Assembly (NCBI GenBank): GCA_029244805.1 | Contig: JAQWQH010000101.1 | Coordinates: forward strand, 1 to 49,353 | DNA: 49,353 bases | Source of the DNA: Flavobacteriales bacterium | GTDB taxonomy: Bacteria > Bacteroidota > Bacteroidia > Flavobacteriales_D > Parvicellaceae | Direction of reading: 5' to 3' | In this document: piece after piece, positions 1-49,353 of the stretch | Layout of the letters: each line of letters starts with the position of its first letter | Numbering within the stretch: the first letter of the stretch is position 1 | Position numbers and translations under genes: made by a program | The notes under the pieces: generated by a model | Seen by the model: only the letters and a program-made list of their open reading frames with translations | Told to the model about the DNA's origin: nothing | Database searches by the model: none

Positions 1-150
1 CAAGACTATCAATAACAATAAAATCAGCGCTATTGAGCCTTTTCGCTCGGAGCTAGAATAGTTGAAGAAATCTTTCAGTTTGTTTTTCATAGCTTCTTGC
101 AGCCTTCCATAATTTTAGTGTGCTGCATATTCCTATAAATTAAGAAAACG

Positions 151-1725
151 CTATTTTTTTACAGTTTTGATCTTATCCAAGAATTTTTTAAGCTCATCTC
201 TAACAACAGGAGCTAAAAAGAATAACCCAATTACGTTTGGAAATACCATTGCAAATATCATGGAATCAGAAAAATCAATTACAGCTCCCAAACTTATAGA
301 GGCTCCCACTACTACAAACAATAAGAAAAGAACTTTATATACTATATCAGCAGCTTTTCCTCTTCCGAATAAAAACTTCCAAGCTTGCAGTCCATAATAA
401 GACCAAGATAACATCGTTGAAATAGCAAATAGAACCACTGCCATTGTCAAGACCCAAGAAAAACCAGGGATAGCTGATTCAAAAGCTATAGTGGTCAGCT
501 CAACTCCTTGAACGCCTTCTGCTCCATAAACTAGAAAACCTCCTTCAATATTTGTTATAATAATGACCAAAGCAGTCATTGTACATATAATGACAGTATC
601 TATAAAAGGTTCCAATAAAGCTACTATTCCTTCACTCGCAGCATACTTAGTCTTAACAGCTGAATGAGCAATTGCGGCAGAACCAACTCCTGCTTCATTT
701 GAAAATGCAGCTCTTTGAAACCCTACAATCAATACCCCTAAAACTCCCCCTAAAGCAGCATCTGGAGTAAATGCCCCATTAAAAATCATTCCAAAAGCCT
801 CAGGAACAACTGAGTAATTCATACCAATAATAATCAATGCAGCTCCAACATATATAGCCGCCATAAATGGGACTACCTTTTCAGTGACTGATCCAATTCT
901 TTTGATTCCTCCAATAATAACCACACCAACAATGATCGCCATTATTATTCCGAAAATAAATCCTGCAGCTCCACCCTCAATTCCAAATCGCTCCGTTATT
1001 TGAGCAGCGGCTTGATTTGCTTGAAACATATTTCCACCTCCAAACGATCCTCCTACGCACATGATGGCAAAAAATACTGCCAAAACCTTTCCAAGTTTTG
1101 CTAAGCCTTTTTCTTTTAACCCTTTTGATAAATAATACATTGGACCACCATGGACTGTGCCATCTTCAGTCACTTCTCTATACTTTACACCCAATGTGCA
1201 TTCAACAAATTTAGAAGCCATCCCTAGTAAACCAGCAAGAATCATCCATAGTGTTGCCCCAGGACCACCAACAGCAATTGCAACCGCAACCCCTGCAATA
1301 TTCCCCAATCCTACAGTTGCCGACAATGCTGCTGTCAGAGCTTGAAAATGAGTTACTTCTCCTTCGGAATCTTCAACTTTAATTGATTCAAAAACATCCC
1401 CTCCTGGGGTAGGATCTCCCTCTGCAACATCTGCCCCGTGTTTATCAATTTGATCATAATCTCCACGAACTACTTTAATAGCCTTACCTATTAAGGTGAA
1501 ATTTGCAAATTTGAAGTAGATAGTAAAAAACAAAGCACCTCCGATTAAAACAAACAAGACGATTGGGACACTATGATCTCCGAAACTTATAGGGTAAAAA
1601 ATGATTGAACCAACCCAATCAGCTATAGGCCTAAAAAATCCATCGATTTTTTCATCGATACTTTTCTCTTGAGCAAACAACATAGTTGGCAAGAATAATA
1701 TAACAATCAATACTAATTTTTTCAT
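151..1725 (-). CDS. alanine/glycine:cation (sodium) symporter, AGCS family
   Basis: The ORF-track start at 1749 is a TTG. The in-frame ATG at 1725 gives MKKLVLIVILF. The protein has many hydrophobic segments and AGCS-like blocks (FQALTAALSATVGLGNIAG, GGPGATLWM, FSNEAGVGSAAIAHSA). Confidence 0.85.
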   Translation of the reverse strand: MKKLVLIVILFLPTMLFAQEKSIDEKIDGFFRPIADWVGSIIFYPISFGDHSVPIVLFVLIGGALFFTIYFKFANFTLIGKAIKVVRGDYDQIDKHGADVAEGDPTPGGDVFESIKVEDSEGEVTHFQALTAALSATVGLGNIAGVAVAIAVGGPGATLWMILAGLLGMASKFVECTLGVKYREVTEDGTVHGGPMYYLSKGLKEKGLAKLGKVLAVFFAIMCVGGSFGGGNMFQANQAAAQITERFGIEGGAAGFIFGIIMAIIVGVVIIGGIKRIGSVTEKVVPFMAAIYVGAALIIIGMNYSVVPEAFGMIFNGAFTPDAALGGVLGVLIVGFQRAAFSNEAGVGSAAIAHSAVKTKYAASEGIVALLEPFIDTVIICTMTALVIIITNIEGGFLVYGAEGVQGVELTTIAFESAIPGFSWVLTMAVVLFAISTMLSWSYYGLQAWKFLFGRGKAADIVYKVLFLLFVVVGASISLGAVIDFSDSMIFAMVFPNVIGLFFLAPVVRDELKKFLDKIKTVKK

Positions 1726-1759
1726 TTCATTTTTTTTGAATGCACACAAAAATATACAT

Positions 1760-2671
1760 TTATTTCACCAATTCAAGTTCTTCAGAGACAATCCCCAATC
1801 CTTCTTCGAAAGACATAGGATTGTAAGCCAATTCGTTTATTGCCTTGTCTAATAAGAAACCTGTTTTAGGTGGTCGTTTAGCTGCTTGATTCAGTGTAGT
1901 TGATTTAATAGGTGTTATGCTTGATTTATCTAAATTGAAAAAATCAGCAACTCGATTCACTAATTCCAAGATACTCATTAAATCTTTTCCTGAAAGATGG
2001 TAAACTCCCTTTGCTTGTTTATCAGCAATAAGAACGCATCCCTTCGCTAAATCAATAGCTAATGTCGGTGAACGGAACTGATCATCTACAACATTGATTG
2101 GATCTCCTTTCTCTAATGCTCCTTTTGCCCAAAGAATAATATTAGACCTACTCATTTTTTCGACAACTCCATAAACAATAATGGTACGTGCTATTGCCCA
2201 GTTTTTATATTCACTATTTTGAAGAACTTTCTCAGAAGCAAATTTTGATTCACCATAATAACTTAGAGGCTTTGGAATATCACTCTCCGAATAAGGTCCG
2301 TCTTCTCCATCAAAAACAAAATCCGTAGATAAATGAATCAAATGTGTATTGTGCTTTTCGCATGCAGCTAGTAAATACTCAACAGCATTTACATTCATTT
2401 TCCAACAACCTTCTTTATCACCCTCACAAGCATCTACATTTGTCATTGCCGCTGTGTTTATTAAAACATCAGGACGGTATTTTTCGCATATATTGGAAAC
2501 TTCTGTTGAATTTGTAATATCCAATTCCTCGTAAATAAAACCTGAAACATTTGAGATTCTATTCGCTCCCTTTGAAGTAGCTATTAACTTATAATTAGAG
2601 GCTTTTTGAAGTTGGGCAACCAACTTTTGACCTAACAAACCATTTGAGCCTGTAATTAAAACTGTTTTCAT
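1760..2671 (-). CDS. RmlD-family SDR (dTDP-4-dehydrorhamnose reductase-like)
   Basis: N-terminal Rossmann motif ITGSNGLLGQ, catalytic YxxxK (YYGESK), and about 300 aa. No rmlA/B/C genes are adjacent, so the substrate is uncertain. Confidence 0.7.
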   Translation of the reverse strand: MKTVLITGSNGLLGQKLVAQLQKASNYKLIATSKGANRISNVSGFIYEELDITNSTEVSNICEKYRPDVLINTAAMTNVDACEGDKEGCWKMNVNAVEYLLAACEKHNTHLIHLSTDFVFDGEDGPYSESDIPKPLSYYGESKFASEKVLQNSEYKNWAIARTIIVYGVVEKMSRSNIILWAKGALEKGDPINVVDDQFRSPTLAIDLAKGCVLIADKQAKGVYHLSGKDLMSILELVNRVADFFNLDKSSITPIKSTTLNQAAKRPPKTGFLLDKAINELAYNPMSFEEGLGIVSEELELVK

Positions 2672-2678
2672 TTCAATA

Positions 2679-3701
2679 TTACTTCTGCATTATTCCAAAA
2701 ATCTGATTTAGACTTTGGATTTGTTCCGGATTACCTAAAACAAATAGTTTACTACCAGGAACGATAGCAGTTTCACCATTGGGATTTATTTCATAATTGC
2801 CATCCGAGCTTTTGTAACCTATTATATTACAAACCGGAAACTGCTTTTTTAAATCTGCCAACGATTTATATTTACAATCTTCAGGAACATCCTGAAAGTC
2901 TATTTCCTCAAGATTTATCTCATTCTCTCCTTGAATAGAAATTTGATCTAAAAACTCAACAACATCTGGCGTTGAGACCAACTGAGCCATATGAGACCCT
3001 CCCAAAGAATCCGGCATAATTACATTACTAGCTCCAGCAATCTTTAATTTTTTAACCGACGCCTTTTTTGAAGCCCTAGAAATTACTTGAAGTTTTTTAT
3101 TTAATTCTTTAGCGGACAAGACAACAAACAAATTATCCGAATCCGATGGCAAGGTTGTGATAAGTGCCTTTGCATTCATTACTCCAGCTTTAACCAACAA
3201 CTCATCATTGGTAGCATCGCCTTGCATATAAAGAATGTCTCCATCTTGCCTGAACCTTTCAATTACGTCTTCGCTTTGCTCTAGAACTAAAAATGGATCT
3301 CCATGAGCCTTCAACGTATCTATCGCTTGAGAACCAACTCTCCCAAAACCACATACTATGACATGTCCGTTTAATTTATTTATCTCCTTCACTGCTTTAT
3401 AATCTTTAAAGTAAATTCTATAATCCCCGCTCACAATATATGCAGTAATAGAGGAAATTGCATAAGCAAAGGTACCAAAACTAGTTATAATTAAAAATGC
3501 AGTAAAAAGCTTTCCCGAATCTGACAAATCATGCACCTCGCCGAAACCAACTGTTGATATAGTTATTATTGTTTGATAAAAGGAATCCAAAAGTGACCAC
3601 CCCTCCACAACCATAAAACCTGCGGTACCAGCAATAACTATTAACGCTAGTAAAACAACTGCATAATATACTCTAGAAAAAAACTTAAAATTAAATAACA
3701 T
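2679..3701 (-). CDS. potassium channel protein with RCK/TrkA-N domain
   Basis: Two TM segments flank a K+ selectivity-filter-like TVGFGE. They are followed by VIVCGFGRVG (GxGxxG of an RCK domain) and a TrkA-C-like tail. Confidence 0.8.
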   Translation of the reverse strand: MLFNFKFFSRVYYAVVLLALIVIAGTAGFMVVEGWSLLDSFYQTIITISTVGFGEVHDLSDSGKLFTAFLIITSFGTFAYAISSITAYIVSGDYRIYFKDYKAVKEINKLNGHVIVCGFGRVGSQAIDTLKAHGDPFLVLEQSEDVIERFRQDGDILYMQGDATNDELLVKAGVMNAKALITTLPSDSDNLFVVLSAKELNKKLQVISRASKKASVKKLKIAGASNVIMPDSLGGSHMAQLVSTPDVVEFLDQISIQGENEINLEEIDFQDVPEDCKYKSLADLKKQFPVCNIIGYKSSDGNYEINPNGETAIVPGSKLFVLGNPEQIQSLNQIFGIMQK

Positions 3702-3713
3702 ATCTAAATCTCC

Positions 3714-3941
3714 CTATAAATCCCAAACAGTTTTTCTTCGTTTTTTAAATTTAAAGAACTCCTTATGCTCAAGGATAAAAGCCATAGCCAAATAGATAAT
3801 TAGTGGACTTCCAAATGTTAGAAATGAAACATAAATAAAAAACAACCTAATACTAGAGGCTCTAATTCCCAATTTATCTCCCCACCATTTAAAAACTCCA
3901 AAAGACCGTTTTTCGAAATAGTCTAGTATCGATTGAATCAT
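3714..3941 (-). CDS. PspC-domain small membrane protein
   Basis: 75 aa. The N-terminal amphipathic stretch and the GIRASSIRLFFIYVSFLTFGSPLIIYL segment fit the PspC-domain pattern. Confidence 0.6.
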   Translation of the reverse strand: MIQSILDYFEKRSFGVFKWWGDKLGIRASSIRLFFIYVSFLTFGSPLIIYLAMAFILEHKEFFKFKKRRKTVWDL

Positions 3942-4080
3942 AACTTATAAAGTTTCATTTATTGCGTATTGCAATTACTAAGGATGCAATTTAAACATTT
4001 TTTTTAGAACAGCAGTCCCCGCCCCATATAGCCCTTTTGAAGGCTCTGATTTAAAAGACATTCCAAACCCAATAGCTAAG

Positions 4081-4908
4081 CTATTTTTCTAACAATCCAA
4101 ATTGTTTTAACTGAACAGCCATCTGAGATTGAAGTTCTTTAGATTTATTTTTGGCAACTGACGCAAAATCAATTCCTGATCCCGCGTAAATAATTCCTCG
4201 AGATGAGTTAACTAAAAGTCCACAAGTATTATTCATTCCATATTTAGCAACTTCCTCCAAACTTCCACCCTGAGCTCCAACTCCCGGAACGAGTAAGAAT
4301 GAATCTGGAACAATTGCCCTGATATCGCTTAACATTTCAGCTCTAGTGGCTCCAACAACATACATTAAATTTTCCTCGTCACCCCATTCAAGAGACTTCT
4401 CTAAAACTTCTTCAAAAACTCTTTTACCTCCTTCAATTTTTTTATACTGAAAGTCAAGTCCTCCGATATTACTTGTAGCGGCTAAAAGTATTACCCATTT
4501 ATTACCAAATTCTAAAAATGGAGCAACGGAGTCATTCCCCATATAAGGTGCAACAGTAACCGAATCAAAGTTGAAATACTCAAAAAAGGTTTTTGCATAC
4601 ATCCTTGACGTATTTCCAATGTCTCCTCGTTTTGCATCAGCAATGGTAAAAATATCACTAGGAATATACTCCATTGTTTTTTGAAGGGACTCCCAACCTT
4701 TAACACCTAGTGATTCATAAAATGCCAAATTTGGCTTATAGGCAACGCAATAATCTTTTGTTGCATCAATAATCTGTTTGTTAAATTCAAATATTGGATC
4801 GTCTAACTCCAATAAATGGTCCGGAATTTTTTCGAGGTCTGCATCTAAACCAACACAAAGAAAACTCTCCTTCTTGATTATTTGATTAAATAGCTCTTGC
4901 TTTGTCAT
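4081..4908 (-). CDS. pyrF: orotidine 5'-phosphate decarboxylase (type 2)
   Basis: [10 protein letters not shown] active-site block, and the LCVGLD and PGVGAQGG motifs. 275 aa. Confidence 0.9.
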
Positions 4909-4925
4909 TTGAAATAATTCAATAG

Positions 4926-6014
4926 TTATTCTACTCCTCCGGCTTTTAATTTCTCTGCATTTTCTGCCATTTTTAACGCATCAATCATTTCCTGAATACC
5001 TCCATTCAAAAATGCTGGCAACGAATACATCGTTTTATTTATTCTATGATCGGTGATTCTTCCCTGAGGGTAATTATAAGTTCTAATTTTTGCAGATCGA
5101 TCACCTGTAGAAACTAGAGATTTTCTTTGCTCTGAACGTTCTTCATGCGCTTTGTCAACCTCGGCTTGATACAAACGAGAACGAAGAGTTTTTAAAGCTT
5201 TATCGTAATTCTTGTGTTGCGATCGACCATCTTGACATTCAACTACTGTGCCTGTGGGCAAGTGAGTTAACCTAATCGCAGATTCTGTTTTATTAACGTG
5301 CTGTCCACCTGCACCCGAAGCTCTAAAAGTATCTTTCTTAACATCTTTCAAATTTAATTCAAAATCAATGTCTTCAGCCTCCGGCAACACAGCTACGGTT
5401 ATTGCTGAAGTATGAACTCTTCCTTGTGATTCTGTTTCTGGTACACGCTGAACACGATGCACCCCAGACTCAAACTTTAATGTTCCATAGACCTCTTCTC
5501 CAATTACTTCCAGAATAACTTCTTTATAGCCTTTTGTTGTACCTTCACTAGAGTTAATAACTGCACTTTTCCAGCCCTTTTCCTTAAAATACATTGTATA
5601 CATTCGAAAAATATCCTCAACAAAAATACATGATTCATCTCCTCCTGTTCCAGCTCTGAGTTCAACGATAACGTTTTTATTATCATCCGGATCCTTAGGA
5701 ATCAATAACCACTTTATACTTTCGTCTAGGTCTTCCTTTTTTTCCTGTAATTCATCCAACTCCATTTTAGCCATCTCCTTAAATTCAGGGTCTGATTCTG
5801 TTCTTAGAATTTCCTTAGAAGAATCTATATTTCCGATGGTGTTTTTATAATCATGATAAGCCTCTACCAAAGGCTCCAAATCCTTATACTCTTGCGTCAG
5901 CCTGACATACCTTTTCATATCTTGAATGATATCAGGATCGACAATAAGCTTTCCAACCTCCTCCCTTCTTATAAAAATTGCCTCAAGTTTATTCAACAGA
6001 CTATTATCACTCAT
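4926..6014 (-). CDS. prfA: peptide chain release factor 1
   Basis: GGQ motif ([14 protein letters not shown]) and RF1-type PxT tripeptide (PET in [17 protein letters not shown]). 362 aa and uninterrupted. Confidence 0.95.
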
Positions 6015-6028
6015 ACCTTTACTTGAAT

Positions 6029-7198
6029 TTAATAAACGAAAGTTCCTTTATCAGAGACTATAGTTAGTTTTTTTGTGTCAGACGCCTCTACTCTGCCTAC
6101 AATTTTAGCATCAACATTGTAAGATTTGCTAATAGCAATAATCTGTTCTGAATATTCTTCAGGAATGTAAACCTCCATTCTGTGACCCATATTGAAAACC
6201 TTATACATTTCCATCCAGTCAGTATTTGATTCTTTTTGAATCAAATCAAACAAAGGCGGGGTGGTAAACATATTATCCTTTATAATATGAAGGTTATCTA
6301 CAAAATGTAGAATTTTCGTTTGAGCACCTCCACTACAATGCACCATTCCATGAACATTTGATCTATGTTTTAATAAAATTTCTTGGATTATTGGGGCATA
6401 AGTACGCGTTGGAGAAAGAACTAATTTACCTGCATTGATTGGCGCATTTTCCACTGCATCCGTCAATTTTTTTGAACCTGAATAAATTAATTCTTCAGGA
6501 ACTGAAGGATCAAAACTTTCTGGATATTTATTCGCAAGCTCACTGCCAAACACATCATGACGAGCAGAGGTTAACCCATTGCTCCCCATCCCCCCATTAT
6601 ATTCTTTTTCATATGAGGATTGTCCAAATGATTCCATTCCAACAATTACATCTCCAGGCTGGATATTTGCATTATTGACTACATCAGAACGTTTCATGCG
6701 CGCAACAACAGTTGAATCTACAATAATTGTTCGTACCAAATCTCCAACATCAGCTGTTTCTCCTCCAGTGGACTTGATAGAAACACCAAATGACTCCAAG
6801 TCAGAAAGCAGCTCTTCCGTACCATTAATAATTGCTGACAACACTTCGCCCGGAATTAAATTTTTATTTCTTCCAATTGTAGAAGACAATAATATATTGT
6901 CTGTAGCTCCAACACACAATAAATCATCAATATTCATTATCAATGCATCCTGCGCTATTCCTTTCCAAACAGACAAATCATCTGTCTCCTTCCAGTACAT
7001 ATAAGCCAACGAAGATTTAGTACCGGCACCATCAGCATGCATCACTATACAATGATCCTCTGAACCCGTAAGATAGTCCGGAACAATTTTACAAAATGCT
7101 TGAGGAAATAATCCTTTATCTACATTTTTAATCGCAGCATGAACATCTTCTTTTCCTGCTGAAACTCCTCTTTGATTATATCTTGTTTCGATTGCCAT
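6029..7198 (-). CDS. purM: phosphoribosylformylglycinamidine cyclo-ligase (AIR synthase), long Bacteroidota form
   Basis: MHADGAGTKS (the DGxGTK block of PurM/AIR-synthase-related proteins) and an N/C AIRS domain pattern. 389 aa. Confidence 0.8.
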   Translation of the reverse strand: MAIETRYNQRGVSAGKEDVHAAIKNVDKGLFPQAFCKIVPDYLTGSEDHCIVMHADGAGTKSSLAYMYWKETDDLSVWKGIAQDALIMNIDDLLCVGATDNILLSSTIGRNKNLIPGEVLSAIINGTEELLSDLESFGVSIKSTGGETADVGDLVRTIIVDSTVVARMKRSDVVNNANIQPGDVIVGMESFGQSSYEKEYNGGMGSNGLTSARHDVFGSELANKYPESFDPSVPEELIYSGSKKLTDAVENAPINAGKLVLSPTRTYAPIIQEILLKHRSNVHGMVHCSGGAQTKILHFVDNLHIIKDNMFTTPPLFDLIQKESNTDWMEMYKVFNMGHRMEVYIPEEYSEQIIAISKSYNVDAKIVGRVEASDTKKLTIVSDKGTFVY

Positions 7199-7215
7199 AT
7201 CTACACTTTAATTTT

Positions 7216-7223
7216 CAAATATA
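7216..7223 (-). promoter_or_regulatory. candidate Bacteroidota -7 box (TATATTTG on the - strand) upstream of purM
   Basis: The + strand reads caaatata, 18 nt from the purM ATG (7198). A second match, caaaaata, lies at 7230-7237. Both fit the TAnnTTTG consensus. Confidence 0.4.
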
Positions 7224-7297
7224 TAATTGCAAAAATACTTAATGCTATTTATTTCTTTGCAATGAAAACGGAATACTAATTAACAATATCTACAAAC

Positions 7298-7335
7298 AAA
7301 AAAGCATCCTATCTAAAAAGATAGGATGCTTTTTT
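7298..7335 (-). terminator. rho-independent (bidirectional-looking) terminator after the OmpA-family gene
   Basis: Perfect inverted repeat aaaaaagcatcctatc / gataggatgctttttt (16 bp, 6-nt loop), 16 nt past the stop at 7351. A and T tracts flank both sides. Confidence 0.85.
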
Positions 7336-7350
7336 CATATTTTAACCTAG

Positions 7351-9369
7351 CTATTCTGCTGCACCTTCATCAGAACCAGCTGGCTTGTAATCAAAACTCA
7401 ATACTCTAAATTGAGTACGCCTGTTTCTTTGATGAGCTGCCTCTTGTTCCTCTTTAGTCGTCATTTTCTTAATCACATCGCATTCAAGACCAACCGCTCT
7501 TGGTTGAACCTTACCATAACCTTTAGCATCCATTCTATCAGCAGGAATGCCTTTTGAAACTAAGTAATCAACGCAAGACTGCGCTCTTGCTTGCGACAAT
7601 CTCTGGTTATAAGCTGCTCCACCACGACAATCAGTGTGTGCCTGAAGTTCCACAATAATGGAAGGGTTATCCATTAATGTTTGGTATAAATCATTCAATG
7701 AATCCTTTGCGTTTGTTTTATCATTTACCAATAACTCAGATTTATCGTATGCATATTGCACCTCAGGAAAATCAATTACAGTCTCCACAGTTGCCGGTTG
7801 AATAAAAATTTCTTCAATAAAGTTGACTCCATGATCATATCCCATTGTTGATAAACTTGTTTTTGCTACCAGATATTCATCCTTACTTGCGTCAAAATTA
7901 TAATTAGTCTCCTTTTTTATAAATCTCTTGCCATTCTCTTCATCAAATTTAAAAGCACCTTCTTCGTTTGTGGTTTTAGAAACTTGCGAGCCATCAGTAC
8001 CAACCAATGTAATTGTAACACCAGGTATTGGATCTCCTGTTTCCTTATTTTTAACATACACCTCTAAACTAAATTGAATCTCAGGCAGGTTGAAACTGTA
8101 TAAATCATCTTTACCTTTTCCGCCATCTCTATTTGAAGTGAAAAACCCTCTGGTTTCTGTACCTCTTTCAAAAATAATCCCATAATCATGTTCAGCGGAG
8201 TTAATTGGATATTTCAAGTTTTCTACATTCTCCCATTTTTTCTCAGCAGTTTTTTCAGCTCTAAAAATATCCAATCCACCCATACCATGATGACCTGTGG
8301 AAGAGAAGAACAAGGTCCCATCTGTGCCTAAATGTGGAAACATTTCATCTCCTACAGTGTTAATTGGAGTTCCTACATTAATCGGTGCTCCCCACGATTT
8401 CTCTCTTTTATTGTATTCTATGTACCACAAATCCTTTCCTCCTTGACCACCAGGTAAATCAGCAGCAAAAATTAATAAATTACCTGTTTTGTTTAAAGTT
8501 GGATGTCCACATGAAAGAGAATCTGCACCTTCTGGTTTGAGAACTATCATAGTTGCAGCTTTCCAATTACTACCTTGTTTTTCCGCAAAAAAGATATCAC
8601 ATCCGATATTCTCTTTTTTTTCTCTAGGACAACGTGTGAAATATATCTGAGACCCTTTAGAGTTTAATACAGCTCCTCCTTCGTTATCCCCTGTATTAAC
8701 TGTTTTTGGCAACAATGTGGGCTCTCCCCATTTCCCTTTATTATCTCTTGTAGAGATCCAAAGATCCATGTAACTCTCTCCTGTTCTCAAATCTATCTCA
8801 TCTCCCGTTGAACCTTCTCTAGAGGAAGAGAAAAGCAATTGGGTATGTTTCTTATCTCCCCAGGCTGGAGCGTAATCATAGTGGTCCGTGTTCAATTGAA
8901 TTTCAGCCATTACAACATGTCTGGTTGGATTGTCTTTCCATTCCCTGGCCTTTCTGCAAGATTCCAATCCGGATTCAGCCACAACATCACCGGGCCTTAC
9001 CTCTAAAAACTCTTCATATTGAACTTGAGCCTCCTTATATTCCCCTTGCTCCTTCAAAACTTCAGCTAAATATAGTAAAACAATAGGATTCGTTCTGTCA
9101 TATTTGAGCTTTATAGCTCTATTGTAGTAGGTTTGCGCTTGTGCAGGTTCAATTAAGTTTCGATAACACTCGCCTATTTGAAAATTAATCAAGGCTTTTT
9201 TTGCTGGTTTAGCTTTCGCTTCAGCTTTTTTATAGAGTTCTTTAGCTGAAAAGTAAGATTCATTTTTAAATGCGCTATTAGCATCTTTCACGAAGTCCTT
9301 TTGCGAAAAAGAAGAGCTTGAAACCACACAAAAAGCTGTAATACAAGCAATTAATCTAAGAATATTCAT
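7351..9369 (-). CDS. OmpA-family protein with N-terminal TPR, PD40/TolB-like beta-propeller repeats and C-terminal OmpA domain
   Basis: Signal peptide, then TPR-like helices. Repeated PD40-type blocks follow (FSSSREGSTG, LIFAADLPGGQGGKDLWY, LFFSSTGHHGMGGLDIF, FFTSNRDGGKGKDDLY). The C-terminal OmpA signature is NQRLSQARAQSCVDYLVSKGI...GYG. Confidence 0.85.
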   Translation of the reverse strand: MNILRLIACITAFCVVSSSSFSQKDFVKDANSAFKNESYFSAKELYKKAEAKAKPAKKALINFQIGECYRNLIEPAQAQTYYNRAIKLKYDRTNPIVLLYLAEVLKEQGEYKEAQVQYEEFLEVRPGDVVAESGLESCRKAREWKDNPTRHVVMAEIQLNTDHYDYAPAWGDKKHTQLLFSSSREGSTGDEIDLRTGESYMDLWISTRDNKGKWGEPTLLPKTVNTGDNEGGAVLNSKGSQIYFTRCPREKKENIGCDIFFAEKQGSNWKAATMIVLKPEGADSLSCGHPTLNKTGNLLIFAADLPGGQGGKDLWYIEYNKREKSWGAPINVGTPINTVGDEMFPHLGTDGTLFFSSTGHHGMGGLDIFRAEKTAEKKWENVENLKYPINSAEHDYGIIFERGTETRGFFTSNRDGGKGKDDLYSFNLPEIQFSLEVYVKNKETGDPIPGVTITLVGTDGSQVSKTTNEEGAFKFDEENGKRFIKKETNYNFDASKDEYLVAKTSLSTMGYDHGVNFIEEIFIQPATVETVIDFPEVQYAYDKSELLVNDKTNAKDSLNDLYQTLMDNPSIIVELQAHTDCRGGAAYNQRLSQARAQSCVDYLVSKGIPADRMDAKGYGKVQPRAVGLECDVIKKMTTKEEQEAAHQRNRRTQFRVLSFDYKPAGSDEGAAE

Positions 9370-9439
9370 AATTGGTCTATTTTTTCCCTTAACTAATCTT
9401 TAAATAGTTAGTCAAGCGAAAATAATCAAATATTTTTAC

Positions 9440-9464
9440 CTAGCTAAGTTTTAGCTAGCTTTTT
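9440..9464. terminator. hairpin between glnN stop and OmpA-family gene start (possible glnN terminator)
   Basis: ctagcta-agttt-tagctag (7-bp stem, 5-nt loop). The T tract (cttttt) is on the + strand side, so its orientation relative to glnN (- strand) is not ideal. Confidence 0.4.
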
Positions 9465-9534
9465 CAACAAAAATAGCAGCCAAGCTTATATTTTGAGATT
9501 AGTTCAATATACCAACGGAAATTTTACAAATTTA

Positions 9535-11721
9535 TTATTTTGTAAAAAGCAACTCTCTTAATTTCGGTAAACGCCAGTATTCATCGTCAATAATCATCTC
9601 TAATTTATCTGCATGATATCTAATTTGATCGAAAAAAGGCTTGACTTTATCACAATATGCAACAGCCTTTTGTTCAGATAATTCAATGCTATTTGCTTTT
9701 TTTCTTTCCTCTACCATTTTATCAACGCTGTCTTTAATAACGCTCAGATGATCTGAAATTTCGGTAATTAAATTAACCTGAACTTTCGATGCTTTTTTAC
9801 TATCGCTGCCTAGGACATCTTGAAGGCCTGAAACATTTCTAATCAATTCATTCTGGTACTTTATTGCCGAGGGAATAACATGCGTTTGACAAATATCCCC
9901 TAAGATTCGAGCCTCAATCTGTATTTTCATTATGTAATTCTCCAAATCCACTTCATGCCTTGCTTCAATTTCTCTTTTCGTTAATATATTTAACTCATCA
10001 AAAAGAGCAACATAACCTTTACTTTTCATCACTGCCAGAGCTCTAGGGGTATCCATAAAATTAGATAACCCTCTTTTTTGAGCCTCCTTAACCCATTCCT
10101 CCCCATATCCATTGCCTTCAAAACGTATAGACTTTGACTCTGTAATAAGTTTCTGAAGCTCCTTTAAAATAGCCTCATCCTTTTTATCGCCTTTGCCTAT
10201 TCTTTCGTCAACATCTTTCTTAAAATCAATTAATTGTTTTGCTACAATAGCATTTATAGCTACCATAGCTGCTGAACAATTTGCTGTAGAACCAACAGCT
10301 CTAAACTCAAATTTATTTCCTGTAAAAGCAAAAGGAGAAGTTCTGTTTCGATCCGTATTGTCTAATAAGATTTGTGGAATTTTACCTATGCTTAATTTTA
10401 ATTCTGTTTTATCTTCTGGGGTCATTTTCCCAGCCTTGATAGATTTCTCCAGATTATCCAACATCTGAGTCAATTGTGAACCAATAAAGACAGAAATAAT
10501 AGCTGGAGGAGCCTCATTAGCTCCCAACCTATGATCATTAGATGCAGAAGCAATACTAGCTCTTAAAATATCAGCATTGGCATGAATCGCTTTAATTGTG
10601 TTTACAAAAAATGTCAAAAACTGCAAGTTTGATTTTGGATTCTTACCGGGCGACAAAAGGTTTACACCTGTATTTGTACTCAAGGACCAATTATTATGCT
10701 TTCCGGAGCCATTTAGACCTGCAAATGGCTTTTCATGAAGCAAAACTCTTAAATTATGTTTGCGAGCTATCTTTTCCATCAAATCCATCAACAATAAATT
10801 ATGATCCACAGCTAAATCAGCCTCTTCATACATAGGAGCGCACTCGAATTGATTAGGTGCAACTTCATTATGACGCGTAGTGACTGGTATGCCGAGTTTC
10901 AAAGCTTCAACTTCATATTCCTGAATAAACATTAAAGCCCTATCTGGAATTGATCCAAAATAATGATCGTCTAATTGCTGCCCTTTTGCTGGAGCATGGC
11001 CAATCAACGCTCTTCCTGACATCATTATATCCGGTCGTGCATTATACAATGCGCTATCTACTAAAAAATATTCTTGCTCCCATCCTAAACTTGCTTTAAC
11101 TTTCGTAACGCTCTTATCAAAATATTGGCAAACCGCAGTTGCAGCTTCATCGACGGAGTGCAGCGCCTTCAGCAATGGCATTTTATGATCCAAAGATTCT
11201 CCTGTATAAGCAATAAAAACCGTTGGAATACATAATGTGGTACCCATAACGAATGCCGGAGACGTAGGATCCCAAGCTGTATAACCCCTAGCCTCGAAAG
11301 TATTTCGTATACCTCCATTCGGAAAAGAAGAAGCATCCGGTTCTTGCTGTACCAATAATTGTCCTTCAAATTGTTCAATTGCCTTACCTCCTTCAATTGG
11401 AGTAAAAAACGAATCATGTTTTTCAGCAGTTGTACCTGTCAATGGCTGAAACCAGTGTGTATAATGCGTAACACCTTTGGTAATTGCCCAATCCTTCATC
11501 GCGGTTGCTACTTGATCGGCTACTGATCGATCAATTCGCATCCCAGTCTCCATGGCATTCTTCACACTTTTAAATGCCTTATCGGTTAAACATTCCCTCA
11601 TTGTAGAAATATTAAACACATTTTCACCATAATACTGAGAAACTCTTGAATCAGGAAGTGCTATTTCCCTTGGCTTTCTTTCTGACAAAATATCGAGTGC
11701 TTTAAATCTTTGATTGGACAT
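9535..11721 (-). CDS. glnN: glutamine synthetase type III
   Basis: 728 aa, which is the GS-III size class. N-terminal YYGENVFN region, a central GS catalytic-domain pattern (NEVAPNQFE, NGSGKHNNWS) and a long helical C-terminal extension. Confidence 0.9.
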   Translation of the reverse strand: MSNQRFKALDILSERKPREIALPDSRVSQYYGENVFNISTMRECLTDKAFKSVKNAMETGMRIDRSVADQVATAMKDWAITKGVTHYTHWFQPLTGTTAEKHDSFFTPIEGGKAIEQFEGQLLVQQEPDASSFPNGGIRNTFEARGYTAWDPTSPAFVMGTTLCIPTVFIAYTGESLDHKMPLLKALHSVDEAATAVCQYFDKSVTKVKASLGWEQEYFLVDSALYNARPDIMMSGRALIGHAPAKGQQLDDHYFGSIPDRALMFIQEYEVEALKLGIPVTTRHNEVAPNQFECAPMYEEADLAVDHNLLLMDLMEKIARKHNLRVLLHEKPFAGLNGSGKHNNWSLSTNTGVNLLSPGKNPKSNLQFLTFFVNTIKAIHANADILRASIASASNDHRLGANEAPPAIISVFIGSQLTQMLDNLEKSIKAGKMTPEDKTELKLSIGKIPQILLDNTDRNRTSPFAFTGNKFEFRAVGSTANCSAAMVAINAIVAKQLIDFKKDVDERIGKGDKKDEAILKELQKLITESKSIRFEGNGYGEEWVKEAQKRGLSNFMDTPRALAVMKSKGYVALFDELNILTKREIEARHEVDLENYIMKIQIEARILGDICQTHVIPSAIKYQNELIRNVSGLQDVLGSDSKKASKVQVNLITEISDHLSVIKDSVDKMVEERKKANSIELSEQKAVAYCDKVKPFFDQIRYHADKLEMIIDDEYWRLPKLRELLFTK

Positions 11722-11890
11722 TTCTAAAAAAATTTTAATTAAACATTACGCGAAAATACCCCAAAAAAACCCCAACTATGTGATTTTTTTAATTTTATTT
11801 ATCAACACCCTTAAAATTTAGGGGGTAACGCACTAAAAAATGGATTTATCCGAAAACATTACAGAAAAAATAAGGGGTCTACGCAAAAAC

Positions 11891-12835
11891 CTACATATTA
11901 GCTGACACAATTATCGAAATATACACGAGATAACTTATCAACAACACAGCTCCCTTCAATCTACCGAATTTTGCACCAAAATAAAGCATCGGCAGCAAAG
12001 CAACAGCAATTCCAGCGACCCAATACATATCAAAATTCAAAAACTGCCTGACGCCTGCTTCACTCAGTTCAATCGGACTCACGATACTTGTCAAACCAAT
12101 CACTGCCATGATATTAAAAATATTAGAACCTAACAATGTTCCAATTGAAATATCCGATTGCTTTCTATATGCAGCGACACAAGAAACAACAAGCTCCGGT
12201 GCCGATGTTCCGAAAGCGACAACAGTCACACCGACAACACCTTTTGGCACGTCTAAATAATCTGCTGTTCCTACAGCGCCTTCAACAAACCATCCTGAAC
12301 CAAAGTACAACCCAATTAATCCCAATATTAAATAACCGAAAGTAAGTAAAGTGGATTCATTGCCCACATGCTCATCTATTTTTAACTTAGAATCTTTTCT
12401 AGATTTTCTTATTCGCCAAGTAACAAAAATTACCAGAGAAGAAAACAACACCAGACCTTCCCAGCATTCAATAACCCCATCAAACAAAAAAACATAGAAA
12501 AACAATGTAGATAATAGCATCATTGGCCAATCAATTAACTTTGTTTGCCTCTCCACAATTATTGGAAAGATTAAAACAGTAACTCCCAAGACTAATGCTA
12601 GGTTGGCGATATTGGAACCAATCACATTTCCAACTGCTATTTCAGGACTCCCTTCAGTGGCTGCCTGCAAACTCACCAACAACTCTGGTGCAGAAGTTCC
12701 AAATGACACAACTGTCATTCCGATAACCAAAGGAGAAATTTCTAAATTTGTTGCAATTCCAACAGCTCCTTTTACTAAAAATTCACCGCCTGCAACTAAA
12801 ACTGAAAGACCTAATATGAGTAATAAAAATTCCAA
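11891..12835 (-). CDS. calcium/sodium (CaCA family, YrbG-like) antiporter
   Basis: Two internal alpha-repeats, each with FGTSAPEL and GS(N)I(A/F)N blocks, and about 10 TM segments. It starts at a TTG 3 nt after the tatA stop, with no nearby in-frame ATG. Confidence 0.85.
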   Translation of the reverse strand: MEFLLLILGLSVLVAGGEFLVKGAVGIATNLEISPLVIGMTVVSFGTSAPELLVSLQAATEGSPEIAVGNVIGSNIANLALVLGVTVLIFPIIVERQTKLIDWPMMLLSTLFFYVFLFDGVIECWEGLVLFSSLVIFVTWRIRKSRKDSKLKIDEHVGNESTLLTFGYLILGLIGLYFGSGWFVEGAVGTADYLDVPKGVVGVTVVAFGTSAPELVVSCVAAYRKQSDISIGTLLGSNIFNIMAVIGLTSIVSPIELSEAGVRQFLNFDMYWVAGIAVALLPMLYFGAKFGRLKGAVLLISYLVYISIIVSANM

Positions 12836-12838
12836 TTA

Positions 12839-13081
12839 TTATTTATTTTCGATTGAGTCTTTGATTTCGCTCTCAAAACTCTTAATCTCTTTAACTGAAT
12901 CTTTAGCAGAATCACCAATCTCTCGCTGAATATCCTGTGTTGCATCTTTAAATCGGCGCACAGTTCGCCCCATAGTTCTCGCAATTTTCGGAATACTTTC
13001 TGACCCAAAAAACATCAAAACTATCAGTAAAACAATGATAATTTCGCCTCCGCTAATACTATTTAAAAATAACAATGACAT
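12839..13081 (-). CDS. tatA: twin-arginine translocase subunit TatA/E
   Basis: 80 aa. One N-terminal TM (GGEIIIVLLIVLMFFG), then an amphipathic helix (IPKIARTMGRTVRRFKDA) and an acidic tail. Confidence 0.85.
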   Translation of the reverse strand: MSLLFLNSISGGEIIIVLLIVLMFFGSESIPKIARTMGRTVRRFKDATQDIQREIGDSAKDSVKEIKSFESEIKDSIENK

Positions 13082-13100
13082 TAGAATTTCAAAAATACAA

Positions 13101-13136
13101 AAAAAGCCCCTCCAGAATCTGAAAAGGCTTTTTTAA
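13101..13136 (-). terminator. weak candidate terminator after secDF
   Basis: aaaaagcc...ggcttttt inverted repeat (8 bp, mostly A:T) with a 17-nt loop, 20 nt past the secDF stop. Predicted stability is low. Confidence 0.3.
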
Positions 13137-13155
13137 ATTATTTTAATACGTACCC

Positions 13156-16100
13156 CTACTTCTTATCTGTATTAACAGGCATTATTGATTTTGTTAAATC
13201 AACAACCGAAGGTGACGCAATACACAAAGACGAATATGTACCAACTACAACACCAATCATTAATGCAAATGAGAAACCTTTAATTGACTCTCCCCCAAAT
13301 AAGAATATAATTAACAACACTAAGAATGTACTTAAAGAAGTATTTATAGTTCTACTCAAAGTACTATTCAGTGCATTATTAACAACTGTTTTCGCATCAT
13401 CCCTTTTATGAATCCCAATGTATTCACGAATCCTATCAAACACGACAACTGTATCATTAATTGAATACCCAACAACAGTTAATATTGCAGCAATAAAAGC
13501 TTGGTCTATTTCCATAGAAAAAGGCACAATACCATATAACATAGAGAACAACCCAAGAACAACCAGAACATCATGAAACATTGCTAATAATGCTCCTAAT
13601 CCCCACTGCCATCTTTTGAAACGGAACGCGATATATAAAAATATTGCTATTAATGAGAATATAATCGCTCTTACTGAACTTGTAATTAATTCACTTGAAA
13701 TTTGTGCATCAACACTACGTTGATTGGTAATCTCAAATGTTTTCCCTGTTGCTCCTTCTATTTCACCTTGTTCAAATTCAAATTGATTAAATGCCAAAGT
13801 AAGAACAGAATCTACTCGCCTTGTCGAATTTTGGCTCTTATCCTCGTACAAGTATTTGGTAGTGATCTCATAACTGGTAGTTTTATTATTTACCGTCTTC
13901 ACTAAAGGTGAAACCTCAATTCCCTCCGCGTTAATTGAATAAGATGCAATTGCACCCCTTAAATCTTCCTGACCTTGTCCCGGCATTTCAGTAAATTCAA
14001 CTCTGTAAGTTCTACCACCTGTAAACTCAACACCACCATCTAGCCCTCGCGAAACTAAAGAAACGATACCTCCAATAATAACCATGGCAGAAATTACGTA
14101 GAAAAATTTCCTTTTCTTTATAAAACCAATTGATGTATCAGTGAATAAATTAGCAGTCAATTTGTTTGAAAATGAAACATTCCACTTCTTATCAAGCATG
14201 AAAGTAAAAATCAACCTTGTAACAAATATGGAAGAGAATAAGGAAGTGAAAACCCCTATAATTAATATTGTTGCAAACCCTTGGATTGGCCCAGAACCAA
14301 AATAAGCAAGCACAATTGCAGTAATCAATGATGTAATATTAGCATCTAATATTGCTGAATAAGCATGTTTGTAACCGTCAGCAACAGCTAACTTAATTCC
14401 TTTACCAGCCCTTAACTCTTCACGTATTCTTTCATAAATAAGCACATTAGCATCAACAGACATACCTATTGTAAGGACTAAACCAGCAATCCCTGGAAGC
14501 GTTAAAGCCGCGCCCATGGAAGCTAATGTACCTAAAATAAAAAATATATTTGCAATAAGAGCAACTGAAGCAACAATACCAGCTTTACTATAATAGAAGG
14601 CCATGTAAAGCAACACCATTATCAACGCAATAACGAACGACCACATTCCCGAATTAATATTTTCAGCTCCTAACGAAGGCCCAACTATTGCCTCATCAAC
14701 AATCAATGCTGGCGCTGGTAATGATCCTGCTTTCAAAATATTTGCTAAATCTTGAGCTTCCTCTATTGTAAAGTTCCCACTAATGATAGTACTTCCATTT
14801 GGAATAGCTTCATTAATATATGGATAAGAAAAAACTTGATTATCCAATATGATTGCAATTGCGCTTCCTACTTTAGCTGTTGTCCAATCTTTCCAAACTC
14901 CAGCACCATAAGACTTCATTTGAACCGTAACCGACGGCTTATTCTCTTGGTTATAATCTTGGAATGCGTCTTTTATATCCTCGCCAGTAATTGCATAATC
15001 ACCATCTGTTTGAACAGCAATTAATGAATATGCCATAACGTCACCACCTTGACTTTCCTCTTCACTTGTCCAAAGAAATGAAACATTTGAAGGCACTAGA
15101 CTAGCCATGACAGGATCGTTTAACATAACTGTAACCGCAGCAGTATCAAGCCCTTTCGCATAACCCAATTTAGGACCAATATTTTGCTGTGTAAAAGTAA
15201 ACTTACTGAATAAAGGGCCCGTCTTAGCAACTAAGTCTAAACTATCTGAATCAGCTTTTTCGTCAGCAAGTTGCTGAGCTTCGATTAACTGATTATTTGC
15301 ATTTATTTTACTCAATGAATCATAAACCACTTTATCATTACCCGTTAATAAATCAGCAATACTGTCTGTTAAAACCTCATATCCGACCGGAAGTTCGGCT
15401 ATATCTCCCAAAGAATCTTCAACAACATCCGATGCAGCTAACTTCTTCAATGAATTATTTAATTTAATGAACTCCCCTCTAAGATTTTTATGATAAGCAT
15501 TTAAAAACTGCAGACTTGCCGTTGATTGCAATAAATTTCTTACCCGATTTATATCCTTAGCTCCCGCTAGTTCAATATGCAAACGACCAGATAAGGGTTG
15601 CTTTTGAATATTTGGTTGACTTACCCCAAACTTGTTAATTCTTGCCTCAATAATTCTTTGGGTCTTGTCAATTGCTTCTTTCGATAATGCAATTAATTTT
15701 TCTTTAATCTCCAAATTGGTCATATCTGCAGGAAAGTAAGCCTGATTAGCTACGTTGAAATACCTGATTGTTTCACCCTTCCATTGACTATTGTCATATG
15801 CTAAGAAAAATAGCTCAACAAAATCCGCGCTTACTCCCTTACCATAATTAGTCATTGCCTCCTTAAATGGCTCTTTAAAAGATGCTTTTGGCGAATTTCC
15901 TGCAAGATTTTTCAACAACTCTGGAATAGAAACTTCCAAAGTAACACTCATTCCTCCTTGTAAATCTAAACCAAGACCCAACTCCTGATCCTTACATTTC
16001 TGGTAAGAAATTCCAAAAAACGGATATATCTCATCACCACTATGGTCCGAAATATACTTTCCTTCATAATAATTCAGTACATCCTCCTTTCCTCCATCTA

Positions 16101-16287
16101 CATAAACTGTATCAACTCCCAGAGCAACTTCAGTGTCTCCACTTAATTGCACTATATCCCATTGACTCTTTGCCTCAACTAAGGCCTCATTCTCAACTCC
16201 TTTTGTGAAAAATGTAAATGATAGTTGATAAACACAAGCTATAACTAGTAACAGTGTAAATACCCCAATCGCGCTTTTATTTCGCAT
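13156..16287 (-). CDS. secDF: fused protein translocase subunits SecD-SecF
   Basis: 1043 aa. It has a large periplasmic domain and two six-TM RND-like bundles carrying SecD/SecF blocks (LDLQGGM, GPSLGAENI, GIAGLVLTIGMSVDANVLIYERIREE, GYSINDTVVVFDRIRE). Confidence 0.95.
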   Translation of the reverse strand: MRNKSAIGVFTLLLVIACVYQLSFTFFTKGVENEALVEAKSQWDIVQLSGDTEVALGVDTVYVDGGKEDVLNYYEGKYISDHSGDEIYPFFGISYQKCKDQELGLGLDLQGGMSVTLEVSIPELLKNLAGNSPKASFKEPFKEAMTNYGKGVSADFVELFFLAYDNSQWKGETIRYFNVANQAYFPADMTNLEIKEKLIALSKEAIDKTQRIIEARINKFGVSQPNIQKQPLSGRLHIELAGAKDINRVRNLLQSTASLQFLNAYHKNLRGEFIKLNNSLKKLAASDVVEDSLGDIAELPVGYEVLTDSIADLLTGNDKVVYDSLSKINANNQLIEAQQLADEKADSDSLDLVAKTGPLFSKFTFTQQNIGPKLGYAKGLDTAAVTVMLNDPVMASLVPSNVSFLWTSEEESQGGDVMAYSLIAVQTDGDYAITGEDIKDAFQDYNQENKPSVTVQMKSYGAGVWKDWTTAKVGSAIAIILDNQVFSYPYINEAIPNGSTIISGNFTIEEAQDLANILKAGSLPAPALIVDEAIVGPSLGAENINSGMWSFVIALIMVLLYMAFYYSKAGIVASVALIANIFFILGTLASMGAALTLPGIAGLVLTIGMSVDANVLIYERIREELRAGKGIKLAVADGYKHAYSAILDANITSLITAIVLAYFGSGPIQGFATILIIGVFTSLFSSIFVTRLIFTFMLDKKWNVSFSNKLTANLFTDTSIGFIKKRKFFYVISAMVIIGGIVSLVSRGLDGGVEFTGGRTYRVEFTEMPGQGQEDLRGAIASYSINAEGIEVSPLVKTVNNKTTSYEITTKYLYEDKSQNSTRRVDSVLTLAFNQFEFEQGEIEGATGKTFEITNQRSVDAQISSELITSSVRAIIFSLIAIFLYIAFRFKRWQWGLGALLAMFHDVLVVLGLFSMLYGIVPFSMEIDQAFIAAILTVVGYSINDTVVVFDRIREYIGIHKRDDAKTVVNNALNSTLSRTINTSLSTFLVLLIIFLFGGESIKGFSFALMIGVVVGTYSSLCIASPSVVDLTKSIMPVNTDKK

Positions 16288-16329
16288 TTTTTATATTATT
16301 TAATTAAGTCCCATTAAAATTTAGGGCTG

Positions 16330-16337
16330 CAAATATA
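16330..16337 (-). promoter_or_regulatory. candidate -7 box (TATATTTG on the - strand) upstream of secDF
   Basis: The + strand reads caaatata, 43 nt from the secDF ATG (16287). A TTG (+ strand caa, 16358-16360) lies 20 nt further upstream, consistent with the -33/-7 architecture. Confidence 0.5.
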
Positions 16338-16585
16338 TAATTTCATAATATGATTAGCAACATTATTTCACTTTCATATGATTTATGTGTTATATATTTT
16401 TCTCTAAACCAGTCCAAATACACGTATATTAATGATTAGCAAATCGTTAAGAGTAAGTTAGATTTGCCTTATCACCTCTTTTTACCTTTAAATCTTAAAG
16501 CATACCTCAGATAAACCTGTATTATGAAAGGCAATAATTCATCACTCAACTTACAACCTATTTATATGATTAACAGAATTTAACC

Positions 16586-16593
16586 TATCTTTG
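16586..16593 (+). promoter_or_regulatory. candidate -7 box (TATCTTTG) upstream of the small lipoprotein gene
   Basis: Exact TAnnTTTG match, 34 nt upstream of the GTG start at 16627. Confidence 0.45.
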
Positions 16594-16626
16594 TCTGTAT
16601 TGTTTGTACTTAATTAAAATTGTACC

Positions 16627-17010
16627 GTGAAATCTACTTTACTCATCTTAACCATCTTTATTTTTACCGCAGTTGTTTCTGGCTGCAGAAAACACACCGC
16701 AGGAACTGGAGGAAAAGCGCAAATTACTGTAAAAATAATAAACGGTAACGTAAATATTCCAAATGCAGATGTTCACGTTATGTACAATGCAACATCCTTT
16801 CCGGGAACAACGGCAGTCTATGGAAACACAGTTGCAGCTGACAATACAGGGGATGCTGTATTTGAGGACCTAAAAAGAGGTAATTATTATTTCTACTGTT
16901 CTTTTCTTGCGGACAGCATTCTAAAAGAAGCGGGCGCATCCGTCAACATAGCCAGTAAGTTTGGCGAACAGCACATTGTTATTGATTTTAACGAAGAGGA
17001 TCCATTTTAA
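16627..17010 (+). CDS. small lipoprotein with a carboxypeptidase-regulatory-like (Ig/prealbumin-like) fold
   Basis: GTG start. Signal peptide ending in VVSGC (lipobox-like). The beta-rich body (ITVKIINGN...DNTGDAVFEDLKRGNYYFYC) resembles CarboxypepD_reg-type domains. Confidence 0.55.
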   Translation: MKSTLLILTIFIFTAVVSGCRKHTAGTGGKAQITVKIINGNVNIPNADVHVMYNATSFPGTTAVYGNTVAADNTGDAVFEDLKRGNYYFYCSFLADSILKEAGASVNIASKFGEQHIVIDFNEEDPF

Positions 17011-17036
17011 CAATAACATAATTTATTCTGACCAAT

Positions 17037-17072
17037 AAAAAAGGGGTTGACATAATTGTTAACCCCTTTTTT
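17037..17072. terminator. bidirectional rho-independent terminator shared by the convergent lipoprotein gene and mdh
   Basis: aaaaaaggggtt / aacccctttttt (12-bp stem) with a 12-nt loop. A and T tracts lie on either side, between stops at 17010 (+) and 17094 (-). Confidence 0.8.
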
Positions 17073-17093
17073 ATTCATTAATCGTTTTACTTT

Positions 17094-18026
17094 TTAAGCA
17101 TTCACCTCTAAAAGACCATTTGTCTTTCTGACACCTTCAGCACTTTCCATTAATTTTGCTTTTTCAGAATCATTCAACTCTATTTCAACGATCTCCTCAA
17201 TACCATTAGCTCCTAATACACAAGGAACACCAATTGAGATATCGTTTAACCCAAATTCTCCTTCTAATAAAGCAGAACAAGGAAACATTTTTTTCTGATC
17301 ACAACCAATTGCTTGAACCATAGCAGATACCGCAGCTCCAGGAGCATACCACGCACTTGTACCTAGCAAACCTGTCAATGTAGCACCTCCCACTTTTGTA
17401 TCTTCAACTACTTGCGTCATTCTTTCCTCAGATAAGAACTCAGAAACAGGAACACTGTTCCTAACAGCTTTTTCAATCAAAGGCAACATTCCTTTGTCGC
17501 TATGTCCACCTATCACCATTCCGTTAACATCAGAAGCTGGGCAACCCAATGCCTCACTTAACCTATATTTGAAGCGCGCGCTATCTAAAGCTCCACCCAT
17601 TCCAATTATTCTATTCTTAGGTAAATTAGTAGATTTATGCACTAAGTATGCCATAGTATCCATTGGATTACTTACAACAATAATAATTACATTGGGAGAA
17701 TGTTCTATTAAACTGGAGGATACAGACCTAACAATACCTGCGTTGATACCTATTAGCTCTTCTCTAGTCATACCTGGTTTTCTAGGGATACCACTCGTTA
17801 TAACCGCAACATCACTACCTGCAGTTTTTGAATAGTCACTCGTACTTCCACTAATTTTTGTATCAAATCCATTTAAGGAGGCTGTTTGCATGAGATCCAT
17901 TGCCTTACCTTCTGCATAACCTTCTTTAATATCGACCAATACTACCTCGGATGCAAAATCTTTAATTGCAATATATTCAGCACAACTTGCGCCAACTGCT
18001 CCTGCTCCTACAACTGTTACTTTCAT
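17094..18026 (-). CDS. mdh: malate dehydrogenase (LDH-like family)
   Basis: The ORF-track start at 18074 is a TTG that overlaps a promoter-like box. The ATG at 18026 gives MKVTVVGAGAVGAS (Rossmann) and about 310 aa. Catalytic region GGHSD. Confidence 0.9.
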   Translation of the reverse strand: MKVTVVGAGAVGASCAEYIAIKDFASEVVLVDIKEGYAEGKAMDLMQTASLNGFDTKISGSTSDYSKTAGSDVAVITSGIPRKPGMTREELIGINAGIVRSVSSSLIEHSPNVIIIVVSNPMDTMAYLVHKSTNLPKNRIIGMGGALDSARFKYRLSEALGCPASDVNGMVIGGHSDKGMLPLIEKAVRNSVPVSEFLSEERMTQVVEDTKVGGATLTGLLGTSAWYAPGAAVSAMVQAIGCDQKKMFPCSALLEGEFGLNDISIGVPCVLGANGIEEIVEIELNDSEKAKLMESAEGVRKTNGLLEVNA

Positions 18027-18071
18027 ATTTAATCTATTTTGTTTTTTTAGTTCACCACCTATATTCGGCTT

Positions 18072-18079
18072 CAAAACTA
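18072..18079 (-). promoter_or_regulatory. candidate -7 box (TAGTTTTG on the - strand) upstream of mdh
   Basis: The + strand reads caaaacta, 46 nt from the ATG at 18026. Confidence 0.5.
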
Positions 18080-18207
18080 ATAAAAGTAAACCGGTTTAAC
18101 CATTGTTTTTCTGGTTTTCTATATTATTATTGTGTATCCCATTTTTTATTCAGCAAACAATTATTTAACATTTTCATAGCCAAATAAAAAAACTAATATG
18201 CCAAATG

Positions 18208-18232
18208 GCAACCATGCATTAACAAAATCGTC
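18208..18232 (+). promoter_or_regulatory. candidate ECF-type promoter (GCAAC-N16-CGTC) upstream of the ECF sigma gene
   Basis: gGCAACcatgcattaacaaaatCGTCataag. An AAC-containing -35 and a CGT-containing -10 with a 16-nt spacer are ECF hallmarks. The motif ends 16 nt before the ATG at 18249. The same bipartite motif recurs at 20528-20552. Confidence 0.4.
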
Positions 18233-18248
18233 ATAAGTAAGAATTAAG

Positions 18249-18812
18249 ATGAAACTAGAGCAGAGAGAGCTGGAAAGAATTGTAGATGGTTGTAAAGCCA
18301 AACGCAGATCTTCCCAACAAAAGATATATGAATTGCTTTACAGTAAAATGCTCCCTGTCTGTTGCAGATACGCGCGCAGCACAGACGAAGCAAAAGACAT
18401 GTTGCAGGATGGTTTCATCAAGGTCTTTGAAAAAATTGAACAATACAATACCGGGGGATCCTTCGAAGGTTGGGTAAGACGAATTATCGTGAACACAGCT
18501 ATTGATGGATATCGTAAAAACAAAAAAGAAGTTTTTATTGACGATGAATCTCGAATAAAGGATGAAAAAGATTGGGAAGATATTGAAAATGAATCTGAAT
18601 ATTCAGAACTTTCAATAAATGATATTGTCGAAGCTATGCAAAACTTATCTCCAGGCTATCAAACAGTGTTCAATTTATATGTTATGGAAGGTTATACTCA
18701 CCAAGAGATAGCTGACGAATTAGAAATTAATATCGGAACTTCTAAATCCAACTTAGCAAAAGCAAAGGCAAACATGAAGATAATGCTTACTGAGAAATTA
18801 AATAGATTATGA
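18249..18812 (+). CDS. RNA polymerase ECF-type sigma-70 family factor
   Basis: 187 aa. Region 2 (DEAKDMLQDGFIKVFEKIEQY...WVRRIIVNTAIDGYRK) and region 4 HTH (GYTHQEIADELEINIGTSKSNLAKAK). Confidence 0.9.
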   Translation: MKLEQRELERIVDGCKAKRRSSQQKIYELLYSKMLPVCCRYARSTDEAKDMLQDGFIKVFEKIEQYNTGGSFEGWVRRIIVNTAIDGYRKNKKEVFIDDESRIKDEKDWEDIENESEYSELSINDIVEAMQNLSPGYQTVFNLYVMEGYTHQEIADELEINIGTSKSNLAKAKANMKIMLTEKLNRL

Positions 18813-20122
18813 AAAATAATCAATTAGACAATTTTGAATCACTTATTAAATCCTCTTTGGATAAGCAAAGGGCAGTTTATGATTCGAATGATTGGAATAA
18901 ATTAAACAACAAGTTAGACCAAGTGAATAGACCATTTTATTCTTCTCCTTGGTTTATAGCTGCTTCAGTAGCTGCTGTTTTAGTATTGGCATATTTTGTA
19001 TCCACGCTTAAAACTGTTACTGAACCAACTCCGCTTGTAATAACTCCACAAGAAAATCAAATATCCGAGCGGAAAAAAGAGTCTGAAGCTGTCGCATTGA
19101 CTGAGAAAGAGCACAACGAAATAAAAGAAGTTTTTATTAAAGCTGACAAAGAAATTAGCAATAAAGAAAAAACAAACCGTAAAGAAGAAATCAAAAAGAA
19201 TACTAGTGAAACCAAAGCATCAGATACAAAAGAGGTTAAATCCCAAAATTTAGAAGACTCCACCATTTCTGAAGAGAACGGATTTATACCTCTTGATGAT
19301 GAATCTTCAGAAGAAGGTAATATTATTCCTGAGGAAATTGTAATCCTTGAAAAAGCCGATTTTCATATGAGCTCCTTTGATTGCTGCGAAGGAACAACTA
19401 TTGATTTTGTAGCCGAAAAACAAAACAATGTTGAATACTTGTGGAGTTTTGACGATGGGAATTACAGTAAAAAAGAAAACCCATCACATACATTTAATAA
19501 AGCTGGAAGTTATAAAGTAAGTTTAATTGTAAGATCTAAAAAAGATAATTCCGTTATGAACAGATCTAATGATCAACTATTAACTGTTTACCCTAAACCA
19601 ATTATTGAATTTGAATGGGAAATGAATGAAGAAAATGGAATTCCTTACACTTCCCTTATTAACTTGACGGAAAAAGCTGTTAATTGGACTTGGGATTTTG
19701 GTGATGGCACAATTTCAAATGAGAAAGGCCCAATTCACACCTATAGAAATAAGGGCCAGTATCTTGTAACATTAACTGCAACAAATAACGAACAATGTAA
19801 TAATACGATGAACAAGGAAATCATAGTCAATGAAGACTATAACCTCTTGGCACCTAACTCTTTTACTCCAAACGGAGATGGCCTAAATGATTATTTCTTA
19901 CCTGCTGCTCTAAATCGTTTAAATGGAAGTTTCACAATGACAATTTACAGTCAAACTGAAGGTTTGATATACGACACTAAAAACATTGACCAACCATGGG
20001 ATGGATCGAATCAAAAGTTAGGCACAAAATGCAAAGAAGGCAGTTACGTTTGGGTTGTAAAACTTACAAACGAAAAGGGTCAAACCGAACAATACAAAGG
20101 AGTAATACTATTGTTGAAATAA
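18809..20122 (+). CDS. single-pass membrane protein with two PKD domains and a T9SS type-B (gliding-motility-associated) C-terminal sorting domain; putative anti-sigma factor
   Basis: ATGA overlap with the sigma gene. About 46 hydrophilic residues precede a TM (residues 47-65, PWFIAASVAAVLVLAYFVS). A K/E-rich linker (~85-150) follows. There are two PKD-like units (WSFDDGN...SHTFNKAGSYKVSL; WDFGDGT...HTYRNKGQYLVTL). The C-terminus reads NLLAPNSFTPNGDGLNDYF...YKGVILLLK. Confidence 0.75.
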   Translation: MKNNQLDNFESLIKSSLDKQRAVYDSNDWNKLNNKLDQVNRPFYSSPWFIAASVAAVLVLAYFVSTLKTVTEPTPLVITPQENQISERKKESEAVALTEKEHNEIKEVFIKADKEISNKEKTNRKEEIKKNTSETKASDTKEVKSQNLEDSTISEENGFIPLDDESSEEGNIIPEEIVILEKADFHMSSFDCCEGTTIDFVAEKQNNVEYLWSFDDGNYSKKENPSHTFNKAGSYKVSLIVRSKKDNSVMNRSNDQLLTVYPKPIIEFEWEMNEENGIPYTSLINLTEKAVNWTWDFGDGTISNEKGPIHTYRNKGQYLVTLTATNNEQCNNTMNKEIIVNEDYNLLAPNSFTPNGDGLNDYFLPAALNRLNGSFTMTIYSQTEGLIYDTKNIDQPWDGSNQKLGTKCKEGSYVWVVKLTNEKGQTEQYKGVILLLK

Positions 20123-20527
20123 AAAATAATAACCTATTATGTAATGCCGTTGGAATGACTTTCACTCAAATCTTGTTCAACCACATTGCACGAAGCAAAC
20201 TGTTAATATTTCAACAGGAAAGAAAGTAAAAACGAAAAATAACTAACTTTCTAAATTCTGATATCTACTATCCCTGAAAAGTCTGTTTTACGAAATTTAT
20301 TTATCTTATTTCAGAAGATTTCTTTGCTTATATTAGATTGTATTTGGAGGCAATTTCTCTAAGTAATGGTTGGATAGACAACCAACTACAAAGTCGGAAA
20401 ACTAAAAAAGCTGTGCTAATGGACTGCAATAAATTGGATTACTCTTTGTTCGATAAATAAGCCACTAATATTGTAACCCTAAACTAAATATTAAAGTATG
20501 AATCTAGAATATTTCAGATGATTAGCT

Positions 20528-20552
20528 GCAACAATCTTGAATTTATATCGTC
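20528..20552 (+). promoter_or_regulatory. candidate ECF-type promoter (GCAAC-N16-CGTC) upstream of the T9SS cargo operon
   Basis: tGCAACaatcttgaatttatatCGTCtgata, ending 65 nt upstream of the ATG at 20618. Both half-sites and the spacing are identical to the site at 18208-18232. Confidence 0.4.
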
Positions 20553-20617
20553 TGATAATCGTTAATATATATTAACCTGAACATCAAGAGTTAATAAAAA
20601 TAAAATATCTTTACCTA

Positions 20618-20962
20618 ATGAACATACTGTATCCAACAATTTTACTCTTACTCTCTTTACCTGTAAAGGATTTATCAGCTCAAACGTCTGAAAGTAAATT
20701 TGTTCAATTCATGATGACAAATGTCGATTCAAGAGAAAAAGTATTGGAAATAGATGAATTTATGCGTAGTCAGCAAGGAGTTGAAATTTCTAGAGCCGAC
20801 CTGGTTAGTAAAAAATATTTATGCATTTATGAATCTACAAGTGGTTTAGACAGAGTCAGATTTGAAACATGGATGGAGGATTTAGGGGTTGAAATCAAAT
20901 GTTTCAGAGAAGGTAAATTCGGTACAGACAAAGTAATTGATCAAAAAATGGACTGCGAATAG
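20618..20962 (+). CDS. small secreted protein of unknown function
   Basis: 114 aa with a signal peptide (MNILYPTILLLLSLPVKDLSAQ). It is the first gene of the tightly packed operon. I recognise no family. Confidence 0.5.
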   Translation: MNILYPTILLLLSLPVKDLSAQTSESKFVQFMMTNVDSREKVLEIDEFMRSQQGVEISRADLVSKKYLCIYESTSGLDRVRFETWMEDLGVEIKCFREGKFGTDKVIDQKMDCE

Positions 20963-20964
20963 TT

Positions 20965-22767
20965 ATGAAATACTACATACATACACTACTTATATTCGTT
21001 GTCTTAGCTATTACTAATGACAGCTATTCCCAATGGGGAGATTGTGACAATTCAATTGAAGCATGCACCAATCCCTCATTTGCTGTAACCCCAAATGGTT
21101 TTGGCGCTATCGAAGAATTTCAATCAGGAACCATTACAAATCCTAGTTCCAATCCAAATGCAACCCCTGGAAACAGCGGATGTTTGCTTTCTGGAGAATT
21201 AAATAGTACATGGCTTTTAATTACTGTAACGTCCCCGGGAACACTAGAGTTTAGCATGGGCGATTTAGCTTCACCTGGCTGTTTTGACTGGATTATGTGG
21301 CCATACGATGCTAATACATGCGACGATATATTTAATAATGTGCTTCCTCCAGTTGCGTGTAATTGGAATGGGGCCTGCAGTGGCCTAACCGGAATGGCAA
21401 ATATTTTACCTATTGGTGCCAGTCAAGGAGATTTTGAAAATGAACTTAATGTTAATGCAGGGGATCAATTTATGATTTGTTTGTCGAACTACGGAGGAGC
21501 AAACACCAACATTCCTCTTAATTTCTTTGGAACAGCAGGAACAACTTGTGGTGGAGCAATTGATGCAACAATATGTGAAGGTGATACGGCGACAATATCA
21601 GCGCTCGACGGAGTAGCATATGTTTGGGAAATAGCAACATTTGGATTTATTACAACCAATGCTTCTGGAGATACGGCTTATGTAAATCCATCTACAACAA
21701 CAAGCTACCCTGTAGTCATAGAATTTGCTGACGGAACCTTCGCAAACGACACTGCTGTGGTTACTGTTATTCCTGCAATCAATGCTTCAGCAACAGTTAT
21801 AGAAGAGCAATGTTTTGGGGACGATACTGCAAGCATCACTATTGACACACCTGGCGGTACAGCGCCATTTGCTTTTACTTTAACTGGCCCTACCTCAAGT
21901 AATAACACCAATGGAATTTTCTCAAATTTACCCTCAGGAAATTATACAGTTGACATTACAGATGATACAGGTTGCTCAGATCAAATAATATTAACGGTCA
22001 ATCCAGGTCCATTGTGCTGTGACATAACTATATCAACTACTGGTGATTCCGTTAATTGTCAAGCGGACTGCTCAGGAATGGTTGTAGTTGATACAGCAAA
22101 CTCTCATCCTCCAGTCAACATCCAATGGTTTGATGAAAACGACAATCCAATTATTGGAGCTTTCAATGATACGCTATTTTCAGCGTGTACTGGGACGTAC
22201 TATGTTGAAGTTTCCGATATTGTTTGTATGAAAAGGGATACAGCAACTATTGGCATAAGCCTGCAGTTACCCACTGCAGTTTCCTCTAATGACACTACTA
22301 TTTCTGTTGAACAAGAAGTACCTCTTTGGTCATCAGGAGGATCCAGCTATATTTGGACTCCAGACACTTACCTAGACTGTTCAGATTGCGAAAACCCTAT
22401 TTCTACACCCGGAAATGATATCACCTACATTATTACAGTCACAGACTCTTTGGGCTGCAGTGTTGAAGACACAATAGAGGTAACTGTTATTTACTATCCA
22501 CTTTTTATTCCAAACGGATTCTCTCCAAATAACGATAATGAAAATGACATTCTTTTTGTCAGAGGTGCTGGTCTTGAATCTATTCAAATGCATATATTTG
22601 ATAAATGGGGTAATCTGGTTTTTGAGACATTAGACATTGAACAAGGTTGGGATGGAACCTTTAATGGGAAACCTGTAAATACTGGAGTTTATGTATATAG
22701 AATGGATGCTACATTGAAAAATGGAGAAACGCTAATGGAATCTGGGAACATAACATTGTTTAGATAG
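20965..22767 (+). CDS. T9SS type-B sorting-domain cargo protein with a Cys-rich N-terminal module and SprB-type repeats
   Basis: Signal peptide. SprB-repeat-like unit (CFGDDTASITIDTPGGTAPFAFTLTGP...FSNLPSGNYTVDITDDTGC) plus a second degenerate unit. The C-terminus PLFIPNGFSPNNDNENDILFVRG...GNITLFR is a variant type-B CTD. Confidence 0.8.
   Translation: MKYYIHTLLIFVVLAITNDSYSQWGDCDNSIEACTNPSFAVTPNGFGAIEEFQSGTITNPSSNPNATPGNSGCLLSGELNSTWLLITVTSPGTLEFSMGDLASPGCFDWIMWPYDANTCDDIFNNVLPPVACNWNGACSGLTGMANILPIGASQGDFENELNVNAGDQFMICLSNYGGANTNIPLNFFGTAGTTCGGAIDATICEGDTATISALDGVAYVWEIATFGFITTNASGDTAYVNPSTTTSYPVVIEFADGTFANDTAVVTVIPAINASATVIEEQCFGDDTASITIDTPGGTAPFAFTLTGPTSSNNTNGIFSNLPSGNYTVDITDDTGCSDQIILTVNPGPLCCDITISTTGDSVNCQADCSGMVVVDTANSHPPVNIQWFDENDNPIIGAFNDTLFSACTGTYYVEVSDIVCMKRDTATIGISLQLPTAVSSNDTTISVEQEVPLWSSGGSSYIWTPDTYLDCSDCENPISTPGNDITYIITVTDSLGCSVEDTIEVTVIYYPLFIPNGFSPNNDNENDILFVRGAGLESIQMHIFDKWGNLVFETLDIEQGWDGTFNGKPVNTGVYVYRMDATLKNGETLMESGNITLFR
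22267..22764 (+). repeat. C-terminal 166-codon module shared with 26606-27103
   Basis: Gapless protein alignment of residues 435-600 with residues 784-949 of the 949-aa protein. 108/166 are identical by hand count. Confidence 0.8.
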
Positions 22768-22769
22768 AT

Positions 22770-23837
22770 ATGAGAATATACCTACTTTCAATAACGATAT
22801 TGGCAATATTTACAGGGCATGCGCAGGACACTGAGTTTTCTCAGTTCAACAGTACGCCGTTGATTCAGAACCCTGCAAACACAGGCATGGGCAGAGGATA
22901 CAATAGAGCGAATTTATTGTACCACTCGCAGCATACTACAACTGGAAATGTTTATTCCACTATGTACGCATCTGCTGATGCCCCTATATTTTCCCATAAA
23001 ATGAAAAGAGCAAGTGGGTTATTTGCAACTGGATTACATTTCTACAACAACACTGAAGGTGATGCCAAACTGAGCACACTTAATGTAGGGCTCACTATTG
23101 CTGGTCATGTTGACTTAGATTATTACAATAAAGGAAGTGTGGGAATTCAAGGAACCTATAATCAACAATCATACAATACAAACGCAATTCAATGGGACAG
23201 CCAATATAATGGAACTTCCTATGACCCTACTTTACCCTCTAATGAAAATTTTTCCGGGAATAGTAATGTGTTTTTTAATATGGGAGTTGGCCTTTTATGG
23301 AAACATTTTTCTAGAGAAGAAAATCTAACCGGTATTGACAAAGGTAGTTTTCAAATTGGATACAGTTTAGTTAATATCACTAGACCATCTTTATCTTTGA
23401 TGAACAATTCAGACAAACAATACTTTAAGCACAATGCGCATTTTAAAAGTCTTTTTGCAATTGGCGAAAAGCACATAGGAGTTGCTCCTTCAGGAATGTT
23501 TTTAATGCAGGGTCCTCATATTGAATATTCAATAGGTAGTGCATTTCTATTTTATCTCAAGTCGGACACGAAATATACTGGATTCATTAAGGAAGCATAT
23601 GTTGGTATGACTATGCATTATAGAAATACAGATGCAATTATACCTGGAATAGTAATTAAGGTTTCTGATATTATTATAGGTATGTCTTATGATTATAGTA
23701 TTGGGAAATTGCAAAACTTTAATGGAGGAATGGGTGGATTTGAATTTTCTCTACAGTTTAATGACACCTATGGAACATTATTCAATCAAGGGAATATGCA
23801 CGTAACAAATGGTGCACAAAACTCCAGAAAATTATAG
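22770..23837 (+). CDS. PorP/SprF-family T9SS membrane protein
   Basis: Signal peptide, then the family-typical N-terminus QDTEFSQFNSTPLIQNPANTGM. About 355 aa with beta-barrel-like alternation. It lies 2 nt downstream of a type-B CTD cargo gene, as in the sprB-sprF arrangement. Confidence 0.8.
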   Translation: MRIYLLSITILAIFTGHAQDTEFSQFNSTPLIQNPANTGMGRGYNRANLLYHSQHTTTGNVYSTMYASADAPIFSHKMKRASGLFATGLHFYNNTEGDAKLSTLNVGLTIAGHVDLDYYNKGSVGIQGTYNQQSYNTNAIQWDSQYNGTSYDPTLPSNENFSGNSNVFFNMGVGLLWKHFSREENLTGIDKGSFQIGYSLVNITRPSLSLMNNSDKQYFKHNAHFKSLFAIGEKHIGVAPSGMFLMQGPHIEYSIGSAFLFYLKSDTKYTGFIKEAYVGMTMHYRNTDAIIPGIVIKVSDIIIGMSYDYSIGKLQNFNGGMGGFEFSLQFNDTYGTLFNQGNMHVTNGAQNSRKL

Positions 23838-23840
23838 TTA

Positions 23841-24260
23841 ATGAAATTAAATATATTACTCTTCGCCTTGGTGATTGCTTACAATTCTTTTGGTCAAAAT
23901 ATAAGCCCAAAGATAATTGAGTCTTTAGGAGCTGAAAAAGCGCATGATTTATTTTCAAATAATCTGGAAAAATATAATCATTTAATGGACTTCATTGATC
24001 ACTCGTGGTATGTTCAAGATGTTTCTTTTAAAGACTTATCAGATTTAAAGGATTTCAGAACTGTTCCCTTTAAGGGCACTGGCAGCAATTTATTTGATGA
24101 TGGGCAAAATTTCCGAATAGAAAATTTCAATCCACTTCTTTACGAAATTAAAATTAAAGATAAATATCCCACAGTTTATAAACTAGGAGAAACTGGAAAA
24201 ATAATTGTTTTCTATTCACGAGAATATTTCATTGAAAAAGCTAAGGAAACTAAATTATGA
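23841..24260 (+). CDS. small secreted protein of unknown function
   Basis: 139 aa with a signal peptide (MKLNILLFALVIAYNSFGQ). Its stop overlaps the next gene's start (ATGA at 24257-24260). Confidence 0.5.
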   Translation: MKLNILLFALVIAYNSFGQNISPKIIESLGAEKAHDLFSNNLEKYNHLMDFIDHSWYVQDVSFKDLSDLKDFRTVPFKGTGSNLFDDGQNFRIENFNPLLYEIKIKDKYPTVYKLGETGKIIVFYSREYFIEKAKETKL

Positions 24261-27106
24261 GACACGCACTTATAATTCTGTTATTAATATTTCCATGGCA
24301 ATTTAAGGCACAAGATTTTTCCATTACTGATGGAGACATTGCAACTTGTTTAGGAACTTTATTTGACTCTGGAGGGACTGGTGGTACTGGATATTCAAAT
24401 AATGAAAGCTATACGGTTACAATTTGCCCAGACAATGCCAATGATGTGATTACGCTAGATTTCATCAATTTTGCCTTAGACAATACCAACACAGCTATTC
24501 CTCCAGCAAATAATATTGATAATATAATTATCTATGATGGTGATAATACGGGTGCAACAACATTAGGAACATACACAGGCAATCAACTACAAGGAACAAT
24601 TGTCACATGTACATCACTTAACACTACTGGATGTATCACCCTTGTATTTACTTCAAATGATGTTGGAACGGGAGTATTTGCTGCCTCAATTACTTGCGCT
24701 ACGCCTTGTCAAAGACCATTTGCACAAGCAATATCAAATCCAGATACAATTGCTAAAATTTGCATAGGTGAATCTGTTAGCTTTGACGGGTCTTCATCGT
24801 ATGCACAAACTGGATTTAACATTGTGGATTACCATTGGGATTTTGATGACGGCACAATTGATAGTTTAAGCGGCGCAAATACAAGCTACACATTTAATGA
24901 CCCAGGTGTGTTTAATGTACAACTGCGCGTAATTGATGATAATGGATGTATCAACTCTAATTTAACTGATTTAAGTATTTGGGTTGCTCCTCCACCCGTA
25001 TTTAACCCAATAGAATATGACACGAGTATGTGCATAGGAGAAACCGTTACAATGACAGCTCACCCTGAGCAATATTCACAAACATGGACCGCTGTTCCAA
25101 ATGGAAACTTGGGAGGACCTCAATATGTGCCGGATCAAGTAGGACAATGCTTTACGACTACTTTAGATTTCACAGCATTCACTCCTGGCCAAACCCTTGG
25201 AAACATTAATGATTTTCTAGATGTATGTGTAAATTTTGAGCATTCATTTATGGGAGATTTGGTAATTTCATTAACCTGCCCTACAGGGCAAAATGTGGTT
25301 CTGCATCAACAAGGTGGTGGTGGAACAAATCTGGGTGACCCAGACCAGATGGATGGCGCTCAATTTCCTGGTGTAGGATGGGACTATTGTTGGAGTCCAG
25401 CCGCCTCTAATGGGACATGGGTAGACAACTCTACAACTAATACAGTTGTAAACAGTAGTGGATCGACATCTTTAATTCCTGGAACTTATGAAAGTATCAA
25501 TCCAATGAACGCGCTAGTTGGATGTGACCTCAACGGAACATGGGAAATCGAATTTTGCGATTTATGGGGAGCTGATGACGGTTTCGTTTTTAGTTGGGGT
25601 ATTAATTTCGATCCAAGTCTATTTCCTCCTTTAACTTCTTTTACCCCATCAATTGGAACCGATCAAGATTCTTCCAGTTGGAATGGCCCCAATATAATAA
25701 ATACATCTAGCGATGGAAACGAAATTATAGTTGCTCATACTGCTCCGGGGAGCTATGATTATACATTTTCTATTACGAGTGACCATGGATGTGTTTCAGA
25801 TACAACTATTACTCTCGTTGTAGAGCCAGGTCCAGAGGTTTTTGCTGGAAATGACACAAGCGCATGTACAGGTCAACAAGTTCAATTAACGGGAGAAATA
25901 TTAAATACCCCACCCCCTTCTCCTCCTTGTGTATTTACAATAGACATGGTAGACACCTTTGGAGATGGTTGGAATGGAGCATCTATTGATGTAATCATAA
26001 ACGGAGTATTAACAAATTACGGAATGCTCAATGGATCAAATGCAGCTTATACGTTTACCCTTAATGACGGAGATACTTGGAACATAGTATTTAATTCCGG
26101 AACATTTGACAATGAAATTATTTACACTTTTACGGACTGTAATGGAAATCAGATATTCACGGATGGCCCCAATCCACTGGTTGGTGCTGCTTTTACTTCT
26201 ACATATGGTAACCCGGTGAGCTATACGTATGGTTGGGACCCTTCAACAGGTTTAACGGATGCCACTATTATTGACCCTATATCATCTATTAGCGGACAAA
26301 CCACATACGTTTTGAGTATTTACCCAACTGGACATCCTCTTTGCGTGACGACAGATACAGTTACAGTTAATATAAACGATCCTTCTGCGGGACAAGACTC
26401 AACTGCAAAAGTTTGCCAATCTGGCACTGGACTATACCTTTATGATTATCTAGGTGACTCTTTAGATATTGGAGGAACTTGGTACAATGGTTCAACAATC
26501 ATCACAGATATTGTAGACCCATCTAATTTGGTTGCTGACACATTCCAATATATCATCGGAAACCAAGGCTGCATGGATACTGCAACGGTTATAATATATG
26601 CTTCTATTCCTGTTCCTATCTCATCAAACGACACATCCATAACGGTAGATCAACAAATTCCACTTTGGACTTCGGGAGGAGAATCTTATATATGGACTCC
26701 TAGTATTTATTTGGACAGCACATTTTCCAGCTCCGTAATATCTACTCCTGGAGAAGATATTACTTATTATATAGAGGTTTTTGATTCTCTTGGTTGTAAG
26801 GCTATTGACTCAATAAGTATCACCGTAGAGTACAACCCTTTATTCATTCCAAATGGATTTTCACCTAATAATGACAACAACAATGATGTGTTGTATGTTC
26901 GAGGGGGAGGAGTTTCACTAATTCATTTTATGGTTTTTGACAAATGGGGAAATTTGGTCTTTGAATCATACGATATGGATAACGGATGGGATGGAACCTA
27001 TAAAGGGAAGCATCTGAATACGGGCGTTTATGTATATCGGATGGATGCAACCTTAAAAAATGGCCAGCCCATTTTTCAAAGTGGAAATGTCACATTGTTT
27101 AGATAG
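24257..27106 (+). CDS. large multidomain T9SS type-B cargo protein (CUB-like, PKD, proprotein-convertase P-domain-like, GDGW module, variant type-B CTD)
   Basis: - Signal peptide.
- Residues 19-150 are CUB-like (C..G.L.DSGG...Y.NN..Y...ICP....I.L.F..F.L......D.I.IYDG......LG.Y.G.....V.S....L.LVF.S....G.GF.A.I.C).
- PKD (HWDFDDGT...VQLRVIDDNGC).
- P-domain-like (FEHSFMGDLVISLTCPTGQNVVLH...LNGTWEIEFCDLWGADDGFVFSWGINF).
- CTD PLFIPNGFSPNNDNNNDVLYVRG...GNVTLFR. Confidence 0.8.
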   Translation: MRHALIILLLIFPWQFKAQDFSITDGDIATCLGTLFDSGGTGGTGYSNNESYTVTICPDNANDVITLDFINFALDNTNTAIPPANNIDNIIIYDGDNTGATTLGTYTGNQLQGTIVTCTSLNTTGCITLVFTSNDVGTGVFAASITCATPCQRPFAQAISNPDTIAKICIGESVSFDGSSSYAQTGFNIVDYHWDFDDGTIDSLSGANTSYTFNDPGVFNVQLRVIDDNGCINSNLTDLSIWVAPPPVFNPIEYDTSMCIGETVTMTAHPEQYSQTWTAVPNGNLGGPQYVPDQVGQCFTTTLDFTAFTPGQTLGNINDFLDVCVNFEHSFMGDLVISLTCPTGQNVVLHQQGGGGTNLGDPDQMDGAQFPGVGWDYCWSPAASNGTWVDNSTTNTVVNSSGSTSLIPGTYESINPMNALVGCDLNGTWEIEFCDLWGADDGFVFSWGINFDPSLFPPLTSFTPSIGTDQDSSSWNGPNIINTSSDGNEIIVAHTAPGSYDYTFSITSDHGCVSDTTITLVVEPGPEVFAGNDTSACTGQQVQLTGEILNTPPPSPPCVFTIDMVDTFGDGWNGASIDVIINGVLTNYGMLNGSNAAYTFTLNDGDTWNIVFNSGTFDNEIIYTFTDCNGNQIFTDGPNPLVGAAFTSTYGNPVSYTYGWDPSTGLTDATIIDPISSISGQTTYVLSIYPTGHPLCVTTDTVTVNINDPSAGQDSTAKVCQSGTGLYLYDYLGDSLDIGGTWYNGSTIITDIVDPSNLVADTFQYIIGNQGCMDTATVIIYASIPVPISSNDTSITVDQQIPLWTSGGESYIWTPSIYLDSTFSSSVISTPGEDITYYIEVFDSLGCKAIDSISITVEYNPLFIPNGFSPNNDNNNDVLYVRGGGVSLIHFMVFDKWGNLVFESYDMDNGWDGTYKGKHLNTGVYVYRMDATLKNGQPIFQSGNVTLFR
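24311..26605 (+). repeat. about 765-codon N-terminal block paralogous to 27406-29703
   Basis: Residues 19-783 of the 949-aa protein align nearly collinearly with ORF-track residues 38-803 of the next protein. Identity is roughly three-quarters by eye over the first ~130 residues, and I saw only small indels. DNA similarity is clearly visible. Confidence 0.8.
26606..27103 (+). repeat. C-terminal 166-codon module shared with 22267-22764
   Basis: See the 22267-22764 entry. Both copies end in identical acattgtttagatag. Confidence 0.8.
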
Positions 27107-27348
27107 AGTTCTTAAAGTAGAACACCATCCACACCAGTTATTTTGTGCTACTTTTGTCAACCGGCAATCAAATCATTAAGTGTATTATTGGAATCCTATG
27201 TAATTTCAAAAAACAAACTAAACACTCTATATCAACAAATTAGAATAAATTAACTTAATTTCAACCCTTAAATTAAGATTTATGGTAAGTAATATTGAAG
27301 CAACTCTTGCAAAATTTAGTGGTTTGTTTTAAATCAATTACGAGAAAG

Positions 27349-30300
27349 ATGAAACATATATCTATCCTATTCATATTATTTATTCTGCCAGCTTATTTAT
27401 TGGCTCAAGATTTTTCCATTGCTGACGGAAACATTTCAACCTGCTCAGGAACACTTTTTGACACTGGTGGGCAAGGCGGAAATGGATATGGAAACAACGA
27501 ATCTTTCACCATAACTATTTGCCCTGATAATGCTAATGATATTATTACATTGGACTTTTTAAATTTTGCTCTTGACAATACAAACACGGCAAATCCCGGA
27601 AACAACATTGACAACATAACTATTTATGATGGTGACAACATTACTGCTTCAACCCTAGGAACATATAGTAATGGCCAACTTCAAGGAACTGTAGTTACTT
27701 GCACATCACTTAACACTTCTGGATGTTTGACTCTTGTATTCACTTCAAATGATATTGGAACAGGAACTTTTGCAGCTGCAATAACTTGTTCTACCCCATG
27801 CCAAAGACCCGTGGCTCTGGCGTCAACATTTCCTGATACAATTGCACGAATATGTAAAGGAGAATCAGTAAGCTTTGATGGATCAGCCTCTTTTGCCCAA
27901 GGTACATTTAACATTGTTGATTACCATTGGGATTTTGACGACGGTACCATTGATAGCACTAGTGGAGCCAATGCAAACTATGTTTTTAATGATGAAGGGG
28001 CTTACGTTGTTCAATTATATGTAATTGATGACAATGGTTGTATAAATTCTAACTTAACAAGCTTAAATGTGTGGGTTGCCCCGGATCCAATATTTAACCC
28101 TATGGAGTTTGACACTACTATTTGCCTTGGAGAAACTGCAGTAATGACAGCTCATCCAGAGCAATACGCTCAGACTTGGGCAGCGGTTCCTGATGGTAAT
28201 TTAGGTGGACCTCAATATGTCCCCGATCAAGTTGGACAGTGCTTTTCTACCGGGCTTACATTTGAAGCTTTTAATCCAGGACAAACCTTAACTAACATAA
28301 ATGACTTATTGGATATTTGTATAAACTTTGAGCATTCATTCATGGGAGACTTAGTTATATCGCTATACTGTCCCTCAGGACAGAGTGTAATTTTACATCA
28401 ACAAAACGGTGGAGGAACCAACCTAGGAGATCCAAATCAAATTGATGACCCTAATTTAGCCGGAACGGGATGGGATTATTGTTGGAGCCCAACTGCAACT
28501 AATGGCACCTGGGAAGATAATGCTACAACAAATACCGTTGTAAATAGCAGTAGTTCAAATTCATTAATAGCCGGAACTTATGAAAGTTTAAACCCAATGA
28601 ATTCATTAGTTGGATGTGACTTGAACGGAACTTGGGAAATTGAATTTTGCGACTTATGGGGTGCAGATGATGGATTTGTATTTAGTTGGGGAATTAATTT
28701 AGACCCCAGTTTATTTCCCCCTCTAACATCATTCACTCCTGAAATCGGAATTCAGTCCGATTCATCATTTTGGTCAGGACCTAATATTACCAATACATCC
28801 GGTGATGGAAATGAAATCACAATTACGCCATTAGCAATTGGTTCCTATGATTATACTTACACTGTAATAGATGAGCACGGATGCTCTAATGACACCTCAA
28901 TTACTTTGGTGATAGAACCAACCCCAGTAGCTGATGCAGGACCTGACTCTACTGTTTGCAATGGGGCAACCATTCAATTGCAAGGAGGAGTAGCAAATAC
29001 GCCTCCACCCCTCCCCGCATGCGACTTTACGATAGACCTCGAAGACACATTTGGAGATGGATGGAATGGAGCATCCATAGATTTAATTATAAACGGTGTT
29101 TCAACAAACTATGGAATGACGGCTGGAACAAATGCATCATATACATTTACTCTGAATGATGGAGATTCTTGGGAAGTCATATTTAATTCTGGAACATATG
29201 ACAGTGAAGTAATTTATACCTTTACAGACTGTAACGGGAATCAAATATTCTCAGATGGTCCAAACCCTACAATTGGATCTGCTTTTACATCTATTTATGG
29301 GAATACAACATCTTACACGTACTCGTGGAGTCCCACAACTGGTTTAACAAACCCAAACATTGCTGAACCGGAAGCGACAATTAGCGGACAAATGACTTAT
29401 ACATTAACTGTATTTCCTACTGGACATCCATTGTGTTTTTCTGTTGACCAAGTTACAATTAATGTTAGCAACTCAAATTCGGCTGGTACTGATGCAGCTG
29501 CAGTATATTGCTCAACGAACCCTGTTGTAGACATGTTTACTTTATTAGGAGGAAACCCTGATATTGGCGGTACTTGGTTAGATGGGAACTTACTAGCCGC
29601 ATCTAATATATATAATCCAGCTTCAAACATTACCGACATTTATGCCTATGTTGTTGGAACTTCAGGTTGTTCTGACACTGCATTCATTGATATTTCTGTG
29701 GGAGCACCATTTGGATTGAGCGTTCCTAACGACACTATTATCTGTGAAAACGGCCAGTTAAATTTATTTGTTAACGCAACTGGTGGTTTTGGACCTCCCT
29801 ACGATGAAACATGGTCTCAAGGACTTACAGGGAATGGACCTTTTACTTTTACCCCAGCTATTTCAGCATGTTATGATGTGTTCGTAACGGATGCAAATGG
29901 CTGTTCATCACCTATTGAAACAATTTGTGTTAATATAAACCCTCCAATTATAGTAACCGCTAGCGGAATAGACTCTATTTGTTCTGGTGACCAGAATCTA
30001 TTGGAAAGTTCTGCTATAGGTGGAAATAGTGGACCTTACAATTATTCTTGGAGTACCCAAGGGACAGCATTAGGAACGACAGAAGATATAACAGTGTCTC
30101 CGATAGTACAAACTGAATACTGTGTTACCATAAGTGACAATTGCGAAACAACTCCTGTAACAGAATGCGTTACCATAAATATGTATCCTCAACCCATTCC
30201 TTTGTTTACGAGTGACATTAATGACGGCTGCTATCCAATTGATGTTACTTTCACCAATAATACCGACATTGGATCTATAGGTTCTGTTTCTTGGGATTTT

Positions 30301-30990
30301 GGAAATGGAAACACATCTTCTCAAACGACAGCAGTACAATCCACATTCAACCAACCAATTTGCTACGATGTTTCACTTACAGTTACTTCACCGCAGGGAT
30401 GCTCTCAATCTGAAATAAATACTGCAATGATTTGTCCATTTGATTATCCAACCGCAGATTTCCAATTGAGTCCAAATCCAACAAACATATTTGATACAGA
30501 TATTTATTTCACCAATATGTCTTCTGAAGATGTAAATAATTGGCAATGGGATTTTGGAAGTGAAACATCCCCAACTTCCTCAATGACTGAAAACCCTACA
30601 GCTATATTTCCTCCGAATGAACCAGAGACGTATCCAATATCTTTAATTGTAACAAATGCTGATGGATGCACAGACACGACTCAAAACACGCTAATCGTAA
30701 ACAGTATTTTTACTTTGTACATACCAAATGCTTTCACTCCTGATGGAGATGGTTTAAATGATGAATTTTATGTTCAAGGAGCTGCTGTATCTATGGATAA
30801 TTTCTCTCTAATGATATTTAACAGATGGGGAGAATTAATTTTTGAAACAACTGATTTAACTGCAAAGTGGGACGGTAATATTAAAGACAAACCTTTACCA
30901 ATAGGTAGCTATGCATGGAAAGTTAACGCAAAAGATATTTACACTGGTCAGCAGCATGAATATTACGGACATGTATTAATTATCCGATAA
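27349..30990 (+). CDS. large multidomain T9SS type-B cargo protein, paralog of 24257-27106 with extra Ig-like repeats, two more PKD domains and a canonical type-B CTD
   Basis: The ORF-track start at 27295 is a TTG. The ATG at 27349 gives MKHISILFILFILPAYLLAQ (signal peptide). It has the same CUB-like, PKD, P-domain-like and GDGW order. Next come GGxxPYxxxWS repeats (GGFGPPYDETWS, GGNSGPYNYSWS) and PKD units (SWDFGNGN, WQWDFGSE). The CTD reads LYIPNAFTPDGDGLNDEFYVQG...GHVLIIR. Confidence 0.8.
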   Translation: MKHISILFILFILPAYLLAQDFSIADGNISTCSGTLFDTGGQGGNGYGNNESFTITICPDNANDIITLDFLNFALDNTNTANPGNNIDNITIYDGDNITASTLGTYSNGQLQGTVVTCTSLNTSGCLTLVFTSNDIGTGTFAAAITCSTPCQRPVALASTFPDTIARICKGESVSFDGSASFAQGTFNIVDYHWDFDDGTIDSTSGANANYVFNDEGAYVVQLYVIDDNGCINSNLTSLNVWVAPDPIFNPMEFDTTICLGETAVMTAHPEQYAQTWAAVPDGNLGGPQYVPDQVGQCFSTGLTFEAFNPGQTLTNINDLLDICINFEHSFMGDLVISLYCPSGQSVILHQQNGGGTNLGDPNQIDDPNLAGTGWDYCWSPTATNGTWEDNATTNTVVNSSSSNSLIAGTYESLNPMNSLVGCDLNGTWEIEFCDLWGADDGFVFSWGINLDPSLFPPLTSFTPEIGIQSDSSFWSGPNITNTSGDGNEITITPLAIGSYDYTYTVIDEHGCSNDTSITLVIEPTPVADAGPDSTVCNGATIQLQGGVANTPPPLPACDFTIDLEDTFGDGWNGASIDLIINGVSTNYGMTAGTNASYTFTLNDGDSWEVIFNSGTYDSEVIYTFTDCNGNQIFSDGPNPTIGSAFTSIYGNTTSYTYSWSPTTGLTNPNIAEPEATISGQMTYTLTVFPTGHPLCFSVDQVTINVSNSNSAGTDAAAVYCSTNPVVDMFTLLGGNPDIGGTWLDGNLLAASNIYNPASNITDIYAYVVGTSGCSDTAFIDISVGAPFGLSVPNDTIICENGQLNLFVNATGGFGPPYDETWSQGLTGNGPFTFTPAISACYDVFVTDANGCSSPIETICVNINPPIIVTASGIDSICSGDQNLLESSAIGGNSGPYNYSWSTQGTALGTTEDITVSPIVQTEYCVTISDNCETTPVTECVTINMYPQPIPLFTSDINDGCYPIDVTFTNNTDIGSIGSVSWDFGNGNTSSQTTAVQSTFNQPICYDVSLTVTSPQGCSQSEINTAMICPFDYPTADFQLSPNPTNIFDTDIYFTNMSSEDVNNWQWDFGSETSPTSSMTENPTAIFPPNEPETYPISLIVTNADGCTDTTQNTLIVNSIFTLYIPNAFTPDGDGLNDEFYVQGAAVSMDNFSLMIFNRWGELIFETTDLTAKWDGNIKDKPLPIGSYAWKVNAKDIYTGQQHEYYGHVLIIR
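27406..29703 (+). repeat. N-terminal block paralogous to 24311-26605
   Basis: See the 24311-26605 entry. Confidence 0.8.
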
Positions 30991-31005
30991 AGATAATTTC
31001 AATAA

Positions 31006-31036
31006 AAAAGGGATAATTCACTGAATCACCCCTTTT
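31006..31036. terminator. bidirectional terminator between the convergent 1213-aa cargo gene and gyrB
   Basis: aaaaggg / ccctttt outer stem plus attc/gaat inner stem, separated by a 3x3 internal loop. A and T tracts lie on both sides. Confidence 0.6.
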
Positions 31037-31055
31037 AAATTACTTATTCTAAAAT

Positions 31056-33044
<1,989 letters not shown>

Positions 33045-33177
33045 TCACGCACTTTAAAACACATTATTCCTTGGCCATTATAAACTACTTATTAACATTT
33101 AAGGAGGTTATACACGACCCAAATCGAATAGCTACACTTCACAGCTTTTTTTCAAATAAAATAGACTGCGAAACTAT

Positions 33178-34896
33178 CTAAAATGCCAAAGTAATCCCTC
33201 CTAACAAGTTAAACCCTTGAACAGGGTAAGCTGTCCACTGATAGTACTTTTTCCCAGCAAAATTGTTGAAATTGATAAATGCTGATAACTTTTTATTGTA
33301 CCTGTATTCAAAACCTAGATTAGCATCTACAAATGGTTTTAGATTGTAAATATATTTACCATTTTCTTCTGGCTCCACCCCTTCAATTACATTAAAACTA
33401 TATGTTTGTCGGTTACCAACCACAAATATATTTGCACGAACCAATATCTTATCAACCAAATCATACGTTCCTGAAAGCGTTAATTTAAAATCGGGTCTAT
33501 GCCAAACAAAATCTGAACCATAGACGAAGTACTCTCCTTTACCATATAACTTTAATTTTTCTAGTTTCTGGTATGCCAATTGACCACTAATTGTTGTTCT
33601 TGATAAGGTATCGTATAATACTGTAAACTTATTACCATAAGAATAAGTAGAGTCTATTCCAAAAATTGGCAAACCTTCTATTTCTTCATGTCCTATTGCT
33701 AAATTAAATGATATTTTTGAGCTAACTGAACCGCGGATACCTCCATAAATCTTTAGCTTTTGATTGGTGTTTTGAATAGAAGCATTTTCAAGAATAAACG
33801 AATTCTCTAATCGCATAGAATTAAAAGTGTTTCTCTTAATACCTCCGGTCATTCCAATATACGGAATAAAAATATCATTAAATAAGCTGTAATTACCCTC
33901 TAAACAAGGGTAAAAGTGAAACTTAGCAACAGTCCCAATATTTGCATAAATACCTAAGCCCGCTTTTACAGACCAATTATTGCCTCTGGAGAAAATATAA
34001 GGAGTTAGCCTAAAAATAGTATTATTTGTATTTATTGATAAAAGAGAATCTCCAATTGAATCCGAAATCATTAGAGGAATATTTTGTTCCAATCCATTAA
34101 AATCTAACATCACTTCAGCCCCGATTTCCTCTTTGTCCATATATTTAAACAGATTTGCTCCTATCTTAAAATTATGCTCGTTGGTTTTTGCTAAACCATT
34201 TAAAAAACTATAATCTAGGCTAATGTGATGATTCAGCTTAGCACTATCCTTTAACATACTTTTAAGCTCCGTATGAAGCGACAATAAATCATAGACCTGC
34301 TTTATCGTATCTGCAGTTTCTCTATATACCGATGGAATTAAAGTATTCGTAGCATCAAACCCATAATAATGAAAACTATTCCTATCATAATTTAAAGATG
34401 CTTCTAAAGTGCGTTCCTTATAAAAGTGTTTGTAATATCCTCCTAAATGATTATCATTAAATTTGTTGACACCAAGATCTTTTATATTTCCTAGAGAACT
34501 ATGATGAAGCATATCAACACCCCATGCTCTTTTTTTAGAACGCGTAGAATTATAATATCCTTCTAAATAAGTAGTGGTGTACATACCTATTGCTGCTTTG
34601 ACGTATCCTGAATATAATTTATCTAAAGGCTCAATAATTTTTAATCTTGCCGGCTTAATTTGTTGCACCTCAAATGATACATTGTGCTGAATAGGTTCCA
34701 GGTAATACTGAAGCTTCGGAATCTCCATTACTGAATCTTTCGATTGCGGCATCGTACTCATCTTTTTGGACTTCACAGTTGTACGTGCAGCTGAGTCGGT
34801 ACCACTGTAAACATCAGAATCTCCGTCTTGAGAAACTCCTTCTTTTATACCAATTGAGAAAAGTACAACGAATATTATACATGCTATTTTCATCAT
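33178..34896 (-). CDS. putative outer-membrane beta-barrel protein (Bacteroidota 'putative porin'-like)
   Basis: Signal peptide, long stretches of alternating hydrophobic/polar residues rich in Y/G/N, and a C-terminal ...GGITLAF ending in Phe. Its ATG abuts the stop of the upstream TPR gene (TAGATG). Confidence 0.55.
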   Translation of the reverse strand: MMKIACIIFVVLFSIGIKEGVSQDGDSDVYSGTDSAARTTVKSKKMSTMPQSKDSVMEIPKLQYYLEPIQHNVSFEVQQIKPARLKIIEPLDKLYSGYVKAAIGMYTTTYLEGYYNSTRSKKRAWGVDMLHHSSLGNIKDLGVNKFNDNHLGGYYKHFYKERTLEASLNYDRNSFHYYGFDATNTLIPSVYRETADTIKQVYDLLSLHTELKSMLKDSAKLNHHISLDYSFLNGLAKTNEHNFKIGANLFKYMDKEEIGAEVMLDFNGLEQNIPLMISDSIGDSLLSINTNNTIFRLTPYIFSRGNNWSVKAGLGIYANIGTVAKFHFYPCLEGNYSLFNDIFIPYIGMTGGIKRNTFNSMRLENSFILENASIQNTNQKLKIYGGIRGSVSSKISFNLAIGHEEIEGLPIFGIDSTYSYGNKFTVLYDTLSRTTISGQLAYQKLEKLKLYGKGEYFVYGSDFVWHRPDFKLTLSGTYDLVDKILVRANIFVVGNRQTYSFNVIEGVEPEENGKYIYNLKPFVDANLGFEYRYNKKLSAFINFNNFAGKKYYQWTAYPVQGFNLLGGITLAF

Positions 34897-37800
34897 CTAG
34901 TTATTTGGTTCTTTGTTCTGTTTCTGCTTCTCCTCTTCCAATTCATCTTCAAAAAGCTTTTTATCTTTTTCATCTACACCTTCAAAATCAATTTCCACAT
35001 CGTCTTTTTCGATGGACTTTTCACTTTGACTTTCCAAATCAAGTATGTAATCAATTTTTGATTGTGCCAACGCCACAATCTCTGCCTGATCTTTTCCTTC
35101 ATAATTATCTATAACACTTTGCAGACTACTTTTTGCGTTGAAATAATCTTCTTTTACAATGAAATTATCTCCAAGCAAAATAATTGCACTAGCTATCCAA
35201 TAATCGTAAGAAGGTTTCTGCTTTACCAACTCCATAATAGTAATTTCGCACTCATCATTCTTCTCTTGCTCAAATAGTATCTCCGCTGCATTATACTTGG
35301 CTTCTGCACCTTTAATGCTTTTTGTGTTTTCGCTTAAAGCAATAAGGATAATATATGCTTCATCCAATCTATCTGTTTCTTTTAAAGAAAGCCCATGAAT
35401 CAGTGAAGCCTCAATTTCTAAAGATTCATCAAGATTGCTTAACAATAGTGTTTTGTTAGAATACGCAATCGCCGACTGGTAATTATTTAAGTTCCAAAAT
35501 CCTCGCATCTGGCCAATAACCGAGGTGCGTATATTATCCTCTGAAGCTGCTACTCTCTCTAGCGTTGAATAATCACCTATGGCTTGACGATAATCACCCA
35601 GGAAATAACTGATGTTACCTGCATATTTTAAGGCATATTCATAATTATTATTGTTTACCTTGTCAATAACCTTATTATAGTGTGAAAGCGCTTCTTCTAA
35701 ATTTTCTTCTTGATGAATACAACGAGCCATATAGTAATGCGCATCCGCGTTGTGCCTTCCATTTTCAACTTTACTATTATATTCCTTTCCTTTTAGAATA
35801 ATATTGGCGCAGTCTCCGCGATCCCAAGCATATTGAACAGGCTCCCAAAAAACCGAATCTATTTCGGATTCAGCTACTTCTCTTCCCTGCTCCACTAGCC
35901 AATCATAATATCCCGCTAAATCATCTCTCCCCTTGTAAATATCTTTCATTAATAATACCGCAGATTCATTTTCGGAAGTTGCATTGGGATATTCAAAAAG
36001 CACTTTTTCCAAATACTGCTCAGCTTTATTATATTCTTTCATACTTAAATAAACACTTCCAACATTTACAATGGCTCTTGCCACATATTTATTCTGAGGG
36101 TAATCACGAATAAACTGGTCATACGTATCGATAGCTTTTTGATGTTCGCCCTGCGCTTTATAGGTATCTGCTAATTCTCGAATAGAAAGAATTTGGTAGC
36201 TAGAATTTGGATACTTTTCGGTTAACTCTTGCAACGTAATGGCCTTACCTTCATGATCTTCTATATAACCTTGAGAAGTTGCTTTTTTAAAGTAAGCATA
36301 AGATAAATCGCCTTCTTCCTTTTGAATAACCAAATCGAAATATTCAATAGCCTTCGCATCGTCGGACAATAGAAAATAACAATCTGCCAACCGTAAAAAA
36401 GCATCAATCAAAGTTTTCTTTTTTACTCTATCCTCTAATAAAACGAAATTTCGAAATGACGCAATACTGCTGTTTAAATAAGCACTTCTCTCAACGGAAG
36501 AAATCATCTTGTTTCTACCGGAATTGAAAGGAGTTGACTTCAAAAAATAAGCGTAACCTATGTTATAATCTGCCTTATGAAAGACTGTTGTCAGTGCAGC
36601 TCCTGGTTCCATTCGGAATTCTTCATACTGAGAAATAGCCTCATCTAACTCACCTGTCTGATATTTGCATTCAGCAATCCAAAACAGGCTTTCTGCGTTC
36701 ATTTTTTTATCAACGGGATACCTTTTCACATCTTTGAATTGCTTCATCGCTTTAGCATATTCTCCGTTATGAAATAATTGAACAGCTCTATTAAAACTTA
36801 CCGTTTGATAGGCAACCTTCATTCGATCATCTTTATTTTTTACTCTTTCTAGCGAAGCCAGAGCATCCTCATAGTTTTTTGTGGTCATGTAAACACGTAT
36901 TAAAAACTCATAAGCTTCTTCAGCTTGAGACGAATTTGGATATATTTCAATGTACTCATGAAAAGCTTTTATCGCTTCATCATAAGGATTGTACGATAAT
37001 TCGTAAGCAAGTTTTGCATAATTAAAAAGCGAATTCTCCTTTATATTAGGATCAAAATCCATTTTACTGGCAGCTCGAAAGGCGTTACTTGCATAATCTT
37101 TTTCTTCTAATTTTAAATAGCATTCTGCCATATGGTAATATGCTGTTTGGGACAAAGCATCTTTTTTTGTAGATGCTCTACTTAAATATTTAACTGCATT
37201 TTCAAAACTTTTTATCCCGTAATAAGCAAAACCTATTTGGTAATTATCAACTCGAGTAGCCTTAACTCCTTTTCTAAATTCCATTAAATAAGGAATCGCA
37301 TCACTGTATTTTTTTTCATAATAATAAGCGTCTCCAATTAGTTTAGCGAATTCAGATTTTCTTTTAGAGCTGACCGAATCCATATAAACTGGAGCATATT
37401 CAATTACCTTTTTATACTTTTCTTGTTTATAATAAATCTGAGTGATGTAATAAGGTGCAATAGATTTAAACATGGACTCGCAGGAAATTGTCTGAAAGCC
37501 TTCGAGTGCAGTTTGGTAGTTCTTATCTGAATATGCAATATGACTATAATAATAAACTGCTGGAGCTTTATATTCTGTATCTTTTTCTAAAATCTCGTAG
37601 AAGTTTACTTTCGCAAGAACAAAATCTTTTTGTTTGAAGTAACTATATCCTAATTTGAAATAATATTCGATTCTTTCATCCGCAGATAAGTCATAAGGAT
37701 CAACTTTAGTTAAATACTCGATTACCTTTTTCACTTTTTTTAACCGATAATTGTGTTTTCCTAACTGAAAGAATACGGACTTACCTTTCGGATGATCTGG

Positions 37801-38118
37801 ATGTTCAGTTACAAAACGATTCAACAAAAATTCTGCATCTTTATGAAATAATTCCAAAGCACAAATAGCAAAGTAGTATTCACTGTTGACACGTATTTCA
37901 TCTTGATTGTTGTCAACATGCTTTACTACTTCTTTAAATTTATACTGCGCCGCACTATATTTTTCTTTATCGTAAAGATCTTGACCTTCACTATATGTTC
38001 TATAGTTATCTGTATAAATAGCCGTTTTTTGTCCAAACGAACATACAACACTAAATAACAGCAGTACAATTAGAATTTTTCGAATTCCTATCATAAAATA
38101 TATTTTCCTATGGAACAT
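34897..38118 (-). CDS. large tetratricopeptide-repeat (TPR) protein, secreted or lipoprotein
   Basis: 1073 aa made of dozens of TPR-like A/Y-rich helical pairs. N-terminal hydrophobic segment ILIVLLLFSVVCSFGQ. An alternative ATG lies at 38094. Acidic/K-rich C-terminal tail. Confidence 0.75.
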   Translation of the reverse strand: MFHRKIYFMIGIRKILIVLLLFSVVCSFGQKTAIYTDNYRTYSEGQDLYDKEKYSAAQYKFKEVVKHVDNNQDEIRVNSEYYFAICALELFHKDAEFLLNRFVTEHPDHPKGKSVFFQLGKHNYRLKKVKKVIEYLTKVDPYDLSADERIEYYFKLGYSYFKQKDFVLAKVNFYEILEKDTEYKAPAVYYYSHIAYSDKNYQTALEGFQTISCESMFKSIAPYYITQIYYKQEKYKKVIEYAPVYMDSVSSKRKSEFAKLIGDAYYYEKKYSDAIPYLMEFRKGVKATRVDNYQIGFAYYGIKSFENAVKYLSRASTKKDALSQTAYYHMAECYLKLEEKDYASNAFRAASKMDFDPNIKENSLFNYAKLAYELSYNPYDEAIKAFHEYIEIYPNSSQAEEAYEFLIRVYMTTKNYEDALASLERVKNKDDRMKVAYQTVSFNRAVQLFHNGEYAKAMKQFKDVKRYPVDKKMNAESLFWIAECKYQTGELDEAISQYEEFRMEPGAALTTVFHKADYNIGYAYFLKSTPFNSGRNKMISSVERSAYLNSSIASFRNFVLLEDRVKKKTLIDAFLRLADCYFLLSDDAKAIEYFDLVIQKEEGDLSYAYFKKATSQGYIEDHEGKAITLQELTEKYPNSSYQILSIRELADTYKAQGEHQKAIDTYDQFIRDYPQNKYVARAIVNVGSVYLSMKEYNKAEQYLEKVLFEYPNATSENESAVLLMKDIYKGRDDLAGYYDWLVEQGREVAESEIDSVFWEPVQYAWDRGDCANIILKGKEYNSKVENGRHNADAHYYMARCIHQEENLEEALSHYNKVIDKVNNNNYEYALKYAGNISYFLGDYRQAIGDYSTLERVAASEDNIRTSVIGQMRGFWNLNNYQSAIAYSNKTLLLSNLDESLEIEASLIHGLSLKETDRLDEAYIILIALSENTKSIKGAEAKYNAAEILFEQEKNDECEITIMELVKQKPSYDYWIASAIILLGDNFIVKEDYFNAKSSLQSVIDNYEGKDQAEIVALAQSKIDYILDLESQSEKSIEKDDVEIDFEGVDEKDKKLFEDELEEEKQKQNKEPNN

Positions 38119-38287
38119 AACTAGCCCATAATAAATTAAAGGATAAAGATAGCAAGGTGTAAGGGTAGTGTTTGCGCTGAATTGATTAATTGTTAACGCG
38201 TTTCTGTTAAAACTATTGCGTACAAATAAACATCCAAGAAAAATAAATTGGGATCTTTATGCTCAATAAAAACCATTTATTTGAATT

Positions 38288-39001
38288 TTGACTTCACTAG
38301 AGAATAGCATATCCATAAGTAATATCAATATCTATCAACGAGAATTATTGGTACTCAAAAACATCGAACTAACTATCCAAAAAGGAGAATTTGTGTACTT
38401 AATCGGCAAAACCGGCAGTGGAAAAAGTAGTTTACTTAAAATATTGTACGGTGAATTAAGGCTAAAAGAGGGAAATGCTACCGTCGCTGGCTCAAACTTA
38501 ATCAAACTTCGGAAAAGAAAAATTCTTGCTTTAAGAAGAAAATTAGGAATTGTTTTTCAAGACTTTCAATTACTTACCGACCGAACCGTTGAAGAAAATT
38601 TAAAATTCGTAATGCGCGCTACCGGCTGGAAAAACAAAAAAAAGGTAAAAACGCGAACCTCTGAATTATTAGAAAAAGTTGGAATGGCAGAAAAAGGCTT
38701 TAAATTCCCGCATCAATTATCTGGTGGGGAACAGCAAAGAATTGCAATAGCTAGAGCTTTAATAAATGACCCTGAAATTATTTTAGCAGATGAACCAACT
38801 GGAAACCTAGATCCAGAAACAACTGAGGAAATTATGCGTTTACTTTTCGAAATAAGCGGCACCGGCAAAACAATATTAATGGCTACGCATGACTACGATA
38901 TGATGCAACGCTTCCCATCCAGAACTTTACGTTGCGAAGACGAAGCCGTAACTGAAATTAATTTAGCAGAAGCGCCCGAATTTAAAGTAAATAGATTCTG
39001 A
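38288..39001 (+). CDS. ftsE: cell-division ABC ATPase FtsE-like
   Basis: Walker A GKTGSGKSS, signature LSGGEQQR, Walker B ILADEPTGNLD. About 230 aa. TTG start with no upstream in-frame ATG. No ftsX is adjacent. Confidence 0.75.
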   Translation: MTSLENSISISNINIYQRELLVLKNIELTIQKGEFVYLIGKTGSGKSSLLKILYGELRLKEGNATVAGSNLIKLRKRKILALRRKLGIVFQDFQLLTDRTVEENLKFVMRATGWKNKKKVKTRTSELLEKVGMAEKGFKFPHQLSGGEQQRIAIARALINDPEIILADEPTGNLDPETTEEIMRLLFEISGTGKTILMATHDYDMMQRFPSRTLRCEDEAVTEINLAEAPEFKVNRF

Positions 39002-39010
39002 AATAAAGGT

Positions 39011-39033
39011 AAATCGTTACTAGTAATCGATTT
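39011..39033. terminator. weak hairpin between convergent ftsE and a GT4 gene
   Basis: aaatcg...cgattt (6 bp) plus an inner tta/taa pairing. It is AT-rich with no separate T tract. Confidence 0.3.
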
Positions 39034-39064
39034 AGTCGCATCAAAAAAGCACAACAAAACAACC

Positions 39065-40180
39065 CTAAAAAAGCAAATCAACTAATTTTTCTGCACTTTC
39101 CAAGTTGTTAAATTTATCAACCAACACTTTATTCCGCAATTCTAAGTCAGCTAATTTAAAATCTAGACCCATTAATTCGATAAGGATTTCTCGAAACTCA
39201 GCGGGTGTGTTTGCCTCATAACAAGCTTCTTCTAAACCAGTGTTTTCAATCATATATTTATTTACTACACAAAACCTACCTTTGTACAAAGCTGAAATTA
39301 ATTTTAACTTAATTCCAGTTGGTTGAAAGGTTGGAAGAATATTAATATGTGCATCTGCTATTAAAGCTTCCATTTCTGTAAAAGAAATATTAACACTTAA
39401 GCTTGTATTTTTGGACTGACTAACTTTTTTAATCAACTCTTTGCTTGGATCACTTCCTGCCAAAACCAAAGGATAGTCTAACTTGGAAAAAACATCAATT
39501 AAATACAAAGATGCTTGATTGTTTTCCCCAACACCTAAATTACCGTGATATAATGCGAAAGCACCTTTTCCAATTTTACCAGTTACTTCTTCTCCTGAAT
39601 GGAAAGCAGACAAATACTTGGCGTTTTTATACTTAGCATAAAAGTAATCAGTATCATTTGGAGAAATAGAGAGTAATAAATCAGCTTTCACCAATACCGA
39701 TTCAAAAGCTTTTAACTTTTTTGCCTCCGTCAGAAAAAATTGTTTTTTAAACAGTGATTTTTCCACTTTCGAAAGACCTTGGTAATAATCGTGCTCAACA
39801 TTGTGGGTGCGAACAGCCACAAGACGTTTTGAGGGCTTTAACCTTTCTAAAAACCAGCAATTATGCAAGCCTTCGATTAAAACTGGATACGCGTTTTTAT
39901 TAAGATTTTTAAGTAACTTTTCGCTTTTTCGAGTAGCAACTACAAAAGGTAATTTCGACAATAATTTGGCCTTACTTTTTCCGCGTTGGTAATAAGTAAC
40001 TGATTCGCAATACTTATCCAATTCCTTTTGCTCTCCTCTTCCATACTCAAAGCAATGCAAATGAATTTTAACTCCCAATTTATGGAGTGCTCTAATTTTA
40101 TAAAACACATCAACTACACCTCCGTAATTTGGAGGAAACGGGACATCAAACGAGACAATATGCAGCCGTTGTTCTTTCAT
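39065..40180 (-). CDS. glycosyltransferase (GT-B fold, GT4-like)
   Basis: 371 aa with an N-terminal HIVSFDVPFPPNYGGVVDVF motif and a two-Rossmann layout. Its ATG overlaps the stop of the upstream GT (ATGA). Confidence 0.65.
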   Translation of the reverse strand: MKEQRLHIVSFDVPFPPNYGGVVDVFYKIRALHKLGVKIHLHCFEYGRGEQKELDKYCESVTYYQRGKSKAKLLSKLPFVVATRKSEKLLKNLNKNAYPVLIEGLHNCWFLERLKPSKRLVAVRTHNVEHDYYQGLSKVEKSLFKKQFFLTEAKKLKAFESVLVKADLLLSISPNDTDYFYAKYKNAKYLSAFHSGEEVTGKIGKGAFALYHGNLGVGENNQASLYLIDVFSKLDYPLVLAGSDPSKELIKKVSQSKNTSLSVNISFTEMEALIADAHINILPTFQPTGIKLKLISALYKGRFCVVNKYMIENTGLEEACYEANTPAEFREILIELMGLDFKLADLELRNKVLVDKFNNLESAEKLVDLLF

Positions 40181-41334
40181 AATTTTTTATAAACTTCAAG
40201 GAGCGGTTGCACTTCTTTTTCCCACGTTAATTCTTCCGCTGCTTTTTTTGCATTTTCTTTGTATTGCAAGAATATATTTTCATCTTCCCAAATTCTCATT
40301 AAACTTGATTTTATCTCTTCAGGAGAATGACTTATAGTTATTGCACCTATTTCATATTGATTAATAATTTTCTTTAACTCCACCAAATTACTTGACAAAA
40401 TAGGTAATCCTGCTTTGATATAATCAAATATTTTATTCGGTAAACTAAAGCGATAATTGATGTTTGTATCTTTATCCAAAGTAACACCAACATCTGCATT
40501 AAAAGTATATTGCATCATTTCAGTGTATGGTAATTTCCCAACAAAAACAACTTTATTATTTAAATCTTGCGCCTTGCTTCGTTCTTTTAATTGATGCAAA
40601 ACATCTCCACTGCCCACTATATACAAAATCGCATTATCCATTATCGCAATAGCCTCTAAAAGCTGTTCAATACCTCTATCAATATTAATTCCCGTTCCTT
40701 GAACAAGAACTATTTTTTTATCCAATGGAATTCCTAGATCGGATCTTGATTTAGTCTTTTTCAAATCATCGCTCTTTGGAACATTTCGAAGTACATGAAC
40801 TTCTTTATTATATTGGTTTCTATACAAATCTGCTATTGATTGATTAACCGTAAATATATATTTCAACTTTGGAAAAATAGATTTTTCGATTTTTTCCCAA
40901 GCCTTTTTAACTTTTGGTCTGTCCTGAATTTCTGGCACACCCGTAAAATATTCATGACTATCATAAATCAGTGGTTTTCCTCGAAATTTACTTGCCCACC
41001 TATTGGCGAGTAATGTATCTAAGTCGTTTGCATGGAAAACATCAACTTTGACAAAAAGTAACTTAAAAAATAAGCGGAGATTAAAAAAAGCATAAAAAAA
41101 AGCTCCTTTTGTAAATAACAATTTCATCCTAGTAGTTTGATAATCTCTTGAAATAGGCATGCTTTCTTTAAGCTTTCTTCCTATTAATAAAACATCAAAA
41201 CCATTATTTATTAGTGTAGTACATACCTTATCCACTCGTTGATCGAAGGACAAATCATTTATTACGGATACTACTACTCTTTTCAAATACTCATTATTTT
41301 GTTCGACTTCAAAGTAACTACTTTGAAACGCCAA
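40177..41334 (-). CDS. glycosyltransferase family 4-like
   Basis: 385 aa with a GT-B pattern (C-terminal FSLPNKIFDYIKAGLPILSS, E/K-x7-E-like region). TTG start. Confidence 0.7.
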   Translation of the reverse strand: MAFQSSYFEVEQNNEYLKRVVVSVINDLSFDQRVDKVCTTLINNGFDVLLIGRKLKESMPISRDYQTTRMKLLFTKGAFFYAFFNLRLFFKLLFVKVDVFHANDLDTLLANRWASKFRGKPLIYDSHEYFTGVPEIQDRPKVKKAWEKIEKSIFPKLKYIFTVNQSIADLYRNQYNKEVHVLRNVPKSDDLKKTKSRSDLGIPLDKKIVLVQGTGINIDRGIEQLLEAIAIMDNAILYIVGSGDVLHQLKERSKAQDLNNKVVFVGKLPYTEMMQYTFNADVGVTLDKDTNINYRFSLPNKIFDYIKAGLPILSSNLVELKKIINQYEIGAITISHSPEEIKSSLMRIWEDENIFLQYKENAKKAAEELTWEKEVQPLLEVYKKL

Positions 41335-41429
41335 ATAGAAACTATTATTATAGAGATTTAAAACATCTATAGTGAATAAAGTTTAATTTATTTTGAACAC
41401 AGTAGCCAAATAACAATTAGGTTTGTTTT

Positions 41430-42449
41430 GTGAGTATTATCCGAGACAATATTTCCTTAAAAAATCACAACACTTTTGGTATAGATGTTAGCGCAAAACT
41501 ATTTGGGGAGTTCACCAGCATAGAGGAACTAAAAAACATTATTACAGATAAAAATTACCAACAGGAAAAATTGTTAATCATCGGAGGTGGGAGTAATATC
41601 CTGTTCACAAAAAACGTAAATGGTCTTGCTCTGCATAACCAAGTAAAAGGAATTGAAGTTATTGAGGAAGATGACAACTCAGTTGTTATTGCCGGAGGAA
41701 GTGGTATCGTCTGGCATGATTTTGTGTTACACGCAATAAACCTAAATTTGGGGGGAATCGAAAATATGAGTTTAATTCCAGGTAGTTTAGGAGCCAGCCC
41801 AATGCAAAACATTGGTGCTTATGGGGTTGAGGTAAAGGATCGATTTGAATGGCTAGATGCCTACCATATAAAATCTGGTGAAATGCACCGATTTGACAAT
41901 GCAGCATGCGAATTTGGTTATAGAGAAAGTATTTTCAAACGAAAAAACAAAGGACAATACATAATTACTAAAGTCGCTTTTCGATTAACAAAAAAGCACC
42001 AACTGAACACCTCTTACGGAGCAATTGAAAAAGAAATAGAATCATTAAACATTACTGATCCAACCATAAAAGATGTTAGTAATGCAGTAATAAAAATTAG
42101 AGCAAGTAAATTACCGGATCCAAAAAAAATAGGAAATAGTGGAAGCTTTTTTAAAAATCCTGTAATTGATAATTCTTCATTTGAAGTCATAAAGGCTAAG
42201 TTTCCCAAAATAGTATCCTATCCAGCAGAAAATGGCAAAATAAAACTCGCAGCTGGCTGGTTAATCGACCAAGCCGGATGGAAAGGAAAAACCATTGGGA
42301 ATTATGGAGTGCATAAAAACCAGGCTTTAGTTTTAGTAAATTATGGAGGCTCTTCAGGAAGCGATATTTACAACCTCAGTGAGGAAATTATCCAGTCCAT
42401 AAAAGAAACATACGGAGTCTCTTTGGAAAGAGAAGTTAACATTCTTTAA
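41430..42449 (+). CDS. murB: UDP-N-acetylenolpyruvoylglucosamine reductase
   Basis: N-terminal SLKNHNTFGI, FAD-binding GGGSNILF, and a C-terminal AGWLIDQAGWKG block. GTG start. 339 aa. Confidence 0.9.
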   Translation: MSIIRDNISLKNHNTFGIDVSAKLFGEFTSIEELKNIITDKNYQQEKLLIIGGGSNILFTKNVNGLALHNQVKGIEVIEEDDNSVVIAGGSGIVWHDFVLHAINLNLGGIENMSLIPGSLGASPMQNIGAYGVEVKDRFEWLDAYHIKSGEMHRFDNAACEFGYRESIFKRKNKGQYIITKVAFRLTKKHQLNTSYGAIEKEIESLNITDPTIKDVSNAVIKIRASKLPDPKKIGNSGSFFKNPVIDNSSFEVIKAKFPKIVSYPAENGKIKLAAGWLIDQAGWKGKTIGNYGVHKNQALVLVNYGGSSGSDIYNLSEEIIQSIKETYGVSLEREVNIL

Positions 42450-43714
42450 GTCCCTGCAACATTATCGGCAGACTTTGTATCCAAGGCATCTCTTAAGCCA
42501 TTTCCAAGAAGCATAAATGCAAACACAAGGATTATTATACTAATTCCAGGTAATATTGCTAGAAATGCACTTTCGTTTCCTGTGGTCATCATATATGCTT
42601 TATGCTGTTCAAGCATTGCTCCCCAAGAAGCCATTGGTATTTGAGCTCCAATACCCAAAAAACTTAGACCAGCTTCAATCAGAATAGCAGAAGCAAAATT
42701 GGCAGAACTAATAACAATAACTGGGCCCATAATATTTGGCAATACATGTTTCCAAATTATTCGTGCATTTGAGTAACCCAAAGCCCTACCTGCTTCAACA
42801 TATTCTTGTTCTCTTATGCTCAATATTTGACCTCTCACAACTCTAGCTAATTCCACCCACATAATTAATCCAACAGCAATAAAAACGGTTGTAAAGCCTT
42901 TACCTAAAATCAATGTAAGGGATATAATCAGTAAAAGGCCAGGAATTGACCATACCATATTAATGAACCACATAATTAAATCATCGACCCAACCACGGTA
43001 AAACCCAGCTAAAGACCCTAGCAACAATCCAATTATTAATGAAATAATAACTGCAATTAACCCAACAGATAGTGAAATAATAGTTCCAGCCATTAGACGA
43101 CTTAACATATCTCGCCCTAATTTATCTGTACCTAAATAAAATGTTTGCTCAACGATATTATTTGCAATAATTTGACTCCTCATTTCAGAGACATCCTTGA
43201 TTATTTCCGTACCATCCATTAACCATATAGTTACGGTGCCATTGAGGTTTAACCTAAACTTTTCCTCTTTAGAAATAGAAAGCGGATATAATACTTCTGC
43301 TAAAGAGTAGTTCTGATATTGAGGAGAATATTCTTTTTCGTTTTCAAAGCCAGTATATTCTTCAATAATTATATCTCCGCCGTCAAATTTGTATCCATAC
43401 ATTGGATAACTCTTATAAATTGCTTCTTCGTATCCAAAAAATAATTTACCAAAAAAACCGACATCTTCAAATTCCCTATTTTTCCGCACTAATAGTTGAG
43501 AAACTTTAAAGCCTGGTGCTTTTCTCGATATTGGGGAATTCTGATTATTTGCATCTTCTGTAGCATCAGGCCTTATATTAGCTCCCAAAACAGATATAAA
43601 AATAGCAACGCATATGATGAGCAGACCCAACATAGCTGTTCGGTTCTTTTTAAGCTTTCTCCAAGCTTCAAAATACATTGAATCTTTTCTTTTATATTCT
43701 CTGGTCTCTTTCAT
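42446..43714 (-). CDS. ABC transporter permease, DppC/OppC-like, with an enlarged first periplasmic loop
   Basis: C-terminal half has the binding-protein-dependent transport signature (YVEAGRALGYSNARIIWKHVLPN). An extra ~120 aa follows TM1. No ATPase, partner permease or binding-protein gene is nearby. Confidence 0.75.
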   Translation of the reverse strand: MKETREYKRKDSMYFEAWRKLKKNRTAMLGLLIICVAIFISVLGANIRPDATEDANNQNSPISRKAPGFKVSQLLVRKNREFEDVGFFGKLFFGYEEAIYKSYPMYGYKFDGGDIIIEEYTGFENEKEYSPQYQNYSLAEVLYPLSISKEEKFRLNLNGTVTIWLMDGTEIIKDVSEMRSQIIANNIVEQTFYLGTDKLGRDMLSRLMAGTIISLSVGLIAVIISLIIGLLLGSLAGFYRGWVDDLIMWFINMVWSIPGLLLIISLTLILGKGFTTVFIAVGLIMWVELARVVRGQILSIREQEYVEAGRALGYSNARIIWKHVLPNIMGPVIVISSANFASAILIEAGLSFLGIGAQIPMASWGAMLEQHKAYMMTTGNESAFLAILPGISIIILVFAFMLLGNGLRDALDTKSADNVAGT

Positions 43715-43721
43715 TTACATT

Positions 43722-44831
43722 TCATCTTCCTTTCCAAACTGGAGAAGAAAAAACAGTCGATAAATATACTATGAACAAATAAAAGGGATAAAAAACTACC
43801 ATAACTGGAAAGTAGATTATCGCTTGATATCTGTTATACCTGTTTGCCAATAAAACTAAAAACAATACATCTACAATTGTTTTAACGGCCCACAATTTAA
43901 TCAAAAAAACAATGCTATTGTTATCCAAAATCATAAGTACTATCATAAATGGGATGGAACAATTAATAATCAAAACAATAGCTCCAAAAACAGTAGATAA
44001 AGACATTTTTAATTTACTTGATTTTGAAGCCCATCTCACCGACCTAGAAAGCATTTCAGCAAATGATTTTGCTCCCTCGGTCTCAACAATAGATTTTACA
44101 TTTATTCCAACAGAACAATCTTTATTTCTATTTGTTTTTTCAAGAAAAAACATATCATCCCCTGATAATATGTTATAATTACTCTCGTAAGGCTGCAATT
44201 TCTTGAACAACGACTTAGTGTAACTGAGGTTAGCGCCACTGCACAATAACGGATTTTTTAACTTGGCTGAACCGACTGTAATACCCGCAAGCAAAAGAGA
44301 TTCGATTTGTTGTAAATTGGCTAATAAGCCAGGCTGTTTCTTATTTATTACCGGTCCAATAATAAACTCACTTTCGGAGTCGATCAATATGTTAATTTCT
44401 TGCAACCAATTTTTGGAGTGAACACAATCGACATCTGTTGTAACAATTACTGAATGAACTGCTGCTATTACTCCAGCATCAATGGCTCTTTTTTTTCCCA
44501 AATGGTTTGCCTCCAACGATATTAATTTATGTGGAAAAGCGAAATGCTCTAAACCAAGGAGCAATATATCAACGCTATTATCTACCGAATGATCATTAAT
44601 AAAAATAAACTCAACCGCTTCTGCACTATACTGCAGGTCTGATAAAGACTTGATTAGTATGGGAATATTCTCTTTTTCATTTCTAAAAGGAATTAGGACG
44701 GATAAACTATTAACCTTACCTGAGGAAGCATTATTATTATTATTCTTTATTAACCAACCGCAAATTAAAACAAGCATCCAACTTGTATAAATCGAAAATA
44801 TAACCATCAATATTCCATGAATGTATATCAC
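43722..44831 (-). CDS. membrane-embedded family 2 glycosyltransferase (processive-type)
   Basis: N-terminal TM, VLIPFRNEKENIP, DxD-like TTDVDC, an RSVRW (Q/RxxRW-like) motif and a C-terminal TM bundle. GTG start 1 nt after the upstream stop. Confidence 0.75.
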   Translation of the reverse strand: MIYIHGILMVIFSIYTSWMLVLICGWLIKNNNNNASSGKVNSLSVLIPFRNEKENIPILIKSLSDLQYSAEAVEFIFINDHSVDNSVDILLLGLEHFAFPHKLISLEANHLGKKRAIDAGVIAAVHSVIVTTDVDCVHSKNWLQEINILIDSESEFIIGPVINKKQPGLLANLQQIESLLLAGITVGSAKLKNPLLCSGANLSYTKSLFKKLQPYESNYNILSGDDMFFLEKTNRNKDCSVGINVKSIVETEGAKSFAEMLSRSVRWASKSSKLKMSLSTVFGAIVLIINCSIPFMIVLMILDNNSIVFLIKLWAVKTIVDVLFLVLLANRYNRYQAIIYFPVMVVFYPFYLFIVYLSTVFSSPVWKGR

Positions 44832-44832
44832 T

Positions 44833-45687
44833 TTAAACGTTTTTTAATTTGAATTTATTAAAAAGGAATAGGACACTACCAACAACAGCAGGAAAAGCAA
44901 TATTTATTACCCAAAGAATAATTGAAGCTGATAAAACTTCTGCAGTGCTGTTATAATTTGTCAATAGAAGAAGAACAACCGCTTCTCTAGTTCCTAAATT
45001 CCCCATAAAAGGAGATGGAATAAATGTAACTATCATATATAGCACACAAATAAATGTAAAAAGAGAGGTAATTGTGATGTTCACATGAAGAAGCTTTAAT
45101 AATAAGATAAATTGAAATCCAAAAACAATGTACCTGAGGACAGAAAAAGAAAGAACAGTTAATAATTCTTTCTTTCTAAAATATTTAAAATAACTGATTC
45201 GCTGAGCAAACCGACTTATGAAAGGGAGCCTTAAAGAGAATTTATATAGAAACGAAGGATAAAAAAATAAAAGTCCCAAGAATAGAACTAATAGAAACGA
45301 GATCAACAATCCATATGTGGGAAAAGCTTGGTTGACAAAATTAAGCTTCGTCCCAAAACAAACAATAATTAAAAACCCAAGGAAGCCAAATAAAGCAGTC
45401 GTTGTTAATTGAGCTGTGTTTCCCAACATGGTTGCGGATACAACCGAAACTGTGTCTTTATCTTTTAACCACAAAGCTCTGCCGATAACCGTTCCTATTT
45501 TATTTGGAGTTAAAACTCCAATAGCATTCCCGGCATATACAGATTTAACAGCATCCAATTTATTGATGGGTTGGGTTTTTGAAATTAGCATTCGAAATTT
45601 TACAGATTCTAACCACCAATTCAGAAACTGCGCAATAAACACAATTATTAGAATCATAATTGCGTCAAACGTTACCAGGTCTTTCAA
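44833..45687 (-). CDS. flippase-like (UPF0104 / LPG-synthase-TM family) membrane protein
   Basis: About 8 hydrophobic segments with a pattern typical of the family (GNAIGVLTPNKIG, PSPFMGNLGTREA). The start is uncertain (TTG at 45687). Confidence 0.55.
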   Translation of the reverse strand: MKDLVTFDAIMILIIVFIAQFLNWWLESVKFRMLISKTQPINKLDAVKSVYAGNAIGVLTPNKIGTVIGRALWLKDKDTVSVVSATMLGNTAQLTTTALFGFLGFLIIVCFGTKLNFVNQAFPTYGLLISFLLVLFLGLLFFYPSFLYKFSLRLPFISRFAQRISYFKYFRKKELLTVLSFSVLRYIVFGFQFILLLKLLHVNITITSLFTFICVLYMIVTFIPSPFMGNLGTREAVVLLLLTNYNSTAEVLSASIILWVINIAFPAVVGSVLFLFNKFKLKNV

Positions 45688-45834
45688 TACACCGTTGAAA
45701 TTTAAACTCTCTTTGTTCTTCAGTAATTCTCCATAGATAACGTACCCAGCTCCAACAAATATTAAAATTTGGAGTATACGTATTATAATCTTATTTATTT
45801 TTACTTGTTCGATAGATACAAATTTAAACTTTTG

Positions 45835-46392
45835 ATGATAGTTTCCGACAAAATAATTTTAGGTCTAGATCCTGGAACCACAACAATGGGCTATGGAATT
45901 ATTCGTATTCGAAAGAATAAGATGGAAATGATAAGTACCGGTGTAATTCATTTACATAAACTTGAAAACCATGAGTTAAAGCTGAAAAAGATATTTGAAA
46001 AAGTAAGTTTTTTAGTCGAGGAATACCTTCCAGACGAAGTTGCTGTAGAAGCCCCTTTTTTTGGGAAAAACGTTCAGTCGATGCTTAAATTAGGTAGAGC
46101 CCAAGGAGTCGCTATGGCAGCAGTTCTTACCAAAGATTTACCAATCCAAGAATATGCTCCTCGAAAGATAAAACAAGCAATAACGGGGAACGGTAATGCC
46201 AGTAAAGAACAAGTGGCTAAAATGCTACAATCGTTATTAAAACTCAAAGAGTTACCAAAAAAATTAGATGCAACAGATGGACTTGCAGCAGCGGTATGCC
46301 ACTACTTTCAAACAGGAAAATCAGACTCTGGCAAAAAGAACTACTCAGGATGGAGTTCATTTGTTAAGGATAATCCAGATAGAACAAAATAA
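45835..46392 (+). CDS. ruvC: crossover junction endodeoxyribonuclease RuvC
   Basis: The ORF-track start at 45769 is a TTG. The ATG at 45835 gives MIVSDKIILGLDPGTTTMGYG (catalytic Asp block). Also EVAVEAPFF and DATDGLAAAVCH. Confidence 0.9.
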   Translation: MIVSDKIILGLDPGTTTMGYGIIRIRKNKMEMISTGVIHLHKLENHELKLKKIFEKVSFLVEEYLPDEVAVEAPFFGKNVQSMLKLGRAQGVAMAAVLTKDLPIQEYAPRKIKQAITGNGNASKEQVAKMLQSLLKLKELPKKLDATDGLAAAVCHYFQTGKSDSGKKNYSGWSSFVKDNPDRTK

Positions 46393-46395
46393 GAT

Positions 46396-46785
46396 TTAAG
46401 CTTCTGAAATACTTTTTGCAATCTTCTCTAGTTTTGCGCTATCAAATTTCTTTTTAGGTTTAGAAAAATCCATGTCGGCAATACTGTTTATTGGCATTAA
46501 ATGAATGTGTGCATGCGGAACTTCAAGTCCAATCACAGTAACACCAATCCGGTCACAAGGCAAAACTCTTTTCATTTTGATTGCTACTTTTTTCGCAAAT
46601 AGAGTTAATCCTGCAAGCAAATCATCTTCTAAATCAAAAACATAATCTACCTCTTGCTTTGGAATAACCAGCACATGGCCTTGAACCAATGGGTTCACAT
46701 CTAAAAAAGCTAAAAAAAGATCATCCTCTGCAACTCTATAACATGGAATATCTCCATTTACAATTTTAGAAAAAATAGAACTCAT
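46396..46785 (-). CDS. HIT-family (histidine triad) protein
   Basis: 129 aa with the HxHxHxx motif (VPHAHIHLMP). Confidence 0.9.
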   Translation of the reverse strand: MSSIFSKIVNGDIPCYRVAEDDLFLAFLDVNPLVQGHVLVIPKQEVDYVFDLEDDLLAGLTLFAKKVAIKMKRVLPCDRIGVTVIGLEVPHAHIHLMPINSIADMDFSKPKKKFDSAKLEKIAKSISEA

Positions 46786-46795
46786 ACGAATTTAT

Positions 46796-47269
46796 TTAAC
46801 GGGAAATAGCGATAATTTCAAACTCTATAGTTCCATTTGGTGTTTCGACTGGCGCAATATCTCCGACCGATTTTCCTAATAATCCTTTCCCTATTGGGGA
46901 ATCTATAGATATTTTGCGAAGTTTTAAATCAGCCTCGTTTCCGGCAACTAAAGTATATTCCATCTCCATACCATTCTTCACATTTTTGATCTTTACTGTA
47001 GATAAGATCAAAGCTTTAGATGTATCCAATTTTGAATCATCTATTAAACGGGCAATAGATAACTCATTTTTCAATTTTGAAATACGCGCTTCCATAAGAC
47101 CTTGTGATTCTTTAGCAGCATGGTATTCTGCATTTTCCGAAAGATCACCCAAATCGATTGCAGCACCAATTAAAGCGGATAACTTTGGACGCTCGACTTT
47201 TTCCAAGTGTTCTATTTCATCCTTTAGTTTTTTAAGACCTTCTTGTGTATAGTAATTAATTTTTGACAT
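46796..47269 (-). CDS. greA: transcription elongation factor GreA
   Basis: 157 aa with an N-terminal coiled coil carrying acidic tip residues (GDLSENAEYHAAKE) and a C-terminal FKBP-like domain. Confidence 0.9.
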   Translation of the reverse strand: MSKINYYTQEGLKKLKDEIEHLEKVERPKLSALIGAAIDLGDLSENAEYHAAKESQGLMEARISKLKNELSIARLIDDSKLDTSKALILSTVKIKNVKNGMEMEYTLVAGNEADLKLRKISIDSPIGKGLLGKSVGDIAPVETPNGTIEFEIIAISR

Positions 47270-47348
47270 AATAGAGGTAAGTTCTTTAAACCAGAAAAGA
47301 GAATCCCAAAAAGACTCTCTTTACTAATAACTTATATAGTTTAATTTC

Positions 47349-48416
47349 TTATTTCAAGTTAATCCGACCACCAATAGAGTGAATACCACCTAATGTTGAA
47401 CTTCTGTATCCGTAGTCAATACCAATCATTGTTTCATTTTTTCCTACAGGAAAATCAACAGATAATCCAGCAGATAAACCCGTTAGAGAATTCGTTCGAT
47501 TCACATTATCAAATATTCCATTTTCATATATATATCCCGCTCTTGCAATAAAATAAGCTTGCTTCAAACCACTAAATGTATATTCCCCACCTAATCTATA
47601 TTGATCTTTAGAAAACGAGTTCGAAGTATAAACAAATCCCATTGTTAATTTATTTGATTCATCAAATAAGAAGTCGTAAGAAGCTGCAATATGCAATAAA
47701 GAAGGTAATTCAAAAGAAGAAACACGTTGTTCCGAAGTAATAAGGATGCCTGTATTTGGGTTTAACATTTCTAATGAGATACCATCACCACTATATTCCA
47801 GAGGAGCTCCAACATTTTTTAAACTTATTGCAAATTTAATTTGATCATTTTCTCCGGTTGCATATCTAATTCCTATATCAACAGCAACACCCGAAGCTTT
47901 AACATTGGAAATGGCCTCAGAAACTACCTTCAAATTTAAGCCTCCCGAGATAGAAGAAGAAAACTGTCTTGCATATGCCAAATTAATATTAGTAAAAACT
48001 GGCTTAAATGTTCCAATATTTCCCTCTGGTAATTCAGTGGTAGTAATTGGAATGTCTCCGAAATTCATTGACATTATCGAAACAGCCATAACACCTGTCT
48101 CTCCAACGCGTTGAGCCAATCCAAATCCATTTAAAGCAATATCTGAAATACCACCTAACCAATTCGTTCTAGCAAAGATAATCTCTGTTTTATCGGCATA
48201 GGCCAATCCTGCCACATTCGAAAATAGTGCCTCTAACCCCTTAATTGAAGAAACTCCGGCACCGCCCCAAGATGAACTTCGTGACCATGGGTTTATTAGT
48301 AATTCAGTAGCTCCAGCAGAACCAGCTCTATCCTCGTTACCAGCAAATGTAGGAAGTGAAGATGCCAACATTCCTGCTAACACAATACTTACTCTAAAAC
48401 TTTTACTTAATCTCAT
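47349..48416 (-). CDS. PorV/PorQ-family (FadL-like) outer-membrane beta-barrel protein
   Basis: Signal peptide, then GSAGATELLINPWSRSSSWGGAGVSSIKGLEALFSNVAGLA. This resembles the N-terminal plug motif of PorV/PorQ/FadL-type barrels. Alternating beta-strand pattern. It lies 46 nt downstream of a T9SS CTD protein gene. Confidence 0.55.
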   Translation of the reverse strand: MRLSKSFRVSIVLAGMLASSLPTFAGNEDRAGSAGATELLINPWSRSSSWGGAGVSSIKGLEALFSNVAGLAYADKTEIIFARTNWLGGISDIALNGFGLAQRVGETGVMAVSIMSMNFGDIPITTTELPEGNIGTFKPVFTNINLAYARQFSSSISGGLNLKVVSEAISNVKASGVAVDIGIRYATGENDQIKFAISLKNVGAPLEYSGDGISLEMLNPNTGILITSEQRVSSFELPSLLHIAASYDFLFDESNKLTMGFVYTSNSFSKDQYRLGGEYTFSGLKQAYFIARAGYIYENGIFDNVNRTNSLTGLSAGLSVDFPVGKNETMIGIDYGYRSSTLGGIHSIGGRINLK

Positions 48417-48462
48417 ATCTAATCTTATTTAACAAAAATTCGTTTCAATCTAATCAATATTC

Positions 48463-49353
48463 CTAGAATTGATCTAAATCTGGAGGGCGTATCACACCAA
48501 ACCATTTTAATACTCTTTCACCAACATTAGGAACATCTACATGAATTAAATACAATCCACTTGAAATTGGAATATTCTTAAAGTTTTTCAAGTTCCATTC
48601 AACGTGGGTTATGTTATTATCTTTATTAAATGTTCTAACCAATATTCCATTTACAGTATAAATTTTAATGGTACACTGATCCGGCAGGTTTACTATTTTA
48701 ATCAAATTATCTAATCTGTTGTTCTCATAGTTGGAATAAGCATAATATGGGTTTGGAACAACATTGATAAGAGACAATATACTATCATCTGGAACAAATG
48801 TTTCGGTACTTACCGCTAAGCTATCCATGTTGAATTCATATAAAGGACACCAGTCATTAATACTTCCTCCAATGTTTGTGTAATGCTGAGCATTTATAGA
48901 ATGTTTAGCGTAAGCACTAGCAACTCTAATTTTAATTCTCACATCCGTTTCTATGTAAGAAAATGGATCTGACTCATCAGCTAGACCTATTGCTGTCTCC
49001 GAAAGCATCGGTGTACCAACCCACATACATGATCTCCATACTTTTAGATAATCTCCGGCATTTGGATTAGCGTTGTCAACTATCTTACTTCTGATAAATG
49101 CACATTCATCATATGCCGGCATATTAGTACTAAAACCACTAACGACAGGTTGCTCCTTTCTGTAGTTTTTGAATACGTATACATAATGCTTTCCACCAAA
49201 TAATGGTTCTCCAAAACCTGTATATAGATTAGCAGATGGATTGAAAACCATATCTTTACCTCCTTCGTTTCCTAACCAAGAATCTTCAGCAAACGCCATA
49301 TTTAACCTTTCTCCTGACTCAAGGTCAATTGCATAACCAGGGAACCAACTCAT
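48463..49353 (-). CDS. C-terminal part of a T9SS type-A sorting-domain cargo protein (5' end lies outside the window)
   Basis: The reading frame is open to the window edge. The last ~85 aa fit the Por secretion C-terminal domain (VVPNPYYAYS...IKIVNLPDQCTIKIYTVNGILVRTF...SGLYLIHVDV...ERVLKWFGVIR). Confidence 0.7.
   Translation of the reverse strand: MSWFPGYAIDLESGERLNMAFAEDSWLGNEGGKDMVFNPSANLYTGFGEPLFGGKHYVYVFKNYRKEQPVVSGFSTNMPAYDECAFIRSKIVDNANPNAGDYLKVWRSCMWVGTPMLSETAIGLADESDPFSYIETDVRIKIRVASAYAKHSINAQHYTNIGGSINDWCPLYEFNMDSLAVSTETFVPDDSILSLINVVPNPYYAYSNYENNRLDNLIKIVNLPDQCTIKIYTVNGILVRTFNKDNNITHVEWNLKNFKNIPISSGLYLIHVDVPNVGERVLKWFGVIRPPDLDQF

Follow-up and report, generated by a model that had tools for sequence, protein, structure and literature searches.

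The closest described systems to the gene pair analyzed here are the Dma proteins of Bacteroidota (for 'dual membrane-spanning anti-sigma'), in which a short cytoplasmic N-terminus of ~40 aa is followed by one inner-membrane helix, a long disordered periplasmic linker and an 8-stranded barrel (OMP_b-brl_2) that is inserted into the outer membrane by BAM. In the case of Dma1, a cleaved protein that reaches across both membranes, residues 1-40 pull down its sigma factor (PMC10927553). The sigma partners of Dma belong to the ECF21 subgroup. A regulatory role for the C-terminal domain (CTD) of a type IX secretion system (T9SS) substrate, beyond that of a secretion signal, is known from the PorA-PorXY-SigP system of Porphyromonas gingivalis (PMC7712824, PMC12152298). 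Here the CTD acts as a regulatory ligand, that of PorA binding the sensor kinase PorY (PMC12152298); PorA itself is exported by Sec as untethered cargo and has a CTD of type A, and SigP, an ECF sigma that controls T9SS-related genes, is activated via the response regulator PorX. Type-B CTDs, such as those of the SprB/SprF and Fjoh_3952/3951 systems of Flavobacterium johnsoniae, pair with PorP/SprF shuttles (PMC12618676, PMC9143113), and orphan type-B CTDs in this organism are served by a distant shuttle (PMC12618676). The type-B cargo known so far carries a cleavable Sec signal peptide and passes through the periplasm in soluble form. Two further systems resemble the present one in principle, by analogy and not by homology: FecA-FecR-FecI, where an outer-membrane signal is relayed to an inner-membrane anti-sigma, and FlgM, which is soluble in the cytoplasm, leaves the cell intact via the flagellar T3SS and ties sigma activity to the working of a secretion machine.

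The window considered here (the whole stretch of 49,353 nt that was analyzed) carries an ECF sigma gene followed by a gene for a protein of 437 aa (Table 1), which, judging from sequence, is probably the anti-sigma of the neighboring sigma. We lean towards reading the pair as an autoregulated ECF sigma with a cognate, Dma-like trans-envelope anti-sigma, the outer-membrane end of which is a T9SS type-B CTD and not a β-barrel. As in Dma, the gene lies directly 3' of the sigma gene, its product has a short predicted cytoplasmic N-terminus, one inner-membrane helix, a long disordered periplasmic linker and a C-terminus bound for the outer membrane, and its occurrence is confined to Bacteroidota. 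The N-terminal unit is also present on OMP_b-brl_2 proteins of Dma architecture, Dma1 itself being compared by architecture and this shared module only. In place of the BAM-inserted barrel of Dma, the window protein has two PKD domains and the CTD; contact with the outer membrane would require the T9SS or a PorP/SprF partner and could be transient. The original prediction named no described anti-sigma of comparable architecture; the Dma family, which reaches the outer membrane, was published in 2024 (PMC10927553), so the general design was already known. The Dma papers make no mention of T9SS, PKD or CTD variants, and the T9SS-CTD version of such an anti-sigma appears to be undescribed in the literature searched.

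The other systems share single features with this locus. As for PorA, a T9SS CTD would have a regulatory role and the output is an ECF sigma; unlike SigP, the window sigma would be freed by release from a tethered anti-sigma. The window protein has the CHU_C/TIGR04131-type CTD of type-B cargo with its conserved motif residues and, like the orphan type-B substrates of F. johnsoniae, is without a conserved adjacent shuttle gene; unlike such cargo, it has a predicted uncleaved N-in helix anchor and a cytoplasmic domain. In contrast to FecA-FecR-FecI, the window system has neither a FecR or zf-HC2 domain nor a TonB-dependent transducer.

Table 1. Coordinates of the sigma/anti-sigma pair, its parts and associated features in the window.
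Feature	Position	Strand	Basis
Putative autoregulatory ECF-type promoter of the sigma gene	18207..18232	+	Dyad enrichment and window match
ECF (group IV) sigma factor, 187 aa	18249..18812	+	Sigma70_r2, Sigma70_r4_2, Sigma70_ECF, TIGR02937
Gene for the 437-aa protein (probable anti-sigma)	18809..20122	+	ORF call in window
Residues 1-46, cytoplasmic helical hairpin, putative sigma-binding unit	18809..18946	+	Alignments, AlphaFold, profile search
Residues 47-67, single transmembrane helix, predicted N-in signal anchor	18947..19009	+	Hydrophobicity, charge bias
Residues 68-181, periplasmic disordered low-complexity linker	19010..19351	+	pLDDT, composition
Residues 182-343, two PKD (Ig-like) domains	19352..19837	+	PKD_4 and PKD x2
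Residues 344-437 + stop, type-B T9SS C-terminal sorting domain (CHU_C)	19838..20122	+	CHU_C, motif
Tentative second promoter-like site, GCAACA-N15-CGTC	20528..20552	+	66 nt 5' of the cargo cluster's first gene
Same-strand T9SS gene cluster, candidate regulon/context	20618..30990	+	Domain matches

The sigma factor contains sigma2 and sigma4 domains only (Pfam Sigma70_r2, 1.9e-14, residues 27-93; Sigma70_r4_2, 1.3e-13, residues 125-175) and falls into the ~190 aa class, which places it among the ECF (group IV) factors. It scores 94.7 bits (4.5e-27) against NCBIfam TIGR02937, where the cut-off is 42.9; its nearest NCBIfam match at equivalog level, sigma_PG0214, reaches 77 bits, below the cut-off of 130. 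The overlap of the sigma stop with the next start, noted originally, agrees with the ORF coordinates, ATGA at 18809-18812 being common to both genes. A search for co-occurrence of sigma with a TM-PKD-type-B-CTD partner, proposed as a check, found an orthologous sigma gene (product 42-92% identical to the window sigma) immediately 5' of a 437-aa-type gene, on the same strand, in 78/80 related Flavobacteriales loci, a recurrence that places the pairing beyond chance. The two genes are separated by -16 to +32 nt in almost every locus, with an ATGA overlap in 13; in 51/75 loci the pair forms a core locus next to mdh.

In alignments and in the AlphaFold model, the N-terminal hairpin consists of helices at residues 5-19 and 26-39. 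Residues 1-46 constitute one unit of a repeatable module of ~32 aa, the 'W-repeat', and a profile search with this module returned 2783 proteins with 1-8 tandem copies each before a TM helix. Among the best 138 new matches of the 2783, the module is followed by a TM helix, a disordered linker and an outer-membrane-targeted C-terminus; 61 of these proteins carry an OMP barrel, 35 PKD + CHU_C and 8 PorP/SprF, while 26 are fragments, and no natural fusion of W-repeats to a sigma factor was found among these 138. An ECF sigma gene lies 5' of each of the non-CTD W-repeat members with a readable upstream gene (5/5). Profile searches gave no Pfam, NCBIfam or PDB relative of residues 1-46, and none of the NCBIfam models on the barrel and PorP relatives covers the module. 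Matches to PDB entries obtained with the N-terminal profile, for example to a de novo TIM barrel, were spurious. The suggested comparison of residues 1-46 with anti-sigma N-terminal models was negative, as neither the class I anti-sigma domains zf-HC2 and RskA nor FecR matched the 437-aa protein in Pfam at E <= 0.1. The assignment as an anti-sigma is supported by the sigma gene directly 5' in 78/80 loci, by the module held in common with Dma-architecture proteins and by the N-in topology.

This topology is supported by the charge distribution around the hydrophobic segment: in 75 members K+R is 3.15 on the N side versus 1.13 on the C side, in line with the positive-inside rule, a bias that indicates an uncleaved N-in anchor rather than a cleavable Sec signal peptide. 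In the window protein, 46 hydrophilic, conserved residues precede an uncharged run of 20 aa (residues 48-67; family median 19 aa), in keeping with the earlier statement that a classical signal peptide is lacking; a single TM had been placed correctly, its boundaries (47-65) less so. The following linker is rich in N/E/T/S/K/P, with pLDDT <50 over most of its length and a low-confidence K/E-rich helix at 99-126 in the AlphaFold model. It had been described as a K/E-rich segment of ~65 aa; it is in fact ~114 aa long and K/E-rich in its middle only. Where it can be measured across the family, the linker mostly spans 86-139 aa (median 109); its sequence identity is only 13%.

The C-terminal part of the AlphaFold model comprises three β-sandwich domains, and the Pfam search returned no match to a barrel family. 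The two PKD units seen in the original prediction were recovered by the profile search (PKD_4 x2, 1.9e-28) and are modeled with pLDDT >90. Its claim of a full type-B CTD also stands: the domain scores 56.7 bits against Pfam CHU_C (cut-off 27), though 32.7 bits against NCBIfam TIGR04131, just below the cut-off of 35, and the type-B invariants PN.F.P..D..N / W.G / Y / G are common to the window CTD and five neighboring bona fide cargo CTDs. No other region of the protein is as well conserved as the CTD, which has 54% identity among distant members and keeps its invariant residues down to 25% overall identity.

Further evidence for a link to the T9SS comes from sister systems. In W-repeat relatives fused to PorP/SprF, the sigma shares 50-52% identity with that of the window, the promoter, GCAAC(C/T)-N15/16-CGTC, is of the same type as in the window, and a gene for a small type-B-CTD lipoprotein of 211-220 aa with CHU_C lies 3'. 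As these systems combine a PorP/SprF-fused module with a type-B-CTD lipoprotein encoded downstream, an interaction between CTD and PorP/SprF is likely to be the sensory input; together with the conservation of the CTD, they support the T9SS connection proposed at the outset. The sigma beside the OMP-barrel relative that was examined is without a GCAAC promoter. No PorP/SprF ORF was found within 6 kb of the pair in the 80 related loci, which leaves the pair with no neighboring candidate for a cognate shuttle. The PorP/SprF gene of the window (22770-23837) was considered as the cognate partner and ruled out, since its location near the pair recurs in none of the 80 loci; it abuts the gene for a 600-aa cargo protein instead.

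Upstream of the sigma gene, the sequence predicts an AAC-containing -35 and a CGT-containing -10 element, a hallmark of ECF autoregulation. In the window, the -35 GGCAACC (18207-18213) and the -10 CGTC (18229-18232) are separated by a 15-nt spacer, and the -10 ends 16 nt 5' of the ATG; the conserved sigma-gene consensus is GGCAACC-N15/16-CGT(C/T). In a non-redundant set of 69 upstream regions, 31-33 contain GCAAC/CGTY dyads where ~0.1 would be expected per dyad, and GCAAC-N15-17-CGTY is found 3-21 nt (mostly 13-21) 5' of the sigma start in 68/75 loci. Two matches to the promoter are present in the window against 0.72 expected, so the second site, at 20528, is within chance expectation and not significant alone. 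Its strand and position would suit a promoter role for the downstream cargo cluster.

This cluster comprises a 114-aa ORF, the 600-aa SprB-repeat/CHU_C protein, the PorP/SprF gene, a 139-aa ORF and two PKD/P_proprotein/CHU_C proteins of 949 and 1231 aa. It is not a conserved part of the sigma/anti-sigma module, and a large type-B cargo gene lies <700 nt 3' of the pair in 17/69 loci only; orthologues of the 949- and 1231-aa proteins are encoded directly 3' of the anti-sigma gene in other genomes. Elsewhere, the sigma-type motif precedes T9SS cargo genes by 13-25 nt, namely a SprB/PKD/CHU_C gene at locus L055 and FG-GAP genes at L018, L030, L047, L059 and L060 (Por_Secre_tail shown for L018 and L060); it is present at just 5 of ~16 FG-GAP genes. 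These motifs provide partial evidence that T9SS cargo genes may belong to the regulon.

Taken together, these observations suggest a mechanism in which the 46-aa hairpin would hold sigma back at the inner membrane in the manner of Dma1 residues 1-40, the linker and PKD domains would bridge the periplasm, and the CTD would be recognized by the T9SS translocon or a PorP/SprF-type shuttle, its state of engagement governing proteolysis of the tether and release of sigma. Binding of sigma, engagement of the T9SS and the signaling direction are our inferences, the last of them a pure one. In the direction we prefer, productive engagement or export of the CTD would strain or expose the linker, which would then be cut; intramembrane proteolysis would follow, and the freed sigma would transcribe its own operon and genes for T9SS-secreted, adhesin-like cargo. 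As the anti-sigma would be made from the operon of its sigma and compete for the export route of the cargo, synthesis of cargo would be matched to secretion capacity.

Three other accounts of the protein have to be weighed against this one. It is very improbable that the 437-aa protein is ordinary T9SS cargo, a merely co-transcribed member of the regulon with a long cleaved signal peptide or a start at codon 39. Its Met residues are at positions 1, 187, 250, 272, 334 and 377, so the original prediction was right that the first internal Met is residue 187 and that no Met start yields a shorter signal-peptide form; it overlooked an in-frame GTG at codon 39, just 5' of the TM, from which a signal-peptide-like n-region and h-region would be obtained. 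Relatives are, moreover, annotated as 'gliding motility-associated-like protein' or 'PKD domain-containing protein'. This GTG is not conserved, however, the nearest relatives having an Ala codon there, and residues 1-46 are conserved as protein, with W29 invariant and synonymous changes among close relatives. The tandem repetition of the module up to 8x before the TM is something that no signal peptide shows, and the module follows an ECF sigma gene wherever this was checked; along with the TM-length hydrophobic run and the strong positive-inside bias, this speaks against the long cleaved signal peptide that had been named as the refuting case.

More serious, though still unlikely, is the reading that the protein is an anti-sigma whose PKD-CTD part serves solely for sensing or ligand binding in the periplasm, with no contact to the T9SS at any point, the CTD fold being reused as a plain β-sandwich. 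The TIGR04131 score under the curated cut-off, the absence of a PorP/SprF gene near the pair in 80 loci and a Foldseek search of the full model against the PDB, which was uninformative in yielding only the generic tandem Ig-like domains of surface proteins, are compatible with it. A plain β-sandwich is hard to reconcile with the CTD being the most conserved region, with all type-B invariants retained, or with a Pfam CHU_C score well over threshold. The other C-termini found on the N-terminal module are all outer-membrane-targeting, including PorP/SprF with a co-encoded type-B CTD protein, and the distant shuttles of orphan type-B CTDs in F. johnsoniae (PMC12618676) offer a precedent for an unlinked partner. 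We regard as quite unlikely the opposite logic, in which the protein is a sentinel substrate: failed T9SS export would lead to degradation of the PKD-CTD tail in the periplasm, intramembrane proteolysis and a secretion-stress response, in analogy to the sensing of unassembled OMPs by RseA/DegS. The architecture fits this equally well; envelope stress elicits a response from OMP-barrel relatives (PMC9308784), and perturbation of the outer membrane is the signal proposed for Dma1 (PMC10927553). The candidate regulon, on the other hand, consists of T9SS cargo genes, more of which would be counter-productive during an export block, and no chaperone or protease genes with the sigma-type motif were seen in the DNA examined.

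Within the preferred reading of a CTD-ended, Dma-like anti-sigma, we entertain only tentatively, as possible but doubtful, that the 437-aa protein is a genuine inner-membrane-tethered T9SS substrate and thus the first anti-sigma inactivated by engagement of the type IX translocon or a PorP/SprF shuttle. We know of no precedent for passage through SprA of a substrate that is still tethered, and such export poses a topological problem, in that the linker would need to remain in the pore of this translocon or be cut. If true, the T9SS would be able to act on membrane-anchored proteins, which would challenge the assumption that its substrates are necessarily soluble periplasmic intermediates, and the system would define, with its PorP/SprF-fused sisters, a FlgM-like secretion-coupled checkpoint that adjusts how much giant surface adhesin is expressed to the type-B export capacity at hand. 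Anti-sigmas with a type-B CTD, and sister ones with PorP/SprF, would directly link secretion to transcription and serve as a natural reporter of CTD-shuttle recognition. They would widen the Dma principle from one barrel-ended family to a modular, envelope-spanning class, with the same cytoplasmic unit combined with different outer-membrane-targeting ends. The pair is also kept in the cultured strains Crocinitomix catalasitica ATCC 23190 and Putridiphycobacter roseus SM1701, which makes the system amenable to testing.

Both genes were found on the + strand where the original prediction had placed them, with an ATGA common to the sigma stop codon and the start of the 437-aa ORF. Matches to Sigma70_r2, Sigma70_r4_2 and TIGR02937 bear out the ECF sigma assignment, and PKD_4 the two PKD units of the partner. 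The surrounding genes (SecDF, mdh, GyrB, RF, GSIII, MurB and RuvC) are those of an ordinary chromosome. The predicted type-B sorting domain (CTD) of the 437-aa protein was recovered by Pfam CHU_C (56.7 bits, cut-off 27), while the NCBIfam type-B model TIGR04131 scored 32.7, slightly below its cut-off of 35. The single TM segment is present, but the uncharged hydrophobic run covers residues 48-67 rather than 47-65, and the linker, put at ~65 aa, measures ~114 aa up to the first PKD domain. Methionines occur at positions 1, 187, 250 and later, residue 187 being the first internal one as claimed. An in-frame GTG at codon 39, directly before the TM segment, might in theory serve as the start codon of a signal-peptide-like short form; it is not kept at the related loci L001 or L002, and the closest relatives have an Ala codon there.

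Coordinates of features in the window and at related loci (L numbers)
Feature	Location	Strand	Evidence or content
672-aa protein	7351-9369	-	TPR, CarboxypepD_reg, OmpA domains
Malate dehydrogenase (mdh)	17094-18074	-	divergent neighbor of sigma gene
Sigma promoter	18207-18232		motif match
ECF sigma ORF, 187 aa	18249-18812	+	Sigma70_r2 1.9e-14, Sigma70_r4_2 1.3e-13, TIGR02937 4.5e-27
Partner ORF, 437 aa	18809-20122	+	PKD x2 (PKD_4 1.9e-28) + CHU_C
GTG, codon 39 of partner	18923-18925		in frame
Partner residues 99-126	19103-19186		K/E-rich single long helix, low confidence
Weaker promoter-like site	20528-20552		GCAACA-N15-CGTC, 66 nt before downstream cargo + PorP/SprF cluster
949-/1231-aa paralogous type-B cargo	24257-27106, 27295-30990	+	PKD, proprotein-convertase P-domain, CHU_C
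355-aa protein	47349-48416	-	Pfam PorV 26.5 bits, slightly below cut-off 27
Three-gene sister module	L083 5424-8540		ECF sigma + PorP/SprF-fused anti-sigma-like protein + CTD lipoprotein
Three-gene sister module	L084 3421-6480		same content
Three-gene sister module	L086 3439-6513		same content
Pair in C_MB131 MAG	L004 1420-2744, L006 6766-7333		two contigs

The pair is conserved and is no accident of a single genome. Searching 5.8 billion proteins with the 437-aa protein revealed a family with full-length members of 415-465 aa and identity down to ~26%, and a scan of one genome per species gave 80 loci, all in Flavobacteriales or Bacteroidia (Crocinitomicaceae, Cryomorphaceae, Salibacteraceae, Luteibaculaceae and Parvicella), two of them from the cultured strains Crocinitomix catalasitica ATCC 23190 and Putridiphycobacter roseus SM1701. 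The anticipated co-occurrence of the sigma factor with a TM-PKD-type-B-CTD partner holds in 78/80 loci, where the gene immediately before the partner, in the same orientation, is a sigma orthologue (42-92% identity); in the remaining two, the upstream region ends at the contig end. The two genes are spaced by -16 to +32 nt at almost every locus, including -4 (ATGA; n = 13) and -8 (n = 12). The pair divergently adjoins malate dehydrogenase in 51/75 loci, as in the window, and is therefore a vertically inherited core locus; the ~170-nt mdh-sigma intergenic region of the window contains the ECF promoter. At both C_MB131 contigs the anti-sigma ORF is in pieces, reflecting either pseudogenes or long-read indel errors.

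Alignment of the family shows conservation of the N-terminus (with an invariant W29), the PKD domains and the CTD, and none of the linker. Identity among 63 distant members is highest in the CTD (54%), followed by the PKD domains (36-38%), the N-terminus (34%), the TM helix (21%) and the linker (13%). When the CTD is aligned with five genuine cargo CTDs, none of the invariant type-B residues (PN.F.P..D..N, W.G, Y and G) is missing. An AlphaFold2 model (84-sequence alignment, mean pLDDT 71.6) predicts a helical hairpin (residues 5-19 and 26-39, pLDDT ~70), a poorly modelled membrane helix, disorder over residues ~64-180 with a K/E-rich low-confidence helix at 99-126, two PKD sandwiches with pLDDT above 90, and a C-terminal sandwich at 345-437. 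The K/E-rich stretch could act as a stiff single-alpha-helix spacer within the linker. Across the family, linker lengths fall mostly between 86 and 139 aa, with a composition rich in N/E/T/S/K/P. The median length of the hydrophobic run is 19 residues; the 15 residues before it carry on average 3.15 K+R and 1.03 D+E, and the 15 after it 1.13 and 2.55. A run of this length and a charge bias of this kind across the family speak for an N-in anchor that stays uncleaved, and against a signal peptide.

A profile of residues 1-70 matched 2783 of 1.84 billion representative proteins (E <= 1e-3). The matches share a ~32-aa unit, F[ED]xxhKxxLxxxExPYxxxxWxxhxxxL, present in 1 to 8 tandem copies and always before a single TM helix and low-complexity linker; no entry in Pfam, NCBIfam or PDB covers it. 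No signal peptide is known to behave in this way, with tandem repetition ahead of the membrane segment. Among the best 138 new matches, 61 have a C-terminal outer-membrane beta-barrel (Pfam OMP_b-brl_2), 35 PKD plus CHU_C and eight a PorP/SprF barrel (one above the curated TIGR03519 cut-off); 26 are fragments and the remainder mostly barrel-like. An ECF sigma gene abuts or overlaps the partner upstream in all five non-CTD members with a readable upstream gene, the upstream gene of a sixth (P0190) being truncated at the contig end. Within the PKD-CTD family, many members from Crocinitomicaceae carry the unit twice, and barrel-ended relatives have as many as 8 copies (extra copies: loci L024, L025, L032, L034, L037, L040, L046, L048, L058 and L071; proteins P0121-P0147); speculatively, these would bind more sigma molecules or raise avidity.

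Four different PorP/SprF-fused proteins were examined, three with their DNA. The sigma factors at these three loci are 50-52% identical to that of the window, inside the range of the window sigma's own family, and have the same promoter (GCAAC-N15/16-CGTC). Their partners consist of 4-5 N-terminal W-repeats (copies of the ~32-aa unit), a TM helix, a linker and, at the C-terminus, a PorP/SprF barrel. The next gene, which overlaps the partner gene or starts after a gap of 3 nt, encodes a 211-220-aa lipoprotein with a lipobox Cys and a CHU_C type-B CTD at its end. L085 and L087 are likewise listed under this three-gene module, which appears undescribed. An examined relative with an OMP barrel is more distant, its sigma being 42% identical and without the GCAAC promoter. 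Specific pairing of type-B CTDs with PorP/SprF-like shuttles is established (PMC12618676, PMC9143113). In one lineage, then, the anti-sigma is joined to the shuttle, with the ligand made from a gene of its own, and in the window lineage it is joined to the ligand. Judged from these sister systems, recognition between CTD and PorP/SprF is the likely input signal.

The general design of an anti-sigma reaching the outer membrane has been known since 2024. In the dual membrane-spanning anti-sigma Dma1, residues 1-40 pull down the ECF21 sigma Das1, and one inner-membrane helix and a long disordered region lead to an 8-stranded outer-membrane barrel; its cleavage is growth-phase-dependent (PMC10927553). 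Orthologues include B. fragilis Reo/EcfO and a P. vulgatus pair induced by envelope stress (PMC9308784). Judged by described architecture, the 437-aa protein would work alike but lacks the barrel that defines Dma; the N-terminal module is common to window, Dma-type and PorP/SprF-type proteins. The original observation holds, and its interpretation has partial support: comparative evidence backs the anti-sigma assignment and the link to the T9SS, but the general design has a precedent. The Dma/Reo literature does not mention T9SS, PKD or CTD variants, full-text searches combining anti-sigma with T9SS or type-B CTD/shuttle returned no such protein, and T9SS-CTD-ended and PorP/SprF-ended anti-sigmas appear undescribed. 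The nearest concept is the P. gingivalis cargo PorA: its CTD, bound to the sensor kinase PorY, switches on the PorXY-SigP cascade (PMC7712824, PMC12152298).

Dyad enrichment in 69 non-redundant upstream regions found GCAAC/CGTY dyads in 31-33 sequences versus ~0.1 expected. GCAAC-N15-17-CGT(C/T), usually in the form GGCAACC, is present ahead of the sigma gene in 68/75 loci, at a distance of 3-21 nt (13-21 in most) from its start, a typical autoregulated ECF promoter by sequence. Across 893 kb of loci, strict matches away from the sigma genes are rare; where one stands 13-25 nt before a non-sigma gene, that gene encodes T9SS cargo or a cargo homologue: an SprB-repeat/PKD/CHU_C protein (L055), FG-GAP/Por_Secre_tail proteins (L018, L060) and an FG-GAP fragment (L047). 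With a relaxed GCAAC -35, the motif also precedes homologous genes at L030 and L059, assigned through BLAST only. Large type-B cargo genes follow the anti-sigma gene within 700 nt in 17/69 loci and are often orthologous to the window 949- and 1231-aa proteins. Two motif matches per window are within chance, so that the evidence for a regulon that includes T9SS cargo genes is no more than suggestive.

In 18 loci (including L014-L016, L018, L026, L028, L030, L031, L038, L042, L059 and L060), the sigma gene is closely preceded, on its own strand, by a ~750-aa FG-GAP gene. Both members scanned against Pfam (L018, L060) have a Por_Secre_tail type-A CTD, and a sigma-type promoter fronts five members (L018, L030, L047, L059, L060). 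Orthologues of the 949-/1231-aa genes directly follow the anti-sigma gene elsewhere (e.g. L026, L028, L031, L038, L042); in the window, an inserted cassette of SprB-repeat cargo and PorP/SprF separates the two from it.

The locus thus offers a conserved pair with an ECF promoter, and a partner that joins a shared N-terminal module, an N-in anchor and a disordered linker to an intact and highly conserved type-B CTD. By analogy with Dma1, the hairpin would sequester the sigma factor; geometrically, ~110 disordered residues and three ~4-nm sandwiches should be enough to cross the periplasm. The sister systems suggest that the CTD would there meet the T9SS translocon or a PorP/SprF shuttle, and that this encounter may control tether cleavage. 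Engagement would then lead to cleavage and active sigma, with the co-transcribed anti-sigma competing for export as negative feedback. Such secretion-coupled release is favored because the candidate targets are cargo genes; the reverse logic, in which export failure triggers sigma release, is possible. A real difficulty is that a tethered substrate would need either to halt inside the SprA pore or to be cleaved there, which is to our knowledge unprecedented.

That the protein is ordinary cargo with a long signal peptide is contradicted by its repeated and conserved N-terminus, TM length, charge bias and invariable sigma neighbor. The most serious rival is a sensor confined to the periplasm and never in contact with the T9SS, consistent with the sub-threshold TIGR04131 score and with the lack of an adjacent shuttle gene in the 80 loci; CTD conservation and the PorP/SprF-fused relatives argue against it.

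Two further genes of the window have T9SS-like features: the domain set of the 672-aa protein resembles that of the component PorE, and the 355-aa protein is possibly a PorV-like shuttle.

Follow-up and report, generated by a model that had tools for sequence, protein, structure and literature searches.

ECF sigma factors are already known to control T9SS genes, both through SigP in P. gingivalis (PMC4800418) and at the SM6 promoters of F. psychrophilum (PMC9723704). SigP (PGN_0274) controls T9SS genes including porP and becomes active when it binds the PorX response regulator; no cognate anti-sigma factor was shown for it, and its proposed motif is C(T)AAA(G/C/T)A(T)A(C)T(A/G)A (PMC4800418). 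PorA, a CTD-bearing protein, signals to PorXY-SigP in P. gingivalis (PMC7712824, PMC12152298). In F. psychrophilum, ECF-type promoters of the SM6 class, which have a conserved CGT −10, were mapped by their transcription start sites before gldN, porU and a PG0189 homolog, and an SM6 promoter also precedes one ECF sigma/anti-sigma pair; the responsible sigma factor was left unassigned, and the remFG-sprCDBF operon of this species is served by sigma-54 and SM5 promoters, not by ECF promoters (PMC9723704). Type B CTD cargo genes occur in operons with cognate PorP/SprF-like adaptors, of the sprB-sprF type (PMC9143113, PMC12618676). In the papers searched we found no account of the regulation of T9SS type B cargo with dedicated PorP/SprF adaptors.

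The window analysed here (the whole stretch of DNA under study, 49,353 bases) has the gene order SecDF, a 127-aa ORF, malate dehydrogenase (Mdh), an ECF sigma factor, its partner, cargo genes and GyrB. The motif GCAAC-N16-CGTC precedes the sigma gene and recurs upstream of a five-gene cargo/adaptor operon (Table 1). We propose that this second copy, at 20528–20552, is probably a target promoter of the adjacent ECF sigma factor, which would thereby drive the operon 20618–27106 directly.

Table 1. Coordinates of the genes and of the predicted and candidate promoter elements in the window
Feature	Position	Strand	Details
Predicted autoregulatory ECF-type promoter of the sigma/partner pair	18207–18232	+	GGCAACC (−35), N15, CGTC (−10)
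Parts of the sigma-gene copy	18208–18232	+	GCAAC 18208–18212; 16-nt spacer; CGTC 18229–18232
ECF (group 4) sigma-70 family sigma factor, 187 aa	18249–18812	+	Sigma70_r2 + Sigma70_r4_2
Putative membrane anti-sigma factor (partner), 437 aa	18809–20122	+	Assigned from context; start codon overlaps sigma stop (ATGA)
Candidate housekeeping (sigma-A) −7 box TAATATTG	20466–20473	+	One mismatch to TAnnTTTG; TTG 17 nt upstream
Second ECF-type promoter-like site	20528–20552	+	GCAAC-N16-CGTC; best intergenic matrix match besides the sigma site
Parts of the second site	20528–20552	+	GCAAC 20528–20532; spacer aatcttgaatttatat 20533–20548; CGTC 20549–20552
Second one-mismatch −7-like box TATCTTTA	20606–20613	+	TAnnTTTA; 4 nt before ATG, in conserved A-rich leader
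Five-gene operon	20618–27106	+	Gaps of 2–3 nt, one 4-nt overlap
p114, secreted, no family	20618–20962	+	
p600, 600-aa CHU_C cargo	20965–22767	+	TIGR04131 53.6 bits, cut-off 35
PorP/SprF family protein	22770–23837	+	TIGR03519 128.7 vs cut-off 90.55; PF11751 E = 1e-30
p139	23841–24260	+	
p949, 949-aa PKD/P_proprotein/CHU_C cargo	24257–27106	+	TIGR04131 47.9 bits, cut-off 35
GCAAC half-site before p1213	27300–27324	+	GCAAC 27300–27304, N16, then GGTT
p1213, 1213-aa paralog	27349–30990	+	242-nt gap before it; TIGR04131 58.0 bits, cut-off 35

The sigma factor, its partner and their predicted promoter

The sigma protein contains regions 2 and 4 only, according to Pfam. It scores 94.7 bits against the broad superfamily model TIGR02937 (cut-off 42.9), which is the only NCBIfam model that it passes, with no model at the subfamily or equivalog level reaching its cut-off; the scores against TIGR02985 (Sig70_bacteroi1) and sigma_PG0214 (a model for another P. 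gingivalis sigma factor) are 83 bits and 77 bits, under cut-offs of 126.4 and 130, respectively. ECF03 is an example of a named ECF group found mainly in Bacteroidetes.

We compared the region upstream of the sigma gene across 52 genome loci retrieved with the sigma protein, together with metagenome contigs carrying closer homologs. The orthologs share the Mdh-sigma-partner gene context, and GGCAACC-N15/16-CGT(C/T), with the spacer counted from GCAAC to CGT, lies 5′ of orthologous sigma genes whose products range in protein identity from 97% to 48%. Alignment of 19 of these upstream regions shows no variation in GCAAC or in the T of CGT, and no constraint on the spacer. CGT is present at every sigma-upstream site; its C and G do not count as invariant because the alignment puts the N15 loci one column off. 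Autoregulated ECF promoters classically leave this footprint, with AAC at −35 and CGT at −10. The copy in the window ends 16 nt before ATG 18249, and transcription from it would start at about 18238–18241, leaving a leader of ~10 nt. On this comparison, the sigma-gene copy behaves as a conserved, predicted promoter of the autoregulatory type.

The partner gene is present in every sigma locus. Its product has a hydrophilic N-terminus of ~45 aa, followed by a single TM helix, a linker, a pair of PKD domains and a C-terminal CHU_C domain (T9SS type B); Pfam detects PKD_4 and CHU_C, and TIGR04131 gives 32.7 bits, just under its cut-off of 35. The N-terminal 45 aa and the TM helix are kept in all partner genes, with the consensus M.NNQLD.FE...L...E.PYD.SDW..L.KKLD and with Y24 and W29 invariant, and the periplasmic part differs from clade to clade. 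A phmmer search with residues 1–70 against 1.84 billion representatives returned 30 matches, and PKD plus CHU_C were found in eight of the nine full-length matches scanned (representatives at ≤50% identity), as well as in the partners of three further loci (L073–L075). A profile of the N-terminus retrieved short fragments only from a 5.8-billion-protein index, and found no anti-sigma domain in searches of Pfam and the PDB; NCBIfam models gave none for the partner either. Because no known anti-sigma domain was detected, the putative anti-sigma role is taken from gene context alone.

The presence of a T9SS type B sorting domain on a sigma factor partner was unexpected, and we found no anti-sigma factor bearing a type B CTD in the literature searched. 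As a separate observation, in clades whose partner lacks CHU_C the gene predicted to be regulated is a PorP/SprF homolog, which would fit a feedback loop between sigma factor and adaptor.

The second motif copy and the region upstream of the cargo operon

The operon downstream of the partner combines cargo and adaptor genes. Pfam CHU_C is found in p600 and p949, as well as in p1213 beyond the operon, and the PorP/SprF gene starts 2 nt past the end of the p600 gene. The original prediction placed GCAAC-N16-CGTC before this operon and equated its half-sites and 16-nt spacer with those of the sigma-gene site. Both statements agree with the sequence: the second copy lies 65 nt from ATG 20618 of p114, the first operon gene, and the exact pattern, searched on both strands of the 49,353 bases, has only two matches, 18208–18232 and 20528–20552. 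Both are intergenic, on the plus strand and shortly 5′ of plus-strand genes. Transcription from the second copy would start at ~20558–20562. We also considered whether the second site arose by duplication of the sigma promoter region and rejected this, since a comparison by eye shows only the 9 core bases to be common to the two regions.

Two copies are found where 0.04 are expected, and two or more occurred in none of 100 dinucleotide shuffles of the window. The looser pattern AAC-N16-CGTC retrieves the same two sites with 1.75 expected, so that its count alone is not significant. Because GCAAC-N16-CGTC was defined from the two sites themselves, an independent matrix test was needed, and we used a two-block weight matrix trained only on the sigma-upstream sites of distant orthologs, with the clade of the window excluded. 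Among 98,646 positions scanned in the window, the sigma-gene site ranks first with 21.3 bits and the 20528 site ranks fifth with 12.2 bits. The three matches ranked between them all lack a CGT −10 and were set aside: ranks 2 and 3 (28079 and 24987, minus strand) lie inside the spans of plus-strand cargo genes, and rank 4 is antisense within an ORF. The high matches at 8709 and 39936 are antisense within ORFs and have no CGT −10.

When the 495-nt intergenic region was shuffled, 12.2 bits were reached in 35 of 5000 trials. In related real DNA, 33 matches of at least 12 bits in 618,628 positions correspond to ~0.026 expected in a 495-nt region. The chance probability of the 20528 site taken alone is thus ~0.007–0.03. 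The site holds the motif core only, with TGCAACA in place of the family consensus GGCAACC. Together, these figures show that the 20528 copy is real, but that by itself it is just moderately unlikely to have arisen by chance.

A paralog of p949, p1213 (64% identity over 875 aa), follows the operon. It had been described as preceded by a half-site only, and the sequence bears this out: GCAAC is followed at N16 by GGTT, and therefore there is no CGT −10. The 27300 half-site is absent from the top matrix matches, and we do not predict it to be an ECF promoter.

We then compared the p114 operon with its counterparts in ten metagenome loci and in one additional locus, L070 (p114 identity 75–92%); the five-gene order is that of the window in L054–L062 and L070. 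The original prediction had looked to conservation of the motif before orthologous cargo operons. What is kept everywhere is its position, since the motif lies in the equivalent place upstream of p114 in all ten loci and in L070; its core is not, being degenerate in three lineages that keep the operon. The motif is intact in the window and in four loci (L053, L054, L056 and L059), reads GGCAAC in L061 and AGCAACC-N15-CGTT in L070, and is degenerate in L055 (CATC), L057 and L058 (CCAAT), and L060 and L062 (CCAAC with CATC). At 17.9 bits, the L070 site is second only to the sigma site in that 10.8-kb locus, and it is nearer the family consensus than the site of the window, although its spacer has diverged.

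Across ten orthologous upstream regions the two half-sites are conserved at 0.94 and 0.92, against 0.75–0.77 for their flanks. Two further blocks of the upstream region are as conserved as the half-sites, and because the entire 250-nt upstream region is 74% conserved, motif conservation is not very discriminating here. Half-site conservation in the p114 orthologs is therefore best regarded as supportive of a functional site, not as decisive. No known riboswitch or leader accounts for the conserved upstream blocks, since an Rfam scan of 17900–27500 with E up to 1 returned no RNA family.

These conserved blocks bear on whether the operon is instead transcribed by the housekeeping sigma-A, from 20466–20473 or, with a near-leaderless mRNA, from 20606–20613, the ECF-type motif being a non-functional coincidence in a young and little-diverged region. 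Indeed, the 20466 box falls within a strongly conserved block, ATATTGTAACCCTAAAC (0.94 in the alignment of upstream regions), the 20606 box is invariant as TAnnTTTA in ten orthologs, and the blocks holding these one-mismatch boxes (0.94 and 0.90) are at least as conserved as the motif. The loss of the motif core in three operon-keeping lineages and the modest score of the window site, at a level for which chance would supply ~0.026 matches in the region, point the same way, as does the dominance of TAnnTTTG-type boxes among flavobacterial promoters (PMC9723704). Against this, a regex scan of 20123–20617 found no perfect TAnnTTTG box, with one-mismatch boxes at 20466, 20606 and elsewhere; a suitably spaced TTG accompanies the 20466 box alone, and that TTG is not conserved. 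Furthermore, the L070 site has come closer to the ECF consensus even as its spacer diverged, and the motif recurs before T9SS-linked genes in unrelated regions far beyond chance (see below). A scan for E. coli-type sigma-70 promoters gave 5 matches, compared with 11.5 expected from shuffles. The 20606 box could be a leaderless-type housekeeping promoter or merely part of an A-rich translation initiation region. We consider it unlikely that sigma-A alone accounts for transcription of the operon. Housekeeping and ECF promoters can coexist, so a housekeeping promoter does not exclude an ECF one, and the 20466 and 20606 boxes could provide basal or alternative transcription.

A different question is whether the operon depends on the sigma factor solely through read-through from 18207–18232, as one long transcript to which the internal motif adds nothing. 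No plus-strand terminator-like hairpin was found between 20123 and 20617, so read-through from the sigma operon is possible, and relatives that carry other cassettes do show a hairpin and T-run right after the anti-sigma gene. The 495-nt untranslated gap with its several conserved blocks nevertheless suggests signals of its own. Moreover, in L054–L062 (L055, L056 and L062 among them) the p114 cassette follows a large cargo gene and its terminator hairpin, not the sigma pair, and it brings with it the same upstream region, so that the motif travels along with the cassette. Read-through as the only source of sigma dependence thus seems very unlikely.

The motif before T9SS-linked genes in other clades

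Second copies of the motif in other clades provide the strongest evidence for its regulatory link. In L006 and L007 a coding-strand copy of 16.6–19.2 bits follows the partner gene, 28–63 nt before the ATG of a 2,600-aa protein ending in CHU_C. In L013–L018 a copy of 19.2–21.4 bits, at the same place and range of distances and also on the coding strand, precedes a PorP/SprF gene, whose product matches PF11751 with E = 1e-59 to 1e-60. In L010 and L012 a coding-strand copy of 12.4–12.8 bits lies between SecDF and Mdh, on the 5′ side of the sigma gene, before a gene for an FG-GAP + Por_Secre_tail (type A) protein. For comparison, background DNA holds 2 matches of at least 16 bits in 618,628 positions, or ~0.001 expected per region. 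Every second-copy target is thus linked to the T9SS, being a giant CHU_C cargo, PorP/SprF or FG-GAP/Por_Secre_tail cargo gene. Because the second-copy intergenic regions of different clades are unrelated in sequence outside the motif, at least four gene contexts, all T9SS-linked, carry the motif of this sigma family. One recurrent match of 13–20 bits, GGCAAC(C/G)ATGATGAAAGATCT in L014, L017 and L018, lies inside a conserved gene of ~600 aa and was taken as a coding coincidence.

The distribution of second copies is patchy. None was found in the closest sigma relatives (L001–L005, L063 and L067, at 90–93% identity), in which the genes that follow the partner are entirely different and, in several loci, a hairpin and T-run stand at that point; the second copy is also absent from L073–L075; among these loci it is missing even where cargo genes come after the partner. 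Because the closest relatives carry other cassettes, the stretch between partner and gyrB is a variable cargo island. The original prediction joined the sigma factor, the putative anti-sigma factor and the cargo operon into one functional module. Comparison across loci lends this support, with the cassette varying among relatives, and it indicates that the sigma/partner/cargo module is a variable cassette, not a fixed unit.

A further question is which sigma factor reads the 20528 site. Another ECF sigma factor with overlapping AAC/CGT specificity might do so, its adjacency to the present pair being incidental, in a genome viewed through 49 kb only. ECF promoters in general have AAC at −35 and CGT at −10, an overlap between ECF regulons has been discussed for the F. 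psychrophilum motif SM6 (PMC9723704), the p114 operon stands apart from the sigma pair in L054–L062, and the window site lacks the G that precedes GCAAC and the C that follows it in the family. These points are offset by a shared core that includes the rarer GC before AAC and the exact 15/16-nt spacing, and by the four clades in which the second copy directly adjoins the sigma/anti-sigma pair; we therefore regard recognition by another ECF sigma factor as decidedly unlikely. The proposal that the adjacent sigma factor drives 20618–27106 is backed by the conserved position of the motif and by its recurrence before T9SS-linked genes, and both argue for the 20528 copy as a probable target of that factor.

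A proposed circuit and its relation to known systems

The sigma factor would be made together with its single-pass partner, whose short cytoplasmic N-terminus would keep it inactive. A signal at the periplasmic PKD-PKD-CHU_C part of the partner would release the sigma factor, and sigma-RNA polymerase would then start at its own promoter, GGCAACC-N15-CGTC, giving positive autoregulation, and also at the weaker GCAAC-N16-CGTC before p114. The latter start would drive p114, the first CHU_C cargo, the PorP/SprF adaptor, p139 and the second CHU_C cargo, and read-through from the sigma operon may add to their transcription.

The nature of the partner suggests a further, tentative and rather doubtful idea, namely that it is a membrane-anchored anti-sigma factor whose CHU_C domain makes it a secretion-coupled switch for cargo and adaptor transcription. 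The T9SS, or an adaptor of the PorP/SprF type, might engage, pull or cleave this CHU_C domain and so release the sigma factor, and cargo/adaptor cassettes would then be transcribed only when the machinery is able to accept them. Such a switch would combine regulated proteolysis with a T9SS equivalent of the FlgM/sigma-28 export checkpoint. The CTD-bearing partner thus suggests a concrete route by which cargo expression could respond to secretion capacity.

Three aspects are of interest: the class of targets, which are cassettes of type B cargo and SprF adaptor genes; a motif shared across the family; and a partner that bears a CTD. If the proposal is correct, the exchangeable cargo/adaptor cassettes of the variable island that separates the anti-sigma gene from gyrB would be controlled by a sigma/partner pair that is widespread in marine Flavobacteriales and related Bacteroidota, and GGCAACC-N15/16-CGT(C/T) would be a practical handle for predicting the regulon in uncultured genomes.

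In its design the arrangement appears to work like a standard autoregulated ECF sigma/anti-sigma module, such as E. coli RpoE-RseA or B. subtilis SigW-RsiW. It shares with these canonical pairs the two-domain sigma factor (regions 2 and 4), the co-transcribed and translationally coupled single-pass membrane partner (predicted here), and an AAC −35 and CGT −10 separated by a 15–16-nt spacer, with one copy before its own operon and more before targets. It differs in the −35 element, which is GGAAC or TGAAAC in the canonical pairs and GGCAACC here; in the partner, whose N-terminus matches no known anti-sigma domain and whose periplasmic part, PKD-PKD-CHU_C, is a T9SS sorting signal; and in the predicted targets, which are secretion cargo and adaptor genes in place of envelope stress genes.

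Among systems tied to the T9SS, PorY-PorX-SigP likewise links an ECF sigma factor to T9SS genes, and porP belongs to the family of the SprF-like gene of the operon. The published SigP motif is unrelated to GCAAC-N16-CGTC, and no porX or porY was found in the loci examined; the likeness is one of predicted regulatory role. SigP targets genes of the core machinery, whereas the predicted targets here are cargo/adaptor cassettes. PorA is the nearest idea to the CTD-bearing partner, both being CTD-bearing proteins. The SM6 promoters likewise place a CGT −10 box before T9SS genes, and their targets are machinery components, whereas those predicted here are type B cargo/SprF operons. With operons of the sprB-sprF type, the present locus shares the placing of CHU_C/TIGR04131 cargo genes beside a PorP/SprF gene in a single operon.

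Variation of the cargo island and its paralogous proteins

The interval between the putative anti-sigma gene and gyrB is a variable T9SS cargo island. The cargo genes found at this position differ greatly among relatives whose sigma factors are 90-93% identical, and in four of the related loci used for comparison (L009-L012) the anti-sigma gene is directly followed by gyrB. The sequence immediately upstream of p114, the first gene of the operon at 20618-27106, is a break point of many metagenome contigs. Within the island, the two large cargo proteins encoded at 24257-27106 (p949) and 27349-30990 (1213 aa) are paralogs that share 64% identity across their first 875 aa and differ in their C-terminal extensions; only the former belongs to the operon preceded by the ECF motif (GCAAC-N16-CGTC). 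Both p139 and p949 are missing from the related locus L070, in which SprF is followed by a gap and then by the 1213-aa protein.

In the Crocinitomicaceae-like loci L010 and L012, the ECF motif occurs between SecDF and Mdh, ahead of a gene for a 747-aa FG-GAP/Por_Secre_tail cargo protein. The counterpart of this position in the window, 16627-17010, lacks the ECF motif and holds only a 127-aa ORF with a GTG start and no assigned family.

Coordinates of the island, its boundary and promoter-related features
Feature	Position	Context
ECF motif, SecDF-Mdh interval	L010 6184-6207; L012 3410-3434	Crocinitomicaceae-like loci
T9SS cargo island	20123-30990	between anti-sigma gene and gyrB
gyrB	31056-33005	bounds cargo island
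TATTATTG	18125-18132	TTG 19 nt upstream; ~75 nt ahead of the sigma gene's ECF motif

Conserved blocks and further promoter candidates

Across 10 orthologous p114 upstream regions, AATAAGCCACTAATATTGTAACCCTAAAC (20460-20490) is nearly invariant (0.94) within less conserved surroundings, and includes a candidate housekeeping -7 box, TAATATTG, with one mismatch to TAnnTTTG. The A-rich leader AGAGTTAATAAAAATAAAATAnCTTTAC (20581-20617) is also close to invariant (0.90) and contains TAnnTTTAC 4 nt ahead of the ATG. This leader could serve to initiate translation in the Bacteroidota fashion, without a Shine-Dalgarno sequence, or could act as a leaderless-type promoter.

The sigma-upstream regions of the clade formed by the related loci L013-L018 (e.g., L014 501-555 and L017 9913-9967) carry a second, internal (G)CAACCTTTT within the spacer and a conserved CGTA ~10 nt downstream of CGTC, and AACCTTTT also forms the -35 context of their SprF-gene motif copy. 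Together, these sequence features suggest tandem or overlapping ECF promoters. In the window, TATTATTG lies in the divergent region common to the sigma and malate dehydrogenase genes, and is a possible housekeeping promoter for basal sigma/anti-sigma expression.

Domain architecture of the putative anti-sigma protein

The presumed anti-sigma protein (18809-20122) is predicted to be anchored in the inner membrane, and contains two PKD domains followed by a C-terminal CHU_C (T9SS type B) sorting domain, which is unexpected on a protein with no predicted exit from that membrane. This PKD and CHU_C architecture is kept in eight of the nine family representatives scanned, as well as in the related loci L073-L075.

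Follow-up and report, generated by a model that had tools for sequence, protein, structure and literature searches.

How two T9SS type-B cargos come to be encoded around a single PorP/SprF-family protein, and why a gene for a small exported protein stands ahead of each, are the questions raised by a five-gene locus from a marine, uncultured member of the Flavobacteriales with kinship to Parvicellaceae. The locus lies in a stretch of 49,353 nt, referred to here as the window, and its genes, all on the plus strand, encode small1, cargo 1 (W600), the PorP/SprF-family shuttle, small2 and cargo 2 (W949). The reading preferred here, judged probable though well short of certain, is that of a two-cargo T9SS operon with a shared shuttle, cargo-specific periplasmic small partners and an ECF-type promoter. 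Such an operon would yield two multi-domain, non-enzymatic surface proteins exported via the T9SS.

The operon and its putative promoter

The ORF list of the window gives spacers of 2, 2 and 3 nt between the first four genes and, at the last junction, a 4-nt overlap (ATGA; −4), exactly as the sequence-only reading had them. Over 20 related loci of marine origin keep the order of the five genes (L001–L007, L009–L011 and L022–L034), and dN/dS is 0.05–0.25. Metatranscriptome contigs, which are assemblies from strains about 95% identical, without strand information and with DNA content possible, cover all five genes and span all four junctions (X26#11, 21165–25543; X25#4, 22140–24936; X28#27, 20676–21260). 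Because order is conserved, dN/dS lies in this range and RNA covers the genes, the five ORFs are a genuine transcribed operon and not chance ORFs, and the earlier description of a compact, co-transcribed unit holds. By inspection, all five products carry a Sec signal peptide with Gln at +1, on the basis of which all five would reach the periplasm via Sec. The functional neighbourhood extends beyond the five genes, taking in sigma/anti-sigma genes upstream and a 1231-aa paralogue of cargo 2 downstream.

A motif of the ECF promoter type, GCAAC-N16-CGTC, has an exact match 66 nt upstream of small1 (20528–20552, plus strand) and another 17 nt upstream of the ATG of a sigma factor gene (18208–18232, plus strand). 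These two are the only exact matches that the 49-kb window contains, against 0.04 expected; the expected count overstates the significance, the motif having been refined after both were seen. Close relatives keep the motif 5' of their small1 genes, and it also occurs 5' of distant ones, with three copies in L008, two in L012 and further occurrences in L017, L019 and L020. RNA contig depth is zero at 20528–20581 and high-depth contigs begin at 20582–20625; counting against the promoter reading, the start of one RNA contig, 18179, lies 5' of the motif at the sigma gene. Transcription would start from GCAAC-N16-CGTC and would probably be served by the ECF sigma factor encoded 1.8 kb upstream, since the motif is common to both genes and the RNA 5' ends point the same way.

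This candidate regulator (18249–18812, plus strand) scores 94.7 bits against TIGR02937 (cut-off 42.9), contains Sigma70_r2 and r4_2 domains and is covered by RNA contigs. Overlapping it by 4 nt is the gene of a putative anti-sigma factor of 437 aa (W437; 18809–20122, plus strand), which has a single N-terminal TM, two PKD domains and a type-B CTD (PKD_4 98.8 bits, CHU_C 56.7 bits, TIGR04131 32.7 bits, just below the cut-off of 35); no anti-sigma domain model matched it. The sigma/anti-sigma pair adjoins the cassette in none of the relatives sampled. A likeness exists to PorA-PorXY-SigP of P. gingivalis, where a CTD-bearing T9SS protein feeds an ECF sigma pathway over T9SS-related genes (PMC7712824, PMC12152298). 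Here it is the putative anti-sigma factor, membrane-anchored and encoded beside the sigma gene, that itself bears the CTD, and cargo operons rather than genes of the machinery are the predicted targets. The sequence-only reading had called the cassette self-contained, a description that fails in two respects: the core T9SS is required, and the operon appears to have an ECF-type promoter ahead of it.

The carrier and the shared C-terminal module

The identification of type-B cargos with a PorP/SprF-family protein is borne out by HMM scores above the cut-offs throughout. The 355-aa protein (22770–23837, plus strand; dN/dS 0.05–0.06) reaches 107.5 bits against PF11751 (cut-off 22.3) and 128.7 bits against TIGR03519 (cut-off 90.55). 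Cargo 1, of 600 aa (20965–22767, plus strand), scores 63.5 bits against PF13585 and 53.6 bits against TIGR04131 (cut-offs 27 and 35 bits) and has a weak SprB repeat, while the corresponding scores of cargo 2, a 949-aa mosaic (24257–27106, plus strand) with PKD, P_proprotein and CHU_C domains, are 58.4 and 47.9 bits. Domain model searches found no catalytic domain in either cargo, and it is domain content only (PKD, P-domain, SprB/Ig-like, nothing catalytic) that suggests the label of adhesin.

Similarity between the two cargos is confined to a 180-aa C-terminal module made up of an Ig-like part and the type-B CTD (22225–22764 in cargo 1 and 26564–27103 in cargo 2, both on the plus strand), with 64% identity and an E value of 3e-74 by BLASTP. 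Over the last 90 aa identity is 70%, against 26–40% to the other type-B CTDs of the window, those of W437 and the paralogue W1231 (33–36% for cargo 1), so the claim that the cargos share a distinct CTD variant stands. At the DNA level the modules are 64% identical with a longest exact run of 13 nt, and their sharing is therefore an old event; recent gene conversion was considered and is ruled out by the same values.

The remainder of cargo 2 has a different affinity. Over 780 N-terminal residues it shares 64% identity with W1231 (27349–30990, plus strand; TIGR04131 58 bits), whose type-B CTD is of another kind, at only 35–40% identity to the CTDs of both cargos. On the sequence evidence, W949 is a derived chimera that gained, by domain swap, the neighbouring shuttle's cognate module. 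W1231 forms a separate transcription unit, with RNA depth falling across 26820–27700 and a TAnnTTTG box at 27149 within the 188-nt gap that precedes it. The ORF tool starts W1231 at a TTG (27295–30990), the ATG at 27349 being likelier.

Shuttle sharing has experimental precedent in F. johnsoniae, where CTDs more than 44% and 68% identical share a shuttle, CTDs 26–43% identical do not, and a single orphan shuttle, Fjoh_1677, handles three cargos much as is proposed here for two (PMC12618676). Given the 70% CTD identity and these ranges, it is plausible that one shuttle serves both cargos, as had been suggested from the sequence. By the same CTD identity and F. johnsoniae rules, the PorP/SprF-family β-barrel of the outer membrane would collect both cargos at the translocon and retain them on the surface. 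PorP and module identities diverge in step among relatives, at 96/88 (L009), 81/78 (L033), 59/54 (L008) and 37/41% (L012). That the shuttle instead serves cargo 1 alone, with cargo 2 using another and the modules resembling each other through shared ancestry only, is decidedly unlikely. Such a division would agree with the position of the cognate shuttle gene in F. johnsoniae, directly downstream of its cargo, with the non-cognate CTD borne by the gene after PorP in L008 and L012, and with conserved CTD motifs being necessary but not sufficient for specificity. It is opposed by a CTD identity that exceeds the 68% at which cross-handling was shown experimentally and by a module kept about 63–68% identical between the cargos, under purifying selection, in all sampled clade members; moreover, the scanned ORFs of the window included no other PorP/SprF gene.

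The shuttle, SprF-like in the sequence-only reading, is not an SprF equivalent. The Cys-X-Cys tail of SprF is required for track coupling and not for carrier function (PMC12635249). The 355-aa shuttle has no cysteine anywhere, its tail ending in ...NGAQNSRKL, and orthologue tails are also devoid of cysteine. Because SprF's tail is missing, the shuttle is predicted to be a static anchor and not a gliding-track carrier, and anchoring of the cargos would be uncoupled from the gliding track. Static surface localisation is known for some type-B cargo/shuttle pairs (PMC12618676).

A comparison with these F. johnsoniae pairs, such as Fjoh_3952/Fjoh_3951 (PMC12618676), reveals further common ground: a cargo gene adjoins a PorP/SprF-family gene, and CTD identity predicts shuttle sharing. 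Here, in contrast, two cargos flank one shuttle within a single compact operon, one of them appears to have acquired its cognate module by domain swap, and a small exported partner gene lies 5' of each cargo, an element not described there in the cited literature. [quoted passage not shown] Beyond the missing tail, the present locus differs in having no SprC or SprD equivalents, and the CTD of the relatives' giant protein is just 31–37% identical to the cassette class. In the P. gingivalis PorP-PorE-PG1035 system (PMC9143113), too, a PorP-family barrel holds a type-B CTD protein on the surface. The PorE-family gene of the window (7351–9369) is on the other strand, 11 kb from the operon and so not adjacent, and the PorP-like protein here is cargo-linked, not the core PorP.

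The small exported proteins

Small1 (114 aa; 20618–20962, plus strand) and small2 (139 aa; 23841–24260, plus strand) match nothing in Pfam or NCBIfam. The earlier statement that they have no recognised family needs correcting for small1, which belongs to an unnamed family of about 139 clusters by profile search. The first search returned 42 small1 homologues at 61–98% identity, and the 48 small2 homologues (49–98%) all fall within one marine clade. Both proteins proved conserved and expressed, with retention in more than 20 loci, coverage by RNA contigs and dN/dS of 0.15–0.22 for small1 and 0.18–0.25 for small2. With a signal peptide and neither a lipobox cysteine nor a CTD, both are predicted to be periplasmic.

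The AF2 model of small1 (pLDDT 77.6) has the β-α-β-β-α-β order of a ferredoxin/HMA-like fold, and its Foldseek matches are HMA domains at a target TM of 0.7–0.8. Despite this likeness to HMA domains and the Atx1-CopZ metallochaperones, small1 has no CxxC metal site and no Pfam HMA match, is only 8–19% identical to them, and is an exported protein with an invariant Cys95/Cys113 pair instead. The small2 model (pLDDT 78.5) matched no known fold, the best Foldseek PDB match having an E value of 1.7.

Residues 23–205 of W600 (21031–21579, plus strand) form NTD-600, an uncharacterised, Cys-containing passenger domain of 185 aa. Every cargo lying directly 3' of a small1-family gene, at a spacing of 0–5 nt, has a domain 42–66% identical to it. 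In the loci sampled, every NTD-600 domain comes directly after a small1 gene, and neighbouring cargos without small1 have none. L008 carries two small1 paralogues, both followed by NTD-600 cargos, whose CTDs differ. An NTD-600 cargo also adjoins every one of the distant small1 members in L015, L017, L019 and L020, for which no PorP/SprF gene was called in the 8-kb flanks. Small1-like genes stand alone, without an adjacent cargo, in Aureispira and L021. Across these loci, the small1 family pairs one to one with NTD-600, irrespective of CTD type and with or without an adjacent PorP/SprF gene. Wherever a sampled locus extends past small2, the gene immediately downstream is of the c949_N type. Small2 is missing before the 949-type cargo in L012 and before W1231, and is therefore dispensable for the 949/1231-type body. 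As far as gene neighbourhoods can tell, then, the two small proteins track the cargo body and not PorP or the CTD, and the earlier suggestion of dedicated accessory factors needs correcting in that they are not general helpers of PorP/CTD export.

These pairings suggest a role as periplasmic partners. Each small protein gene would be translationally coupled to the cargo gene it precedes, small1 being specific to NTD-600 and small2 to the 949/1231-type body, and the products may bind the passenger in the periplasm before export, as holdases or chaperones or by masking a binding surface. Another possibility, unlikely but the most credible of the alternatives weighed, is that they are inhibitors or immunity proteins that neutralise a harmful or sticky NTD-600, and perhaps the 949-type body, until export, acting in the producer's periplasm like a trans-acting prodomain or one half of a toxin-immunity pair. 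Stoichiometric co-production, suggested by the one-to-one pairing and close spacing, would suit this role. The lone small1 genes of Aureispira look like orphan immunity genes, conservation across lineages is much stronger in NTD-600 (42–66%) than in small1 (about 20–28% identity to the L015–L020 partners), and inhibitory prodomains of the subtilisin type also have a ferredoxin-like β-α-β-β-α-β fold. However, neither cargo has a catalytic domain, the Foldseek matches of small1 are HMA domains and not inhibitors, and NTD-600, which has no Pfam match, no PDB sequence match and no invariant His, is invariant chiefly at Cys, Asn, Pro and Gly, as would suit a disulfide-rich binding domain.

The pairing would also suit co-exported subunits that attach to the folded cargo in the periplasm and leave with it through the T9SS, giving a surface structure of two chains. 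Substrates of the T9SS are believed to adopt their fold ahead of export, and RNA depth in the operon peaks over small1 (15–64, against 16–37 farther downstream). Against this stand the lack of a CTD in the small proteins and a literature search that found no report of hitch-hiking through the T9SS, of which we know no documented case; this is the least probable of the alternatives. The preferred reading keeps both proteins in the periplasm as cargo-specific partners. What is new in it is that each small exported protein associates with one kind of cargo, and not with the carrier.

The cassette, its transcript and its surroundings

The five genes at 20618-27106 are on balance best explained as an operon driven by an extracytoplasmic-type (ECF) promoter that encodes two type-B surface proteins, a shared, cysteine-free static-anchor shuttle and small periplasmic partners specific to each passenger. 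All five lie on the + strand: a 114-residue protein (small1, 20618-20962), a 600-residue cargo (W600, 20965-22767), a 355-residue PorP/SprF-family protein (22770-23837), a 139-residue protein (small2, 23841-24260) and a 949-residue cargo (W949, 24257-27106). They are spaced by 2, 2 and 3 nt and then by an ATGA overlap of 4 nt, so the ORFs match exactly the layout described in the sequence-only reading. The protein identities proposed there, one PorP/SprF-like protein and two type-B C-terminal domains (CTDs), were borne out by HMM searches that scored above the cut-offs. W600 matches TIGR04131 at 53.6 bits (cut-off 35) and PF13585 (CHU_C) at 63.5 bits (cut-off 27), and W949 matches the same models at 47.9 and 58.4 bits (cut-offs 35 and 27). 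The 355-residue protein is a full-length member of its family, with 107.5 bits to PF11751 (cut-off 22.3, residues 17-329) and 128.7 bits to TIGR03519 (cut-off 90.55, residues 3-331). W949 additionally carries PKD and proprotein-convertase P domains, and neither cargo gave a match to a catalytic domain. By inspection, each of the five products has a Sec-type signal peptide at its start, with Gln in the +1 position: LSA/Q, SYS/Q (W600), GHA/Q, SFG/Q and FKA/Q (W949).

The neighbourhood of the small ORFs, whose conservation beside the cargo genes the earlier reading had proposed as a check, is kept. The related loci L001-L007 and L009-L011, and every long-enough locus among L022-L034, hold the five genes in identical order, ending against an opposite-strand gyrB. 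Within the genome collection, matches were obtained in three MAGs labelled 'uncultured Flavobacteriales' and in a single Parvicellaceae chromosome. Compared pairwise with two relatives, the small genes have dN/dS of 0.15-0.25 and the remaining cassette genes 0.05-0.11.

The whole cassette is covered by assembled contigs in four marine metatranscriptomes; these contigs derive from strains with about 95% identity to the window and lack strand information, and DNA can be present in metatranscriptomes. Contigs spanning 21165-25543, 22140-24936 and 20676-21260 together bridge all four gene junctions. RNA depth is zero at 20528-20581 in the four runs, compared with 9-50 from 20582-20625 onward, where high-depth contigs start at 20582, 20601 and 20625, and depth drops again over 26820-27700. 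This pattern fits one transcript running from just upstream of small1 to the end of the 949-residue gene.

Downstream of the cassette, at 27107-30990, lies a gene for a 1231-residue paralogue of W949 (W1231) with a likely ATG at 27349 and a TAnnTTTG box ahead of it at 27149. It carries its own, different type-B CTD, has neither small2 in front of it nor an adjacent shuttle gene, and is absent between cassette and gyrB in all of the more than 13 close relatives. Elsewhere in the window, the T9SS-related genes include a PorE-family protein at 7351-9369 (-) with TPR, PD40, CarboxypepD_reg and OmpA domains (NF052230 521 bits, below the cut-off of 600) and a PorV/PorQ-family protein at 47349-48416 (-; NF033709 136 bits). 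A 1073-residue TPR protein at 34897-38118 (-) has only a weak PorW/SprE match. It adjoins a 572-residue ORF at 33178-34896 (-) that matches no Pfam or NCBIfam model; the two are also neighbours in relatives, and the counterpart in L002-L007 is 573 residues long. A 127-residue ORF at 16627-17010 (+), between secDF and mdh, has a lipoprotein-type signal ending in AVVSGC and no family match.

The shuttle and the shared C-terminal module

The 355-residue gene is flanked by type-B cargo genes, one 2 nt upstream and one downstream after small2, an arrangement kept in relatives; no PDB sequence relative of its product was found. Pairing of a cargo with a PorP/SprF protein, and shuttles common to several cargos, are already known. 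Type-B cargos of Flavobacterium johnsoniae require specific PorP/SprF-like shuttles, of which Fjoh_1677 serves three cargos with CTDs more than 44% identical, and a non-cognate shuttle handles a CTD at 68% identity and fails at 26-43% (PMC12618676). W600 and W949 are unrelated except in their last 180 residues, an Ig-like domain plus the type-B CTD, which are 64% identical (E 3e-74). Over the last 90 residues, the identity matrix gives 70% between the two cargos and 26-40% between either of them and the 1231- and 437-residue window proteins, the latter encoded at 18809-20122. Judged by the F. johnsoniae yardstick, both cassette cargos should share the 355-residue protein, and the 437- and 1231-residue proteins should not. 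Shuttle and module also diverge in parallel across lineages, with identities of 96/88, 81/78, 59/54 and 37/41%. The giant SprB-like protein that relatives encode upstream of the cassette was considered as a third client and rejected, since its last 90 residues are 31-37% identical to those of W600 or W949, below the range for a shared shuttle.

The history of the module differs from that of the rest of W949. The first 780 residues of W949 and W1231 are 64% identical, while their CTDs share only 35%. In the outgroup loci L008 and L012, the cassette class of CTD occurs on the 600-type cargo only, and the 949-type body ends in a 1231-type C-terminus. Comparison of these architectures makes W949 a derived chimera, which would have gained a module cognate to the adjacent shuttle. 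A shuttle that serves only the 600-residue cargo, the one cargo type bearing this CTD class in the outgroups, is improbable for the window, where both cargos bear it. At the DNA level, identity between the two modules is 64% and their longest exact run is 13 nt, which rules out recent gene conversion between them and indicates that the acquisition is old.

Despite its family membership, the 355-residue protein is distinct from SprF proper. SprF has an invariant Cys-X-Cys in its periplasmic C-terminal tail, which forms a disulfide with GldK Cys343 that couples SprB to the gliding track and is dispensable for carrier function (PMC12635249). The 355-residue protein has no such tail and no cysteine at all; its orthologues in L002, L008 and L033 are likewise cysteine-free, and that of L012 has a single cysteine outside the tail. 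Furthermore, SprF proper is the partner of the giant SprB, whereas no giant SprB-like gene precedes the cassette in the window. Certain type-B cargos of F. johnsoniae keep a static position on the surface. By analogy with these, the cysteine-free shuttle is predicted to anchor its cargos statically, and both the 600- and the 949-residue protein would use it in this way.

Small exported proteins and their passenger domains

Neither small protein matches a Pfam or NCBIfam model, and neither carries a lipobox cysteine or a CTD. The earlier statement that both lack a recognised family holds for these models; it does not hold further for small1, whose profile finds 139 clusters at E <= 1e-3 among 1.84 billion representatives. 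Nearly all are stand-alone proteins of 100-135 residues, annotated at source only as 'hypothetical protein'. Multi-domain proteins with apparent small1-like repeats (P0186 and P0188) proved to be SpaA and SEA repeat proteins, so these matches are spurious. Marine metagenomes and MAGs are the source of all 42 closer homologues (61-98% identity). Among 45 diverse members, the invariant positions are Cys95 and Cys113 alone, a pattern consistent with a disulfide in an exported product. The AF2 model of small1 (pLDDT 77.6) has the beta-alpha-beta-beta-alpha-beta order of a ferredoxin-like fold, and its best PDB matches in Foldseek are HMA/copper-chaperone domains (target TM 0.7-0.8, 8-19% identity). 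A role as metallochaperone was rejected, although the fold agrees: where HMA domains have a GMxCxxC metal loop, the loop after strand 1 of small1 reads TNVDSRE and has no cysteine, and no Pfam match, PF00403 included, was obtained at E <= 0.01.

The gene context of small1 is tied to one domain of the neighbouring cargo. In L008 two small1 paralogues occur, and each immediately precedes a cargo that matches W600 at 56-57% identity over its first 420 residues; these cargos differ in their CTDs, and a PorP/SprF gene adjoins just one of them. In L017/L018, L019 and L020, small1 genes with products only about 20-28% identical either overlap an 873-895-residue CHU_C cargo or are at most 5 nt away from it, with no PorP/SprF gene called in the 8-kb flanks. 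In L015/L016 the protein downstream of small1 has 529 residues and only a faint type-A CTD match. All of these downstream cargos share a domain with 42-66% identity to W600 residues 23-205 (NTD-600), and this domain is absent from neighbouring cargos that lack a small1 gene. In the loci examined, an NTD-600 HMM finds exactly one copy per small1 gene where the two are paired and none where small1 stands alone (Aureispira and L021). NTD-600 itself has no Pfam relative and no PDB sequence relative. Because the pairing persists across CTD types and with or without PorP, gene context identifies small1 as the partner of the passenger domain and not of the PorP/SprF step or the CTD type. The earlier suggestion of dedicated accessory factors therefore has to be narrowed for small1, which accompanies NTD-600 even where no PorP/SprF gene was called nearby. 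The lone small1 genes, in L013/L014 (Aureispira sp. CCB-E, CP133671.1) and L021, lie downstream of a thioredoxin-reductase-like gene and are followed by about 0.9-1 kb without a called gene; no NTD-600 cargo occurs within 8 kb.

The second small protein has a narrower range. Its 48 homologues (49-98% identity), again all from marine metagenomes and MAGs, are confined to the window's clade and L008. Its model (pLDDT 78.5) combines three helices with a small sheet, and a structural search gave no match (best E 1.7). In every locus that reads past small2, the gene lies directly upstream of a 949/1231-type body, which is the 949-residue gene in the window's clade and a 1221-residue gene in L008. 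No small2 gene precedes this type of body in L012, nor the 1231-residue gene of the window, so the link to this cargo appears consistent but not obligatory for the cargo. Fusion of small2 to small1 was suspected from NPDKY-like motifs that resemble the small2 N-terminus and lie in C-terminal extensions of P0099 and P0112, two longer homologues of small1; it was dismissed, with a best hmmsearch E of 0.04 and E > 1 for these two against the small2 profile. A PDB profile match to a NuiA-like nuclease inhibitor was not significant (E 0.48).

These data suggest that the cell produces each cargo along with a small partner that would reside in the periplasm and bind its passenger part. Two other roles would also place a small exported protein beside a cargo gene. 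The small proteins might be inhibitors or immunity proteins, which is unlikely for cargos in which no catalytic domain was found, or they might be co-exported subunits, an even less likely role for proteins that themselves lack a CTD. Passenger-specific partners remain the preferred reading, and a literature search for substrate-specific periplasmic T9SS chaperones found none.

The candidate ECF promoter and locus evolution

The region upstream of small1 contains an exact GCAAC-N16-CGTC motif at 20528-20552, and a second exact copy at 18208 lies 17 nt upstream of an ECF sigma gene. These are the only exact copies in the 49-kb window against 0.04 expected, a figure that is indicative only, as the motif was refined after both copies had been seen. 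An AAC (-35)/CGT (-10) signature is typical of ECF promoters. The motif or its CGTT/CATC variants precede small1 in most close relatives checked, as well as the distant small1 genes of L017, L019 and L020. Kept ahead of small1/cargo genes in at least six lineages, it is a candidate ECF promoter, which would drive transcription of the cassette. The RNA 5' ends at 20582-20625 fit a transcription start shortly after 20552. No Bacteroidota TAnnTTTG -7 box occurs on the + strand of 20123-20617. A sigma-70-like site at 20578-20606 was rejected as the operon promoter because RNA contigs begin at 20582 and 20601, upstream of its implied start. A structured RNA in the conserved 240 bp ahead of small1 was likewise rejected, with no Rfam match at E <= 1 and low RNA depth.

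The motif also marks how the locus may have been assembled. In L008 (3443-14120), small1a-604-PorP, small1b-854 and small2-1221 form separate units, with motif copies before small1a, small1b and small2. L012 (9874-17350) has small1-744-PorP and a 1229-residue cargo without small2, with copies before small1 and in the 69-nt gap before the 949-type cargo. Each unit thus has its own GGCAACC-N15-CGT motif, and from this placement the window operon looks like a fusion, in which the window's clade compacted several promoter-plus-pair units into one. In L001-L007 and L009-L011, the upstream neighbour of small1 is a giant SprB-like gene of up to 4875 residues (SprB repeats, PKD, CHU_C), whose end lies some 240 bp ahead of small1 with a terminator hairpin after it. 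Neither gene nor hairpin is present in the window (20123-20370 region), where mdh, the sigma gene and the 437-residue gene stand instead. The upstream context has therefore been rearranged, and the 240-bp promoter region, conserved among relatives despite the different upstream gene, has been kept.

The sigma gene (18249-18812) matches TIGR02937 at 94.7 bits (cut-off 42.9) together with PF04542 and PF08281 (sigma-70 regions 2 and 4). It overlaps by 4 nt the gene for the 437-residue protein, which ends at 20122. In the encoded protein, two PKD domains and a type-B CTD accompany a Lys/Glu-rich linker and one TM segment near the N-terminus. The protein matched no anti-sigma domain model; its position and single N-terminal TM segment agree with a putative anti-sigma factor. 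RNA contigs cover both genes, and one of these contigs begins at 18179, ahead of the motif copy at the sigma gene. It is unusual for a membrane-anchored anti-sigma-like protein to carry a secretion signal, which suggests secretion-coupled signalling. It is conceivable, although improbable as a whole, that the T9SS engages or removes the CTD-bearing 437-residue protein, freeing the ECF sigma factor to fire modules of small partner and cargo, and that the small1 family represents the first T9SS cargo-specific periplasmic chaperones. Such a regulon may act through GGCAACC-N15-CGTC promoters ahead of these modules and may resemble the release of sigma-28 by FlgM export.

What is new at this locus is the domain-swapped second client, the clade-specific small2, the conserved ECF-type promoter, the neighbouring CTD-bearing anti-sigma-like protein, and the small1/NTD-600 module, which extends to at least Flavobacteriia and Saprospiria. 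The recognition, escort and surface placement of type-B T9SS cargos are only now being worked out, and with two unrelated passengers, one 180-residue module and one shuttle, the locus is a natural experiment in shuttle sharing. It also reveals a small exported family of about 140 clusters beside one uncharacterised cargo domain in at least two Bacteroidota classes. If the small proteins are cargo-specific periplasmic partners, they would supply a step so far missing between Sec and the translocon and would account for the failed secretion of some heterologous T9SS cargos. Together with its CTD-bearing anti-sigma-like neighbour, the ECF-type promoter suggests that cargo expression is linked to secretion in a way that can be tested. 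The host organisms are abundant, uncultured marine Flavobacteriales, in which the surface proteins of the cassette probably matter in attachment to particles or algae.
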